DNA of 64,000 nt from contig CM059431.1 of NCBI GenBank assembly GCA_030390025.1, positions 95,234,001 through 95,298,000 of the forward strand, written 5' to 3'. This document shows, piece after piece, positions 1-64,000 of the stretch (positions within the stretch are counted from its first letter, which is position 1; each line of letters opens with the position of its first letter). The notes beneath the pieces are model-generated. The model searched no databases, was not told the DNA's origin, and saw only the letters and a program-made list of their open reading frames with translations. This stretch comes from Squalus acanthias (lineage: Eukaryota). The position numbers were made by a program, and so were the translations under genes.

Positions 1-822
1 CCATGAGACACACCTCCTGCTCCCTTGACCCTATTCCCACCAAACTGCTGACCACCCAACTTCCCTTCCTGGCCCCCATGTTAGCTGATTTTATTAACGG
101 TTCCCTCTCATCAGGTACTGTCCCCCTCCCCTTCAAATTTGCCATCATCACCCCTCTCCAAAAAGAAACAACCCTTGACCCCTCTGTCCTTGCAACCTAC
201 CGCCCCATCTCCAACCTCCCTTTCCTCTCCAAAGTCCTTGCACATGTTATTGCCTCCCAAATTTGTGCCCATCTTTCCCACAATTCCATGTTTGAATCAC
301 TCCAATCGGCTTTCCGCTGGTGAAACAATACTAAAACAGCCCTTATCAAAGTCACAAATGACATCCTATGTGACTGTGGCTGTGGTAAACTATACCTCCT
401 CATCTTTCTCAACCTGTCTGCAGCCTTTGAGATGATTGACCACACCATCCTCCTCCAACTCCTCTCCTCCGTCGTCCAGCTCAGTGGGACTGCCCTCGCC
501 TGGTTCCATTCCTTTCTATCCAGTTGTAACCAGAAAAGCACCTGCAATGGCTTCGCTTCCCACTTTTGCATTGTTTCCTCTGGAGTGCCCCAAGGATCTA
601 TCCTTGGCCCCCTCCTATTTCTCATCTACATGCTGCATTCAGTGACATCAACCGTAAACACAACATCAGGTTCCAAAGTAGGCTGAGGACAAGCAGCTCG
701 ATCTCACCATCACCTCTCTCGATCCCTCCACTCTCTCTGATTTGTCACACTACTTGTCTGACATCCAGTACTGGATGAGCAGAAATTGCCTCTAGCTAAA
801 TATTGGGAAGACAGAAGCCATT
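1..822 (+). mobile_element. L2-clade LINE fragment (degraded RT)
   Basis: Broken ORFs contain SCSLDPIPTKLL, YRPISNLPFLSK and SGVPQGSILGPLLF; homologous to 16768-18111; cut at 822 by a Harbinger TIR. Confidence 0.85.
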
Positions 823-1537
823 GGGCTGGATTTTGAATGACCCATGGAGTCGGGTTTGGAGGCGTGTGGGGGGTTAAATTTGCGGGGTTGGGGGTCCCGA
901 CCCCATCCCGACTCCATCCCGCCTCCACGCAATTTTGACAAAATCAGTCGCAGGGTTCCCGACTCCGTCCCGCCTCCAAGAGGCGGGAGAGGCCATTAAA
1001 GCCCTTAACAAGCCCTAAATTGGCTCTGTAATGCCATTTTGAAACGTTTTAGCTAGTTTAAACCTTTTCCGATGTGAAGTACGCCTGATTTAAAACACTC
1101 AGTGAAACCTGGCGGCAGCACAAGTGGATAGCTGACTATCAGCTGCAGGTCCACTATTACAACGGAGATGTGATGAAGGTAGTAGTAGTATTAGGTGTGA
1201 AAGCCGCCTCTGATGCTGCTGCATTGAATGTCTTCAGAGACTGCGTGGCCTTTGCTGTGAGAGGACTTGGATGCAAAAAAATTCTCTCTCTCTCTCTCTC
1301 TCTCTCTCACACCAACAGCCAGACAGTCTCTGAGACCAGGCAGTCAGCAATGATGACATCATCAGAGGCGACTTTCAGACTGAAAGCACTAATTAGTTCA
1401 TGGGTTCCCACATGCTGGAACTCAATTGCCCAATTAAGTGAAAATTGCATCAGGTATCCACATTAATCTGGAGTTGGGGGGGAACACGAAATGCGGATGA
1501 CATGACCCCAACCCGACCCCAAGACAAAATCCAGCCC
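823..1537. mobile_element. Non-autonomous Harbinger (MITE-like)
   Basis: Perfect 13-bp TIRs GGGCTGGATTTTG (823-835) / CAAAATCCAGCCC (1525-1537); subterminal regions are reverse-complement homologues of both ends of the 22745-27060 element; no matching TSD. Confidence 0.8.
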
Positions 1538-2195
1538 AGAGAGTCAGCACCCACCACATCAGCCAGCAATGTCTTCCAGAGGCTCACAATTCTCTGGGAA
1601 AAGAAGAACTGCTTGAGACGCAGTCTATTCCTACTCTTACATAGTTTTAACTCATGTTCTCTGATCCTCCCCAATCTGTTAAACTGAAATAATCTATCAA
1701 TAGGCGCACTATCCAGCCCTTTAATTCTTTTATAAACCACGATCAGGTTGCCTCTAAGTTTAAGTTGCTCTAAAGTAAATAGACCAATGTTTTTAAGTCT
1801 ATTTTAGTAGCTGAAGTTCTTTAAGCTCGGAATCATTCTCATAGCTCTCCTTTGGACCTTTTCCAAGGCGCTATAGCATCCACCACGTTAGATTTAGCTA
1901 CAGCTTCTCTACATTGGTCATGAACTTTCTGTGAGGTGCGCATAAAAAGACTAAGATCTTTTTTCTCTCTCAGCCTCTTATTTCCTGTAAATCATATGTG
2001 CATTCTGTGTTGGCCCTACCAACCTGCATGACATGAAATGTATCTAAAATAAATGCCATTTTCCATTGTGTGGCCCACTCCCCGAGCACATCGAAAACTT
2101 TTTGCATTTGTTTGCACTCCACTACTGTCTTAACCCTTGCACAGATCTTGGTGCCATCTGCAAACATACACAACATATTCCCAACACTACTGACA
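1538..2195 (-). mobile_element. Old CR1 LINE 3' fragment
   Basis: FADGTKI and RLRLKQFFFSQRIVSLW peptides; same subfamily as the CR1 at 22480-33180. Confidence 0.8.
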
Positions 2196-2863
2196 TGTGT
2201 CTGTCTTTCCTCATTCACCAACAACACAATATAACCATGGCTGGCCTCTGCACCATTGTTAAGTGACGAGGAAACTAATAACATAGCCGAGCTTTCAAAT
2301 GGAAGTTTACGTAGACATAAATCTTGGCTAAAGTTAAGTGCAACTGAAAAAAATGTCTGGACAGAATACCCGGTTATTACTCAGAAACGAAAAAGGATGC
2401 TGCTTGTTTGCACACAAAAGACTCAAATGTTGTACATTGTGTTGAGGAATTTGACTTCACCAGTGATTTATGCCAATTTTGATAAACAATGTTATCTACG
2501 GATGCAAACACATTCCCGTGACTACAACTTTCATACAATTGCAGTTCTGCAGGTTGTAGAAAACCTTGTTTTCTTGTTGCACTAACTTCCTGTCAGTGCT
2601 GGAGAGTTGGGTGTCATTTTCCTGAATTTGACTGAGCTACTGTTTGACAATAAATCCTTTCAGGAATGGTAATATCCAACTGTAGGAATAGAGCTCAATA
2701 GCAAAGTTTACAATAAATCAAACATGGATATTAATGGGTAATAAAAATGTATCAAGCATTCTAGATCCATTTAGAATTTACAGCCATGTTGTTCCTTGTT
2801 TGTCGACTTGCGGTGGTATGTACTGGCAGATACTAGATATTACAGGGATTCACATTCTGACTT

Positions 2864-5800
2864 GTTTATTTTTTTTTATTCGTTTATGGGATGTGGGCAT
2901 CGCGGGCAAGGCCAGCATTTATTGCCCATCCCTAATTGCCCTTGAGAAGATGGTGGTGAGCCGCCTTCTTGAACCGCTGCAGTCCGTGCGTTGAAGGTAA
3001 TCCCACAGTGCTGTTAGGGAGGAAGTTCCAGGATTTTACCCAGCAACAATGAAGGAATGGCCATATGCTTCTAAGTCAGGATGGTGTGTGACTTGGAGGG
3101 GAACTTGGAGGTGGTGGTGTTCCCATGCGCCTGCTGTCATTGTCCTTCTAGATGGAAGAAGTCGCGGATTTGGGAGGTGCTGCCGAAGAAGCCTTGGTGA
3201 GTTGCTGCAGTGCATCTTGTAGATGGTACACACTGCAGCCACGGTACACCGGTGGTGGAGGGAGTGAATGGTTATGGTGGTGGATGGGTTGCCAATCAAG
3301 CAGGCTGCTTTGTCCTGGATGGTGTTGAGCTTCTTGAGTGTTGTTGGAGCTGCACTCATCCAGGCAAGTGGAGAGTATTCCATCACCCACCTGACTTCTG
3401 CCTTGTAGATGGTGGAAAGGGTTTGGGGAGTCAGGAGGTGACACACTCGCCGCAGAATACCTAGCCTCTGACCTGCTCTTGTTGCCACAGTATTTATGTG
3501 GCTGGTCCAGTTAAGTTTCTGGTCAATGGTGACCCCCAGGATATTGATGGTGGGGGATTCGGCGATGGTAATGCCATTGAATGTCAAGGGGAGGGGGTTA
3601 GACTCTCGCTTGTTGGAGATAGTCATTGCCTGGCACTTCTGTGGCGCGAATGTTACCTGTCACTTATCAGCCCAAGGCTGAACGTCGTCCAGGTCTGGTT
3701 GCATGCGGGTATGGACTGCTTCATTATCTGAGGAGTTGCCAATGGCACTGAACACTGTGCAGTCACCAGTGAACATCCCCATTTCTGACCTTGTGTTGGA
3801 GGGAAGGTCATTGATGAAGCAGCTGAAGATGGTTGGGCCTAGGACACTGTCCTGAGGAACTCCTGCAGCAATGTCCTGGGGCTGTGATAATTGACCTTCA
3901 ACCATCACAACCATATTCCTTTGTGCAAGGTATGACTCCAGCCAGTGGAGAGTTTTCCCCACCGATTCCCATTGACTTTAGTGTTACTAGGGCTCCTTGA
4001 TGCCACACTCGGTTAAATGCTGCCTTAATGTCAAGGGCAGTCACTTTCACCTCACCTCTAGAATTCAGCTCCTTTGTCCATGTTTGGACCAAGGCTGGAT
4101 TGAGGTCGGGAGCCGAGTGGTCTTGGCGGAACACAAACTGGGCATCAGTGAGCAGGTTATTGTTGAGTAAGTGCCATTTGATAGCTCTGTTGGTGACACC
4201 GTCCATCACTTTGCTGATGAAGGTGAATAGACTGATGGGGCAGTAACTGGCTGGTTTGGATTTGTCCTGCCTTTGTGGACAGGACATACCTGGGTAGTTT
4301 TCCACATTGTCGGATAGTTGCCAGTGTTGTAGCTGTACTGGAACAGCTTGGGTAGAGGCGCGGCTAGTTCTGGAGCACAAGTCTTCAGCACGATAGCCGG
4401 GATGTTGTCGAGGCCCATAGCCTTTGATGTATCCAGTGTGCTCAGCCGTTTCTTGATATCACGTGGAGTGAATTGAATTGGCTGAAGAATGGCTTCTATG
4501 ATGGTTGGGAACTCAGGAGTAGGCCGATATGAATCATCCACTCGGCACTTCTGGCTGAAGATGTTTGCAAACGCTTCAGCCTTGTCTTTTGCACTCACGT
4601 GCTGGGCACCACCATCATTGAGGATGGGGGTATTCATTGAGCCTCCCCCTCCCATTATTTGTTTAATGGTCCACCACCATTCACAACTGGATGTGGCAGG
4701 ACTGCAGAGCTTTGATCTGATCCGTTGATTGTGGGATCGCTTAGCCCTGTCTATAGCATGCTGCTTACGCTTTTTAGCATGCATGTAGTCCTGTGTTGCA
4801 GCTTCCCCAGGTTGACACCTCATTTTTAGGTATGCCTGAAGCTGCTCCCGGCATGCTCTTCTACACTCGTTGTTGAACCAGGGTTGGTCGCCTGGCTTGG
4901 TGGTAATGGTAGAGTGAGGAATATGCCGGGCAATGAGGTTACAGATTGTGGTGGAATACAATTCTGCTGCTGCTGTTGGTCCACAGCGCCTCATGGATGC
5001 CCAGTTTTGAGCTGCTAGATCTGTTCTGAATCTATCCCATTTAGCACGGTGGTAGTGCCACACAACACGATGGAGGGTGTCCTCAGTGTGAAGACGGACT
5101 TCGTCTCACAAAGACTGTGCGGTGGTCACTGCTACCAATACTGTCATGGACAGATGCATCTGCGACAGGTAGATTGGTGATGACGAGGTCAAGAAGGTTT
5201 TTCCCTCGTGTTGGTTCTCTCAGCACCTTTCACAGGCCCAGACTGACAGTTACGTCCTTCAGGACTCAGCCAGCTCCGTCAGTAGTGGTGCTACCGAGCC
5301 ACTCTTGGTGATGGACATTGAAGTCCCCCACCCAGAGTACATTCTGTGCCCTTTGCTACTCTCAGTGCTTCTTCCAAGTGGTGATCAACATGGAGGAGTA
5401 CTGATTCGTCAGCTGAGGGAGGGCAGTAGGTGGTAATCAGCAGGAGGTTTCCTTGCCCATGCTTGACCTGAAGCCATGAGACTTCATGGGGTCCGGAGTC
5501 AATGTTGAGGACGCCCAGGGCCACACCTTTCCGACTGTATACCACTGGGCCACCACCCCTGGTGGGTCTGTCCTGCCGGTAGGACAGGACATACCCAGGA
5601 ATGGTGAAGGAGGAGGTTGGGACATTGGCTGAAAAGTATGATTCTGTGAGTATGACTAAGTCAAGCTGTTGCTTGACTAGTCTGTGGGACAGCTCTCCCA
5701 ATTTTGGCACAAGTCCCCAGATGTTGGTGAGGAGGACTTTGCAGGCTCGACTGGGCTGGGTGTGCCGTTGCCGTGTCTTTAGCCGATGATGAGGTCGATG

Positions 5801-6104
5801 CCGGGTGGTTCGTCCGGTTTCATTCTTATTATTGTTTCTCGTAGCGATATGTTACAACTGAGTGGCTTGCTAGGCCATTTCAGAGGGCAGTTAAGAGTCA
5901 ACCACATTGCCGTGACTCTGGGATCACACATAGGCCAGACCGGGTAAGGACGGCAGATTTCCTTCCCTGAAGAACATTAGTGAACCAGATGGATTTTTAT
6001 GACATCCGATAGTTTCATGGTTACCATTACTGATACTAGCTTTTTATTCCAGATTTATATAATTAACTGAATTTAAATTCCCCAACTGTTGTGGTGGGAT
6101 TTGT
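2864..6104 (-). mobile_element. Single-ORF CR1-clade LINE, copy A (EN+RT, frameshifted)
   Basis: EN motif LVILTESY (ORF 5291-5710); RT motifs LDIKAAFNRVWH and GVPQDSVLGP; A-rich tail at ~2864-2880. Confidence 0.9.
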
Positions 6105-6456
6105 ATCAGCAATTCATATGCACAAAAACAACTAAAACTGGTGAGCTTATAAACCAGGAAAATATAAGTAAAGTCTGCTAAATAGTGCTAAAGCAGTGTA
6201 AAATATTGTTTTGTCCATTATATCGTCATACCTTATATCCTGATACCTGATTGTCAGCTCTGTTTTCCACTTTTTGCATTCTGCAATATTAATGGCCAGG
6301 AAGTTCCTTGGTGCTACTCCCGCTCCGCTGCTGTAACTCTGCCAGAACTACAGCGGAAACTACAACACAAATAAAGAATAAACCTAGAGGAGTTGAAATC
6401 TCACTGCCATATTAATACCCAGTGCATTAACCTGTTTGTATACATTTCCTCTCCCC

Positions 6457-6655
6457 ATTGGGGCAAACAGCAATTGATGCTAGTTCAATTGTTAATTTTA
6501 AATCAGAATTTGATAGCTTTCTGTTAACCAAAGGTATTAAGGGATATGGGCCAAAGACAGGTAAATGGAGTCAGGTCGCAGATCAGCCATGATCTCATTG
6601 AATGGCAGAACAGGCTCAATGACCTACTCCAGTTCCTATGTTCTGATGTTCCATT
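6457..6655 (+). mobile_element. CR1 3'-end fragment
   Basis: AAAGGTATTAAGGGATATGGG...GATCAGCCATGATCTCATTGAATGGC...TTCCTATGTTC matches the CR1 tails at 11766 and 38553. Confidence 0.75.
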
Positions 6656-6778
6656 GTTTTAATCCAGGTAAAATTCTTTAAAATAATCGGAAGGTTTTGA
6701 AATTAAAAGAACTAAACTGCTTGCAGCATTGATGCAAATTTTAATTATCGTGATTTCTAAAAAAATCTAAAACACATT

Positions 6779-8549
6779 GGCCGGAATTTTCTGGGGAGGT
6801 AGCGGGCGCGATCAGTGGCAGGTTGGGTGGGAAAGTTGTTATTTTTATCATCGGGTCAGGAATCTGCTGTCATCTCGCTCCCACGCGCCTTTCCCCAGGC
6901 GCATCTGTCAACCCGACCGGCAGCGGCGGGCAACCCAATTGAAATCATTATCAGGTTGTTAACAGGCACTTAAGAGACTTTTTCCACTTACTTTTTAAAT
7001 TTAACTGCATGGCCACGGGATTCATGCTGCTCGGGAAGCACGTCTATCAACCTGAGGCGGGAGTTCCGTGGCCATTGCTCCAGCTGATTACTTGACAGCA
7101 TCAAATGTTCAGTGAAATCTCCCACCTGACAGATGATCACTTTCCTCAGGCAGAAGCTGTTGCTCAGTCCATTTCCAGCACAGATTCTGCAGGCGGCAAG
7201 TGTTTCCAGCAAAGTCTCCAGCCAGTGTCACCTCATTGGAAGAACTCTCTCACCATTGACAGAATGCTTCTGTCATCTGTACTTCACCTGCCATCTATTA
7301 CATCAATAAGAGTGCTGATTATACTGTCTCACCTCGGTCCTCAGAATCGGACCACGATGAGCCCCAACACCAGCTGCACCAGGCACACCAGCAGCACCAA
7401 AAACAACACCAACCTTCTCTGCAATCACCTAATGCTGCACAGGACACAGGGCATCAGCACCTGAGCACATTGCTGCCCGGGAGGCCAGGGATGGCCTCAT
7501 CATGGCCAGATTTACTTCCCTTTACGCTGTACACCCCTGCTGCCACATGATGTGCCAGGTTGGCTCCACCCCACACCAACACCATAAAGCATCCCTACAA
7601 TGCCCAAGCCATTCCTTTCACACTCATCACCATTGCTAGAGGTACCGTTATGTCTCACCATTCACTGCAACTCACTAAGCCACTTCCAAAGGTGCACACA
7701 AATCCGTCCAAGAACGCAACGTGTTGAAAATAAAGATTTATATGTTTGACAGCACATTAACAGAAACTTTACACAAACATTGGATAAAACACCCAAGTGG
7801 CTACCCTTGTGTGTTGTTAGTTGGTATGCTTGCACTAGGATGAGGGTGAGTGTGAGGGGTGGCTCGTGAGATAGGGATGCGATAATGTAGATAGAGAGAG
7901 AGGTGCAAGGTATGTTGGTGTGAGTAAGGATGTGCAGGAGTAGGGTTGGGAAGGCAGAGTGATGGGGATGTGATGAGAGGCACAGCAGGATGAAGGTGAG
8001 TGTGGCTTTGTACTAACGTTTCCTGATCTAATGAGATCATTGAAACGTTTGCGGCACTGCACCCAGGCCCTCCTGAACACATCCCTGCTTGTGACCTCCT
8101 CTGCAATCTGCAACCAGGCTGTCTTTGTCTCCTGGGGAGGTCTCTTCCACCCATCGGAAGGGAAGAGGACCTCCCTGCGTGCTCTGACTCCCTCCATAAG
8201 CATATGGAGGGAGTCATGGGAGAACCTGGGTGCAGCCCTGTGCCTCTGTGCAGTCATTGTCACTGTTTGCAGCACTCCAATGCTGTAGTGCACTGACAGC
8301 ACTGCGTTAGATTAAACTTCAAATCTAATGTGGCCATGGTCCCTTTAAAGATCCTGGCTGAAAAACACCTCATGACTGACATCACCAGACCCGCTCGATC
8401 TCATTGGGCCGGGTAACGTGCTGGGTGGGCTTAATAGGCCCCAGTAAGGTAAGTTCATTTTCTACAGTGGGATGGAGCCAGCAGCGGGGTCGCAACCCGC
8501 CACAGACACTGCTCGCACCAGACCCGCCTATGTGAAGAAAATTCCAGCC
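6779..8549. mobile_element. Internally deleted Harbinger
   Basis: TIRs GGCCGGAATTTT / AAAATTCCAGCC, with ATT on both flanks; retains Myb exon 1 (-) and a degraded Q/H-rich stretch (+) resembling a transposase 5' end. Confidence 0.8.
8018..8257 (-). pseudogene. Harbinger Myb/SANT protein exon 1 (orphan)
   Basis: MTAQRHRAAPRFS...AWLQIAEEV...QCRKRFNDL; 240 nt followed by GT, the same size as exon 1 at 23024-23263. Confidence 0.8.
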
Positions 8550-8624
8550 ATTGATTTTACAATGAAATGGTTTTAAAACAAAATTAAATCTAAAAATACC
8601 TTTAACAAAGGGCTACAAAAAGAG

Positions 8625-8825
8625 GAACTTGCATTTATATGGCACCTTTCATATGCTCAAGACAACCCAAAGCACTTCATTGCCAATGAAATACTTTTGA
8701 AGTTGAGTCAATGTTGTAATATAGGCAAATACGGCAGCCAACTGTACACAACACAAGATCCCACAAACAGTTAATTGTTTTTGGGTGGTGTTGGTTGAGA
8801 GATGAATGTTGGCTAGAACACTGCA
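8625..8825 (-). mobile_element. 3' part of SacSINE1/Deu-like SINE with L2-type tail
   Basis: AACTTGCATTTATAT tail in reverse; homologous to 48065-48177 and 40112-40410; interrupted by the CR1 at 8826. Confidence 0.6.
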
Positions 8826-8829
8826 AGAG

Positions 8830-9497
8830 CGCGGACCTGAGCGGAGGAGGCTGCGGAGGAGGCCCAGGACAGAACGTGCCCTGAGCAGAGGCGACGGTGG
8901 AGGCAGCAGAGGAAGCCCAGGACAGAACGTGCCCTGAGCGGAGGCAGCGGAGGAGGCGGCGGAGGAGGCCCAGGACAGAACGTGCCCCTGAGCGGAGGCA
9001 GCGGAGGAGGCCCAGGACAGAACGTGCCCCTGAGCGGAGGCAGCAGAGGAGGCCCAGGACAGAACGTGCCCCTGAGCGGAGGCAGCGGAGGAGGCGGCGG
9101 CGGAGGCCCAGGACAGAACGTGCCCCTGAGCGGAGGCAGCGGAGGAGGCGGCGGAGGAGGCCCAGGACAGAACGTGCCCCTGAGCGGAGGCGGCAGAGGA
9201 GGCCCAGGACAGAACGTGCCCCTGAGCGGAGGCGGCGGAGGAGGCGGCGGAGGAGGCCAGGACAGAACGTGCCCCTGAGCGGAGGCGGCGGAGGAGGCGG
9301 CGGAGGAGGCCCAGGACAGAACGTGCCCCTGAGCGGAGGCGGCGGAGGAGGCCCAGGACAGAACGTGCCCCTGAGCGGAGGCGGCAGAGGAGGCCCAGGA
9401 CAGAACGTGCCCCTGAGTGGAGGCAGCAGCGGAGGCGGCGGAGGAGGCCCAGGACAGAACGTGCCCCTGAGCGGAGCTGGCAGCAGCGGAGGCGGCA
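8830..9497 (+). repeat. GC-rich tandem array at the CR1 5' end
   Basis: About 13 copies of core GGCCCAGGACAGAACGTGCCCCTGAGCGGAGGC separated by variable GGA/GGC/AGC triplet runs. Confidence 0.95.
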
Positions 9498-9650
9498 AGA
9501 TAGATTTGCCGAACAAAAAAAATTTAAGGATTGATGTCACAGGACAGCAGGTAGGTGATTGGTTGTTGAGAATTACCTTTGTCTTTTTCTCTCTACGTTA
9601 GGTCAGTGGATTAGCTAAGAAGTTTAGTTAGTAGTCTAGTAAATAGAGAC

Positions 9651-10681
9651 ATGACAGGGCACCTCAGTCCCGTTGAATGCACATCATGTGACATGTGGAA
9701 AATCCTGGACATTTCTCGTGTCCTGGACAACCACATGTGCAGGAAGTGCCATAAGCTGGAGGAGCTCGAGCTCCGTGTTTCTGAGCTAGAGCAGCAGCTG
9801 ACGTCACTGCGATGCATCCGCAAGACTGAGCGCTACGTGGATAGCACGTTTCAGGAGGTGGTCACCACGCATCATAAGAGTGTGCAGGCAGATAGAGAAT
9901 GGGTGACCACCAGACAGACAAGAAGGACCAGGCAGGTAGTGCAGGAGTCCCCTGAGTGCATCTCGCTCTCTAACTGGTATTCATACTGGTGAGGGCGATG
10001 GTTCCTCTAGGGAGTGCAGGCAGAGCCAAGACCATGGCACCATGGGTGGCACAGCTGTACGGGTGGGGGGGAGGAAGGAGGAGGAAGGTCACTAATGCAA
10101 TAGTGATATGAGATTCAATATTTAGGGGAACAGATCGGCGTTTCTGGGGCCGCAGATGTGACTCCAGGATGGTATGTTGCCTCCCTTGTACCATGGTCAA
10201 GGATGTCACTGAGTGGCTGCATGATATTCTGAGGGGCAAGGGTGAACAGCCAGAGGTCATGGTCCATATCGAAACCAATGACATAGGTAGAAAGAGGGAT
10301 GCAGTCCTGCAGGCAGAATTTAGGAACCTAGGAAAAATATTAGTAAGCAGGACCTCAAGGGCAGTAATCTCTGGATTACTCCCGGTGCCATGCATGAGTG
10401 AGTACAGAAATAGAAGGTTCGAGCAGATGAATGCACGGCTGGAGAGATGGTGCAGGACGGAGGGCTTTAGATTCCTGAGTCATTGGGACCAGTTCTGGGG
10501 GAGGTGGAACCTGTACAAGCTGGACGGGTTGCACCTCAACAGGGCTGGGACCATTATCCTCATGGGAAGGTTTTGCTGGTGCTGTTGGGGAGGGTTTAAA
10601 CTAGCTTGGCAGGGGGATGGGAATCTGAGCGTAGACTTAGCAGGAAGAGAAGCAAAGCTGGAAATGGAAGCAGAATATTAG
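9651..10681 (+). pseudogene. CR1 ORF1 (zinc finger/leucine zipper + SGNH esterase-like), disrupted
   Basis: CTSCDMW...CRKCHKLEELELRVSELE; VCCLP...VHIETND...DGLHLN; frameshifts and stops. Confidence 0.85.
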
Positions 10682-11605
10682 TAACTGAGTTTGGAAGGCA
10701 GAGGAAGCAAAGGCTAGAAAATAGACAACAAAGGGGTTTGGCAGTTCTTAATGGTATATACTTCAATGCAAGGAGCCTAGTGAATAAGGCAGATGAGCTG
10801 AAGGCACAGATAGACACGTGGAAGTATGATATAATAGCTATTACTGAAACATGGCTTAAAGAAGGGCAGGAATGGCAGCTCAACATTCCTGGTTACAGGA
10901 TTTTCAGACGAGATAGAGAGGGCCATAAAAAGGGAGGGGGTGGAATTATCGGTTAAAGAAACAATTACAGCTGTGAGGAGGGATGATGTGTCAGAAGGAT
11001 CATCAAATGAGTCCATATGGGTTGAACTGAAGGACAAAAAAGGGGCAGTCACAATGCTGGGAGTATACTATTCAGAGACAGAAGAGCAAATATGTAGGCA
11101 AATTTCTGAGAAGTGCAAAAACAACAGGGCAGTATTAGCAGGAGATTTCAACTACCCTAATATTAACTGGGATAGAATTAGTGTAAAAGGAATAGAAGGC
11201 GCTGAATTCTTAAAATGGATTCAGGAGAACTTTTTTAGCCAGTACGTAACAAGCCCAACAAGAGAGGGGGCAGTTCTGGACTTTATTTTAGGGAATGAAG
11301 CTGGGCACGTAGAAGGGGTATCAGTGGGAGAGCATTTTGGCAGTAGTGATCATAATTTAACATAGTTATGGAAAAGGACAAAGATTAACACTATGTAAAA
11401 GTCCTCAATTGAGGAAAGGCCAATTTTACTAAGCTGAGATGTGATTTAACAAAAGTGGACTGGAAACAGCTACTTGAAGGTAATCAGTGTCAGAGCAGTG
11501 GGAGGCATTCAAGGAGGAGATAGGGAGGGTACAGAGCAAATATGTTCCCACAAAGAAAAAGGGTGGGACTCCCAAATCTAGAGCCCCCTGGATGTCAAGG
11601 AGCAT

Positions 11606-11756
11606 GATGCGGAGATGCCGGTGTTGGACTGGGGTGGACAAAATTGAGAGGTCGCACAACACCAGGTTATAGTCCAACAGTTTTATTTGAAAGCTTGTGA
11701 TTTCAAATAAAACTGTTGGACTATAACCTGGTGTTGTGCGACCTCTCAATTTTGTC
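11606..11756. mobile_element. Penelope-like terminal fragment forming a perfect hairpin
   Basis: 56-bp perfect inverted arms 11637-11692 and 11701-11756 with an 8-nt loop; flanked by direct repeat (TGTC)AAGGAGCAT. Penelope assignment is from recalled sequence similarity only. Confidence 0.65.
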
Positions 11757-11858
11757 AAGGAGCATACATAGAAACATAGAAGATAGGAGCAGGAGTAGGC
11801 CATTCGGCCCCTCGAGCCTGCTCCGCCATTTAATGAGATCATGGCTGATCATCCAAAT

Positions 11859-13598
11859 TCAGTACCCTGTCCCTGCTTTCTCCCCATATCCGTTGAACTC
11901 TTTAGCCTTAAGAAATATATCTAACTCCTTCTTGAATATATTTAATGAATTGGCCTCAACTGCCTTCTGTGGTAGAGAATTCCACAGGTTCACCACTCTC
12001 TGGGTGAAGAAATTCCTCCTCATCTCAGTCCTAAATGGCTTACCCCTTATCCTTAGACTGTGACCCCTGGTTCTGGACTCCCCCGCCATCGGGAACATCC
12101 TTCCTGCATCCAGTCTGTCTAGTCCTCTTAGAATTTTATAAGTTTCAATGAGATCCCCTCTCATTCTTCTAAACTCTAGCGAATACAAGCCCAATCGTCC
12201 CAATCTCTCTTCATACATCATTCCTGCCATCCCAGGTATCAGTCTGGTGAATCTTTGCTGCACTCCCTCCATGGCAAGAACATCCTTCCTCAGATAAGAC
12301 GACCAAAACTGCATACAATACTCAAGGTGTGGTCTCACCAAGGCCCTGTACAACTGCAGCAAGACATCCTTGCTCCTGTACTCGAATCCTCTCGCTATGA
12401 AGGCCAACATACCATTTGCCTTCTTAACCACCTGCTGCACCTGCATGCTTACCTTCAACGACTGGTGCACAAGGACTCCCAGGTCTCGTTGCACTTCCCT
12501 TTTTCCCAATCTATTGCCGTTCAGATAATAATCTGCCTTTCTGTTTTTGCCATCAAAGTGGATAACCCTGCATTTATCCACATTATACTGCATCTGCCAT
12601 GCATCTGCCCAATCACCCAACTTTTCCAAATCATACTGGAGTTTCTCTGCATCCTCCTCACAACACACATGCCCACCCAGCTTTGTGTCGTCTGCAAACT
12701 TGGAGATATTACATCTAGTTCCCTTGTCTAGATCATTAATATGTATTGTGAATAATTGGGGTCCTAGCACCGATCCCTGTGGTACCCCACTAGTCACTGC
12801 CTGCCACTCGGAAAAAGACCCGTTTATTCCAACTCTTTGCTTCCTGTCTGCCAACCAGTTCTCTATCCAAGTCAGTACCTTACCCCCAATCCCATGTGCC
12901 TTAACTTTGCACGCTAATCTCTTATGCGGGACCTTATCGAAAGCCTTCTGAAACTCCAAATACACCACATCCACTGGTTCTCTCTTATCTATTCTACCAG
13001 TTACATCCTCAAAAAATTCCAGTAGATTAGTCAAGCATGATTTACCTTTTGTAAATCCATGTTGACTTTGTCCGATCCTGTCACTGTTTTCCAAGTGTTC
13101 TGCTATTACATCTTTTATAATGGACTCTAGCATTTTCCCCACTACCGATGTCAGGCTTACCGGTCTATAATTCCCCGTTTTCTCTCTCCCACCTTTTTTA
13201 AATAGCAGGGTTACATTAGCTACCCTCCAATCCATGGGAACTGTTCCAGAGTCTATAGAAGTTTGGAAGATGACCAGCAATGCATCTACTATTTCTAGGA
13301 CCACTTCCTTAAGTACCCTAGGATGTAGATTATCAGGCCCTGGGGATTTATCGGTCTTCAATCCCGTCAATTTCCCTAACACCATTTCCAAACAAATACT
13401 GATTTCATTCAGTTCTTCCCTCTCATTAGACCCTATGTTCCCCGACATCTCTGGGAGGTTATTTGTGTCCTCCTTTGTGAAGACAGAACCAAAGTATGTG
13501 TTTAATTGGTCTGCCATTTCTTTGTTCCCCATTATAAATTCTCCTGATTCTGACTGCAAGGGACCTACGCTTGACTTCACCAATCTTTTTCTCTTCAC
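11859..13598 (-). CDS. CR1 ORF2 reverse transcriptase portion (579 aa open; upstream EN frameshifted)
   Basis: NYRPVSLTS, QHGF, FQKAFDKVPH, GVPQGSVLGP, FADD. Confidence 0.85.
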   Translation of the reverse strand: MKRKRLVKSSVGPLQSESGEFIMGNKEMADQLNTYFGSVFTKEDTNNLPEMSGNIGSNEREELNEISICLEMVLGKLTGLKTDKSPGPDNLHPRVLKEVVLEIVDALLVIFQTSIDSGTVPMDWRVANVTLLFKKGGREKTGNYRPVSLTSVVGKMLESIIKDVIAEHLENSDRIGQSQHGFTKGKSCLTNLLEFFEDVTGRIDKREPVDVVYLEFQKAFDKVPHKRLACKVKAHGIGGKVLTWIENWLADRKQRVGINGSFSEWQAVTSGVPQGSVLGPQLFTIHINDLDKGTRCNISKFADDTKLGGHVCCEEDAEKLQYDLEKLGDWADAWQMQYNVDKCRVIHFDGKNRKADYYLNGNRLGKREVQRDLGVLVHQSLKVSMQVQQVVKKANGMLAFIARGFEYRSKDVLLQLYRALVRPHLEYCMQFWSSYLRKDVLAMEGVQQRFTRLIPGMAGMMYEERLGRLGLYSLEFRRMRGDLIETYKILRGLDRLDAGRMFPMAGESRTRGHSLRIRGKPFRTEMRRNFFTQRVVNLWNSLPQKAVEANSLNIFKKELDIFLKAKEFNGYGEKAGTGY

Positions 13599-14840
13599 AT
13601 ATCTATAGAAGCTTTTACAGTCAGTTTTTATGTTCCCTGCAAGGTTACGCTCGTACTCTATTTCCCCCCTCTTAATTAATCCCTTTGTCCTCCTTTGCTA
13701 AATCCTAAACTGCTCCCAATCCTCAGGTTTACTGCTTTATCTGGCCAATTTATATGTTCTCTCCTTGGATCTTATGCTATCACTGATTTCCCTTGTCAGC
13801 CATGGTTGATTCACCTTTTTTGTTTTATTTTTATGCCAGACAGGGATGAACAAATTCTGTAGTTCATCCATGCGAGCTTTGAATGTTTGCCATTGCCTAT
13901 CCACCGTCAACCCTTTGAGTAACATTCCCCAATCTATCCTACCCAACTCGCGCCTCATACCATCATAGTTTCCTTTATTTAAATTCAGGACCCTAGTCTC
14001 TGAGTCAACTATTTCATTCTCCATCTTAATGAAGAATTCTATCATATTATGATCGCTCTGCCCCAAGGGGCCCCGCACAACAAGATTGCTAATTAATCCT
14101 TTCTCGTTACATAATACCCAGTCTAAGATGGCCTGGTCTCTAGTTGGTTCCTTGACATATTGGTCCAGGAAACCATCCTGTATACACTCCAGGAATTCCT
14201 CCTCCACAGTATCGTTACTAATTTGGTTAGCCCAATCTATATGTAGATTAAAGTCACCCATGATAACTGCTGTGCCCTTATTGCACGCGTCTCTAATTTC
14301 CTGTTTAATGCCATCCCAACCTCTGCATTACTGTTTGGGGGTCTGTATACCACTCCCACTAACATTTTCTGCCCCTTGGTATTTCTCAGTTCTACCCATA
14401 TGGATGCCACATCATCAGAGCTAATATCCTTCCTTACAATTGTGTTAATCCCCTCTTTAACCAGCAATGCTACCCCACCTCCTTTTCCTTTTGCCTGTCT
14501 TTCCTGAATATCGAATACCCCTAGATGTTGAATTCCCAGCCTTGGTCACCCTGGAGCCATGTCTCTGTAATCCCAATCATATCATATCCGTTTAGCTCTA
14601 TTAGCGCAGCTAATTCATCCACCTTATTACGAATGCTCCTCGCATTAAGACACAGAGCCTTCAGGCTTGTTTTTTTAACACCCTTCGACGTTTTAGAATT
14701 ATTATTTACTGTGGCCATGTTTGATTTAAACTCTTGATTTCTCTGACTGTCACCTTTGCTTTTCTCCTTCCTGTCTTTTGCTTCTATCCTTGTTTCCCTT
14801 TCCTCTGTCTCCCTGCTCAGGTTCCCAACCCCCTGCCATT

Positions 14841-15761
14841 TTAGTTTAAACCCTCCCCCAGAGCACTAGCAAACACTCCCCCTAGGACATCAGTCCCGGC
14901 CCTGCCCAGGTGCAAACCGTCCAGTTTGTCCTGATCCCACCTCCCCCAGAACCGGTTCCAATGTCCCAGGAATTTGAATCCCTCCCCTTTGAAATATCCT
15001 TCTATTTCTACTCTGACTAGCACGTGGCACTGGTAGCAATCCTGAGATTACTACCTTTGAGGTCCTATTTTTTAATTTACTTCCTAACTCCCTATATTCT
15101 GCTTTTAGGACCTCATCCCGTTTTTTACCTATATTGTTGGTACCTATATGCACCACGACAACTGGCTGTTCACCCTCCCCCTCCAAAATGCTCTGTAGCC
15201 GTTCTGAGACATCCTTGACCCTTGCACCAGGGAGGCAACATACCATCCTGGAGTCTTGTTTGCGGCCGCAGAAACGCCTATCTATTCCCTTACAATAGAA
15301 TCCCCTATCACTATAGCTCTCCCACTCTTTTTCCTCCCATCCTGTGCAGCAGAACCACCCACGGTGCCAGGAAGTTGGCTGCTGCTGTCTTCCCCTGATA
15401 AGCCATCTCCCTCAACAACATCCAAAGCAGTATATCTGTTTGAGAGGGTGATGGCCACAGGGGACCCCTGCACTACCTGCCTGCACCTCCTACTCTGCCT
15501 GGTGGTCACCCATTCCCTTCCTGCCTGTGCAGCCTTTACCTGCGGTGTGACCAACTCCCTAAACGTGCTATCCACGATGTCCTCAGCATTGCGAATGCTC
15601 CAGTATGCATCCATCCGCAGCTCCAGTGCCACAATGCGGTCTGTCAGTAGCTGCAGCTGGATACACTTTCCACACACATGGTCAACAGGGACACAGGAAG
15701 TGTTCCTGATTTTCCACATAGCGCAGGAGGAGCATACCACGGGGCCGGGCTGTCCTGCCAT
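14841..15761 (-). pseudogene. CR1 ORF1, frameshifted
   Basis: CSSCAMW...CGKCIQL, AIVIGDSIVR, VVVHIGTNN, DGLHL. Confidence 0.85.
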
Positions 15762-16062
15762 GACTTACCCTTTAATTAATTAATTAATTCAAATTAAATT
15801 AAATGAATCCCACCAATTACACTGCAATTAAATGATATACTCAAGGGCCCTTGCTTAACAGTAATCCCCGCTACACAACAGAGACCTTAGAATTCACAAA
15901 ATTTACGTTTAGAAAAATTGAGAAAGAAATACTCACCAACCAATCACTTACCTGCTTTTTGGTGACATCACACTTCGATTACTTTTTGCTTCCCTGTCCC
16001 GGAACCTGGATTGGTAAAACTTCAAAACTGCCACCATCACACCCTCCTAAAAAAACACACTC

Positions 16063-16716
16063 TGGGTGCGAAATTCGGCTGCTGTGTGCCCACCATTAAC
16101 GCCTCCATGGGCCGGGTTTTTGCCAAGGCGCTAAGAGTTAACGCCCCACTCCTGTAGGTATCGCCCTGCTCGGCTGCGCCCAGCGATGATGATGTCATCG
16201 CCGTGCGCAGTGCCCCGTTAGCGCCCATGATGCAAAATTCAGCCACGCCCCCTCATTTATCGCCTGGCGCTAACAATGACAGCATCAGCTGCCAAGTTGC
16301 AGTCGGGAGTCGGCTCCGTGCGCGCTATTTAAAGGCACCATCTTGGGGAAAATTTTTTGTTCGCCATAACTCTTCTCAGACATTGTCAGACAAGACATAT
16401 CTAGTTCCACATGGCTGAATCGAGTAGCCCTCTCCCTCTCCCTTGCAGCAGCCACGGCACAAAGCCGTCTCAGTAGCTGAGAGGTCGCACTCAAGAGCAG
16501 CAGTGCTGATAATGAGCAGCTGCAGCTTGAAACTACCTCCCCTTTAAGAGCTGGAATAAGCTCGAGTCAAGGCTTGAAGGCTGATTGCTGAACGCAAGTC
16601 AGCTGAAATTGGGTAGCGCACTGGCAATAGCGCCCCTGCAGTGCTCCACTGAGACCATTAGCGCCTCATTTACCGCCCCGCTTCACTCCTGGAGCGAAAA
16701 CGTACAATTTTGCAAC
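16063..16716. mobile_element. Probable non-autonomous Harbinger
   Basis: CpG-rich with many TAGCGCC/GGCGCTA motifs and GCGCTATTTAAAGG, as in the 43291/53411 ends; TIRs degenerate. Confidence 0.55.
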
Positions 16717-16767
16717 ATTTTCAATGGATTTCGCCAGGTGCTAACTTTTCAAAAAGTTAAAAGGTAG

Positions 16768-18111
16768 CGTCGTCTGTCCTTGCAAACTACCGCCCCAACT
16801 TCAACCTTCCTTTCCTCTGCAAAGTCCTTGATCGTGTTGTCACATCCCAAATCTGTTGCCATATTTCCCGCAATTCCATGTTTAAATCCCTCCAATCAGG
16901 TTTCTGCCCCTGCCACAGTACCGAAACGGCCCTTATCAAAGTCACAAATGACATCCTATGTGACTAACCGTGGGAAACTATACCTCATCCTTCTTGACTT
17001 GTCTGCAGCCTTTGACACGGTTGACCACACCATCCTCCACCAACATCACTTTTCCGTTGTTCAGCTGGGTGGGACTGCTCTCGCTTAGTTCCATTCTTAT
17101 CTATCTAATCGTAACCTGCAATGGCTTCTCTTCCTGCACCCGCATCGTTACCTCTGGTGTTCCCCAAGGATCTATCCTTGGAACCCCTCCTATTTCTCAT
17201 CTACACGCCGCCCTTTGATGACATCATCTGAAAACACAGTGTCAGGTTCAACATGTATGCTGACAACACCCAGCTCTACCTCACCACCACCTCTCTCGAC
17301 CCCTCCATTTTCTCTAATTTGTCACACTGTCCAACATCCAGTACTGGATGAGCAGAAATTTACTCCAATTAAATATTGGGAAGACTGAAGCCATTGTCTT
17401 TGGTCCCTGCCACAAACTCCATTCCCTAGCTATCGACTCCACCCCTCTCCCTGGCAACTGTCTGAGGCTGAACCAGACCATTGGTGTCGTGATGAGCTTC
17501 CAACCACATATCCGCTCCATCACCAAGACCACTTACTTCCATCTCCATAACATCGCCTGACTCTGCCCCTGCCTCAACTCATCTGCTGCTGCAACCTTCA
17601 TCCGTGCCTTTGTTACTCCTAGATTTGACTATTCCTATGCTCTCCTGGCCGACCTCCCATCTTCCAGCCTACATAAACTGGAGCTCATCCAAAACTCTAC
17701 TGCTCGTATCCTATCTCGCACCAAGTCACGTTCACACATCACCCCTGTGCTCGCTGACCTACATTGGCTCCCAGTCCGGCAATGCTTCAATTTTAAAATG
17801 CTGATCCTTGTTTTCAAATCCCTCCATGGCCTCACCCCTCCCTATCTCTGTAACTGCCTCCAGCCCTACAGCCCTCCAAGCTATCTGCGGTACTCTAATT
17901 CTGGCCTCTATCGCATCCCCGATTTTAATCACTCCACCTACGCTCTAAATTTTGGAATTCCCTTCCAAAACCTCTCCGTTCTCTACCTCTTTCTTCTCCT
18001 TTAAGAGACTCCTTAAAATCTACCTCTTTAACCAAGCTTTTGTTTGAAGCGCTCTTTTGAAGTTTTACTATGTTAAAGTCGCTATATAAATGCAAGTTGT
18101 TGTTGTTGTTG
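16768..18111 (+). mobile_element. L2 LINE, 3' half, degraded
   Basis: LLDLSAAFDTVDH, GVPQGSILG, LQLNIGKTE, LHWLPV; tail GCTATATAAATGCAAGTTGTTGTTG. Confidence 0.9.
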
Positions 18112-18173
18112 GCTTGGTTACCTGTCTGTGGTGAAGTGTCTGTCTGCTCTGCAAAGAGATGGTTTAGACACGT

Positions 18174-19520
18174 TGGCCGCGAAATTCGGGGTTTTAGCGC
18201 CGGCCGTTCAGGCTGATTTTGCTGGAAAATGGCAGCCGACTCGCTTACGCCCACTTCTGGTAGGTCCCACGACAGCTACCATTTTGTGGAGGTTGATAGC
18301 GCTGCCATTGCCAGCGCTCGCTCCACATATTTGGCCGAGGCAGATCATGATGTCAATGAGTATGCAATGCTGATTTGATGCACGATCTGTCATTTTCGAG
18401 TCGCCACTCCATTCAACGCCCTCTCCGAATCACAACGAGCTGACCAAGCGTTCAGCAGCAGGATGGAGTCCCCAGCAGCGCTATTTAAAGGGATCATCCA
18501 ATACTTGCAGCTGACTTGCTTTTCCAGTTCTACCGGCTCTGTCTAAGTTTGTGCAACTGTCTGGAGCTTTCCAGAGTTGTTTAAAGTTGGCAAGGTGACG
18601 GGGAGTGTTGCTGCAGTTGGGGAATGCATTGATTCTCATTTAAAGGGTTCTGCTCACACCACTTGCTCCCAGTTACTTGCAGTCCCCCTCACGCTCGAGT
18701 ATGACAAGGAGATGGAGCGGAGGCAGCGATGAAGAGGACAAGATGCTCGCAGAGGGAGGAGGAGGAGGGGCAGGAGGGCTTTCATCAGGAGGCCTTACCC
18801 ACCTAGGGTCTTCAGAGAGCACTTCCCCTACCTGCACTTAAGCCAGGAGCAGTGTATTAGGAGGCTCCGCTTGACCAAGGAGGTGGTCACGCAACTCTGC
18901 CACCTCCTGCAACCAGACCTGCAGCCTCAGAGCAGGGCGATGACGGCTCTTCAAGTGGCCCTCAAGGTTACCGTGATCCTCAGTTTTTTCACCACCGGAT
19001 CCTTCCAGTCTGCAACAGGAGACATAGCTAACATCTCCCAGTTCGCCGTCCATCGCTGCATCCGGGAGGTCACAGAGGCTCTCTACTCCAGGAGAAGGGA
19101 CTTCATTGTCTTCTCTCTGGATGAGCGCGCATGTGGCTTTGTCAGAATATCGGGTTTCCCCATGTTGCAGGGCACCATCAACTGCACACATGTGGCTTTG
19201 TAGGCGCCGTATACCAATCTTGAAATGTTCCGTAACCGCAAAGGCTACCACTCTCTTGATGTGCAGTTGTTGTTCGACCAAGCCCAGCGCATTATGATGG
19301 TGAATGCCCGCTATACTGGCAGCAGTCATGATGCTTTCATCCTACGCCAGACCGGAGTGCCAGCAATCTTCCAGCCACCATGTCAAACACAAGGGTGGCT
19401 GTTCAGAGACAAGGGCTATCCACTCTGCACCTGGCTGATGACTCCCCTTTCGCAACCCCACCACACATGCCCATAAGTCATATAATGGCAGCCATGCTGC
19501 CACGAGGAACATCATTGAGC
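18174..19520 (+). mobile_element. Harbinger left arm with transposase pseudogene, truncated by a LINE
   Basis: GGCCGCGAAATTC terminus; KEVVTQLCHLL, TGSFQ, NRKGYHSL, SHDAFIL, DKGYPL...WLMTP; contains stops and frameshifts. Confidence 0.85.
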
Positions 19521-19522
19521 AG

Positions 19523-22472
19523 CCAGAAATGTGGTTGCCTCTTAACTGCCATCTGAAATGGCCCAGGAAGACACTCAGTTGTAACAAACTGCTACGAAAA
19601 ACAATAGCAATAAACTGGATGGAACACATGGCATTGACCTCGGCACTAGCATCGGACACGGCAACGGCACACCCAGCCCAGTCAACCGTGTAAGGTCCTC
19701 CGCACCAACATCTGGGGATTTGTGCCAACATTGGGAGCGCTGTCCCACAGACTAGTCAAGCAACAGCCTGACATAGTCATACTCACAGAATCATACCTTT
19801 CTGCCAATGTCCCAAACTTCTCCATCACCATCCCTGGGTATGTTCTGTCCCACCAGCAGGACAGACCCAGCAGGGGTGGCAGCACAGTGGTATACAGTCG
19901 GGAAGGAGTGGCCCTGGGAGTCCTCAACATTGACTCCGGGCCCCATGAAGTCTCATGGCTTCGGGTTAAGCATGGGCAAGGAAACCTCCTGCTGATTACC
20001 ACCTACTACTCTCCCTCAGCTGATGAATCAATACTCCTCCATGTTGAACACCACATGGGAGAAGCACTGAGAGTAGAAAGGGCACAGAACGTACTCTGGG
20101 TGGGGGACTTCAATGTCCATCAGCAAGAGTGGCTCGGTAGCACCACTACTGACCGAGCTGACCGAGTCCTGAAGGACATAGCTGCCAGTCTGGGCCTGCG
20201 ACAGGTGGTGAGAGAACCAACACGAGGGAAAAACCTACTTGACCTCATCCTCACCAATCTACCTGTCACAGATGCATCTGTCCATGACAGCATTGGTAGC
20301 AGTGACCACTACACAGTCCTTGTGGAGACGAAGTCCTGTCTTCACACTGAGGACACCCTCCATTGTGTTGTGTGGCACTACCACCGTGCTAAATGGGATA
20401 GATTCAGAACAGATCTAGCAGCTCAAAACTGGGCATCCATGAGGCACTGTGGGCCATCTGTAGCAGCAGAATTGTATTCCACCACAATCCGTAACCTCAT
20501 GGCCCGGCATATACCTCACTCTACCCTTACCATCAAGCCATGGGACCAACCCTGGTTCAATAAGGAGTGTAGAAGAGCATGCCGGGAGCAGCACCAGGCG
20601 TACCTAAAAATGAGGTGCCAACCTGGGGAAGCTGCAACACAGGACTACATGCATGCTATAGACAGAGCTAAGCGATCCCACAATCAACGGATCAGATCAA
20701 AGCTCTGCAGTCCTGCCACATCCAGTCGTGAATGGTGGTGAACCATTACACAACTAATGGGAGGAGGAGGTTCCATGAATATCTACATCCTCAATGATGG
20801 TGGAGCCCAGCACGTGAATGCAAAACACAAAGCTGAAGTATTCGCAACCATCTTAAGCCAGAAGTGCCGAGTGGATGATCCATATTGGCCGACTCCTGAG
20901 GTCCCCACCACCACAGAAGCCAGTCTTCAGCCAATTCAATTCACTCCACGTGATATCAAGAAACGGCTGAGCACACTGGATACAGCAAAGGCTATGGGCC
21001 CCGACAACATCCCGGCTGTCGTGCTGAAGACTTGTGCTCCAGAACTAGCCGCACCTCTAGCCAACCTGTTCCAGTACAGCTATAACACTGGCATCGATCC
21101 AACAATGTGGAAAACTGCCCAGGTACGTCCAGTCCACAAAAAGCAGGACAAATCTAATCTGGCCAATTACCGCCCCATCAGTCTACTCTCAATCATCAGC
21201 AAAGTGATGGAACGTTTTGTTGACAGTGCTATCAAGCAGCACTTACTCACCAATAACCTGCTCACTGATGCCCAGTTTGCGTTCCGCCAAGACCACTCAG
21301 GCACCAGACCTCATTACAACCTTGGTCCAAACATGGACAAAAGAGCTGGATTCGAGTGGTGAGGTGAGAGTGACTGCCCTTGACATCAAGGCAACATTTG
21401 ACCGAGTGTGGCATCAAGGAGCCCTAGTAAAATTGAAGTCAATGGAAATCAGGGGGGTAACTCTCCACTGGCTGGAGTCATACCCAACACAAAGGAAGCT
21501 GATTGTGATGGTTGTAGGTCAATCATCACAGCCCCAGGACATCACTGCAGGACTTCATCAGGGCAGTGTCCTAGGCCCAACCATCTTCAGCTGCTTCATC
21601 AATTACCTTTCCTCCATCATAAGGTCAGAGGTGGGGATCTTTGCTGATGACTGCACAGTGTTCAGCGCCATTCGCAACTCCTCAGATAATGAAGCTGTCC
21701 ATGCCCACATGCAGCAAGACCTGGACGACATTCAGGCTTGGGCTGATAAGTGGCAGGTTACATTCGCGCCACACGAGTGCCAGGCAATGACTATCTCCAA
21801 AAAGCGAGAGTCTAACTACCTCCCCTTGACATTCAATGGCATTACCATCGCCAAATCCCCCACCATAAGTTTCCTGGGGGTCACCATTGACCAGAAACTG
21901 AACTGGACCAGCCACATAAATACTGTGGTAACAAGAGCATGTCAGAGGTTGGGTATTCTGCGGCGAGTGTCTCACCTCATGACAAGGCACAAGTCAGGAG
22001 TGTAATGGAATACTCTCCACTTACCTGGATGAGTGCAGCTCCAACAACATCCAGGACAAAGCAACCCGCTTGATTGGCGCCCATTCCACCACCTTAAACA
22101 TTCACTCCCTCCACCACTGACGTACCGTGACTGCACTGCAGCAACTCATCAAGGCTTCTTCGGCAGCACCTCCAAAACCCGCGACTTCTCCCTCCTAGAA
22201 GGACAAGGGCAGCAGACGCATGGGAACACCACCACCTCCAAGTTCCCCTACAAGTCACACACCATACTGACTTGGAAGTATATCGCCGTTCCTTCATCGT
22301 CGCTGGGTCAAAATCCTGGAACTCCCTCCCTAACAGCACTGTGGGATTACCTTCACCGCGCGGACTGCAGCGGTTCAAGAAGGCGGCTCACCACCACCTT
22401 CTCAAGGGCAACTAGGGATGGGCAATAAATGCTGGCCTTGCCCGCGATGCCCACATCCCATGAACTAAAAAA
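19523..22472 (+). mobile_element. Single-ORF CR1-clade LINE, copy B
   Basis: ORFs 19722-20741 (EN), 20757-21362 and 21217-22005 (RT, FADD); 3' end GGGCAATAAATGCTGGCC...CCCACATCCCATGAAC followed by poly-A. Confidence 0.9.
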
Positions 22473-23023
22473 AAGGAAAAAATACTCTGCAAAATTCCTC
22501 TCCAACCCCCTTAGGCAATGGAAACTAGTCCAGGATATCACTTTGACCAAGTATTTCCTATAAAGACATTTACCTTCCGATGCGATCTCTGCCCCAGTCA
22601 GGAACTGGTCTGGCTCCCTCTTGAAGGCAGAGAGTCAGCATCCACCACACCAGTTGGCAATGTCTTCCAGAGGCTCACAATTTTCTGGGAAAAGAATTGC
22701 CTAACATACAGTCTATTCCTACTCTTACATAGTTTTAACTTATAGGGCTGGATTTTGATACTGGAGCGGGCTAGGGTCGTGTAATCTGCATTTCGTGTTA
22801 GCCACCCGATTCTAAATTGATGTGGGCGAATGATGCCATTTTAACCTAATTGGCCAATTGAGTTCCAACGTGTGGGAACCCATGGCCAGTGCGTTTTTCC
22901 AGTCTGAAAGTCGCTTCCGATGACGTCATAATTGCTGCTGCATTTAAGGTCTGCAACAAGCCTTGCTTCTTCTGCAGACTGCCAAGCTTTTGCCCTTGCA
23001 TGTTAGAGGCACCTGCAGGAAGA

Positions 23024-25007
23024 ATGGCCAGCCAGAGACCTAGGTCTGCACCCCGCTTTGATGATGTTGCCCTGCAGGCTTTAGTAGAGGGAGCAAGAGC
23101 AAACAAAGAGGTGCTCTTCCCTTCTTCAGGGAGGAAGAAGCCTCCCCAGCAAACCAAGGCTGTGTGGATCCAGGTGGCAGAGGAGGTCAACTCTTTGTCA
23201 ATAACCCGCAGAACCTGGCTTCAGTGCAGGAAGAGGCTTCATGACCTTCTGCGCACTGGAAAAGTAAGTATGAATTTCCCATCACCCTCAATCTGATCCC
23301 CATTGCCTCTCCTCACTAGCACTCAGCTTTAGCAATCTCTTCCTCCACATCCCACTTGACACTGACATCCATGCACCCTTACCCATTCTCTCTCTCTCTA
23401 TGGTCACATTCACCTAACTATTCAACTATGCAGCCCTCACACTCCCTATCACTGTGATGCAATTACAACTTACAACACACAGGGAGGGCCCTTGGTCTTG
23501 CCACCTCACTCCATCTTTGTCTCCTTCTAAGCATCTATGCTATGGATTCTCTACACTCACTCCTTCATTCTCACTCAAACTCCATTTGTCTCCCTCATTG
23601 CAGGAAAAGAGAGCTCACAATAAGAGGGAAAGAGCGAGGACAGGAGGAGGGCCACCCTCAGTAGCCCAGCTCACCACCTGGGAGGAGGCGGTCCTGGAGA
23701 TGGTGGGAGTGGAGGAAGATTCCCAAGTGGGGGACGGACAGACGGGCGCATCACAGCAAGCTGGTGACAGAATAGTTTTCCATCTCTCTCAATGACATTG
23801 CATGAGTCGCTGATAATGATTCTGAAGCTCTAACAGATGGACTTATGATCATCTGCAATATGCAATGTGCATGTAACCTTGGCCTCACATATCTCACTCT
23901 TTCCTTTACTCCCTCCCAGGACCATCGCAAGCACCCGTCCCCACTATCAAGGAGGGAGAGCATGAGCCTCAAGACTCCTCAGAGGAAGCTGCAATCTCTG
24001 AAGGCGCAGCGTCAGCAGAATTCAGCGCACCCAGCACCAGCGCAGACACTCATACCTCGGAGGGAACATCGCGAGATAGAGTAGTGTTGGCACCTGGTGT
24101 ATCACAGCTCACAAGTGAGCATCAGCAGATAGTGGAGACAGGGACAGCAGTGGAGAGTCCTAGTTGGAGGGCGCAGGACTCTCCCAGCTTGGCTCAGCTG
24201 CATGTCGACCCTCTGCCTCTGCGTCCATCCATAAGATCAGCGGTGCTGGAACTCCAGGAACAGATGCAGGAGTCTCTGGCAGGTTTTGTCTCCAGGGTCG
24301 CTGCGAGTGTGGAGCGAATGGAGGAGTCCATTGCAAACATGAGCTGAGCCTTTGTGGAGTCATTGGCGCATGAACGCATCACCACGGAAATGATGGCAAC
24401 CTCCGTGCAAATGATGGCAACCTCCGTCGAAAGGATGGCTACAGTAGACGAGAGGATGGCTGCGGCCATGGAGGAGATAAGTCGTCAGAGTGCAGAAAAC
24501 ATGGTGAGTGTTCAGAATAGAATGACATCTCTGGAGGAGCGATGGTCATCTATTGAACACAGAAACCAAACCTTCATGGAAGTCCTTCTGAGTAGGACTT
24601 CCAGTGCAGATACGGGTCCCCATGGCTCCCCTGATGTGCAGCAAGGTGCTCTCAATCCACTTGCAAGCGCTGAGGTGGACCTGACCCATGAGAGGGATGT
24701 TGTTTGCAGAGAACAAGGAAATGGGGGCTCCTCTCCAAGCGCTTACACTTCCATGCCACTGACAAGTCCTCGGTCAAAGCCCCACCAGAGTCCACACCCA
24801 ACTGAGATCGGCGTCTCAACCCCTGCACAGCCGCAGGAGCAGCAGACTGTTGGCGAGCCCTCATAGGTTCGCAACCCCAGAGGCCGCCCGTCAAAGGTGT
24901 CGAGACAGGAGCAGCAAGAAAGTGAGCAAGGGGCCTCCACATCTGCTGAAGCCACAGGGGAAGCACCACGTAGGAGCACGTGTAAGAGAAAGATTGAGCA
25001 CAAATAG
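23024..25007 (+). pseudogene. Harbinger Myb/SANT-coiled-coil gene, 3 exons (23024-23263, 23604-23763, 23920-25007) with two in-frame stops
   Basis: GT-AG introns in phases 0 and 1; the frame continues through TGA 24345-24347 and TAG 24864-24866 to TAG 25005-25007. Confidence 0.75.
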
Positions 25008-25265
25008 TCACAAGGGTAGTCACTTGGGTGAATTTTGATGTTTTATGTTAAAAAGCCATCAGATGATTACTGTAAATAAAAAAATCTGATGGCTACTGCT
25101 GTAGTTGAGGCATGTGTCATTTCGCGAATGGGACTTCGACATTGAGGGCCTAGGAGTACTTGCAATTGTCAGTATGGTGTTCAAATTGCTAGGAATCCGT
25201 TGGTTCTTGGCCATTGTCGATGCTCAGGTAAGAAGCTGCGAGGCAAAAGTGCTTGATTGGCTAGG

Positions 25266-26531
25266 CTAAGCAAATCTGGCCAAGATGAGTGCGTTCCTTG
25301 CATCCCGGGCAGCAATGTTCTCGCGTACTGCTGCCGTTGGTTGATAGGCCTCTGCAAGATGTTCGTTTTCGCTCTCCTCCTCCTCCTCCTCCTCCTCCTC
25401 ATCTGAGGAGGATATGTGACGAGCCACTTGGTCCTCAGGAATCTGCAAGCCACGATGCTGTGCCATGTTGTGAAGTGCACAGCAAACCACGACAATTCTG
25501 GAGACCCTGGCTGCTGAGTACTGCAGGGCTCCACCTGATCTATCCAGGCATCTGAAGCGCATCTTCAGCAAACCGATGGTTTGCTCAATTATGGCTCTGG
25601 TGGAAATGTGGCTGGAGTTGTAGCTCTCCTCAGCTTCGTTAGATGGGCTCCTCAACGGCGTCATTAGCCACGTCTTCAGGGGATAGCCCTTGTCTCCAAG
25701 TAGCCATCCATTAAGTTGGTCTGGCGGACTGAATAGCGGAGGCACACTAGACTGGCGCAGTATGAAGGAGTCATGGCAACTGCCAGGGTACTTGGCACAA
25801 ACATGCAAAATTTCCTTCTTGTGGTCACACACCAGCTGAACGTTAAGGGAGTGGAAGCCCTTGTGGTTGACAAAAATACCTGGATTGCGATGGGGTGCCT
25901 TAAGGGCCACATGTGTGCAGTCAATGACGCCCTGCACCCTTGGAAAACCTGCCAGATTAGCTAATCCAACCGCACGCGCCATGACACTTGCTTGATCCTT
26001 GGTGAAATGGATGTGATTGTGCGCGATGGCAAAGAGGGCATCGGTTACCTGCGTGATGCAAGTGTGTGCGGCCGCCTGGGAGATACCGCTGATGTCTGCT
26101 GCTGATCCCTGGAATGAGCCTGAGGCAAAAAAGTTGAGTGCGGTGCTGACTTTGACGGCCACTGGTAAGGGGCGTCCACCTGGTCTTCTGGTCTCCAGGT
26201 CTTGTTGCAGCATTGAGCAGACGTCACCCACTACCTGTCGCGAAAGTCGGAGCCGCCTTTGGCACTGCTGCTCAGACATGTTGAGGTAGCTGACCCTGTG
26301 TCTGTAGACCCTGTTTGGGGGGTATCTCCTGCGCCAACGGGCTTCCATGCGCTGGCCCCTTCTGGCCTGTGCAGCTTCAGGTGGGTGAGCAGCAGCTTGG
26401 CGCTCCTGATGTTGCTGCTGCTGTTGGTGCTGCTGTTGTTGTTGCTGCTGTGGTTCATGGTCCTGCTGGTGCCGCGGCTGGTCTTCTTCCTCATCTGATG
26501 TCCATAAGGGAAGGAAATAAATGGCTCCCAT
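25266..26531 (-). CDS. Harbinger DDE transposase (HARBI1-like), 421 aa, intact
   Basis: [42 protein letters not shown]; poly-Q near the N-terminus, poly-E near the C-terminus. Confidence 0.93.
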
Positions 26532-27164
26532 GCTTCTGGTATATGCCTCAGTTGAGGAAGTGCTCAGTCAAGGTGGCGAGAGGGGTTTCCCAGGAGGTCA
26601 CACTGGAGATGGGTGTCAGGCTCCAAACTTTCACAGCTGTGGTTGTGTCTTCTAAAAGTTCCCCCAGACCTGAAACAGCAAAGTCCTGCCACCTGAAAAT
26701 GAGGCTGATCAAATCTCCTATTTAATGGTTGAGCTGCAGCTGATAGTCAGCAATCCAATTGTGCTACCGCCAGGTCTCACCGTCGTGTTTCAGAACAGGC
26801 GTGCTTCACGTGGGAAAAGGGTTAAAATCACAAAGGCCTATCAAAATGGCATTATAGAGGCAATTTAGTGCTTGTTAAGGGCCTTAACGGCCTATCCCAC
26901 CTCTTGGAGGCGGGACGGAGACGGGACCAGTAGACACGATTTAATGAAAATTGCTTGGAGGCGGGATGGAGGCGGGGTTGGGCCCGCCCACCAGTTTTTG
27001 CAATTTTAACCACCCACACACCTCCAATCCCGCCTCAACGGCCCGATGAAATTCAAGCCTATAATCTCTGATCCTCCCCAATCTGTTAAACTGGAATAAT
27101 CTATCAATAGGGATACTATCCAGCCCTTTCTTTATTCTATAGACCACGATCAGGTCACCTGTAA

Positions 27165-29979
27165 ATCTATGTGGGACTACGATGTGGTGGCCATTACGGA
27201 GACATGGTTAGAACAGGGACAGGAATGGTTGTTGGAAGTTCCGGGGTATAGATGTTTCAGTAAGAGTAGGGAAGTTGGTAAGAAAGGTGGAGGAGTAGCA
27301 TTGTTAATCAAGGATAGTTTAACAGCGGCAGAAAGGCAGTTCGAGGGGGATCTGCCGTCTGAGGTAATATGGGCTAAAGTTAGAAATAGGAATGGAGCGG
27401 TCACGTTGTTAGGAGTTTTCTACAGGCCCCCAAATAGTAATAAAGATGTGGAGGAAGAAATTGCAAAGCAGATTATGAATAGGTGTGGTGGTCACAGAGT
27501 AGTTGTCATGGGTGACTTCAACTTTCCAAATATTGATTGGAACCTTTATAGGTCAAACAGTTCGGATGGGATAGTTTTTGCACAGTGTGTGCAGGAGAGT
27601 TTCCTGACACAATATGTGGATAGGCCGACAAGAGGTGGGGCCACGTTGGATTTGGTACTGGGTAATGAACCGGGCCAAGTGTTTGATTTGTATGTGGGAG
27701 AGCACTTTGGAGATAGTGACCACAATTCGGTAACTTTCACTATTGCAATGGAGAGGGATAGGGCCATACGGCAGGGCAGGGTTTATAATTGGGGGAGGGG
27801 TAATTATGATGCGATTAGGCAAGAATTAGGGAGTATAAGATGGGAACAGAAACTATCAGGGAAAGGCACAAACGAAAAGTGGAGCTTTTTCATGGAGCAA
27901 TTACTGCGTGTCCTTGATAGGTATGTCCCTGTCAGGCAGGGAGGAAATGGCCGAGTGAGTGAACCATGGTTCACAAAAGAGGTTGAATGTCTAGTCAAGA
28001 GGAAAAAGGAAGCGTATGTAAGGATGAGAAAACAAGGTTCAGTTGGGTCGATTGAGGGGTACAAGGTAGCAAGGAATGAGCTAAAAAAAGAGCTTAGGAG
28101 AGCTAGGAGGGGGCATGAGAAGTCCTTGGCGGGTCGGATCAAGAAAAACCCCAAGGCTTTTTACTCTTATGTGAGAAATAAAAGAATGACCAGGGTGAGG
28201 GTAGGGCCGGTCAAGGACAGTAGTGGGAACTTGTGCATGGAGTCAGAAGAGATAGGAGAGGCGATGAATGAATACTTTTCGTCAGTGTTCACCGAGGAGA
28301 GGGGCCATGTTCTTGAGGATGAGAGTGTGATAAAGGTGGATAGGCTGGAGGTGGTAGATGTTCTGAGGGAAGATGTTTTAGCAATTTTGAATAACCTGAG
28401 GGTCGATAAGTCCCCTGGGCCAGATGGGATATATCCTAGGATTCTTTGGGAGGCAAGGGAGGAGATTGCAGAGCCTCTGGCTTTGATCTTTGGGTCCTCA
28501 CTGTCCACGGGGATGGTGCCAGAGGACTGGAGAGTGGCGAATGTTGTTCCTCTCTTCAAGAAAGGAAATAGGAATGACCCTGGTAACTATAGGCCGGTTA
28601 GTCTTACTTCGGTGGTTGGTAAGATAATGGAAAAGGTCCTGAGGGATAGGATTTATGACCATTTGGAAAGGGGCAACTTAATCAGGGATAGTCAACACGG
28701 ATTCGTGAAGGGTAAGTCTTGCCTAACAAATTTGATTGAATTCTTTGAGGAGGTAACTAAGTGTGTAGATGAAGGTAGAGCAGTTGATGTCGTATACATG
28801 GATTTTAGTAAGGCATTTGATAAGGTTCCCCATGGTCGTCTCATGAAGAAAGTAAGGAGTTGTGGGATAGAGGGAAATTTGGCCGATTGGATAAGTAACT
28901 GGCTATCTCATAGAAGGCAGAGGGTGGTGGTGGATGGAACATTTTCGGACTGGAGACCAGTTACCAGCGGTGTGCCACAGGGGTCGGTGCTGGGTCCTCT
29001 GCTGTTTGTGATTTTTATCAATGACTTGGAGGAGGGGACTGAAGGGTGGATCAGTAAATTTGCTGATGACACCAAGATTGGTGGAGTAGTGGATGAGGTG
29101 GAGGGCAGTTGTAGGCTGCAAAGAGACATTGATAGGATGCAGAGCTGGGCCGAAAAATGGCAGATGGAATTTAACCCTGATAAGTGCGAGCTGATTCATT
29201 TTGGTAGGGCAAATTTGAATAAGGATTACAGGGTCAACGGCAGGGTTCTGAGGAACGTGGAGGAGCAGAGGGATCTGGGAGTTCATATCCACAGATCTCT
29301 GAAGGTTGCCACTCAAGTGGATAGAGCAGTAAAGAAGGCCTATGGTGTGTTGGCGTTTATTAACAGAGGGTTTGAGTTTAAGAACCGTGAGGTTATGCTG
29401 CAACTGTACAGGACCTTGGTGAGACCACATTTGGAATATTGTGTGCAGTTCTGGTCACCTCACTATAGGAAGGACGTAGAAGCATTGGAAAGAGTGCAAA
29501 GGAGATTTACCAGGATGCTGCCTGGTTTGGGGGGGAGGTCTTATGAGGAAAGATTGAGGGAGTTGGGGCTTTTCTCTTTAGAGCGGAGGAGGATGAGAGG
29601 CGACTTAATAGAGGTTTATAAGATGATGAGGGGGATAGATAGAGTGGATGTTCAGAGACTATTTCCTCGGGTAGAGGCAGCTGTTACAAGGGGGCATAAC
29701 TATAAGGTGCATGGGGGGAGATATAGAAGGGATGTCCGAGGTAGATTCTTTACTCAGAGAGTGGTTGGGGTGTGGAATGGACTGCCTGCTGTGATAGTGG
29801 AGTCGGACACTTTAGGAACTTTCAAGCGGTTATTGGATAAGCACATGGAGCACACCAGAGTGATAGGGAGTGTGATAGCTTGATCTTGGTCTCGGACAAT
29901 GCTCGGCACAACATCGAGGGCCGAAGGGCCTGTACTGTGCTGTACTGTTCTATGTTCTATGTTCTATGTTCTATGTTCT
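27165..29979 (+). mobile_element. Young 5'-truncated CR1 LINE
   Basis: 904-codon uninterrupted ORF2 and a (TTCTATG)n tail. Confidence 0.95.
27169..29883 (+). CDS. CR1 ORF2 endonuclease-reverse transcriptase (lacks the first EN motif)
   Basis: VAITETWL, GDFNFP, SDHN, QHGF, GVPQGSVLGP, FADD; no stops. Confidence 0.88.
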   Translation: MWDYDVVAITETWLEQGQEWLLEVPGYRCFSKSREVGKKGGGVALLIKDSLTAAERQFEGDLPSEVIWAKVRNRNGAVTLLGVFYRPPNSNKDVEEEIAKQIMNRCGGHRVVVMGDFNFPNIDWNLYRSNSSDGIVFAQCVQESFLTQYVDRPTRGGATLDLVLGNEPGQVFDLYVGEHFGDSDHNSVTFTIAMERDRAIRQGRVYNWGRGNYDAIRQELGSIRWEQKLSGKGTNEKWSFFMEQLLRVLDRYVPVRQGGNGRVSEPWFTKEVECLVKRKKEAYVRMRKQGSVGSIEGYKVARNELKKELRRARRGHEKSLAGRIKKNPKAFYSYVRNKRMTRVRVGPVKDSSGNLCMESEEIGEAMNEYFSSVFTEERGHVLEDESVIKVDRLEVVDVLREDVLAILNNLRVDKSPGPDGIYPRILWEAREEIAEPLALIFGSSLSTGMVPEDWRVANVVPLFKKGNRNDPGNYRPVSLTSVVGKIMEKVLRDRIYDHLERGNLIRDSQHGFVKGKSCLTNLIEFFEEVTKCVDEGRAVDVVYMDFSKAFDKVPHGRLMKKVRSCGIEGNLADWISNWLSHRRQRVVVDGTFSDWRPVTSGVPQGSVLGPLLFVIFINDLEEGTEGWISKFADDTKIGGVVDEVEGSCRLQRDIDRMQSWAEKWQMEFNPDKCELIHFGRANLNKDYRVNGRVLRNVEEQRDLGVHIHRSLKVATQVDRAVKKAYGVLAFINRGFEFKNREVMLQLYRTLVRPHLEYCVQFWSPHYRKDVEALERVQRRFTRMLPGLGGRSYEERLRELGLFSLERRRMRGDLIEVYKMMRGIDRVDVQRLFPRVEAAVTRGHNYKVHGGRYRRDVRGRFFTQRVVGVWNGLPAVIVESDTLGTFKRLLDKHMEHTRVIGSVIA

Positions 29980-30364
29980 TGTAGCTCTCCTCTGGACCTT
30001 TTCCAAGGCCACTATACCACTCACCATGTGGGGAACCAAAGCTGGGCACAGCACTCTAGATGTGGTCTGAACAGCAACCTGTATTGTGTCCTTTGATTTA
30101 TACTGAATGGTTCTGTTAATACAACCCATTACCTTGTTGGCTTTAGCTACAGGTTCTCTATATTGGTCATGCACGTTTAGTGATCTGTGCACCATAATCT
30201 TTTTCTCTCTCAACCTCTTTCAGTATTGTTCCCTGCAAATGATTTGTGTATTCTGTGTTGGCCCTTACCAACATGCCTGACACTACTAAATTAACTGCCA
30301 TTAGCCAATGTACAGCCCACTCCCCTAGCACATCTAAATCTTTTTGGATTTGATTACATTTGGT

Positions 30365-30562
30365 GGTGGAGGCAGACTCAATAATTGCTTTCAAAAGAGA
30401 GTTGGATTAGTACCTGAAGTAAAAAAATTTGCAGGGCTACGGGGAAAGGGCGGGGGAGTGGGACTAGCTGAAGTGCTCTTGCAGAGAGCTGGCACGGGCT
30501 CGACAGGCCAAATGGCCTCCTTCTGTGCTGTAACCATTCTATGATTCTATTCTATGATTCTA
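30365..30562 (+). mobile_element. Short CR1 3'-end insertion
   Basis: TTCAAAAGAGAGTTGGAT...CAGGGCTACGGGGAAAGGGCGGGG...(ATTCTATG)n tail. Confidence 0.8.
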
Positions 30563-30781
30563 CACTCATCTACCATCTTAACCCTTGCACCAATTTTGGT
30601 ATCATCTGCAAACTTACTTACCATACTCCTAACACCTCTTTCCAGGTCATTATAAAAACCATGAAGAGTTGTGGGCGGAGGACCGATCCCTGTGGGACAC
30701 CACAAGGAACATGTCTCCGAGCTGAACCACATCCGTTAACTACACCATTTTAGGTGTGTGACTGGAGCCAATTCCTAATCC

Positions 30782-32989
30782 AGGCCTAGAAATTTGAGGT
30801 CGCTAAAAACCTGCTGGTGCCACCACGGCTGGAGTTAACGGCCACCGAAGTTAATAGCGCTGGCAGGACCGGTAAATTGGTGCTGGTTGCTAATTAACAT
30901 TGAGCCCTAAACTTACCGTGCAAGGCCGTTTTTGTGGCATTAGTCCCAGCAGGAAGCCCAATGTAGCGTGGCCGTAGCTTTATTGCAGCAAGAAGAGCCC
31001 GCTCTTAAAGCAAGGCTATCATTTTAGAAAGCAGTGCGGTCCCTTAAAGGTAAACTGCCTTCTAAAACGAAAAAAATAAATATAATTTAAAAATAGGCAG
31101 TTTTTAGCCCTGACAGCTCAACTGCCTTCTGAAAAAAGAAAAATTAACATTAAAAAGAATTCCCAAATGGGAGTCTACAGCTCTTAAAGAGGTCTTCCGC
31201 ACCTCAAAAAATGGAAAAAGTGTGTTAGCACTAATACAAATGGCTCAGCAAGCCAGGGAAGGGGCACCCAGGGTCTCACACACAGCACTCCAGCTCTGTG
31301 CAGGGGGTCAACACTGCAAGAGCGGTCCTCTACCCACAGGGGTCAGGAGGGTCTCCAGAAAGAAGGATGTGGAACCGGATAACCGAGGCCGTTAGTGTCG
31401 CCCCCGTGCTCTGGTTCCAGTGCCCAAAGAAGCTTCATGACCTCAGACCAGTGGTCAAGGTCAGTGAATGCATCTTCAAAAGCCATCTCCTACCAACTGC
31501 ACCACTAGCCTCACACACTTCTCAAAGCACGACTCACCACCACCCCCCTACCCCAATCACTCACCTACCAACAATCTATAGCAATCATGAGGCACACCTC
31601 CCATTCCTAGCTTCACCTCACCCCCTTGCAGGCGATGGTGCTGGCCATTCTTGTTAGGGGAATGGCTGAGCCCTTGCTCAGCAGCAGGGCTGAACAGATA
31701 CAAGATGCTGGTATCCTCATAGGTTATCCTCTTTCTCGCATGCACCTTTTGCTTTCCCACCCTCCTCTTACCACAATTCCACCCCTGTGCCTTCCTCATT
31801 TCCCACATCCAAGAAATACAGCCTGTCCAGCCAAGGAGAGGGAGATGAGAGTGAAGATGAAAAAGAAGAAAAAGCGCCACTTGATTTGACTCTCCCAGCC
31901 ACCAGCTCCTCAAGGTCAACCAGCATGGCCATTTGCAATATCCCCCACTGAAAGTCAGCAGCCTTCTACCAGCTATGCTGCAGCCACTGGGGTAGCACTG
32001 TGTGACATCAGTAGTATAGGCAAAGGCACATGTAAGACAGTCACTAAGGGAATGTATAAGGGTGATCAGTTAATTTCTTGATGTCATATTGGATGGATAG
32101 ATGTATAAAGTTGGATTAGAAAGTTTGCTTTGTGGTGGCTTTTATTTCAGCATTGTGGCCAAGAGGATACTGTGATGGTCAGTAACAGAGGGAAGGTGAG
32201 GTGTGGGACAAATATTGAAAGGGGAATTGGGGTTGTGGTCACTGGTACTGCAGACGGATGATTCTATCCCGGATATCCCAGCCAGAAAGTGCTGTCTGCG
32301 TTGCATCCTTCTTTCTGCTTCTTCCTCTTCTGCATCTTCATCTTCTGCGTCTTCCTCTTCCCTCTGTGAGTAGATGCAGTAAATCTGAAATAAAAGCATA
32401 AAATTCTGGAAATACTCAGCAGGTCAGGCAACATCTCGACCTGAAACATAAACTCTGTTTCTCTCTCCACGGATACTGCCTGACCTGCTGAGTATTTCCA
32501 GCATTTTCTGTCTTCTCAGAGGCCTTCCTTTACCATCCGAGGCCTTGCAAGCATCCAGCAACACACCCTGCACACTTTAAAATCTTTTATATTGCACCAA
32601 GCCTCTACTTCAATAAAATATAAAAAATTCAGTCCAAAAGCGTAAATACAAACTTACCTGAAAGATGTGTGTGTCCCTTTAAGAAATGCAGACAGCGTCT
32701 CTGTCAGTCTACTGCACGCTGGCTTTTAAGAGCGAGCTTAGAACCCAGTGCTAATCTCAGCGCAAAGGTCCAGGTTCACAGAGTTAAATCGGCTTTGCAC
32801 GCCAAGTGATGTCACGCTCTCCATATTTGCATCTCCAGGGCCAGCGCTGCTATCGGCACCGCTAAGACCCTCACCAAATTGGCGTCCGCCGAGTCCCGTG
32901 CCAGAGGCGGGCGTTAGAGGGGCGACCACCTTTTTTTTCCAGGATTGTGGTGCAAACGGGTGGTGGTAAGTAGCCCAATATCTGGGCCC
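30782..32989. mobile_element. Degraded Harbinger
   Basis: TIRs AGGCCTAGAAATT / AATATCTGGGCCC; Myb exon remnant (QCPKKLHDL) at ~31240-31460; acidic transposase C-terminal remnant (-) at ~32250-32370. Confidence 0.7.
32372..32512. mobile_element. Penelope-like fold-back fragment
   Basis: CTGGAAATACTCAGCAGGTCAGGCA...TGCCTGACCTGCTGAGTATTTCCAG inverted pair; homologous to 37192-37330 and 52846-52900. Confidence 0.6.
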
Positions 32990-34117
32990 TGGTGTTTCAA
33001 ATTTGTACTGATACCGCAAGATTCTATCTTGTGAAGTAACCGAGTGTGAAAGGCTTTCTGAAACTCCAGGTAGAAAATGTCTACCAGATTTCCCTCATCC
33101 ACTACCCTAATGACTTCCTCAAAAAACTCTTAATAAATTTGTGTGGAACAACCGATTTTTTCGGCAACCATGTTGTGAATTTCTAATGTCCCCTTCCCTT
33201 TCCCAGTGATCATAATTACGATCCCTTGGAGCATCTTCCCAATAATGGGTGTCACTTAAGTCGTATCTGTGTCTAATGGCTTGAATGTAAGTAAAAGTAA
33301 GTATGAATGAGATTTTAGGTTTCCACCAGGCAATCTGATGGTAGTGGCCCATTTTTTTTTGTATATGTCCAGTAAGTTGAAGTGGACAAAAAGGGACACA
33401 GTGATCAAGTTTAGTGTGTTGCGGCGTGTTTTGTAAACATGAAGTCCCACATTGGGAGAGACTTGTTCCTATCCTTAGTTTCTTTTTCTGTATGCCCAGA
33501 GACAAAACTTAAGCCCTGTTACAATATCTAGCCTGTAGTGTAGCGACAAGAATTTCAAACCTTCAGCTTCAGTTCAGAGGCTAAACAGCTGATCACGAAG
33601 AGATTCCTAAGTGCCCCCAGAGACAGGGTCTGCAATACAGTACTTCAGGATTGTCCACACTGGCATATCCTGGTGGTAGAAGGGTAGATACAAACTGCCT
33701 GAGTCTGCCATATATTCTCAATACAAATGACGTGAATACACAACTTTAAAGAGTTAGCTAATTTTCTGCTCAGAGCTTAAGATAAAATGGATTCATACAC
33801 AAATGTCAGTTATTTAAAATGCAGTACAGTATTACCCTGATAAAATTAGTGTATCTGTCTTGTGTATAAAATACCCAGGATTAAAATAGAGGAACATACT
33901 TTATGACTGCAACATCTGTCTAACATTATACTCTCCACTTATAACCCAAATATCAATTAACGAGATGTGCCTTGGGAATTTGATTCATTAGGAAACACTT
34001 AATTTAGCTCTGAAAGTATGCTTGCAAATTAATGCAGTAGAAAATATGCAGAAGATACATACGCATGAATGACAACACCCTATTTTCAACCATCAAAGAC
34101 TTTAAACATCTAAGTAA

Positions 34118-34849
34118 TGGCCCGTAATTTCCGATAGGAGACTTCCTGCATGCGGATGCCTCCTATCGGGAAAAAATCTACGCCCTTACCTGAGGGCTCG
34201 CGAGGTCCGGACTCTTCCACTCCTGGCCTGTCCACAACGAAATGCGCAGGGCCCACGTATCTCATGGACGCATGCGGTTCGCAAGCGTCCCTGGGATCAC
34301 GTGGGCCAGGCGAGCCAATGAAAGAAGGGAATCCCCTTCATACTTTTGACAGATAGACCTGTCAAAAGTATGAATGGGGATCACTGAAAAAAGACACTAA
34401 AACATTAAATAAATGTTTTAAAAATCACGTTTTTAAAATGAGTTAAAATTACATTTAATTAAATATTTTAAACAAAAATTTAATTTTTTGAAAAAAATAA
34501 TTGAAGTTTTTTACGGGGCTAAAAATAAACTTACCTTTTTTTAAAGTATTTTTAAATTATAAATGAGTGAATTTTTTAAAAAAAACTTTTTTAAACTCTT
34601 ATGCTGGTATACCAGGCGTAAGATTTTGAAGTGATTTCAGTGGGCGGAGGTTCTGCAGAAAGCGGAACTTTCCACCCGCAGAGGCCCTTCTCCAGGGCAG
34701 GCATCCAATCTGTCAAGAGGATTCTTGACAGATTCGAAATGCTGGTTTTCAGCGCATGTGCTTCGCATGCCTGAAACCGGCATTTCCGATGGCCCTACGG
34801 GTGTGTACACACCTCGTACACACCCGTAGGCATCGGAAAATACGGGTCA
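34118..34849. mobile_element. Harbinger-type MITE
   Basis: TIRs TGGCCCGTAATTTCCGAT / ATCGGAAAATACGGGTCA, flanked by TAA and TTA; AT-rich core. Confidence 0.8.
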
Positions 34850-35759
34850 TTATGTTTGTATATCTGATGCAGATTATGGAACATTTTCTGAGGCCTGATG
34901 CCATCATTGACTGTCGTAAAATTGGACGACAGTCCTCTTGCATCTGAGCCACTTGGCACCAGATTTTCAGATCGGTGTTTTTTCCGATTTTGGAGGCTCA
35001 CAGTGTTGGTCTGCACGAGTTTACTAATCTCATGCAAATTAGGTCATGATGACCTGATGTCTGATTTCCCAGCCTGAGTTGGCAGCCCCACCCCACCAGT
35101 GCAAATCTCGCCCATAAGGAATTCGGCACCGTGCGGACTTTTAGGTCATTGCTCCAGGAGACATCTTAAAGGGAGAAGTTAAGTACTTTTGGAAAATGTA
35201 TTTTTTTGTTTTTATGATATTTGTGTTCCTTTGGCTGGGTTTTGGTCTATGCATTACTTGGCTTGACAAAGGAAGGCCTCCATTTTTGCACCTTTTGTTT
35301 TTGCTCTCCAATTATTTTTGGTTTCTGTTGGTTTTGATGTAACAAAGTGGTCGACAACAGCAATCAAAACTTGCATTTATATCGCACCAGAACATGGGGC
35401 TTAGATGGCTATAGGCATAACCACTAATAGTGTAGCAAAAGAGGGGTACACAAGAGGCCAGTGTCAGAGGAACTGAGAATTTGGGTGGGGAGTGGGGAGG
35501 TTGTAGGGCTGGAGGAAGTTACAAAAATAGAGAGGGTCAAGGCCAGGGAGGGATTTAAACACAAGGCTGAGAATTGTGTTGGGATCAAAAAACTAGGCTC
35601 TTAATTACTTACACCATTCTCCCATCAGCTGTAAGCTTAATATGTCTCTTCCCAACTGCACAAAGGAGAAATAAAGAGCTCAAAATGTATTAGATGATAT
35701 TTATATAACCACTGTGCTTCCTCTTGGTGACCCATAGCAAGCTTCTAATGCTGCCTATC

Positions 35760-37000
35760 CAAATGCTACATCAAAGTGCTCTGAGTCAAAGCAGCAAATA
35801 TGGTGATAAGCTACTGCTGTCGAGTGCATGCCCCCAGGGCTGGAGGTGGTATTGCACCTTTGGGTCCAGGTCATAAAATGGCCTTGCTACAGCTGAAGCC
35901 ACAACCACATAGGCAGTGGCTGTCAGCACCTGCCCACTAACTGGCACTTCTTCAATCCTTTGATGATGTCATTTGCTTGGTTTAGACAAATACTTGCTAG
36001 CCTCAGGAGGAAACTGCCTTTTCTGTCCCTTTTCCTTGCAGGATAAACAACGATCTGCCTGAGAACAGAATATAGTTTACCACTGAGGTGCATGAGGCGC
36101 AGCGTCACAACTCTGTCAAGCCAATTACTGCCCCTGTCAAATCTGAAAGACTCCTCTAAGTTTGAGCCCAAGGTCTGAATTGTCATGGCATTTATGAGAG
36201 AAAATGTGTGGTCTATCTGTCCTCCCCTGCAGACTCCCATGAAGTTGTCACTCGCTGCCTGATGCACAGCCGTTGTGAAAATCCTACGTGTTTTATACCG
36301 GGAAATCGGGTTAACCGTTTCTCACATTCACTCACAATCCTTCCGGGGTGTTCAGCATCATATCAAAAGATGTTATTAAGACTTCAGCTCATTGACTGGC
36401 TCTGTTCTAAAGGCAGACCCAGTTTGATACTAATCGTTCACCCATGCAGCTCAGGGACACCTCAAGCTGGAAGCCTGAGCAGCTGTTGCTGCTCCTGACT
36501 TGTGATCTATTCTTCACCCAATGCCATCTCCTCAAACTCAATACCTAATCAGCCTGGGATGTTTGAATCTGTGCTGGTGTTTGCAGCAGATTCAGTGTGT
36601 GATGCAACATGGCGGGAAGTGCTGTGTTTCTGGTGTCACCAGCTGAGCAGCCCTCAAGTGAGGGAAAACTTTTTGGGAAAAGGAAGATGCCTTATTCCGG
36701 TTGCAGAATGGAATCCTTGTCACATGGGTAATGAGCCAATATGTTGTGGACTTTATTCCTGAGTGAGAGAGTGATCAAGGGGAACAATTAGACAAATAAA
36801 AGGAGGATACTCACGGGGAGGGGGCAGCAGGCCTGAAAACTCTCCATCCTCACTGCTTCCACAAATTCCAGGCCAACAATGCCAAGAAACAGCTCCTCAA
36901 AACTGGGCAACCCTTTCAAACTGCTCAGTGCAAGTGTGCTCCCAATGATTGTGAGCAGCCTTTACCTGGAAGCACACACAAGATGTCCAACAGTTAGAAA
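35760..37000. pseudogene. Possible very old Harbinger remnant
   Basis: Minus-strand FQVKAAHNHWEHTCT resembles Myb exon 2 (LQAKLAHNRRQQQRT); faint transposase-like words on the + strand. Confidence 0.3.
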
Positions 37001-37191
37001 GTAGCAGGGTACAGAGACAGCCACCTATGTGGCCAGTCCACATGACTCCTTGTGTGATTGCAATAAAGTGCAGCCTGCATGAATATTCTGAAAATCCAGG
37101 TGCACCTTCCAACATTTATATCACACAAAAGGTTTGTCCTACAGGTTTTCTTCAACAAAACTGTGCAGAAAAGAGGGAAGAGTTGTCTCTA

Positions 37192-37662
37192 ACACAAAAC
37201 AAAAGCAAAATACCATGGATGCTGGAAATCTGAAGTAAAAACAGAAAATGCTGGAAATAGTCAGCAGATCAGGCAGCATCTTTTGAGAGAGAAACAGAGT
37301 TTACGTTTCAGGTTGATGACCTTTTGTCAGATTTGGAAGAAATTAGAGATGTTACAGTTTTTAAGAAAGTACGGAGGCAGGGAAAGAGGGAGGGGAGGAG
37401 GAAGTGAGGAAAGAACAAAAGGGAAGATCAGTGATAGGGTCTAAAGCTGGAGTGATTAAATGACAAAAGGGATGATAGTGCAAGGCAAGGGGGTGGTAAT
37501 GGGCGTAGAGGAGGTGTAAATGGCAACAGCAGAACCATTACCAGTACCAGCTGTACGAAAAAGTAGGAGCAGTGGTCATGATCTGAAATGATTGAAATCG
37601 ATGTTGAGTCCGGAAGGTTGTAGAGTGCCTAATCGAAAGATGAGATGCTGTTTCTCGAGTTC
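37192..37662 (-). mobile_element. Penelope-like 3' remnant
   Basis: Reverse complement of the 43128-43265, 47652-47700 and 52846-52900 pieces; contains a hammerhead-like core at 37305-37330. Confidence 0.6.
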
Positions 37663-37944
37663 ATAGAGATGTCTCTATGTGTTCCATGGTGCTTCCCTGA
37701 GATTGCTGCAGCTTCTTCAATCTTTTTGCAGCCATTTGACCAATGTATATCTTGTATTCCCTGTTGATTCACTCCTTTCTTTCAATCTACCTTGCAGAGG
37801 TGGACTGAGCCTTTAAATAGTGGCTGGGAAATTATGTCATGCAGGTGGGCAGCACACGCGCAGACGCATCATTACATTGGAGAACCTGGAAGCTTTATTT
37901 AAATGATGCCTGGCCATTAAAGTTGGCCAGGCTTCCACACTGTT

Positions 37945-39362
37945 CGCAAACTTGGTGTCATATTTGACCCTGAAATGAGCTTCTGATCACATAGCCACGG
38001 CATAACAAAGACCGCCTATTTCCACCTCCGTAACATTGCCCCATCTCCACTCTTGCCTCAGCTCATCCGCTGCTGAAACCTTCATGCCTTTGTTACCTTT
38101 AGACTTGACTATTCCAACACACTCCTGGCTGGCCTCCCACATTCTACCCTACGTAAACTTGAGGTCATCCAAAACTCGGCTGCCCGTGTCCTAACTTGCA
38201 CCAAGTCCCATTCACCCATCACCCCTGTGCTCACTGAACTCCATTGGCTCCCGGTTAAGCAACACCTCGATTTCAAAATTATCATCCTTGTTTTCAAATC
38301 CCTCCATGGCCTCGCCCCTCCCTATCTCTGTAATCTCCTTCAGCTCCACAACCCCCCAAGATATCTGCGCTCCTCTAATTCTGCCCTCTTGAACATCCCT
38401 GATTATAATCGCTCAACCATTGGTGGCTGTACCTTCTGTTGCCTAGGCCCTAAGCTCTGGAATTCCCTGCCTAAACCTCTCCGCCGCTCTACCTCTCTTT
38501 CCTCCTTTAAGATGCTCCTTAAAACCTACCTCTTTGACCAAGCTTTTGGTCACATAAGAATATAAGAAATAGGAGCAGGAGTAGGCCAATCGGCCCCTCG
38601 AGCCTGCTCCGCCATTCAATAAGATCATGGCTGATCTGATCCTAACCTCAAATCTAAAGAACACAAGAAGTAGGAGCAGGACCCGGCCACTCAGCCCCTG
38701 GGCCCGCTCCGCCACCCACAGGGCCCTGACCGATCCGAACTCAGCCTCATGTCCAATTTCCTGCCCGTTCACCGTAACCCTTAATTCCCTTTACCTCTAG
38801 GAAACTATCTATTTCTGTTTTAAATTTATTTAATGATGTAGCTTCCACAGCTTCCTGGGGCAGCAAATTCCACAGACCTACTACCCTCTGAGTGAAGAAG
38901 TTTCTCCTCATCTCAGTTTCGAAAGAGCAGCCCCTTATTCTAAGATTATGCCCCCTAGTTCTAGTTTCACCCATCCTTGGGAACATCCTTACCGCATCCA
39001 CCCGATCAAGCCCCTTCACAATCTTATATGTTTCAATAAGATCGCCTCTCATTCTTCTGAACTCCAATGAGTAGAGTCCCAATCTACTCAACCTCTCCTC
39101 ATATATCCACCCCCTCATCCTCGGGATTAACCGAGTGAACCTTCTTTGTACTGCCTCGAGAGCAAGTATGTCTTTTCTTAAGTATGGACACCAAAACTGT
39201 GCGCAGTATTCCAGGTGCGGTCTCACCAATACCTTATATTGCCTGCCCTAATTTCTCCTTATGAGGCTCAGTGTCAAATTTTTTGTCTTATAATACGCCT
39301 GTGAAGTGCCTTGGGATGTTTTACTATGTTAAAGGCACTATATAAATACAAGTTGTTGTTGA
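37945..39362 (+). mobile_element. L2 3' end interrupted by a CR1
   Basis: LHWLPVKQ...FKMLLKTYLF; the tail resumes at ~39241 and ends CTATATAAATACAAGTTGTTGTTG. Confidence 0.88.
38553..39240 (-). mobile_element. 5'-truncated CR1
   Basis: ORF 38747-39229 (VRPHLEYCAQFW...RNFFTQRVV); 3' UTR with a duplicated tail. Confidence 0.9.
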
Positions 39363-39434
39363 TGCTGTGGTTTTGTCACTCACTAACACCCTTGCATGCC
39401 ACATTCCTGTCTCTGGGTAAAAATCAGGACCAAT

Positions 39435-40100
39435 GTTTTGCAGATTATTTTTGAATTTACCCCCTTTGAAGCACAGACCGTGTCTCCTGGTTCTACTGTT
39501 CGGGACAAGGTGAAACAGCTTAACATGGTTTACACTATCTAGTAGCATTAGAATCCTTAAAACAGCAATCATGTCACCTTTCAACTTTCTCTCTTCCAGT
39601 GAGAACATGCCCAATTTACACAATTCCTCCTCATATTTCATACCTTCCATCTCTTCTGTATCCTCTCAATAGCTGCAGTATCATTTTAGTATTGTGGTGG
39701 CCAGAACTGTACACAGTATTCTCAGTGTGGTTGCACCAATGATTTATAAAGAGGCAGGATTACCTCACTCTTTTGGCTCAATATTGACCTTTCAAACATC
39801 TGAACATCTGATTTGCTTTACAGACTGCCACTGAGCATTGTTGCGATAGCTTCAATGCATTGTCAATCAGGATCCCCAGATCTCTTTAATTTTCCATGTA
39901 CATTATTTTCTTTCAGTTTAAGTAATAGTCCCTTCTTGGATTTTCTGTCCCCATGTGAAGCACTTTGCATTTCTCTACATTGAATTTCATTTGCCACCTG
40001 TCTGCCCATTTCCCAAGTATAATCAAATCTCCCTATAGCTTATCCTGTTAGCTTTGGAGTCTATCACCTCCATTAGCTTTGCATCATCTGCAAATTTGTT
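39435..40100 (-). mobile_element. Old CR1 RT C-terminal fragment
   Basis: LGMFSLEERKLKGDMI; TTTGCAGATGATGC (FADD) in reverse at ~40080-40095. Confidence 0.7.
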
Positions 40101-40111
40101 TTGGATGCAAT

Positions 40112-40410
40112 TACAGCAGCCATTGTGTGCACTGCAAGATCTCACAAACAACGAGTTCTGTTTCTGGTGATGTTTGTCAAAAAATAAATGTTGACCAGAT
40201 CACCAGAAGAATTTCCTGCTCTTCTTTGAATAGTGCCATGGAATCTTTTACATCTACCAGAGCAGGCAGACATTGAAAATGTGGCACCATTGATAATGGT
40301 GTACTCCCTCAGTACTTTACTGAAGTGTCAACGCAGATTTTATATGCTTAAGTCCTGGAGAGGGACTTTAACCTACAACCTTCTGACCAAAATGGCTCGC
40401 TCACTGATGC
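40112..40410 (-). mobile_element. SacSINE1/Deu-like SINE body
   Basis: AATAGTGCCATGGAATCTTTTACATC...CTCCCTCAGTACT...GGACTTTAACC (degenerate B box in reverse). Confidence 0.55.
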
Positions 40411-43018
40411 ACCAGAGGAGGAAGAGAGAAAAGAAGAAGGGCAGCTGAGGGCTCGCTTCAGGAAGAGGTCATAAAAGAAAACCTTGTGCGAGTTGTCAGA
40501 CATCTCTGGAAGCAGCTCATAAAGGACCCTCTCACCTAAAATAACATCCATGCCTCCTGGCAATTCAGCCTTGCCATCATGTCCCCTTTGGCAACTACAT
40601 CAACCTATTCATTTACTGACAGGTGTTTTCCTCCATAATGACCAAGACTCCCATTTGGAAAATGTTGTTACTCTTTCTCACAGGTTTTCCCCCATCTTTC
40701 CCCAAATTATTCTGCACATATCCTGTCAGTGAATAAAAACGGTTTGTTTTTTTAACCACATGCTTCACCTTGGTGTTTATATTTTTGATCCTAATCTCCT
40801 CCTTCTCTCCAGTTCTCCCTCAATGGCTGTAGGTTCTGAGGTGGCAGAAACCTGGAGGGACTGAGGTTATTTTTGGTAGGGGGCCACTTTCTCCTTCAAA
40901 TAGAGAGAGTGAAGAGTCTCTGCTTTCCATCGTGTGTGAGGATTCTTAATGGGGTGATAGCAAGTGCAGAAAATGAGGAAACACATATTCCGAGTCTTTT
41001 ACTTTTTCCCTGCATGTCAGGCTGTGAGTGAAGGAACATTTTCAGGGGAAGGAAACAATTGTGACGGGTCCCATGGTATTTTGTGAATATTTCAGGGAAG
41101 TAGTACGTGGTGTTCTCGACAGAGAGGGCAAGCTCAGTGGAAATGTGAAACATGCTTCTAATACTGCATTGATTCAATTTGTGTCTACCTCCTCTTACTT
41201 TGGCTAACCTTGTAGGGCCATTGCACTCCTGGCATTGAGTAGGGGGTGCTCGAGGTGGCACTCAATGCCAAGGATACCTCCTTCCACTGAGCCTGGATCA
41301 TTTCTTTTGCAGGCCTCCTTTCCTTTGTGTGTTCAGGCATAGGCCAACTTTATAGCTAAACATCACAAGCATGCTCCATTGTTGTCAATGCCACAGGTGA
41401 TTAACGACTATGCTACAACATATCCATTGACAGATGATGCTCAAAGCATCTCTTTTGTTTTTAACGATATGATCAAACAGCTCGACTGCACGAACGCATA
41501 TCATAAAATTGCACAATGTCCCCAAAGATTTTGTACCCATTTAATAAAGGAGAACAACATGTGCTCCTGCAAAGGTCTGTGCTATGCAATACTATTGTCT
41601 TTGTACTTTGTCAACTTTCTGTACTTTAATTGTTTTGACTACACTGTTTCATATTGCATATATTTGTCATTGCTGCAGAGACATCGCTAATACAAGGCAT
41701 CAGTCTGATTACTGTACATATCATCATTTTAATGGCCAGCATATACCATTATGGAGACAACCTGTTACCTCAATAAAACACAGCAGATTATGAGTGTACT
41801 GTAAAGAACTGGACTTTGCAAGACATTTCATTCTGAGCAGTCTTCTTCATATCATCTTTGGAGATTAATAGGGGAAAGTAATTTATCAAATATATGCAGA
41901 ACTGAGTGAATATGAGATAAGGATGTATTAAAAATCAACAAGGTATCAGTGACAAGAAGTAGATTGTAGATCCCATGTAAAGAACAGCCTGATAAACGGA
42001 GAATGAAATGGCCTCTAGTAAGTAGTTTAGAGCAACTTCATACAGGTGCTGAAACTGTGCTAACGCATTTTTTTCCAGGATAACCCTGAGGTGATTTCAG
42101 CAGAGATCTCCTAGTTCTGCGAGAAAAGGTCAAACATTTGTCATTAAAATACATATATCAGCTGACAACATAATTTAATCTCTTGGGAATTTAGCAGAGG
42201 CTACTGCACTCCTCCCCAGAATTGTACTGAAATCTGCAACAAAATGAATCAATGCAGCAACTCAGTAGATGTGCATCAAATATTTAATCATGAACATTTT
42301 TTTTTAACAACATTTGAAAAATATGGATTCCGATTTTCACCAACCTATCTTTTGACATGAACAAGGCAGTAGCAGGATGAAAATTTCTAAAAGAATCAGA
42401 GCAATTTTGTGCCTCAGGCCTAGCCAAATGTGATTTTTGAAAAGGCCTTGATTTAGGCAGTTGACGCTTCTGCCTGAAACAGGGGCGAGCTTAATAAACA
42501 TATGCAAATAAGGGTCCTATACTGGTTTCAGGAACTGAATGCTATTTTGGTTGCAACCCACTTTGCTATCGACAATTCCTTAACCCACCCACAAACTATG
42601 GCCAGTACCTGTCGGAAGGACATCATTTACGGCAATATTTAAAGGGATCCTCAGCTGCTCTCAGGTAAAATGCCGGAAAGATTTTGGCTTGTATTAGAAA
42701 GTGGTTTTTGGTTACTTAAGCGATTTACAACTGTTGGCAGTGCCTGTACAATGTTCTCAACTGTTAAGGAGCTTCTGGCAATGCACTTTTTCCATAATGG
42801 GAGTCCTTCTGGGAATTCCACTGTAGTTAGAGGAAGAGGAGGTGGGGGGGCGGGGGAGAGGGCACCAGCAGGAAAGAGTACACAGAGCTGCAGCTGCAGG
42901 GAGAGCAATAAGAAGGAGGAGAGCTTGCAGGAATCCTTACCCTACCAGAGATTATAGGCCCAGGACAACATACCTCCACTTCTCAGAGGAGAAGTTCCTA
43001 CTGAGGCTGCACTTCAAG

Positions 43019-43127
43019 GGCAACACGGTGGCATAGTGGTTAGCACTGGTGCCTCACAGCGCCAGGGACCCGGATTCGAATCTGACCTCGGTCTGTTTCT
43101 ATGCTGTAAATTCTATGTAATTCTATG
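43019..43127 (+). mobile_element. HE1-like tRNA-derived SINE, internally deleted
   Basis: A box TGGCATAGTGG, B box GGATTCGAATC, head TTAGCACTGGTGCCTCACAGCGCCAGGGACCC, TTCTATG-type tail. Confidence 0.75.
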
Positions 43128-43648
43128 TCTCATTATCACCTCATTTTGCCTTGTACTCATCACTTTTGTCATATAATCGCCCGATCACAGCCCTTTCCTT
43201 TTAGTTCTTTACCTGCCCCTCTTTTCCCTGGGTCTGCACACGATTAAAAGCTGTTCATCTCTAACATAGAGTCATAGTTATAGAGTCATAGGGGTACAAA
43301 TTAGGTCGCGCCCCATTTGGGGCGCAAATATCGTCTGGACGCAAATATTAGCGCCTGGCGCTAATTATCGGCACTGACTGGAAACTTCACTTTTACCGCC
43401 CCGGGAGGTGAGTGGAGCGCTAAATCAGGCGCTGCACACCTGTCTTAAGGCGCAAAGGCCAAGGAGTGAGGCGCTAACTCAGCGCGCGAGCGCAGCGCAG
43501 CTGCTGCCAGTTAGCGAGGGAACACAGACACACTGGCGCCGGCCACTTCTTAAAGCGGGGGGGGCCACTTGCTCCCCAGCCACACCCTGCTCATTGCAGC
43601 CTTGAATCTCAGCCTGGAGAGACCTGTGAATCCATTTTGCTGCCAAGC

Positions 43649-45472
43649 ATGGAGAGGGTGAGAGAACGCGCTCATCGCTTCACCGAGCAGGCCTTGGATG
43701 CTCTGGTTGGCGCAGTGGAGCGCAGACGATGTATGCTGTTCCCTGAGAGTGGCAGGAGGCCTTTGCCACGCGAGTTCAGAAGAGTGTGGAGGGAGGTGGC
43801 TCAGAGCGTCTCCTCCAGGAGCATGGTGCCCAGGACCCATACTCAATGTCGCAAAAAGTTCAACGACCTCACTCGGGTCGTCAGGGTGAGTGGCTTTTTC
43901 TCAATATCTCTCCATCCCTCCATCTCAACCTCACTCTATGGCCAGAGGGTCTTAAAACCCCAATGCACAACACTCATCCAACACCTATGGCCCTTTCATC
44001 AAACACACACACACATTCCACACTTTGCATACAGTAAGGGCTATTCACCTATGGGAGGCACATCAGGCAAGACCATGGCTGCATACAGTAAGGGCTATTC
44101 ACCTATGGGAGGCACATCAGGCAAGACCATGGCTGTATATTTACTCAGATGCTGTCCTTTTTCTTGCAGGCTAAGCTGGCTCATAATAGGAGACAGCAGC
44201 AACGGACAGGTGGAGGGCGGCCTCAGCTGCAACCCCTCAGCGATCTGGAGGAGCGCGTCCACAGGATTGTGGCAAGCCGGGTGATCGGTCCCGTCGCCAC
44301 TGGAGACGCCGACCCCGTTCTGGACAGCAATGGTAAGGTCATCACCTTTTTGTCCTCTGTCCTTCCACTTGTCCCTCACAACATCAGCCTTTGACACTTT
44401 CAATCCAACTTGCTAACTCGCTGCACTTATTCCTCCCTTACTGACACCCTGTCCTCACGCTAAAGCCACTCTTGTACCTCCCTGCTTTCAGATGGTGATT
44501 CACCAGCTGAGGAGACGGGCCCTGAAGCTGCCACTGGGAGTGATGCTGCAGCTGAGGAGGAAGAGGAAGCCAGAGCATCAGTGCCACCCTCTCCCGAGGA
44601 AGCCCATGCCCACACTGGGAACACGCCTTCCCCGGAGGGGAGCAGGGGGGAAGGGGCTGATGAGGGTGAAGCTCCAGGACCCAGCGGGCTGCAGCAACGC
44701 CATGGGGGGGGGTAGGGAAGAACGGCGGCCTTCTCCCCAGAGGGAGAGTATGCCAGACACTCCTACTGCAATGGATGCAGAGGAGGAGCGGCTGATTGCA
44801 GAAATGAACACCCAGGCGGTGGGCATGCACACTGAGCTCATGGGTGCAGTGGGAAGGGTGCCCGAATGCATTGAGTCACTGGCAAGGAGTGTGGAGCACT
44901 TCGCTGTAGCACAGGCGGATGCCACACTAATGCTTAGTGCTGCAATTCAGTCACTGGCTGCCGTGATCCCATCTCTGACTGCTCTCATACAGACTCAGAT
45001 TGAGGCCACGCGAGCACAGACTGCTGCCAACCTCGATGGTTCGTGCACATGTCCCCGGGGCTGTCACCGCGCCGCAGCAGGCCAGCAATCTGTTCTCCGG
45101 CAGATTGCTCCGGATGCTGAAGTGCTGCCCCGTGGGAGTGCCAGTGTGTCGGGCGAGCAGGGAGTTGCTGTCCTCTCTCACGATGACAGCATTCCTGCTG
45201 CCAACACTGTCACTTCTCCACTGCACTTGCCACCGCCTGTAGGACAGACTGCTGCCGCCCATGCAGAATTGGTGCAGTCTGCAGCCGGGCCCTCCAGGCC
45301 CAGAAGTGGTCGAGGCCGTCCTTCAGGGGCATCTGCAGTGTCAGGGTCTGACGAGCAGCAGCCTTCCACCAGCCTTGCTGCAGCCACTGAGGTCCCATTA
45401 CGGAGGAGCAGTAGGGTTAGAAGGGGGGAAGTGCGCAAGGGAAGGAGATCACCCTCGAAGGGCAAAAAGTAG
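43649..45472 (+). pseudogene. Myb/SANT-coiled-coil gene of copy 1 (exons 43649-43885, 44170-44332, 44492-45472), frameshifted
   Basis: Canonical GT-AG sites; a G9 run at 44704-44712 (G5 in copy 2) puts TAG in frame right after the run. Confidence 0.75.
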
Positions 45473-45766
45473 GAGGTGTGACAAAATGCTGGTCATTTTT
45501 TTATTAAAGGCCGAGGTTCATGGTCCAACTTTTGTTTAGTGTTTTGGACATTATCTCCAGGTTGTGAGAACCAGTTATGTTATTGACTGTTTTTTTGTGT
45601 TTATTTCTATGAGTTTGTCATGAGGAATTGACACACACAGAGTTTGTAAAATAAATAAGTTTCTGTATTCAAAATATACATGGCTGGTGGTTGGAATTAT
45701 TGGTGCCTTGGCCGGCTTAGGGGTTGCGTGCTGGGTTGATTAATGTTGGTAGCAATGGCAGGGGCC

Positions 45767-46927
45767 CTAGAAGCGGCTTGCTATTAGCCGTTGACGGACG
45801 GCCCTTGCAGTTTGACCATTGTGGGCCGCCCTCCCGCCTTGGTGCTGCTGATGATCATCGTCCTCGTCCTCTTCCTCCTCTTCCTCCTCCTCCTCTGGTG
45901 GTGCTACAAGGCCTGGTGGCATTGGCTGGGTCCTGAGGATTGCCATGTTGTGCAACATGCAGCACACGACTACGAAGTTCGATACTTGCTCAGGCGAGTA
46001 CTGCAGGGCTCCTCCGGAATGGTCCAGACAGCAGAACCGTTGTTTCAGCACGCCGATTGTGTGCTCAATAATGTTCCTGATTGCTTGATGGCTTTCATTG
46101 TACCGCAGCTCAGCAGGGGTGTTTGGCGTACGGAGCGGTGTCATCAGCCAGGTGCTCAATGCATACCCCTTGTCCCCGAGAAGCCAACCAACTGGCTGAT
46201 GCGGTGCCTCGAAAAGTTCTGCCACAGTAGTCTGGCGCAGGATAAAAGCATCGTGGCAGCTGCCAGGATAGTGGGCATTGACAGCGAGTATCAGCTGTCT
46301 GTGGTCACAGACCAACTGGACATTCAAGGAATGGAACCCCTTTCTGTTCCTGAATTCCTCTGCATTCTCACGCGGAGCACGCAAAGCCACATGCGTGCAG
46401 TCAACGGCGCCCTGCACCATGGGGAAGCCCGCTACCCTCGCAAAGCCCAGAGCGCGGTCACGCTGCTTGTCTGGGGTCATAGGGAAAGAGATGAACTCTC
46501 GTCTCCTTCTGAAGAGGGCATTTGTGACCTGCCGGATGCAGCGATGCACCGCGAACTGGGAGATATTGGCGAGGTCCCCAACAGCAGCTTGGAATGAGCC
46601 AGTGGCGTAGAAGTTCAAAGCCACTGTGACCTTCACTGCCACCGACAGAGACGTCCTGGATCTCAGTTGAGGCTGCAGATCTGGCTGCAGCAGGTGGCAG
46701 AGCTCAGTGACCACCTCCTTGCTGAATCGCAGCCTTCGCAAACACAGCTCCTCGGGCATATGGATGTAGGAGAGCTGTTCACGATATACCCTGGGAGGGT
46801 AAGCTCTCCTGTACATGCGCCTGATGGCCCTCCTCCGTCTGGCCATCATTGCCACTCTCTCTCTGCGTCTCTGTATCCTCCGATTCAGCTGGAGCAGGAC
46901 GACGCCCCCAATCAGTGCAGCCCCCAT
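45767..46927 (-). CDS. Harbinger DDE transposase, 386 aa, intact
   Basis: ATG at 46927 (MGAALIGG); GAVDCTHV, CHDAFIL, LLGDKGY, RNIIEHTIG. Confidence 0.93.
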   Translation of the reverse strand: MGAALIGGVVLLQLNRRIQRRRERVAMMARRRRAIRRMYRRAYPPRVYREQLSYIHMPEELCLRRLRFSKEVVTELCHLLQPDLQPQLRSRTSLSVAVKVTVALNFYATGSFQAAVGDLANISQFAVHRCIRQVTNALFRRRREFISFPMTPDKQRDRALGFARVAGFPMVQGAVDCTHVALRAPRENAEEFRNRKGFHSLNVQLVCDHRQLILAVNAHYPGSCHDAFILRQTTVAELFEAPHQPVGWLLGDKGYALSTWLMTPLRTPNTPAELRYNESHQAIRNIIEHTIGVLKQRFCCLDHSGGALQYSPEQVSNFVVVCCMLHNMAILRTQPMPPGLVAPPEEEEEEEEEDEDDDHQQHQGGRAAHNGQTARAVRQRLIASRF

Positions 46928-48064
46928 ATTCTCTTTGCAAGAAAAGTAATGAGGGACAGCAACTAAAGTAGCAACAAAGTTAGGATGAATAGGCAAAACT
47001 ACCTCACAAAGCGTTGAGTCAATGTAGAAGTCTCTCTCTCTCTCTCTCCGAATCTCTCTCTCTCTCTCAGAACGAGTGGTGCATAAATGTCGACCACAGA
47101 AAAAGACAGGAAGAGGCCCCCTTTAAATAGCGCCCCCCCCAGCCCCACAGCGATTGATAGCGTTCCAGTCTTCCGGTCGTTGGAAGCGCCAGGCGGTAAG
47201 GCAGGGGGCGCCACTCAATTTCCGCTCCGGGGCGCCACAAGGGCGTTGCACCATGGAATGACGTCATAATCTGCGCGCGCAGGTGGTCGCAGCGGTAAGT
47301 TTTAGCGCCGCCGCACAATCTCTAGTTAAGTTCTCGAGCGGCGCAAACATCGCTGCGCCCGGGCGTTAGCGGCTTTGCGCCCTATTAGCGCCCTCTTAAG
47401 GCGCTAACGGGAGGCGCAACCAACTGAATTTTTACCCCATGGAGTTATACAGCACAGAAAGAGGCCCTTCGGCCCATCGTGTCCGCGCCGGCCATCAAGC
47501 CCTGTCTATTCTAATCCCATTTTCCAGCACTTGGTCCGTAGCCTTGTATGCTATGGCGTTTCAAGTGCTCATCTAAATGCTTCTTGAGTGTTGTGAGGGT
47601 TCCTGCCTCTACCACCCCTTCAGGCAGTGAGTTCCAGATTCCAACCACCCTCTTCCAGTTCTAATGCAAGGCCTTCAACCTGAAACGTTAACTCTGTTTA
47701 GAATCATAGAACCAGAGAATGATACAGCACAAAAGGAGGCCATTCGGCCCATCGTGCCTGTGCCGGCTCTTTGAAAGAGCAATCCAATTAGTCTCACTCC
47801 CCTGCTTTTTCCCCATAGCCCTGCACATTTTTACATTTCAAGTATTTATCCAATTCCCTTTTGAAAGTTATTATTGAAACTGCCTCTGCCATCCTTTCAG
47901 GCAGCGCATTCCAGATCATAACAACTCGCTCCGTAATTGTTTTTACTCATGTCGCCTCTGTTTCTTTTGCCAATTAGCTTAAATCTGTGTCCTCTGATAC
48001 CGAGCTTCTGCTACTGGAAACAATTTCACATTAGCTACATTTCAAAACCCTTCATGACTTTGAA

Positions 48065-48177
48065 CACCTCTTTCCCACATTACAACAGTGACTACACTTC
48101 ACAAAATACTTCATTGGCTGTAAAGCGCTTTGAGACGTCCGGTGGTCGTGAAAGGCGCTATATAAATGCAAGTCTTC
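48065..48177 (+). mobile_element. SINE 3' tail (L2-type)
   Basis: TTCATTGGCTGTAAAGCGCTTTGAGACGTCC...GGCGCTATATAAATGCAAGTC. Confidence 0.65.
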
Positions 48178-48372
48178 CTTCCTTATCTATCCTTAACCTT
48201 CTCTGCAGTAAGGAGAACAACCTCAGTTTATCTAGTCTCTCCACATAACTAAAGGTCTTTCATCCCTGGTACCATTCTAGTAAATCTCCTCTGCAGTCTG
48301 GTAAGTTTCCTTTGCACCTTCTCCATGCTTTGTCATCTTTCCTAAAGTGTTGTGCCCAGAATTGGACACAAT

Positions 48373-51354
48373 GGCCCTGATATTAATGTTAGGTGGCTTC
48401 TGAGCACAGGGGGGTGGGGGATTTTGGGATTGCGTGGGCAAAACCTGGAATTTAAGTCAGTATGTCCAAATCTGCGATCGCAACTTTATTGAAGCAATAC
48501 ATTTTGACTTCTGGGTTTTGTGTCTCCAAGCTGCACGGCGGGCGTGATTCATACGCGCATGGCACAATCTGAAATCTATTTAAGGGCCAATGTAGAAATG
48601 GAAATTGGAGAAGCCAGGAGGTTGGATGCACAGAGAGCAAGGGCAGCACCCAGAGCTAATAATGCATCCCTGGAATTACTGCTGGGTGCAGTCTGGAGCA
48701 GGAGGGACATACTTTTCCCCAGTAATGGGAGACAGAAACCTGCAGCTCCCACCAAAGAAGCATGGCTGGAGGTAGCTGAGGAGGTGAGCAGCAGGTACAT
48801 TGTGCTCAGGTCTTGTATGCATCGCAGGAAGCAGTTTAATGACCTAACCAGGTCAGGAAAGGTGAGTACATTTGCTGATTCACCTGCATCCTGTGGTTTA
48901 AGCAACTCCCAAGTCCCCCCCCAACCTGCCCTTCACTCTGTCTTGCCAAGCGTACTGCATCACATCACCCCTCTCACCCACTCAAATTTCAGCAGCACCC
49001 AGCCTTCACTTTCTATGTACTTCATCACTTCCCCATTTATCCATCTACCATTGCCAGTCACCCAAATCCTTATGCAATGTGATGCATCTGTCTTATAGTC
49101 ACCCTCACCAAATGCACCGCATCCATCGGGTGAACACTTGACCATCAGTCACTCACAGGCCTGTTTCTTCACCCCTTGTCGTCCAGCTCACAGATGCGGA
49201 GAAGAATGCCATGGAGATAAGTATCACATCTGCGTCCCTCTCCATCAGAGATGGAGAGACAGGGAACTTGCAGATAGCTGGTGGTGACAGAATTACAAAT
49301 ATCTCTGTCACACATATGTTAACTTTGACAGAACTATGAAAAGACTGGGTATGGTGATTGACAAGATTGTGACTTTCCCACGATTAATTCATATCCCTTT
49401 TTTTTGGCTTCCATGGCCTTCACGCATACAAATGTCTCTGTCCATGCATGAGGACGATTCCTCAGAGGACCTCACTCCTTCCGAGGCTGCATCGTCACAG
49501 GACGTACAGCAATGCACCAGCGCAAATACTTGCACTTTGGTGGGTCCACTTAGATAGTTAGTTGGGTTTTCACCTGGTGATTTACACCTCACAAGTGAGC
49601 AAGAGCAGATATTAGTGGCAGGGACATGTGTGGAGAGTCTGCGTCAGGGGTGCAATCCTCTTCAAGCTCTGCTCAGCTGGACACAGATGTTGAACCCCGG
49701 GGCTGGTCTGGCGATGGGTGCCACATCTTCATATTCCTCCTCCTCCACTTCTTTTCAATGTTCTCTTCATCCGAAGATGATTGATGAGCGCCTTTGTATT
49801 CCTCCCCCTGCAATACTCTCTGCTGCACAACGTTGTGCACACCACTATCATTCTGGACACCCTCGCTGGTGAGGTCTAAAGGGTGCCTCCAGACCTATCT
49901 AGGCACCTGAAGTGCATCTTCAACAGTCCAATGGCTTGCTATATGACACATTTGGTTGTCATGAGGCTCTCATTGTAGTGCTCCTGCACCTCATTTGTGG
50001 AGTACCTCACAGGTGTAATGAGGCACGTTTGAAGGGGGTATCCCTTGTCTCCTAAGAGACAAGGGATACCCCCTTAAGTCTGCTTCCTGTAAAAAAAACT
50101 CTGGAATGTTGGACTGCCTCAGTATGAAGGCAGCATGTTAGCTCCCAGGAAATGCACACCTGCATGAACCTCTTTTTATGGTTGCACACCAGCTGCGCAT
50201 TGATGGAAGAATATCCCTTGCAGTTTATAAAAACTCTTGGTTGCTCTGGTGATGCTTGGATTTCCACGTGTATGGAAACGATGGCATCCTGAACCTGTGG
50301 AATCCAGTCAGAGAGGCAAATTTTAGTGCCTGCTCATTCTGGTTATTGTCATCACTCCCAGCCCTGGCATCCATCACCTACCTTATACATTTATGTGCAG
50401 CAACTATGAGAACTCTCCGCTAGTGCCCTGAAAAGGAACCAGAGGCAAAAAAATTGATGGCCACGGTGACTTTCACAGCCATTGGTAATGCATGGCCGCC
50501 AGGTCCAGCAGGTAGCAGGTCTTCTAAGAGACTGCAGATGTCTGCCACCACCTGACGTGACAACCTCAGACTGCGGAAGCATTGCTCTCCGTGATGTGAA
50601 GGAACTGAGCCTCTGTCTGTACAGCCTGTTACATGGATAGTGCCTCCTACGACCTTGGCCGCTCTCCTGTGCACCTCTCTCCTGTGCACCTTTCCCCTGT
50701 GCACCTCTCTCCTGTGCACCTTTCCCCTGTGCACCTCTCTCCTGTGCACCTTTCCCCTGTGCAGCTCTCTTCTGTGTACCTGCTGATCCCACCACAGCAC
50801 ATAGTTGCCGTTGATGGTAATGGTCTTCCTCTTCTGATGTACTGTCAAACACGTCCAACGCGCCTCCCATCCTGATCTTGTCAGTTTGAAAGCATCAAAG
50901 TTTTGAAAAAGCTGTATCAACACAAGAATTCTCTACCAAATGTTTGCCAGAGAGAACTGAGACACCAGCTGTAATAACTGAGCTTTTATTCAGATGGGGC
51001 AATCACAACTTTAAATACCCACATGAACTGCAGCTCAATCTCGCCTCCGTTTCACTGGCGAGATTCACGCACCCTGGGAAACCCATGCTGGAGACAAGTT
51101 TAGTAAAACTCAATATAAAAAGACCTAATTAATGTCTCATAAGAGCGTTAATTGCTGTGATGACTACCCGCCCGACTGCACTAATTAAGGTCCCGACAGC
51201 AGCGAGTAGACTACTCGCATGCCTCCAAACGTGCATCCATTAAACCCAGAAGTGGGCGTGTTGGAGCTGGGTTGCAGTCACAGTTTAAAGATCACTGATT
51301 TTAACTACACATTCGTCCCCAACCCACCCATTCTTGTGGGTTAAAATTCCCACC
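48373..51354. mobile_element. Degraded Harbinger with Myb (+) and transposase (-) remnants
   Basis: AAT duplicated at 48370-72 and 51355-57; AWLEVAEEV...[24 protein letters not shown]...FFASGSF and INAQLVCNH. Confidence 0.8.
50667..50775 (-). repeat. 15/30-bp tandem repeat in the transposase N-terminal region
   Basis: Alternating CCTGTGCACCTCTCT and CCTGTGCACCTTTCC units, encoding ([10 protein letters not shown])n. Confidence 0.9.
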
Positions 51355-51423
51355 AATACTCCAGCTGGGGCCTCAGCAGTGCTTTATAAAGGTTTGGCAT
51401 AACATCCTTGCTTCTGTACTCTA

Positions 51424-52688
51424 TGGCCGGAATTTATTCCAGGGAGGCGGGGGACTCCAAGGTGGGCGGGAAACCCGGGAGGCCAGGTTTCCCACAGGCC
51501 CTGCTGACTTTAATGGCAGGGCCTGATTTGCAGGTGAGGCCTTAGATTCCCGCCCGCAGCCAGCCAGGTTGAGAGGCTGGTTGATGCAGGCAGTTAGGCC
51601 TGCAGCTGCGAGGGGTAGGTCCGGGGGAGGTGGGGGGTGGGTGGGGCATCGGCATGGGGCATCAGAATCGCGGGAGGGGGGTCAGGGGCTCAGCATCGGG
51701 GATCGGGGATCGCGGGAGGGGGGTCGGCATTCCGCATCGGGGATCGTGGGAAGGGCGTCGGCATGGGGGATCGCGGGATGGGCGTCGGCATCGGGGATCG
51801 GGGAGGGGCGTCGGCATCGGGTATCATGGGAGGGGCGTCGGCATCGGGGATCGGGGGAGGGGTGTCGGCATCGGGGATCGCGGGAGGGGCGTCGGCATCG
51901 GGGATCGCGGGAGGGGCGTCGGCATCGGGGATCGTGGGAGGGGCGTCGGCATCGGGTATCACGGGAGGGGCGTCGGCATCAGGGATCGGGGAGGGGTGTC
52001 GGCATCGGGGATCGGGGAGGGGTGTCGGCATCGGGGATCGGGGAGGGGTGTCGGCATCGGGGATCGCGGGAGGGGCGTCGGCATCGGGGATCAGGGATCG
52101 CGGGGGGGGGGTCGGCATCGGGGATTGGCAGGGTGGTGGTCGGCATCGGGGATCGGGGGTGATGGAGGATTGGCGGGAGGGGTTGGCCAGAGCATCGGCG
52201 GGGGTGGGAGAGGACCGGGGCCAGACACCGGAGGATTGTGGCCAGCCTCATCATCATCAGGGGAGGCCTCATGGTGGGGATCGGAGGCCTGGGGAGGCGA
52301 TCGGAGGCCTCATGAGGGGGTCTCCAGTCGCGAGGGGAGTGTTAGGTAGGGACCCTGGATCCAGGAGGCAGGTATAAAGCCACTTGCCTCCTGGATGCAG
52401 CAGTCCCCGCCTCGGTTTAACTGCCAGGTTTCACGAATTGTGTGAAACCCATCCACAGGCAGTTAAATTCAAAATGGAGGGCGAAACAGAGGCTTTCAGC
52501 CTCATTACAATATTTAAATTATGGTAACACCCCCTGAGAGCGGGTTGGCTGCCCAACCCCCATCCCACCTCCGGCAAAACCGGAATTGGGCCTGTTGATG
52601 GCGGATCAGGTCGGGAATCCCATTTTTAACAATGTAACTGTCCCCACGCTCCAAACCCACCCATTTTTTTAGGGGAAAATTCCAGCCA
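51424..52688. mobile_element. Harbinger-type MITE carrying a minisatellite
   Basis: TIRs TGGCCGGAATTT / AAATTCCAGCCA; CTA TSD at 51421-23 and 52689-91. Confidence 0.85.
51645..52160 (+). repeat. G-rich CpG minisatellite (~25-27 bp unit)
   Basis: Repeats of GGCATCGGGGATCG(CG)GGAGGGG(C/T)GTC. Confidence 0.95.
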
Positions 52689-53921
52689 CTATGCCTCTAT
52701 TTATAAAGCCAAGGTTCCCATATGCCTTTTTAATAGCCTTCTCAACTTGGCCTGCCACCTTCAAAGACTCGTGTACATATAAAGTCTCGTTGTTCATGCA
52801 CCCCCTTTCAAATTGTATCATTTAGTTTAAATTGCCTCTCCTCATTTTCTCTCCACAGATGCTGCCTGTCCTGCTGAATTTTTCCAGCATTTTGTTTTTA
52901 TTTTTACCATCTGTTTACTAAAAAAAATAATGTCAATGCTTTCCCCATGAGCAACATGATAGGGCTCTGGGGTTCATGCCACTTCCAGGCTTCCTTCAAA
53001 TCCAGGGCATCATTGACTGCACACACATCACCCTGCAGTCTCCTTCAAAAGACCCCGCTGGCATCATAAGTAATTTTATCAATGTCCAATTGGTGTGTCA
53101 TGAGCAGCAACACATCATGCAGCTCTGTGCCCATTATAGTGACAGCTATCATGATGCCTCCCTACTACGCCAGTCCTCCATTCCCTTGATCTTTGACCCT
53201 GCACAGCAAGTCAAGGGCTAAATTCTTAAAACTGTTGGATCTCTTGCTACTCCATCGACATCCATGTGGTCCAGAAACTATGACCCCCTGTTTATAACAA
53301 AAAACAGAGAATCGATTGTGGCTCTACTTTAGAGCCCAAGGAGTTAATTTGTCAAATCATGATTTCCTCATGTCACCGTGAGGAAATATTCACTTAAATT
53401 AAGAAACTTAGGGGTAAAAATTCAGTTGGTTGCGCCTCCCGTTAGCGCCTTAAGAGGGCGCTAATGGGGCGCAAAGCCGCTAACGCCCGGGCACAGCGAT
53501 GTTTGCGCCGCTCGGGAACTTAACTAGACATTGTGCGGCGGCGCTAAACTTTACCGCTGCGACCACCTGCGTGCGCAGATTGTGACGTCATTCCATGGTG
53601 CAACGCCCTTGTGGCGCCCCGGAGCGGAAATTGAGTGGCGCCCCCTGCCTTACCGCCTGGCGCATCCAACGACCGGAAGACTGGAACGCTATCAATCGCT
53701 GTGGGGCTAGGGGGGGCGCTATTTAAAGGGGGCCTCTTCCTGTCTTTTTCTGTGGTTGACATTTATGCACCACTCGTTCTGAGAGAGAGAGAGAGATTCG
53801 GAGAGAGAGAAAGAGAGACTTCTGCATTGACTCAACGCTTTGTGAGGTAGTTTTGCCTACTGATCCTAACTTCACTAGTACTTTGGTTGCTGTCCTTCAT
53901 TACTTTGCTTGCAAAGAGACT

Positions 53922-55082
53922 ATGGGGGCTGCACTGATTGGGGGCGTCGTCCTGCTCCAGCTGAATCGGAGGACACAGAGACGCAGAGAGAGAGTGGCAA
54001 TGATGGCCAGACGGAGGAGGGCCAACAGGCGTATGTACAGGAGAGCTTACCCTCCCAGGGTATATCGTGAACAGCTCTCCTACATTCATATGTCTGAGGA
54101 GCTGTGTTTGTGAAGGCTGCGATTCAGCAAGGAGGTGGTCACTGAGCTCTGCCACCTGCTGCAGCCAGATCTGCAGCCTCAACTGAGGTCCAGGACGTCT
54201 CTGTCGGTGGCAGTGAAGGTCACAGTGGCTCTCAACTTCTATGCTACTGGCTCATTTCAAGCTGCTGCTGGGGACCTCGCCAATATCTCCCAGTTCGCGG
54301 TGCATTGCTGCATCCGGCAGGTCACAAATGCCCTCTTTAAAAGGAGACGAGAGTTCATCTCTTTCCCCATGACCCCAGACAAGCAGCGTGACCGCGATCT
54401 GGGCTTTGCGAGGATAGTGGGCTTCCCCATGGTGCAGGGCGCCATTGACTGCACGCATGTGGCTTTGCGTGCTCCACATGAGAATGCCGAGGAATTCCAG
54501 AACAGAAAGGGGTTCCATTCCTTGAATGTTCAGTTGGTCTGTGACCACAGACAGCTGATACTCGCTGTCAATGCCCACTATCCTGGCAGCTGCCACAATG
54601 CTTTTATCCTGCGCCAGACTACTGTGGCAGAACTTTTCGAGGCACTGCATCAGCCAGTTGGTTGGCTTCTCGGGGACAAGGGGTATCCATTGAGCACCTG
54701 GCTGATGACACCGCTCCGTACGCCCAACACCCCTGCTGCGCTGCGGTACAATGAGAGCCATCAAGCTACCAGGAACATCATTGAGTGCACAATCGGTGTG
54801 CTGAAGCAACGGTTCCGCTGTCTCGACCATTCTGGAGGAGCCCTGCAGTACTCGCCTGAGCGAGTATCCAACTTCGTAGTTGTGTGCTGCGTGTTGCATA
54901 ACATGGCAATCGTCAGGACCCAGCCAATGCCACCAGGCCTTGGAGCACCACCAGAGGAGGAGGAGGAAGAGGAGGAAGAGGACGAGGAGGATGATCATCA
55001 GCAGCACCAAGGCGGGAGGGCGGCCCACAATGGTGAAACTGCAAGGGCCGTCCGTCAATGGCTAATAGCAAGCCGCTTCTAG
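53922..55082 (+). pseudogene. Harbinger transposase of copy 2, inactivated
   Basis: CGA-to-TGA at 54111-54113 relative to copy 1; conserved HD changed to HN (CHNAFIL). Confidence 0.88.
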
Positions 55083-55394
55083 GGCCCCCGCTGTGGAAAT
55101 GGCTTCTGCCATTGCTAACAACATCAATGAACCCAGCACGCAACGCCAAAGCCGGCCAAGGCACCAATAATTCCAAACACCAACCATGTATATTTTGAAT
55201 ACAGAAACTTATTTATTTTCCAAACTCTGTGTGTGTCAATTCCTCATGACAAACTCATAGAAATAAACACAAAAAAACAGTCAATAACATAACTGGTTCT
55301 CACAACCTGGAGATAATGTCCAAAACACTAAACAAAAGTTGGACCACGAACCTCGGCCTTTAATTAAAAAAAGACCAGCATTTTGTCACACCTC

Positions 55395-57214
55395 CTACTT
55401 TTTGCCCTTCGAGGGTGATCTCCTTCCCTTGCGCACTTCCCCCCTTCTAACCCTACTGCTCCTCCGTAATGGGACCTCAGTGGCTGCAGCAAGGCTGGTG
55501 GAAGGCTGCTGATTGTCAGACCCTGACACTGCAGATGCCCCTGAAGGACGGCCTCGACCAGTTCTGGGCCTGGAGGGCCCGGCTGCAGACTGCACCAACT
55601 CTGCATGGGCGGCAGCAGTCTGTCCTACAGGCGGTGGCAAGTGCAGTGGAGAAGTGACAGTGTTGGCAGCAGGAATGCTGTCATCGTGAGAGAGGACAGC
55701 AACTCCCTGCTCGCCCGGCACACTGGCACTCCCACGGGGCAGCACTTCAGCATCCGGAGCAATCTGCTGGAGAACAGATTGCTTGCCTGCTGCGGCACGG
55801 TGAGAGCCCCGGGGACATGTGAATGAACCATCGAGGTTGGCAGCAGTCTGTGCTCGCGTGGCCTCAATCTGAGTCTGCATGAGAGCAGTCAGAGATGGGA
55901 TCACGGCAGCCAGTGACTGAATTGCAGCATTAAACGTTAGTGTGGCATCCGCCTGTGCTACAGCGAAGTGCTCCACACTCCTTGCCAGTGACTCAATGCA
56001 TTCGGGCACCCTTCCCACTGCACCCATGAGCTCAGTGTGCATGCCCACCGCCTGGGTGTTCATTTCTGCAATCAGCCGCTCCTCCTCTGCGTCCATTGCA
56101 GTAGGAGTGTCTGGCATACTCTCCCTCTGGGGAGAAGGCCCCCGTTCTTCCCTACCCCCATGGCGTTGCTGCAGCCCGCTGGGTCCTGGAGCTTCACCCT
56201 CATCAGACCCTTCCCCCCTGCTCCCCTCCAGGGAAGGCGTGTTCCCAGTGTGGACATGGGCTTCCTCGGGAGAGGGTGGCACAAATGCTCCGGCTTCCTC
56301 TTCCTCCTCGGCTGCAGCTTCACTCCCAGTGGCAGCTTCAGGGCCCGTCTCCTCAGCTGGTGAATCACCATCTGAAAGCAGGGAGGTACAAGAATGGCTT
56401 TAGCATGAGGACAGGGTGGCAGTAAGGGAGGAATAAGTGCAGCGAGTTAGCAAGTTGGATTGAAAGTGTCAAAGGCTGGTGTTGTGAGGGACAAGTGGAA
56501 GGACAGAGGACAAAAAGGTGATGACCTTACCATTGCTGTCCAGAACGGGGTCGGCGTCTCCAGTGGCGACGGGACCGATCACCCGGCTTGCCACAATCCT
56601 GTGGACGCGCTCCTCAAGATCGCTGAGGGGTTGCAGCTGAGGCCGCCCTCCACCTGTCCGTTGCTGCTGTCTCCGATTATGCGCCAGCTTGGCCTGTAAG
56701 AAAAAGGACAGCATCTGAGTAAATATACAGCCATGGTCTTGCCTGATGTGCCTCCCATAGGTGAATAGCCCTTACTGTATGCAGCCATGGTCTTGCCTGA
56801 TGTGCCTCCCATAGGTGAATAGCCCTTACTGTATGCAAAGTGTGGAATGTGTGTGTGTGTTTCATGAGAGGGCCATAGGTGTTGGATGAGTGTTGTGCAT
56901 TGGGGTTTTAAGACCCTCTGGCCATAGAGTGAGGTTGAGATGGAGGGATGGAGAGGTATTGAGAAAAAGCCACTCACCCTGACGACCCGAGTGAGGTCGT
57001 TGAACTTTTTGCGGCATTGAACATGGGTCCTGGGCACCATGCTCCTGGAGGAGACGCTCTGAGCCACCTCCCTCCACACTCTTCTGTACTCGCGTGGCAA
57101 AGGCCTCCTGCCAGTCTCAGGGAAGAGTATAGATCTTCTGCGCTCCACCGCGCCAACCAGAGCATCCAAGGCCCGCTCGGTGAAGCGATGAGCTCGTTCT
57201 CTCACCCTCTCCAT
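55395..57214 (-). CDS. Myb/SANT-coiled-coil protein of copy 2, 458 aa, intact (exons 57214-56978, 56693-56531, 56371-55395)
   Basis: Exons of 237+163+977 nt splice at GT-AG into one open frame; RAHRFT...VWREVAQSV...QCRKKFNDL. Confidence 0.8.
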
Positions 57215-57809
57215 CCTTGGCAGCAAAATGGATTCAAGGCTGCAATGAGCAGGGTGTGGCTGGGGAGCAAGTTGGCCCCCCCCCCGCTTTAAGAACTGGC
57301 CGGCGCCAGTGTGTCTGTGTTCCCTCGCTAACTGGCATCACCTGCGCTGCGCTCGCGCTCTGAGTTAGCGCCTCACTTCTCGGCCTTTGCGCCTTAAGAC
57401 AGGTGTGCAGCGCCTGATTTAGCGCTCCAATCACCTCCCGGGGCGGTAAAAGTGAAGTTTCCAGTCAGTGGCGATAATTAGCGCCAGGCGCTAATATTTG
57501 TGTACAGATGATATTTGCGCCCCAAATGGGGCGCGACCTAATTTTTCCCCCTTAAAATTTAATAATGCCCAATATATAAATTTACATTCAGCAATACAAA
57601 AGTTGATATTGGTGAATTAAAAACAGCCGTCAGTAGAAAGGTTTAACTCCTTTGTAGGTTTATAAGGCTGAGCAAAATATCATCAGACGCACCTTGTAAA
57701 TTTAAAAAGACTTTTCTGAACGAAAAAGAACCAAATGCCATTATACCTTTTTTCAAGTCTTTTTACCTATTAAAACTCCTTCGGTTAGTTAGTACAGTCC
57801 AATTACAAG

Positions 57810-59012
57810 CACTGCTCCCTCTAAGGTGTGCGGCCGCGCACTGATCCCAAAGCGCCCGCGCACTTAAATTCAAAGGCCACGCAGAGAGCTGGAGAGCTGG
57901 AGTGGGGGAAGGGCCTGATACACAATGGCCCGTGAATCCTCATTGGAATTCCTAATTGGAAATTAACAAAAGAGTTGGGGCAGTGGGCACATGATAAGGG
58001 AGTGGGTGATGTGTCGGTTGTGTTGTCCTCTGAGAAGCGCCACATGCTGCAGGCCAAGCTCAGCCGGCTCCCATGGTGGTGAGGGCAGCCTGTCCCCCCT
58101 TCTCCTTTGGTGTCAGGGTTACGGGGGCTGTGTTACAGTAACTCCACGGTCACTGCTGAGCAAATCGGAGCAGGCCAGATTAGTGCAGCCGACCACCACT
58201 ATGGGGCTTGACCAAGCCTTCAAATTGGGCTAGATTGGTAGACACCACGTGTAACTCATCTTCTTATTAAACATAGACTGGTGAGTGAGTTGCCGAGTTT
58301 TACTCGTAACAGTTGAGTAAGACGGTGCTTTGTTGCTGTCAGATGGTAGTGGCATATTTTAGGAGAAGAAATGAGAAATGAGTTTGTGTGAATTTTGAGC
58401 TGTACGTAAATCCGCTTTTTAAAATAAAATGATCCGACTGCAGATGGGTTTGTAAAATCAGGCTTTCAATCATTAGGTGGAGCAAGGAAGCATTTTAGCA
58501 GAGGGAAGAGGAGTGATTAACACAAGTTTAACTTACTTTTATTAGTTACTTTTTACTAAATCCAATAGTTATGGATTTATGGTTTTAGTCTTGTTGCTGA
58601 TGAAAATTAACAAAACCTTAATAACATAAAAAGTGGGGAAAATTGGAGCTTACTTTTGAAAATCAGAATTCTGGCGCCAGGTTTATACTTTTAGAAATGT
58701 TGAGGCACATCTGTCTGCTGAAGAATTCAATCCGCCTGGGGGCAACAAAGGTTGCCTCTTGTTTTTGATGGTAGTGTGAGTGTGGCCAGCTGAAGGCTCG
58801 GCCGTCAATGGTGGAGCGATTAAAATCGGGAATGCGCAAGAGGCCCGAATTGCATGAGCGCAGAGATCTCAGAGGTTTTTAGGCACTGTTCCCTGTAAGG
58901 TGTGCAGCTGCGCACTGATCTGTAAGGTCCTGCACTTAAATTCAAAGGCCGTGCAGTGAGCTGGAGAGCTGGAGGTGGAGGGGCCTAATACACAATGGTC
59001 CAGGAATCCTCA
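57810..59012 (+). repeat. ~130-bp diverged direct repeat (57810-57942, 58883-59012)
   Basis: Both copies read CACTG(C/T)TCCCT(C/G)TAAGGTGTGC...CACTTAAATTCAAAGGCC...GAGCTGGAGAGCTGGAG...ATACACAATGG...GAATCCTCA. Confidence 0.85.
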
Positions 59013-59201
59013 CAGAGAGTTGTTTGCGACCTCAGAGTTGATCCAAATTGGAATGGCATTTGCTAAGATACGGAGCCCTGGCACCCAGCAAGCATTGTCT
59101 TGGGATTCTCTCAATACTTTTTTCTGTGGAGACACGTGCAGTCCATTCCCAGTGATTGAGCGGCAACCGCACTTTGGAATAACACAAGTGGAGGCGCAGC
59201 A

Positions 59202-59330
59202 CATAGAAACATAGAAACATAGAATCTAGGAGCAGGAGTAGGCCATTCGGCCCATCGAGCCTGCTCCGCCATTCAATACGATCATGGCTGATCATCCAAA
59301 TCCAGTACCCTGTCCCTGCTTTAATCCCCA
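59202..59330 (-). mobile_element. CR1 3' tail
   Basis: (CATAGAAA)n followed by TAGGAGCAGGAGTAGGCCATTCGGCCC, nearly identical to 11766-11880. Confidence 0.85.
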
Positions 59331-60227
59331 CAGTACACATATCCCACCCTACCCCCGTAACCCCACGTATTTAATTCCCCCTAACATATCCCATCCTATC
59401 CCACATGTACAATAGTCGCTGGAAGGAGGCTAAAGCAAACAATTTTTAGGCCCCCGGTGCAACAAAAGTTTGAGAAAAAAAATTGAAAAATTCGGAAAAT
59501 CGTTTAAAGCTGGAAAATAAATACGGGAAAGTGATGTTGAATGTAAGTTCCAGTTAAATTCTGCCAGGTGTTGTCCCCTTTTTGAAAGAGTCTATCAGGG
59601 TTATTTATATCATGCTGCGAGAGAGGGGATAAAGTTTGTGTCCCCGTTTGTACCTCAGAGTCATTGAGAGACCAAGGGAACAGCAGCAGAAAAAGAGGTA
59701 ACAACTTCTCCAAAACTGATCCTAACTCATTGCCAAGGCTGGGGATAGATAATCTCACCGCCTTCTCAGTATTTGGCAAGTTTAACCACTTTATTCACTT
59801 TCTTATCTGATCTCCATTTGGAATTAGAGTTTTTTTTGTATGTTTAATGACGGCATTGAAGAGGGAAAGAGAAACTTGGAGCAATTTCTTCTGTCAAAGC
59901 TGCAACGACACTTGAAAGAATTTAAAGATTTTTAATGAACTTTTCACAAAAAACGAGTGCTTTCACTTCTTTGCCCCCTAAGTTTCGAATATGATTTTGG
60001 AAGAAACAAGCAAAAATCAATTTCCCCCACATCTAAACAAGTTTGAACCAGGTTTTGAAGTCCAAACGCTTTTACAGAGGCTCTGAAATGCTTAAAATGT
60101 TGTAAAATTGAAATTTCTCAATATTTGATTTTGAACGATTGACTGAAGCTTTAGACAAATATGCAACCATGCTGTGGAGGAGAGGGAGGGTAGGGGAGGA
60201 TTTGTAGGAGTTATATATTACATTTTG

Positions 60228-62484
60228 TGAGAAGGTGGTGGTGAGCCGCCTTCTTGAACCGCTGCAGTCCGTGTGGTGAAGATGCTCCCACAGTGCTGTT
60301 GGGGAGGGAGTTCCAGGATTTTGACCCAGCAACTATGAAGGAACAGCGATATATTTCCAAGTCAGGATGGTGTGTGACTTGGAGGGGAACTTGGAGGTGG
60401 TGGTGTTCCCATGCGCCTGCTGCCCTTGTCCTTCTAGGTGGTAGAGGTCGTGGGTTTGTGAGGTGCTGTCAAAGAAGCCTTGGGGAGTTGCTGCAGTGCA
60501 TCTTGTAGATGGTATACACTGCAGCCACGGTACGCCGGTGGTGGAGGGAGTGAATGTTCAAGGTGGTGGATGGGGTGCCAATCAAGCAGGCTACTTTGTC
60601 CTGGATGATGTCGAGCTTCTTGGGTGTTGTTGGAGCTGCACTCATCCAGGCAAGTGGAGAGTATTCCATCACACTCCTTACTTGTGCTTTGTAGATGGTG
60701 GAAAGGCTTTGGGGAGTCAGGAGGTGAGACACTCGTTGCAAAATACCCAGCCTCTGACCTGCTCTTGTAGCCACAGTATTTATATGGCCGGTCCAGTTAA
60801 GTTTCTGATCAATGGTGACCCCCCAGGATGTTGATGTTGGGAGATTCGGTGAAGGTAATGCTGTTGAATGTCAAGGGGCGGTGGTGAGATGCTCCCTTGG
60901 AGATAGTCATTGCCTGGCACTTGTGTGGTGCGAATGTTACTTGCCACTTATCAGCCCAAGCCCTCCTCCTGTCAGTTGCTTAATGGTCCACCACCATTCA
61001 TGACTAGATGTGGCAGGACTGCAGAGCTTTGATCTGATCCGTTGGTTGTGGGATCGCTTAGCTCTGCCTATAGAATGCTATTCTGCTTTTTAGCATGCAT
61101 GTAGTCCTGTGTTGCAGCTTCCCTGGTTGGCACCTCATTTTTAGGTATGCCTGATGCTGCTCCTGGCATGCACTTCTACACTCCTCATTGAACCAGGGTT
61201 GGTCCCCTGGCTTGATGGTAATGGTAGAGTGAGGGATATGCCAGGCCATGAGGTCACAGATTGTGGTGAAATGCAATTCTGATGATACTGATGGCCCACA
61301 ACACCTCATGGATGTCCAGTTTTGAGCTGCTAGATCTGTTCTGAATCTATCCCATTTCGCACAGTGGTAGTGCCACACAACATGACGGAGGGTGTCCTTA
61401 GTGCGAAGATGGGATTTCGTCTCCACAAGGACTGTGCGGTGGCCACTGCTACCAATACTGTCATGGACAGATGCATCTGTGACAGGTAGATTGGTGAGGA
61501 TGAGGTCAAGTAGGTTTTTCCCTCGTGTTGGTTCTCTCACCACCTGTCGCCGGCCCAGACTGGCAGTTATGTCCTTCAGGACTTGGCCAGTAGTGGTGCT
61601 ACCGAGCCACTCTTGGTGATGGACAGTGAAGTCCCCCACCCAGAGTACATTCTGTGCCCTTGCTACCCTCAGTGCTTCTTCCAAGTGGTATTCAACATGG
61701 AGGAGTACTGATTCATCAGCTGAGGGAGTGCGATAGGTGGTAATCAGCAGGAGGTTTCCTTGCCCATGCTTGACCTGATGCCATGAGACTTCTTTGGGTC
61801 CGGAGTCAATGTTAAGGACTCCCAGGGCCACTCCCCCATGACCATATAACACTGTGCCACCTGTCCTGCTGGTGGGACAGGACATACCCAGGGATGGTGA
61901 TGGAGGAGTCTGCGACATTGGCTGAAAGGTATGATTCTGTGAGAATGACTATGTCAGGCTGTCGCTTGACTTGTCTGTGGGACAGCTCTCCCAATTTTGG
62001 CACAAGTCCCCAGATGTTGGTGAGGAGGACTTTGCAGGGTCGACTGGGCTGGGTGTGCCATTGTCGTGTCCGAAGCAGGTGCCGATGCTGGGTGGTCCGT
62101 CCATTTTTTTAATTCTTATTGTTTCTTGCAGCGGTTTGTTATAACTGAGTGGCTTGCTAGGCCATTTCAGAGGGCAGTTAGGAGCCAACCACATTGCTGA
62201 GTGTCTGGAATCACATATAAAGCCAAACCAGGTAAGGACCGCAGATTTTGTTCCCTGAAGGATATTAGTGAACCAGATGGATTTTTGCGACAATCCGGTC
62301 GTTTCATGGTTACCATTACTGATACTAGCTTTTTATTCCAGATTTACTTAAAAACCTGAATTGAAATTCCACAGCTGCCGTGGAAGAAGATATAATTTCT
62401 CTGTGGGGTAGGTGATGTGAGCTTAGGTTTTACACGTCACCAAATTACGAGTCCAGTAACACAATCACTATGCTACCGTGCCCT
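60228..62484 (-). mobile_element. Single-ORF CR1-clade LINE, copy C, with RT core deleted
   Basis: EN ORFs 61058-62003 and C-terminal ORF 60469-60774; junction at ~60960 lacks ~1 kb present in copies A and B; tRNA-like 5' head. Confidence 0.88.
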
Positions 62485-63236
62485 TGTACATAAATCATGT
62501 CATGGGATATAAGCGTTCAAATGCTTAAAATGTTTGAAATTCTTGCTGCTATTTCAGCAGAAGTGGTAAGCCATTTATTCTGAATGGGTTAATGCAGCTA
62601 CTAAAATAGCAGACAAATATGTTAATTATTCATGCATTAATATCCCAGAGCATAATTTTAAGGCCATGGAAAATTCTATTTTGTTAAACTAATATTATTC
62701 TATTGATGTAAGTGTTAATTGGAGAATTAGGTTATTGGAGGGATGAGCTTTGTTGGAAAATTTAGGATACTTGCTGGATGAGCTTCCACGGGAGATTTAA
62801 TTACTAGAGTCCATGGGAATGTGTGTACCAGAGGAATGGGTTTTGATATGAAAGTTAACATTTGAGAAGGATGAGCTTCAGTGGAAGATTTAGAGTACAC
62901 GATGGCTGAGCTTCAGTGGCAGTTACGTTGTTAAAGGGTTCAGGCTTAGATGGAAGTTAGAACACTAGAAGGATGAGCTCTGGTGGGTTTAATGGCCTTT
63001 CTTATATCCCCTGTTGTTGTAATCATTTCACATCTTGAGTGAACTATTGTGTCCTACAATCAACAGGCCTTTAAAACCTAAGCTAGCATCACCTACCCCA
63101 CAGCTTCGGCTGGACCACTAAACAGGGTATGTGCAGTGCACCCCCCGCCCAATACTGTCCGACAATAATCGGAGTCTTTTCATTATAAATGGCCCTGCCT
63201 CCTGGCTCGGGGTCGCAAAAATAAGGACACCTGCAC

Positions 63237-63530
63237 ATAGAAACATTTACAACACAGAAGGAGACTGTTGGGATCGTCTGTGCTGACTCTTTGCCAGAGC
63301 AATCTAAACTAATCCAACATCTGCTGTTTCCTTGTATTTTTCTTGCTTCAAATATGCATCCAATTTTCCCTTAAAAGGCGCAATGGTTTCTCCCTCAAAT
63401 ACTTACAACTCACTAAGTAAATCATTTTCTCCTCACTCCTCTCCTCGCTCTATTAATCACAATTTTAAGTTGATCACTCTGATCACTAACTCCCCAAACA
63501 GAAGAAATAGATTTTCCCTAGTCGCTGTAT
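63237..63530 (-). mobile_element. Old CR1 3' fragment
   Basis: ATAGAAACATTTACAACACAGAAGGAG tail; homologous to 47701-48030. Confidence 0.6.
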
Positions 63531-64000
63531 CATATTAGGAAAGTTAGGACAAAGCCGGTTAATAATAGCTTGGCCTTATTTAGTGATCGGTACCCTCCTT
63601 CTAGGGAAGCACAGTGTATTTATAAATTGCAATTGTTAAGAACACAATTTGATTTCCGTTTGTAATTCCTTCCAAAATGTGGTTCCTTTAGACAATACTT
63701 TATGAAAGAGATCGAAAGGAAATAAAAGTAAGCATTACGGAGAATGCATTGTGATTGAGACTACATTTGAATTGAAATCCCAAATGAAAAACTGGGCAGC
63801 TGCTCCTCTTTGTCACTGAGCCTCCCACTCTCCCTATCCCCGTTACACACTCCACAGTCTCCAGACCCACAGCCAGTTTTATGAAGTTTTGCCTTCTGAC
63901 AGTCAACTTAGACACGACTCAGGTAACGGCAGCTCTTTAGCTCTGCGGGTAATTTTAACATCACTGGCGGGGGCTTGGGTTTGGTGGGAGGTCAGTTCCA

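Follow-up and report, generated by a model that had tools for sequence, protein, structure and literature searches.

Can two neighbouring copies of a transposon, each broken in a different one of its two genes, together make up one working source of transposition, or are they simply two copies in ordinary decay? The question is raised by a pair of PIF/Harbinger elements in a stretch of cartilaginous-fish DNA (64 kb in all, hereafter the window), of which one copy keeps an open transposase gene and the other an open Myb-like gene. A sequence-only reading had proposed that the pair could act as a split, trans-complementing unit, and had named independent neutral decay as the alternative. The evidence set out below favours that alternative: we put the probability that the pair represents ordinary, independent decay of two copies, with no functional unit, at roughly 80%.

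Two insertions of one element

The two near-identical 4.1-kb elements that had been described as lying about 6 kb apart in opposite orientation are indeed inverted to each other, with coordinates that agree to the base (Table 1) and 5,972 bp between them. A repeat search returned four collinear pairs of arms, 275-1,681 nt long and 95-97% alike, and a single alignment of the whole elements (MAFFT, BLASTN) gave 95.2% over 4,170 columns. Inside the element, where identity is about 96%, the copies are separated by 153 substitutions (54 in the transposase gene, 41 in the Myb gene and 58 in non-coding sequence) and by four indels of 3, 24, 4 and 18 bp. This likeness ends precisely at the element termini, beyond which the flanks are unrelated. 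Read inwards, the 3' end is GGGGTAAAAATT in both copies, and each 5' end is alike at 11 of its 12 bases. The Myb gene of copy 1 lies on the + strand and its transposase gene on the - strand, tail to tail.

How did the two copies come to lie side by side? Copy 2 is bordered on the + strand by TTA at 53408-53410 and again at 57552-57554, a 3-bp TAA/TTA target-site duplication. Copy 1 sits within a SINE-like repeat, between ATA (43288-43290) and ATG (47439-47441); these triplets agree at two of three bases, so that its target-site duplication is degenerate or mutated. Because flanks and target-site duplications differ, the copies are two independent insertions; birth of the pair by inverted segmental duplication was considered and is ruled out by the same differences. 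Both copies carry the same minority variants at sites such as 45748, 46163 and 57335, where most of the family reads otherwise, and therefore belong to one sub-lineage. The elements combine a DDE_Tnp_4-type transposase, a separate Myb-like gene, terminal inverted repeats and, in copy 2, a target-site duplication of 3 bp, the features of PIF/Harbinger.

The window also contains at least three more Harbinger remnants and four LINE pieces, and a Harbinger of another family within it has an open transposase frame of 433 aa. At the contig joint 47699/52848, a search for the terminal repeats of a further element gave nothing clear.

Table 1. Coordinates of the two Harbinger copies and of their genes and lesions, numbered from the first letter of the window
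Feature	Coordinates	Strand	Basis or remark
Harbinger copy 1, 4,148 bp	43291..47438	+	Repeat search, alignment, ends
5' terminal inverted repeat, copy 1 (GGGGTACAAATT)	43291..43302	+	11/12 bases match 3' terminus
Copy 1 Myb-like gene, exon 1 (79 codons, Myb_DNA-bind_5)	43649..43885	+	
Copy 1 Myb-like gene, exon 2	44170..44332	+	
Copy 1 Myb-like gene, exon 3, broken by G9 run	44492..45472	+	
G9 run (44704-44712), then TAG (44713-44715) in shifted frame	44704..44715	+	Assembled sequence
Copy 1 transposase, open, 386 codons plus stop, DDE_Tnp_4	45767..46927	-	
3' terminal inverted repeat, copy 1	47427..47438	-	Read inwards, GGGGTAAAAATT
Harbinger copy 2, 4,141 bp	53411..57551	-	Opposite orientation to copy 1
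Copy 2 transposase gene, broken	53922..55082	+	
Copy 2 premature TGA, codon 64 (CGA in copy 1; CpG transition)	54111..54113	+	Assembled sequence
Copy 2 AAT (Asn), codon 226, second catalytic Asp of GSxHD motif (CpG transition)	54597..54599	+	
Copy 2 Myb-like gene, exon 3 including stop	55395..56371	-	
Copy 2 Myb-like gene, exon 2	56531..56693	-	
Copy 2 Myb-like gene, exon 1	56978..57214	-	

Reciprocal lesions and the state of the open genes

Both genes are recognizable in both copies. The DDE_Tnp_4 domain (PF13359) is found by Pfam at 3.1e-38 in copy 1 and 8.5e-39 in copy 2, with PF04827 also above its cut-off, and the protein collection offers as nearest transposase one of 65% identity, among cartilaginous-fish models named 'putative nuclease HARBI1'. 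Exon 1 of the Myb-like gene encodes Myb_DNA-bind_5 (PF13873; 2.1e-9 in copy 1, 1.2e-10 in copy 2). The gene model of copy 2, spliced from its three exons, has GT/AG at both introns and is collinear with three database Myb-domain proteins across both exon junctions. For exon 3, an exhaustive protein search gave 13 matches, and a word-based search, which scored 8,000 candidates, had no match at E <= 0.001.

The lesions reported earlier from the letters of the DNA are all present in the assembled sequence. In the Myb gene of copy 1, nine G stand where copy 2 has five, a TAG follows, and the conserved C-terminal part of exon 3 resumes in a different frame; the transposase frame of this copy is open, as had been claimed, and retains the whole catalytic triad (D176, D226 and E288). 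In copy 2 the spliced Myb gene is free of stops over 458 aa, again as claimed, and it is the transposase that is broken, by the change of CGA to TGA and by that of HD to HN (C-H-N, written TGC CAC AAT, for the C-H-D of copy 1) at a codon where Asp occurs in copy 1 and in 35 of 50 homologues. Judged by its reading frames, then, neither copy is autonomous, the Myb gene being frameshifted in the one and the transposase carrying both TGA and D226N in the other, and no copy of the pair has both genes open together with an intact D-D-E triad.

Homopolymers of eight or nine bases are error-prone in long-read assemblies. Could the run of nine G be a miscount of eight, which would restore the frame, or of five as in copy 2, so that neither frame of copy 1 would be broken and it would be a candidate autonomous element instead of one half of a pair? 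We consider this highly improbable: the gap of four bases to copy 2 exceeds the usual error of one base, three more indels separate the copies, so that indels do happen here, and the private changes T283I and R299C in the transposase of copy 1 would remain regardless of how the run is counted.

These private changes bear on a broader point, namely whether the genes that stay open are sound. Positions 283 and 299 both lie beside the catalytic E288, and the I283 and C299 of copy 1 depart there from strongly conserved columns: T is found at 283 in 100% of the family contigs (runs X1 and X5) and in 46 of 52 homologues, and R at 299 in 98-99% and in 41 of 53, respectively. The open Myb gene of copy 2 likewise has a private K330, where Q occurs in nine of nine relatives and in copy 1, as well as V173, where the family contigs have A.

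Neutral decay versus a shared function

What would have to be true for the pair to be a split source? Copy 1 would supply the transposase and copy 2 the Myb-like protein, the two would mobilise themselves and other members of the family, and transposon-level selection would maintain the open genes. The presence of one open frame of each kind fits this picture, as does the retention of all three catalytic residues in copy 1, and a supply of the two proteins in trans is mechanistically possible, as the available part of PMC2836001 indicates. Against it stand the private missense changes just described in both open genes, and also the single mismatch to the 3' terminus that each 5' terminus carries. 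Moreover, reciprocal lesions are not rare by chance. In a neutral decay model (analytic, single-hit and run at the observed class-specific rates), the probability that a frame stays open is about 0.43 for the transposase and about 0.41 for the Myb gene, and that of a reciprocal, complementary pair is about 0.12. The location of the lesions in different genes would thus be a coincidence, of a kind that neutral decay yields in roughly one pair in eight; and because both proteins diffuse and can act in trans from anywhere, the neighbouring position of the copies has no mechanistic role.

The pattern of divergence speaks in both directions. Between the two transposase genes, 29 non-synonymous differences are observed against 38.5 expected under class-corrected neutrality (z = -2.9; Nei-Gojobori ratio 0.34). 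Since non-synonymous changes thus fall below the neutral expectation, part of the transposase divergence arose under purifying selection. This deficit counts in favour of a split source; it is read here as selection that preceded insertion, in active source lineages, but the same signal would follow if copy 1 had been under selection once inserted. When the 27 differing transposase positions were polarised with 54 homologues, however, the ancestral state fell to copy 1 at seven and to copy 2 at eight (12 being unclear), which points to equal decay of the open and the broken gene. Similarly, across the 134 transposase columns with at least 70% consensus, departures number eight in copy 1 and seven in copy 2.

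CpG transitions, the usual mark of decay in methylated vertebrate DNA, make up 36 of the 153 differences between the copies and include both transposase lesions; CpG observed/expected is still 0.57. The polarised CpG changes in the transposase are derived at three sites in copy 1 and at 14 in copy 2, fewer in the open than in the broken gene as a split source would have it, although choosing the open frame itself favours the less mutated gene and so biases the comparison. In Myb exon 3, polarised changes are derived at four sites in the broken copy 1 and at one in the open copy 2. The inequality of the CpG-polarised changes between the transposase and the rest is not significant (Fisher p = 0.16), and copy 2 is the more decayed overall (25 vs 11, p = 0.03). 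The trend runs in the direction that a split unit predicts, without significance. Furthermore, all three CpG-derived changes in the open transposase are non-synonymous, and the CpG polarisation is taken as approximate because the homologues give a different polarity at codons 175 and 324.

The number of relatives weighs against any privileged role for this pair. In run X1, 184,230 contigs are at least 90% like the 15-kb stretch: 106,653 at 90-95%, 55,243 at 95-99% and 22,334 at 99% or above, the last figure taking in the locus itself and flanking SINE-like repeats; these abundances, like the variant counts given above, rest on Logan contigs. Summed depth in the element interior is 2.1-4.7e5, compared with 5.9-10.3 for locus-specific contigs of the same run, or about 10^4 times single-copy, a sum of contig depths that is not a copy number. 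A second, independent sample from this organism (X5) gives the same picture, as does another organism (X7, 26,526 contigs). The family is therefore massively multicopy in this organism, and because it is, any open transposase or Myb gene genome-wide could serve; judging from family size, other sources with open frames probably exist elsewhere in the genome. Taken with the private missense changes at conserved sites and with the roughly 12% of pairs in which neutrality alone would leave reciprocal lesions, this abundance leads us to set aside the split, trans-complementing unit of the sequence-only reading as very unlikely.

Is the family perhaps still, or recently, active, with the two copies as siblings from a local hop and at least one open frame among many working sources? 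Membership of one sub-lineage, the distance of only 6 kb, the contigs at least 99% like the stretch, the CpG ratio and the open 433-aa frame of a third Harbinger in the window, one of a different family, all speak for this. A difference of 3.7% between the copies, however, means that neither is young, and the most similar contigs are swelled by the locus and its flanking repeats as stated. The sole candidate RNA run (X15) is RNA by guess. It holds family contigs at 55937-56184 (one other letter, no gap, in the G5 form) and at 45360-45662 (no other letter), none of its family contigs could be assigned to copy 1 or copy 2, and one, at 43597-44055, is unspliced and passes from exon 1 into intron 1; spliced joints of the Myb introns were not found among the contig joints listed. 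We regard an active family of this kind as unlikely, and its fuller version, in which a family of about 10^4 copy-equivalents is still mobile in an elasmobranch, with transposase from copy 1 and Myb protein from copy 2 among its working sources and the copies as local-hop siblings, as still less likely.

Independent decay, the reading that we prefer, runs as follows. Two members of a single sub-lineage within a PIF/Harbinger family of very high copy number inserted separately into a transposon-dense region of a cartilaginous-fish genome. Since then, and in part beforehand in its source lineage, each has gained point changes and short indels, among them many CpG transitions. An expansion of the G run by four broke the Myb gene of copy 1, and two CpG transitions gave copy 2 its stop and cost its transposase the catalytic Asp. 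After insertion both copies would have evolved neutrally, and the pair as such would have had no special role. If the family still moves, transposase and Myb-like protein would come from whichever copies function and would act in trans on every copy whose ends are good.

Relation to known Harbinger systems

The same two protein folds recur in HARBI1/NAIF1 and other domesticated Harbinger pairs. Domesticated Harbinger genes are single-copy host genes that lack terminal repeats and target duplications, whereas the genes described here lie inside a repeated element, bounded by terminal inverted repeats and present in very many copies. A closer likeness is to the autonomous PIF/Harbinger elements, such as the reconstructed Harbinger3_DR of zebrafish and Ping and Pong of rice, which share with the present pair a DDE_Tnp_4 transposase, a Myb/SANT-like gene, short terminal inverted repeats and a 3-bp TAA/TTA target-site duplication. 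Unlike in those elements, one of the two frames is broken in each copy here. That transposition requires the transposase as well as the Myb-like protein, as the sequence-only reading had stated, is borne out by the accessible portion of PMC2836001, where ORF1 (the Myb-like protein) and the transposase work with each supplied on a vector of its own, and they cross-mobilise related elements.

Does nature use such an arrangement? According to the part of the report available, split functions are supplied in trans in Harbinger-1M_cIno of Caenorhabditis inopinata (Sato et al. 2026, PMC13668399), which is a natural precedent in favour of a split source and, in concept, the same split trans-complementation as was proposed for this pair; the splitting of Harbinger functions in trans is, on that text, already published. 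In the nematode a spontaneous insertion mutant proves activity, and a census of 258 copies found one locus with an intact DDE gene (same report, same portion). By contrast, the family considered here is far larger, and each copy of the pair keeps its two genes, of which one is disabled by a small lesion and not lost.

What, then, is the significance of the pair? As it stands it matters little, being a well-preserved case of two Harbinger copies decaying independently in repeat-rich cartilaginous-fish DNA. Two points beyond it are of modest value. In the accessible part of a study of fish Harbingers (PMC9179366), the superfamily went undetected in elephant shark and other cartilaginous fishes were called for; here, in an elasmobranch-type genome, one family is very abundant and has near-complete copies with both genes, and at least two further Harbinger families occur within 64 kb. 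Should open frames prove to be few genome-wide, the family would become a case in which the functional partitioning recently reported for the nematode (PMC13668399, as available) could be tested in a vertebrate; and if the reading of a mobile family were true, this would be a rare naturally active vertebrate Harbinger, its functions partitioned among copies.

Anatomy and origin of the two copies

The region 43291-57551 consists of two opposite-facing copies of one 4.1-kb PIF/Harbinger element, which appear in a repeat search of the window as four collinear inverted arm pairs (95-97%). The sequence-only reading had described a near-identical inverted pair ~6 kb apart, and this description holds (95.2% identity across 4,170 columns by BLASTN; spacing 5,972 bp). 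Whereas 153 substitutions and 4 indels (3, 24, 4 and 18 bp) separate the copies within the element, in a global alignment their likeness begins and ends exactly at the termini (GGGGTAAAAATT, read inwards, the 5' terminus of each copy having one mismatch), and the sequence outside is unrelated. TTA stands on both flanks of copy 2, the classical 3-bp Harbinger duplication, and ATA and ATG flank copy 1 within a SINE-like repeat. Since similarity stops at the termini, the flanks are unrelated and the flanking triplets differ, the copies are independent insertions; an inverted segmental duplication is ruled out by the same flanks and triplets. They belong to one sub-lineage, because they share minority variants of the family. 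Both also have a 54-bp tandem duplication in Myb intron 1 (44026-44133 and 56724-56831), which is thus older than their separation.

Each copy bears two convergent genes, a DDE_Tnp_4 transposase (Pfam, 3e-38 and 8.5e-39) and a Myb/SANT-like gene of three exons with Myb_DNA-bind_5 in exon 1 (Pfam). In the protein collection, the closest matches to the transposase reach no more than 65% identity and are cartilaginous-fish models named ‘putative nuclease HARBI1’ (389 matches at E <= 0.001 among 4,646 candidates). For copy 2, the open 458-aa Myb gene claimed earlier is borne out by a spliced model with GT/AG intron borders; three database proteins bearing the same Myb domain stay collinear with it through each exon junction. 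Two proteins matching the Myb C-terminal region (P0121 and P0133) come from gene models in which it is joined to RING/B-box/PML-like or immunoglobulin domains, probably annotations of other genomes that took in Harbinger fragments.

Lesions and the state of the open genes

The reported lesions are present in the window sequence: in copy 1 the Myb gene is frameshifted by a G9 run followed by TAG (G5 in copy 2), and the copy 2 transposase carries CGA-to-TGA at 54111 and HD-to-HN at codon 226, both CpG transitions. An exhaustive protein search found 13 relatives of Myb exon 3 at E <= 0.001 (best 1e-29), so the family conserves the region behind the frameshift, and losing it should be of consequence. 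Codon 226 is Asp in 35/50 homologues, the other acidic columns being D176 (44/53) and E288 (30/53); these three residues we take, from general knowledge of such transposases, to be the catalytic triad. In Ping, a catalytic Asp-to-Ala change lowers excision about 150-fold, according to an excerpt of PMC2836001.

How sound are the genes that remain open? Both transposases were aligned with 54 homologues of 330-450 aa, drawn from 120 among the matches listed. At the 27 differing positions the commoner state is kept by copy 1 at 7 and by copy 2 at 8 (12 undecided); among 134 columns with at least 70% consensus, departures number 8 for copy 1 and 7 for copy 2, of which five are common to both, and across 65 columns with at least 85% consensus the sole departure is T283I in copy 1. 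In the organism's own family contigs, codon 283 encodes T (100%), codon 299 R (98-99%; C in copy 1) and codon 289 R (H in copy 1, C in copy 2), the copy 1 changes being grouped around E288. Myb position 330 is K in copy 2 but Q in copy 1 and 9/9 relatives, and position 173 is V in copy 2 but A in family contigs. Given such private replacements at conserved sites, the ‘intact’ copy 1 transposase and copy 2 Myb gene are therefore open yet altered.

Family abundance and neighbourhood

Public contigs were matched to 43000-58000 at 90% likeness. A run of the same organism gave 184,230 contigs, with summed depths of 2.1-4.7e5 per bin in the element interior vs 5.9-10.3 for contigs unique to the locus; an independent sample of the organism gave the same picture, and a run of another organism 26,526 contigs. 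Summed contig depth is not copy number, so these figures show only that copies of the family are very numerous (on the order of 10^4 copy-equivalents). Seven further organisms each contained roughly one quarter of the words sampled from 43000-52999 (one run comprising only 9 million letters); part of this stretch is shared by several species in near-identical form and at high copy number. Shark genomes measure a few gigabases, and at this family size chance alone would place roughly a tenth of the copies no more than 6 kb from another. Harbinger and Tourist are the commonest DNA transposons in one shark genome annotation (excerpt of PMC12498223); for the elephant shark, an excerpt of PMC9179366 states that Harbingers were not detected.

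The window is transposon-dense, with at least three further Harbinger remnants of other families and four LINE pieces that encode endonuclease and reverse-transcriptase domains. A 433-aa frame of a third Harbinger shares 57% protein identity with the copy 1 transposase, and a remnant of yet another family lies between the copies. Contig depth along the stretch peaks in the SINE-like repeats at 47440-48510, where it sums to about 1.5e6 in the first run. In each of the four runs many contigs pass straight from 47699 to about 52848, which means that about 5.1 kb, with the inter-copy Harbinger remnant in it, was inserted in a repeat that is continuous elsewhere.

Features of the two copies and of other repeats in the window
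Feature	Position	Strand	Remark
Copy 1	43291-47438		alignment of both copies
Copy 2	53411-57551		opposite orientation to copy 1
Copy 1 transposase	46927-45770	-	open, 386 codons; stop 45767-45769
Copy 1 Myb G9 run, then TAG	44704-44712		G5 in copy 2
Copy 2 transposase premature TGA	54111-54113		CGA in copy 1
Copy 2 transposase codon 226	54597-54599		Asp to Asn
Third Harbinger, Myb-like stretch	23048-23254	+	other family
Third Harbinger, DDE_Tnp_4 frame	25269-26567	-	stop-to-stop open, 433 aa; convergent with Myb-like stretch
Inter-copy remnant, Myb_DNA-bind_5 frame	48508-49095	+
Inter-copy remnant, transposase-like	49828-50587	-	31-49% identity
Inter-copy remnant, transposase-like	52943-53239	+
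Isolated Harbinger piece	8027-8227	-	Myb-like
Isolated transposase fragment	18796-19536	+	60% protein identity to copy 1
LINE piece	11862-14327	-
LINE piece	19650-22002	+
LINE piece	27100-29880	+	single open frame, 927 aa, both domains
LINE piece	61061-61948	-
Tandem array	50648-50796		15-bp unit, 7 copies; between copies
Tandem array	51706-52127		27-bp register, 8 overlapping copies; between copies
Open frame, GDSL-lipase-like	10112-10678	+	below Pfam cut-off (30.2 vs 32.9 bits)

Complementation or independent decay

The sequence-only reading proposed that the copy 1 transposase and the copy 2 Myb protein form a split, trans-complementing unit. Its premise, that transposition requires both proteins, agrees with an excerpt of PMC2836001, in which the Myb-like protein attaches to the element ends and brings in the transposase. 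The same excerpt, however, has both proteins functional from separate vectors and mPing cross-mobilised by Ping and Pong proteins; complementation by diffusible proteins therefore needs no adjacency, and any two copies in the genome suffice.

Constraint might still argue for a functional pair. Relative to expectations that account separately for CpG changes, transitions and transversions, non-synonymous differences between the copies are in deficit in the transposase (29 vs 38.5, z = -2.9) and less so in the Myb gene (26 vs 29.6, z = -1.3), with Nei-Gojobori ratios of 0.34 and 0.62, the latter rising from 0.41 ahead of the frameshift to 1.15 after it. Part of the divergence thus arose under selection, which is attributed to active source lineages before insertion. 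CpG-polarised transposase changes number 3 in open copy 1 vs 14 in broken copy 2, and homologue-polarised derived changes in Myb exon 3 number 4 in broken copy 1 vs 1 in open copy 2 (13 undecided), the trend that the complementation idea predicts. It is given little weight, because it lacks significance (Fisher p = 0.16), decay is further advanced in copy 2 as a whole (25 vs 11 CpG-polarised changes, p = 0.03; Myb 5 vs 6, non-coding 6 vs 2), all three copy 1 transposase changes are non-synonymous, and picking the still-open frame favours the less-hit gene.

Under a neutral model that gives each lineage half of the class-specific rates estimated over the whole element, a frame would stay open with probability about 0.43 (transposase) or 0.41 (Myb), and reciprocal complementary lesions would arise in a pair with probability about 0.12. 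Although crude (single-hit approximation, all divergence taken as post-insertion), even this model shows that the pattern would be unremarkable.

A split of catalytic and DNA-binding roles across elements, acting in trans and with genetically proven activity, is already published for C. inopinata, according to an excerpt of PMC13668399. For the present pair, the multicopy family, the diffusible proteins, the private replacements and the probability of chance leave a functional unit unsupported. The best explanation, to which we give a probability of roughly 0.8, is that two copies of an abundant Harbinger family would have decayed independently after separate insertions.
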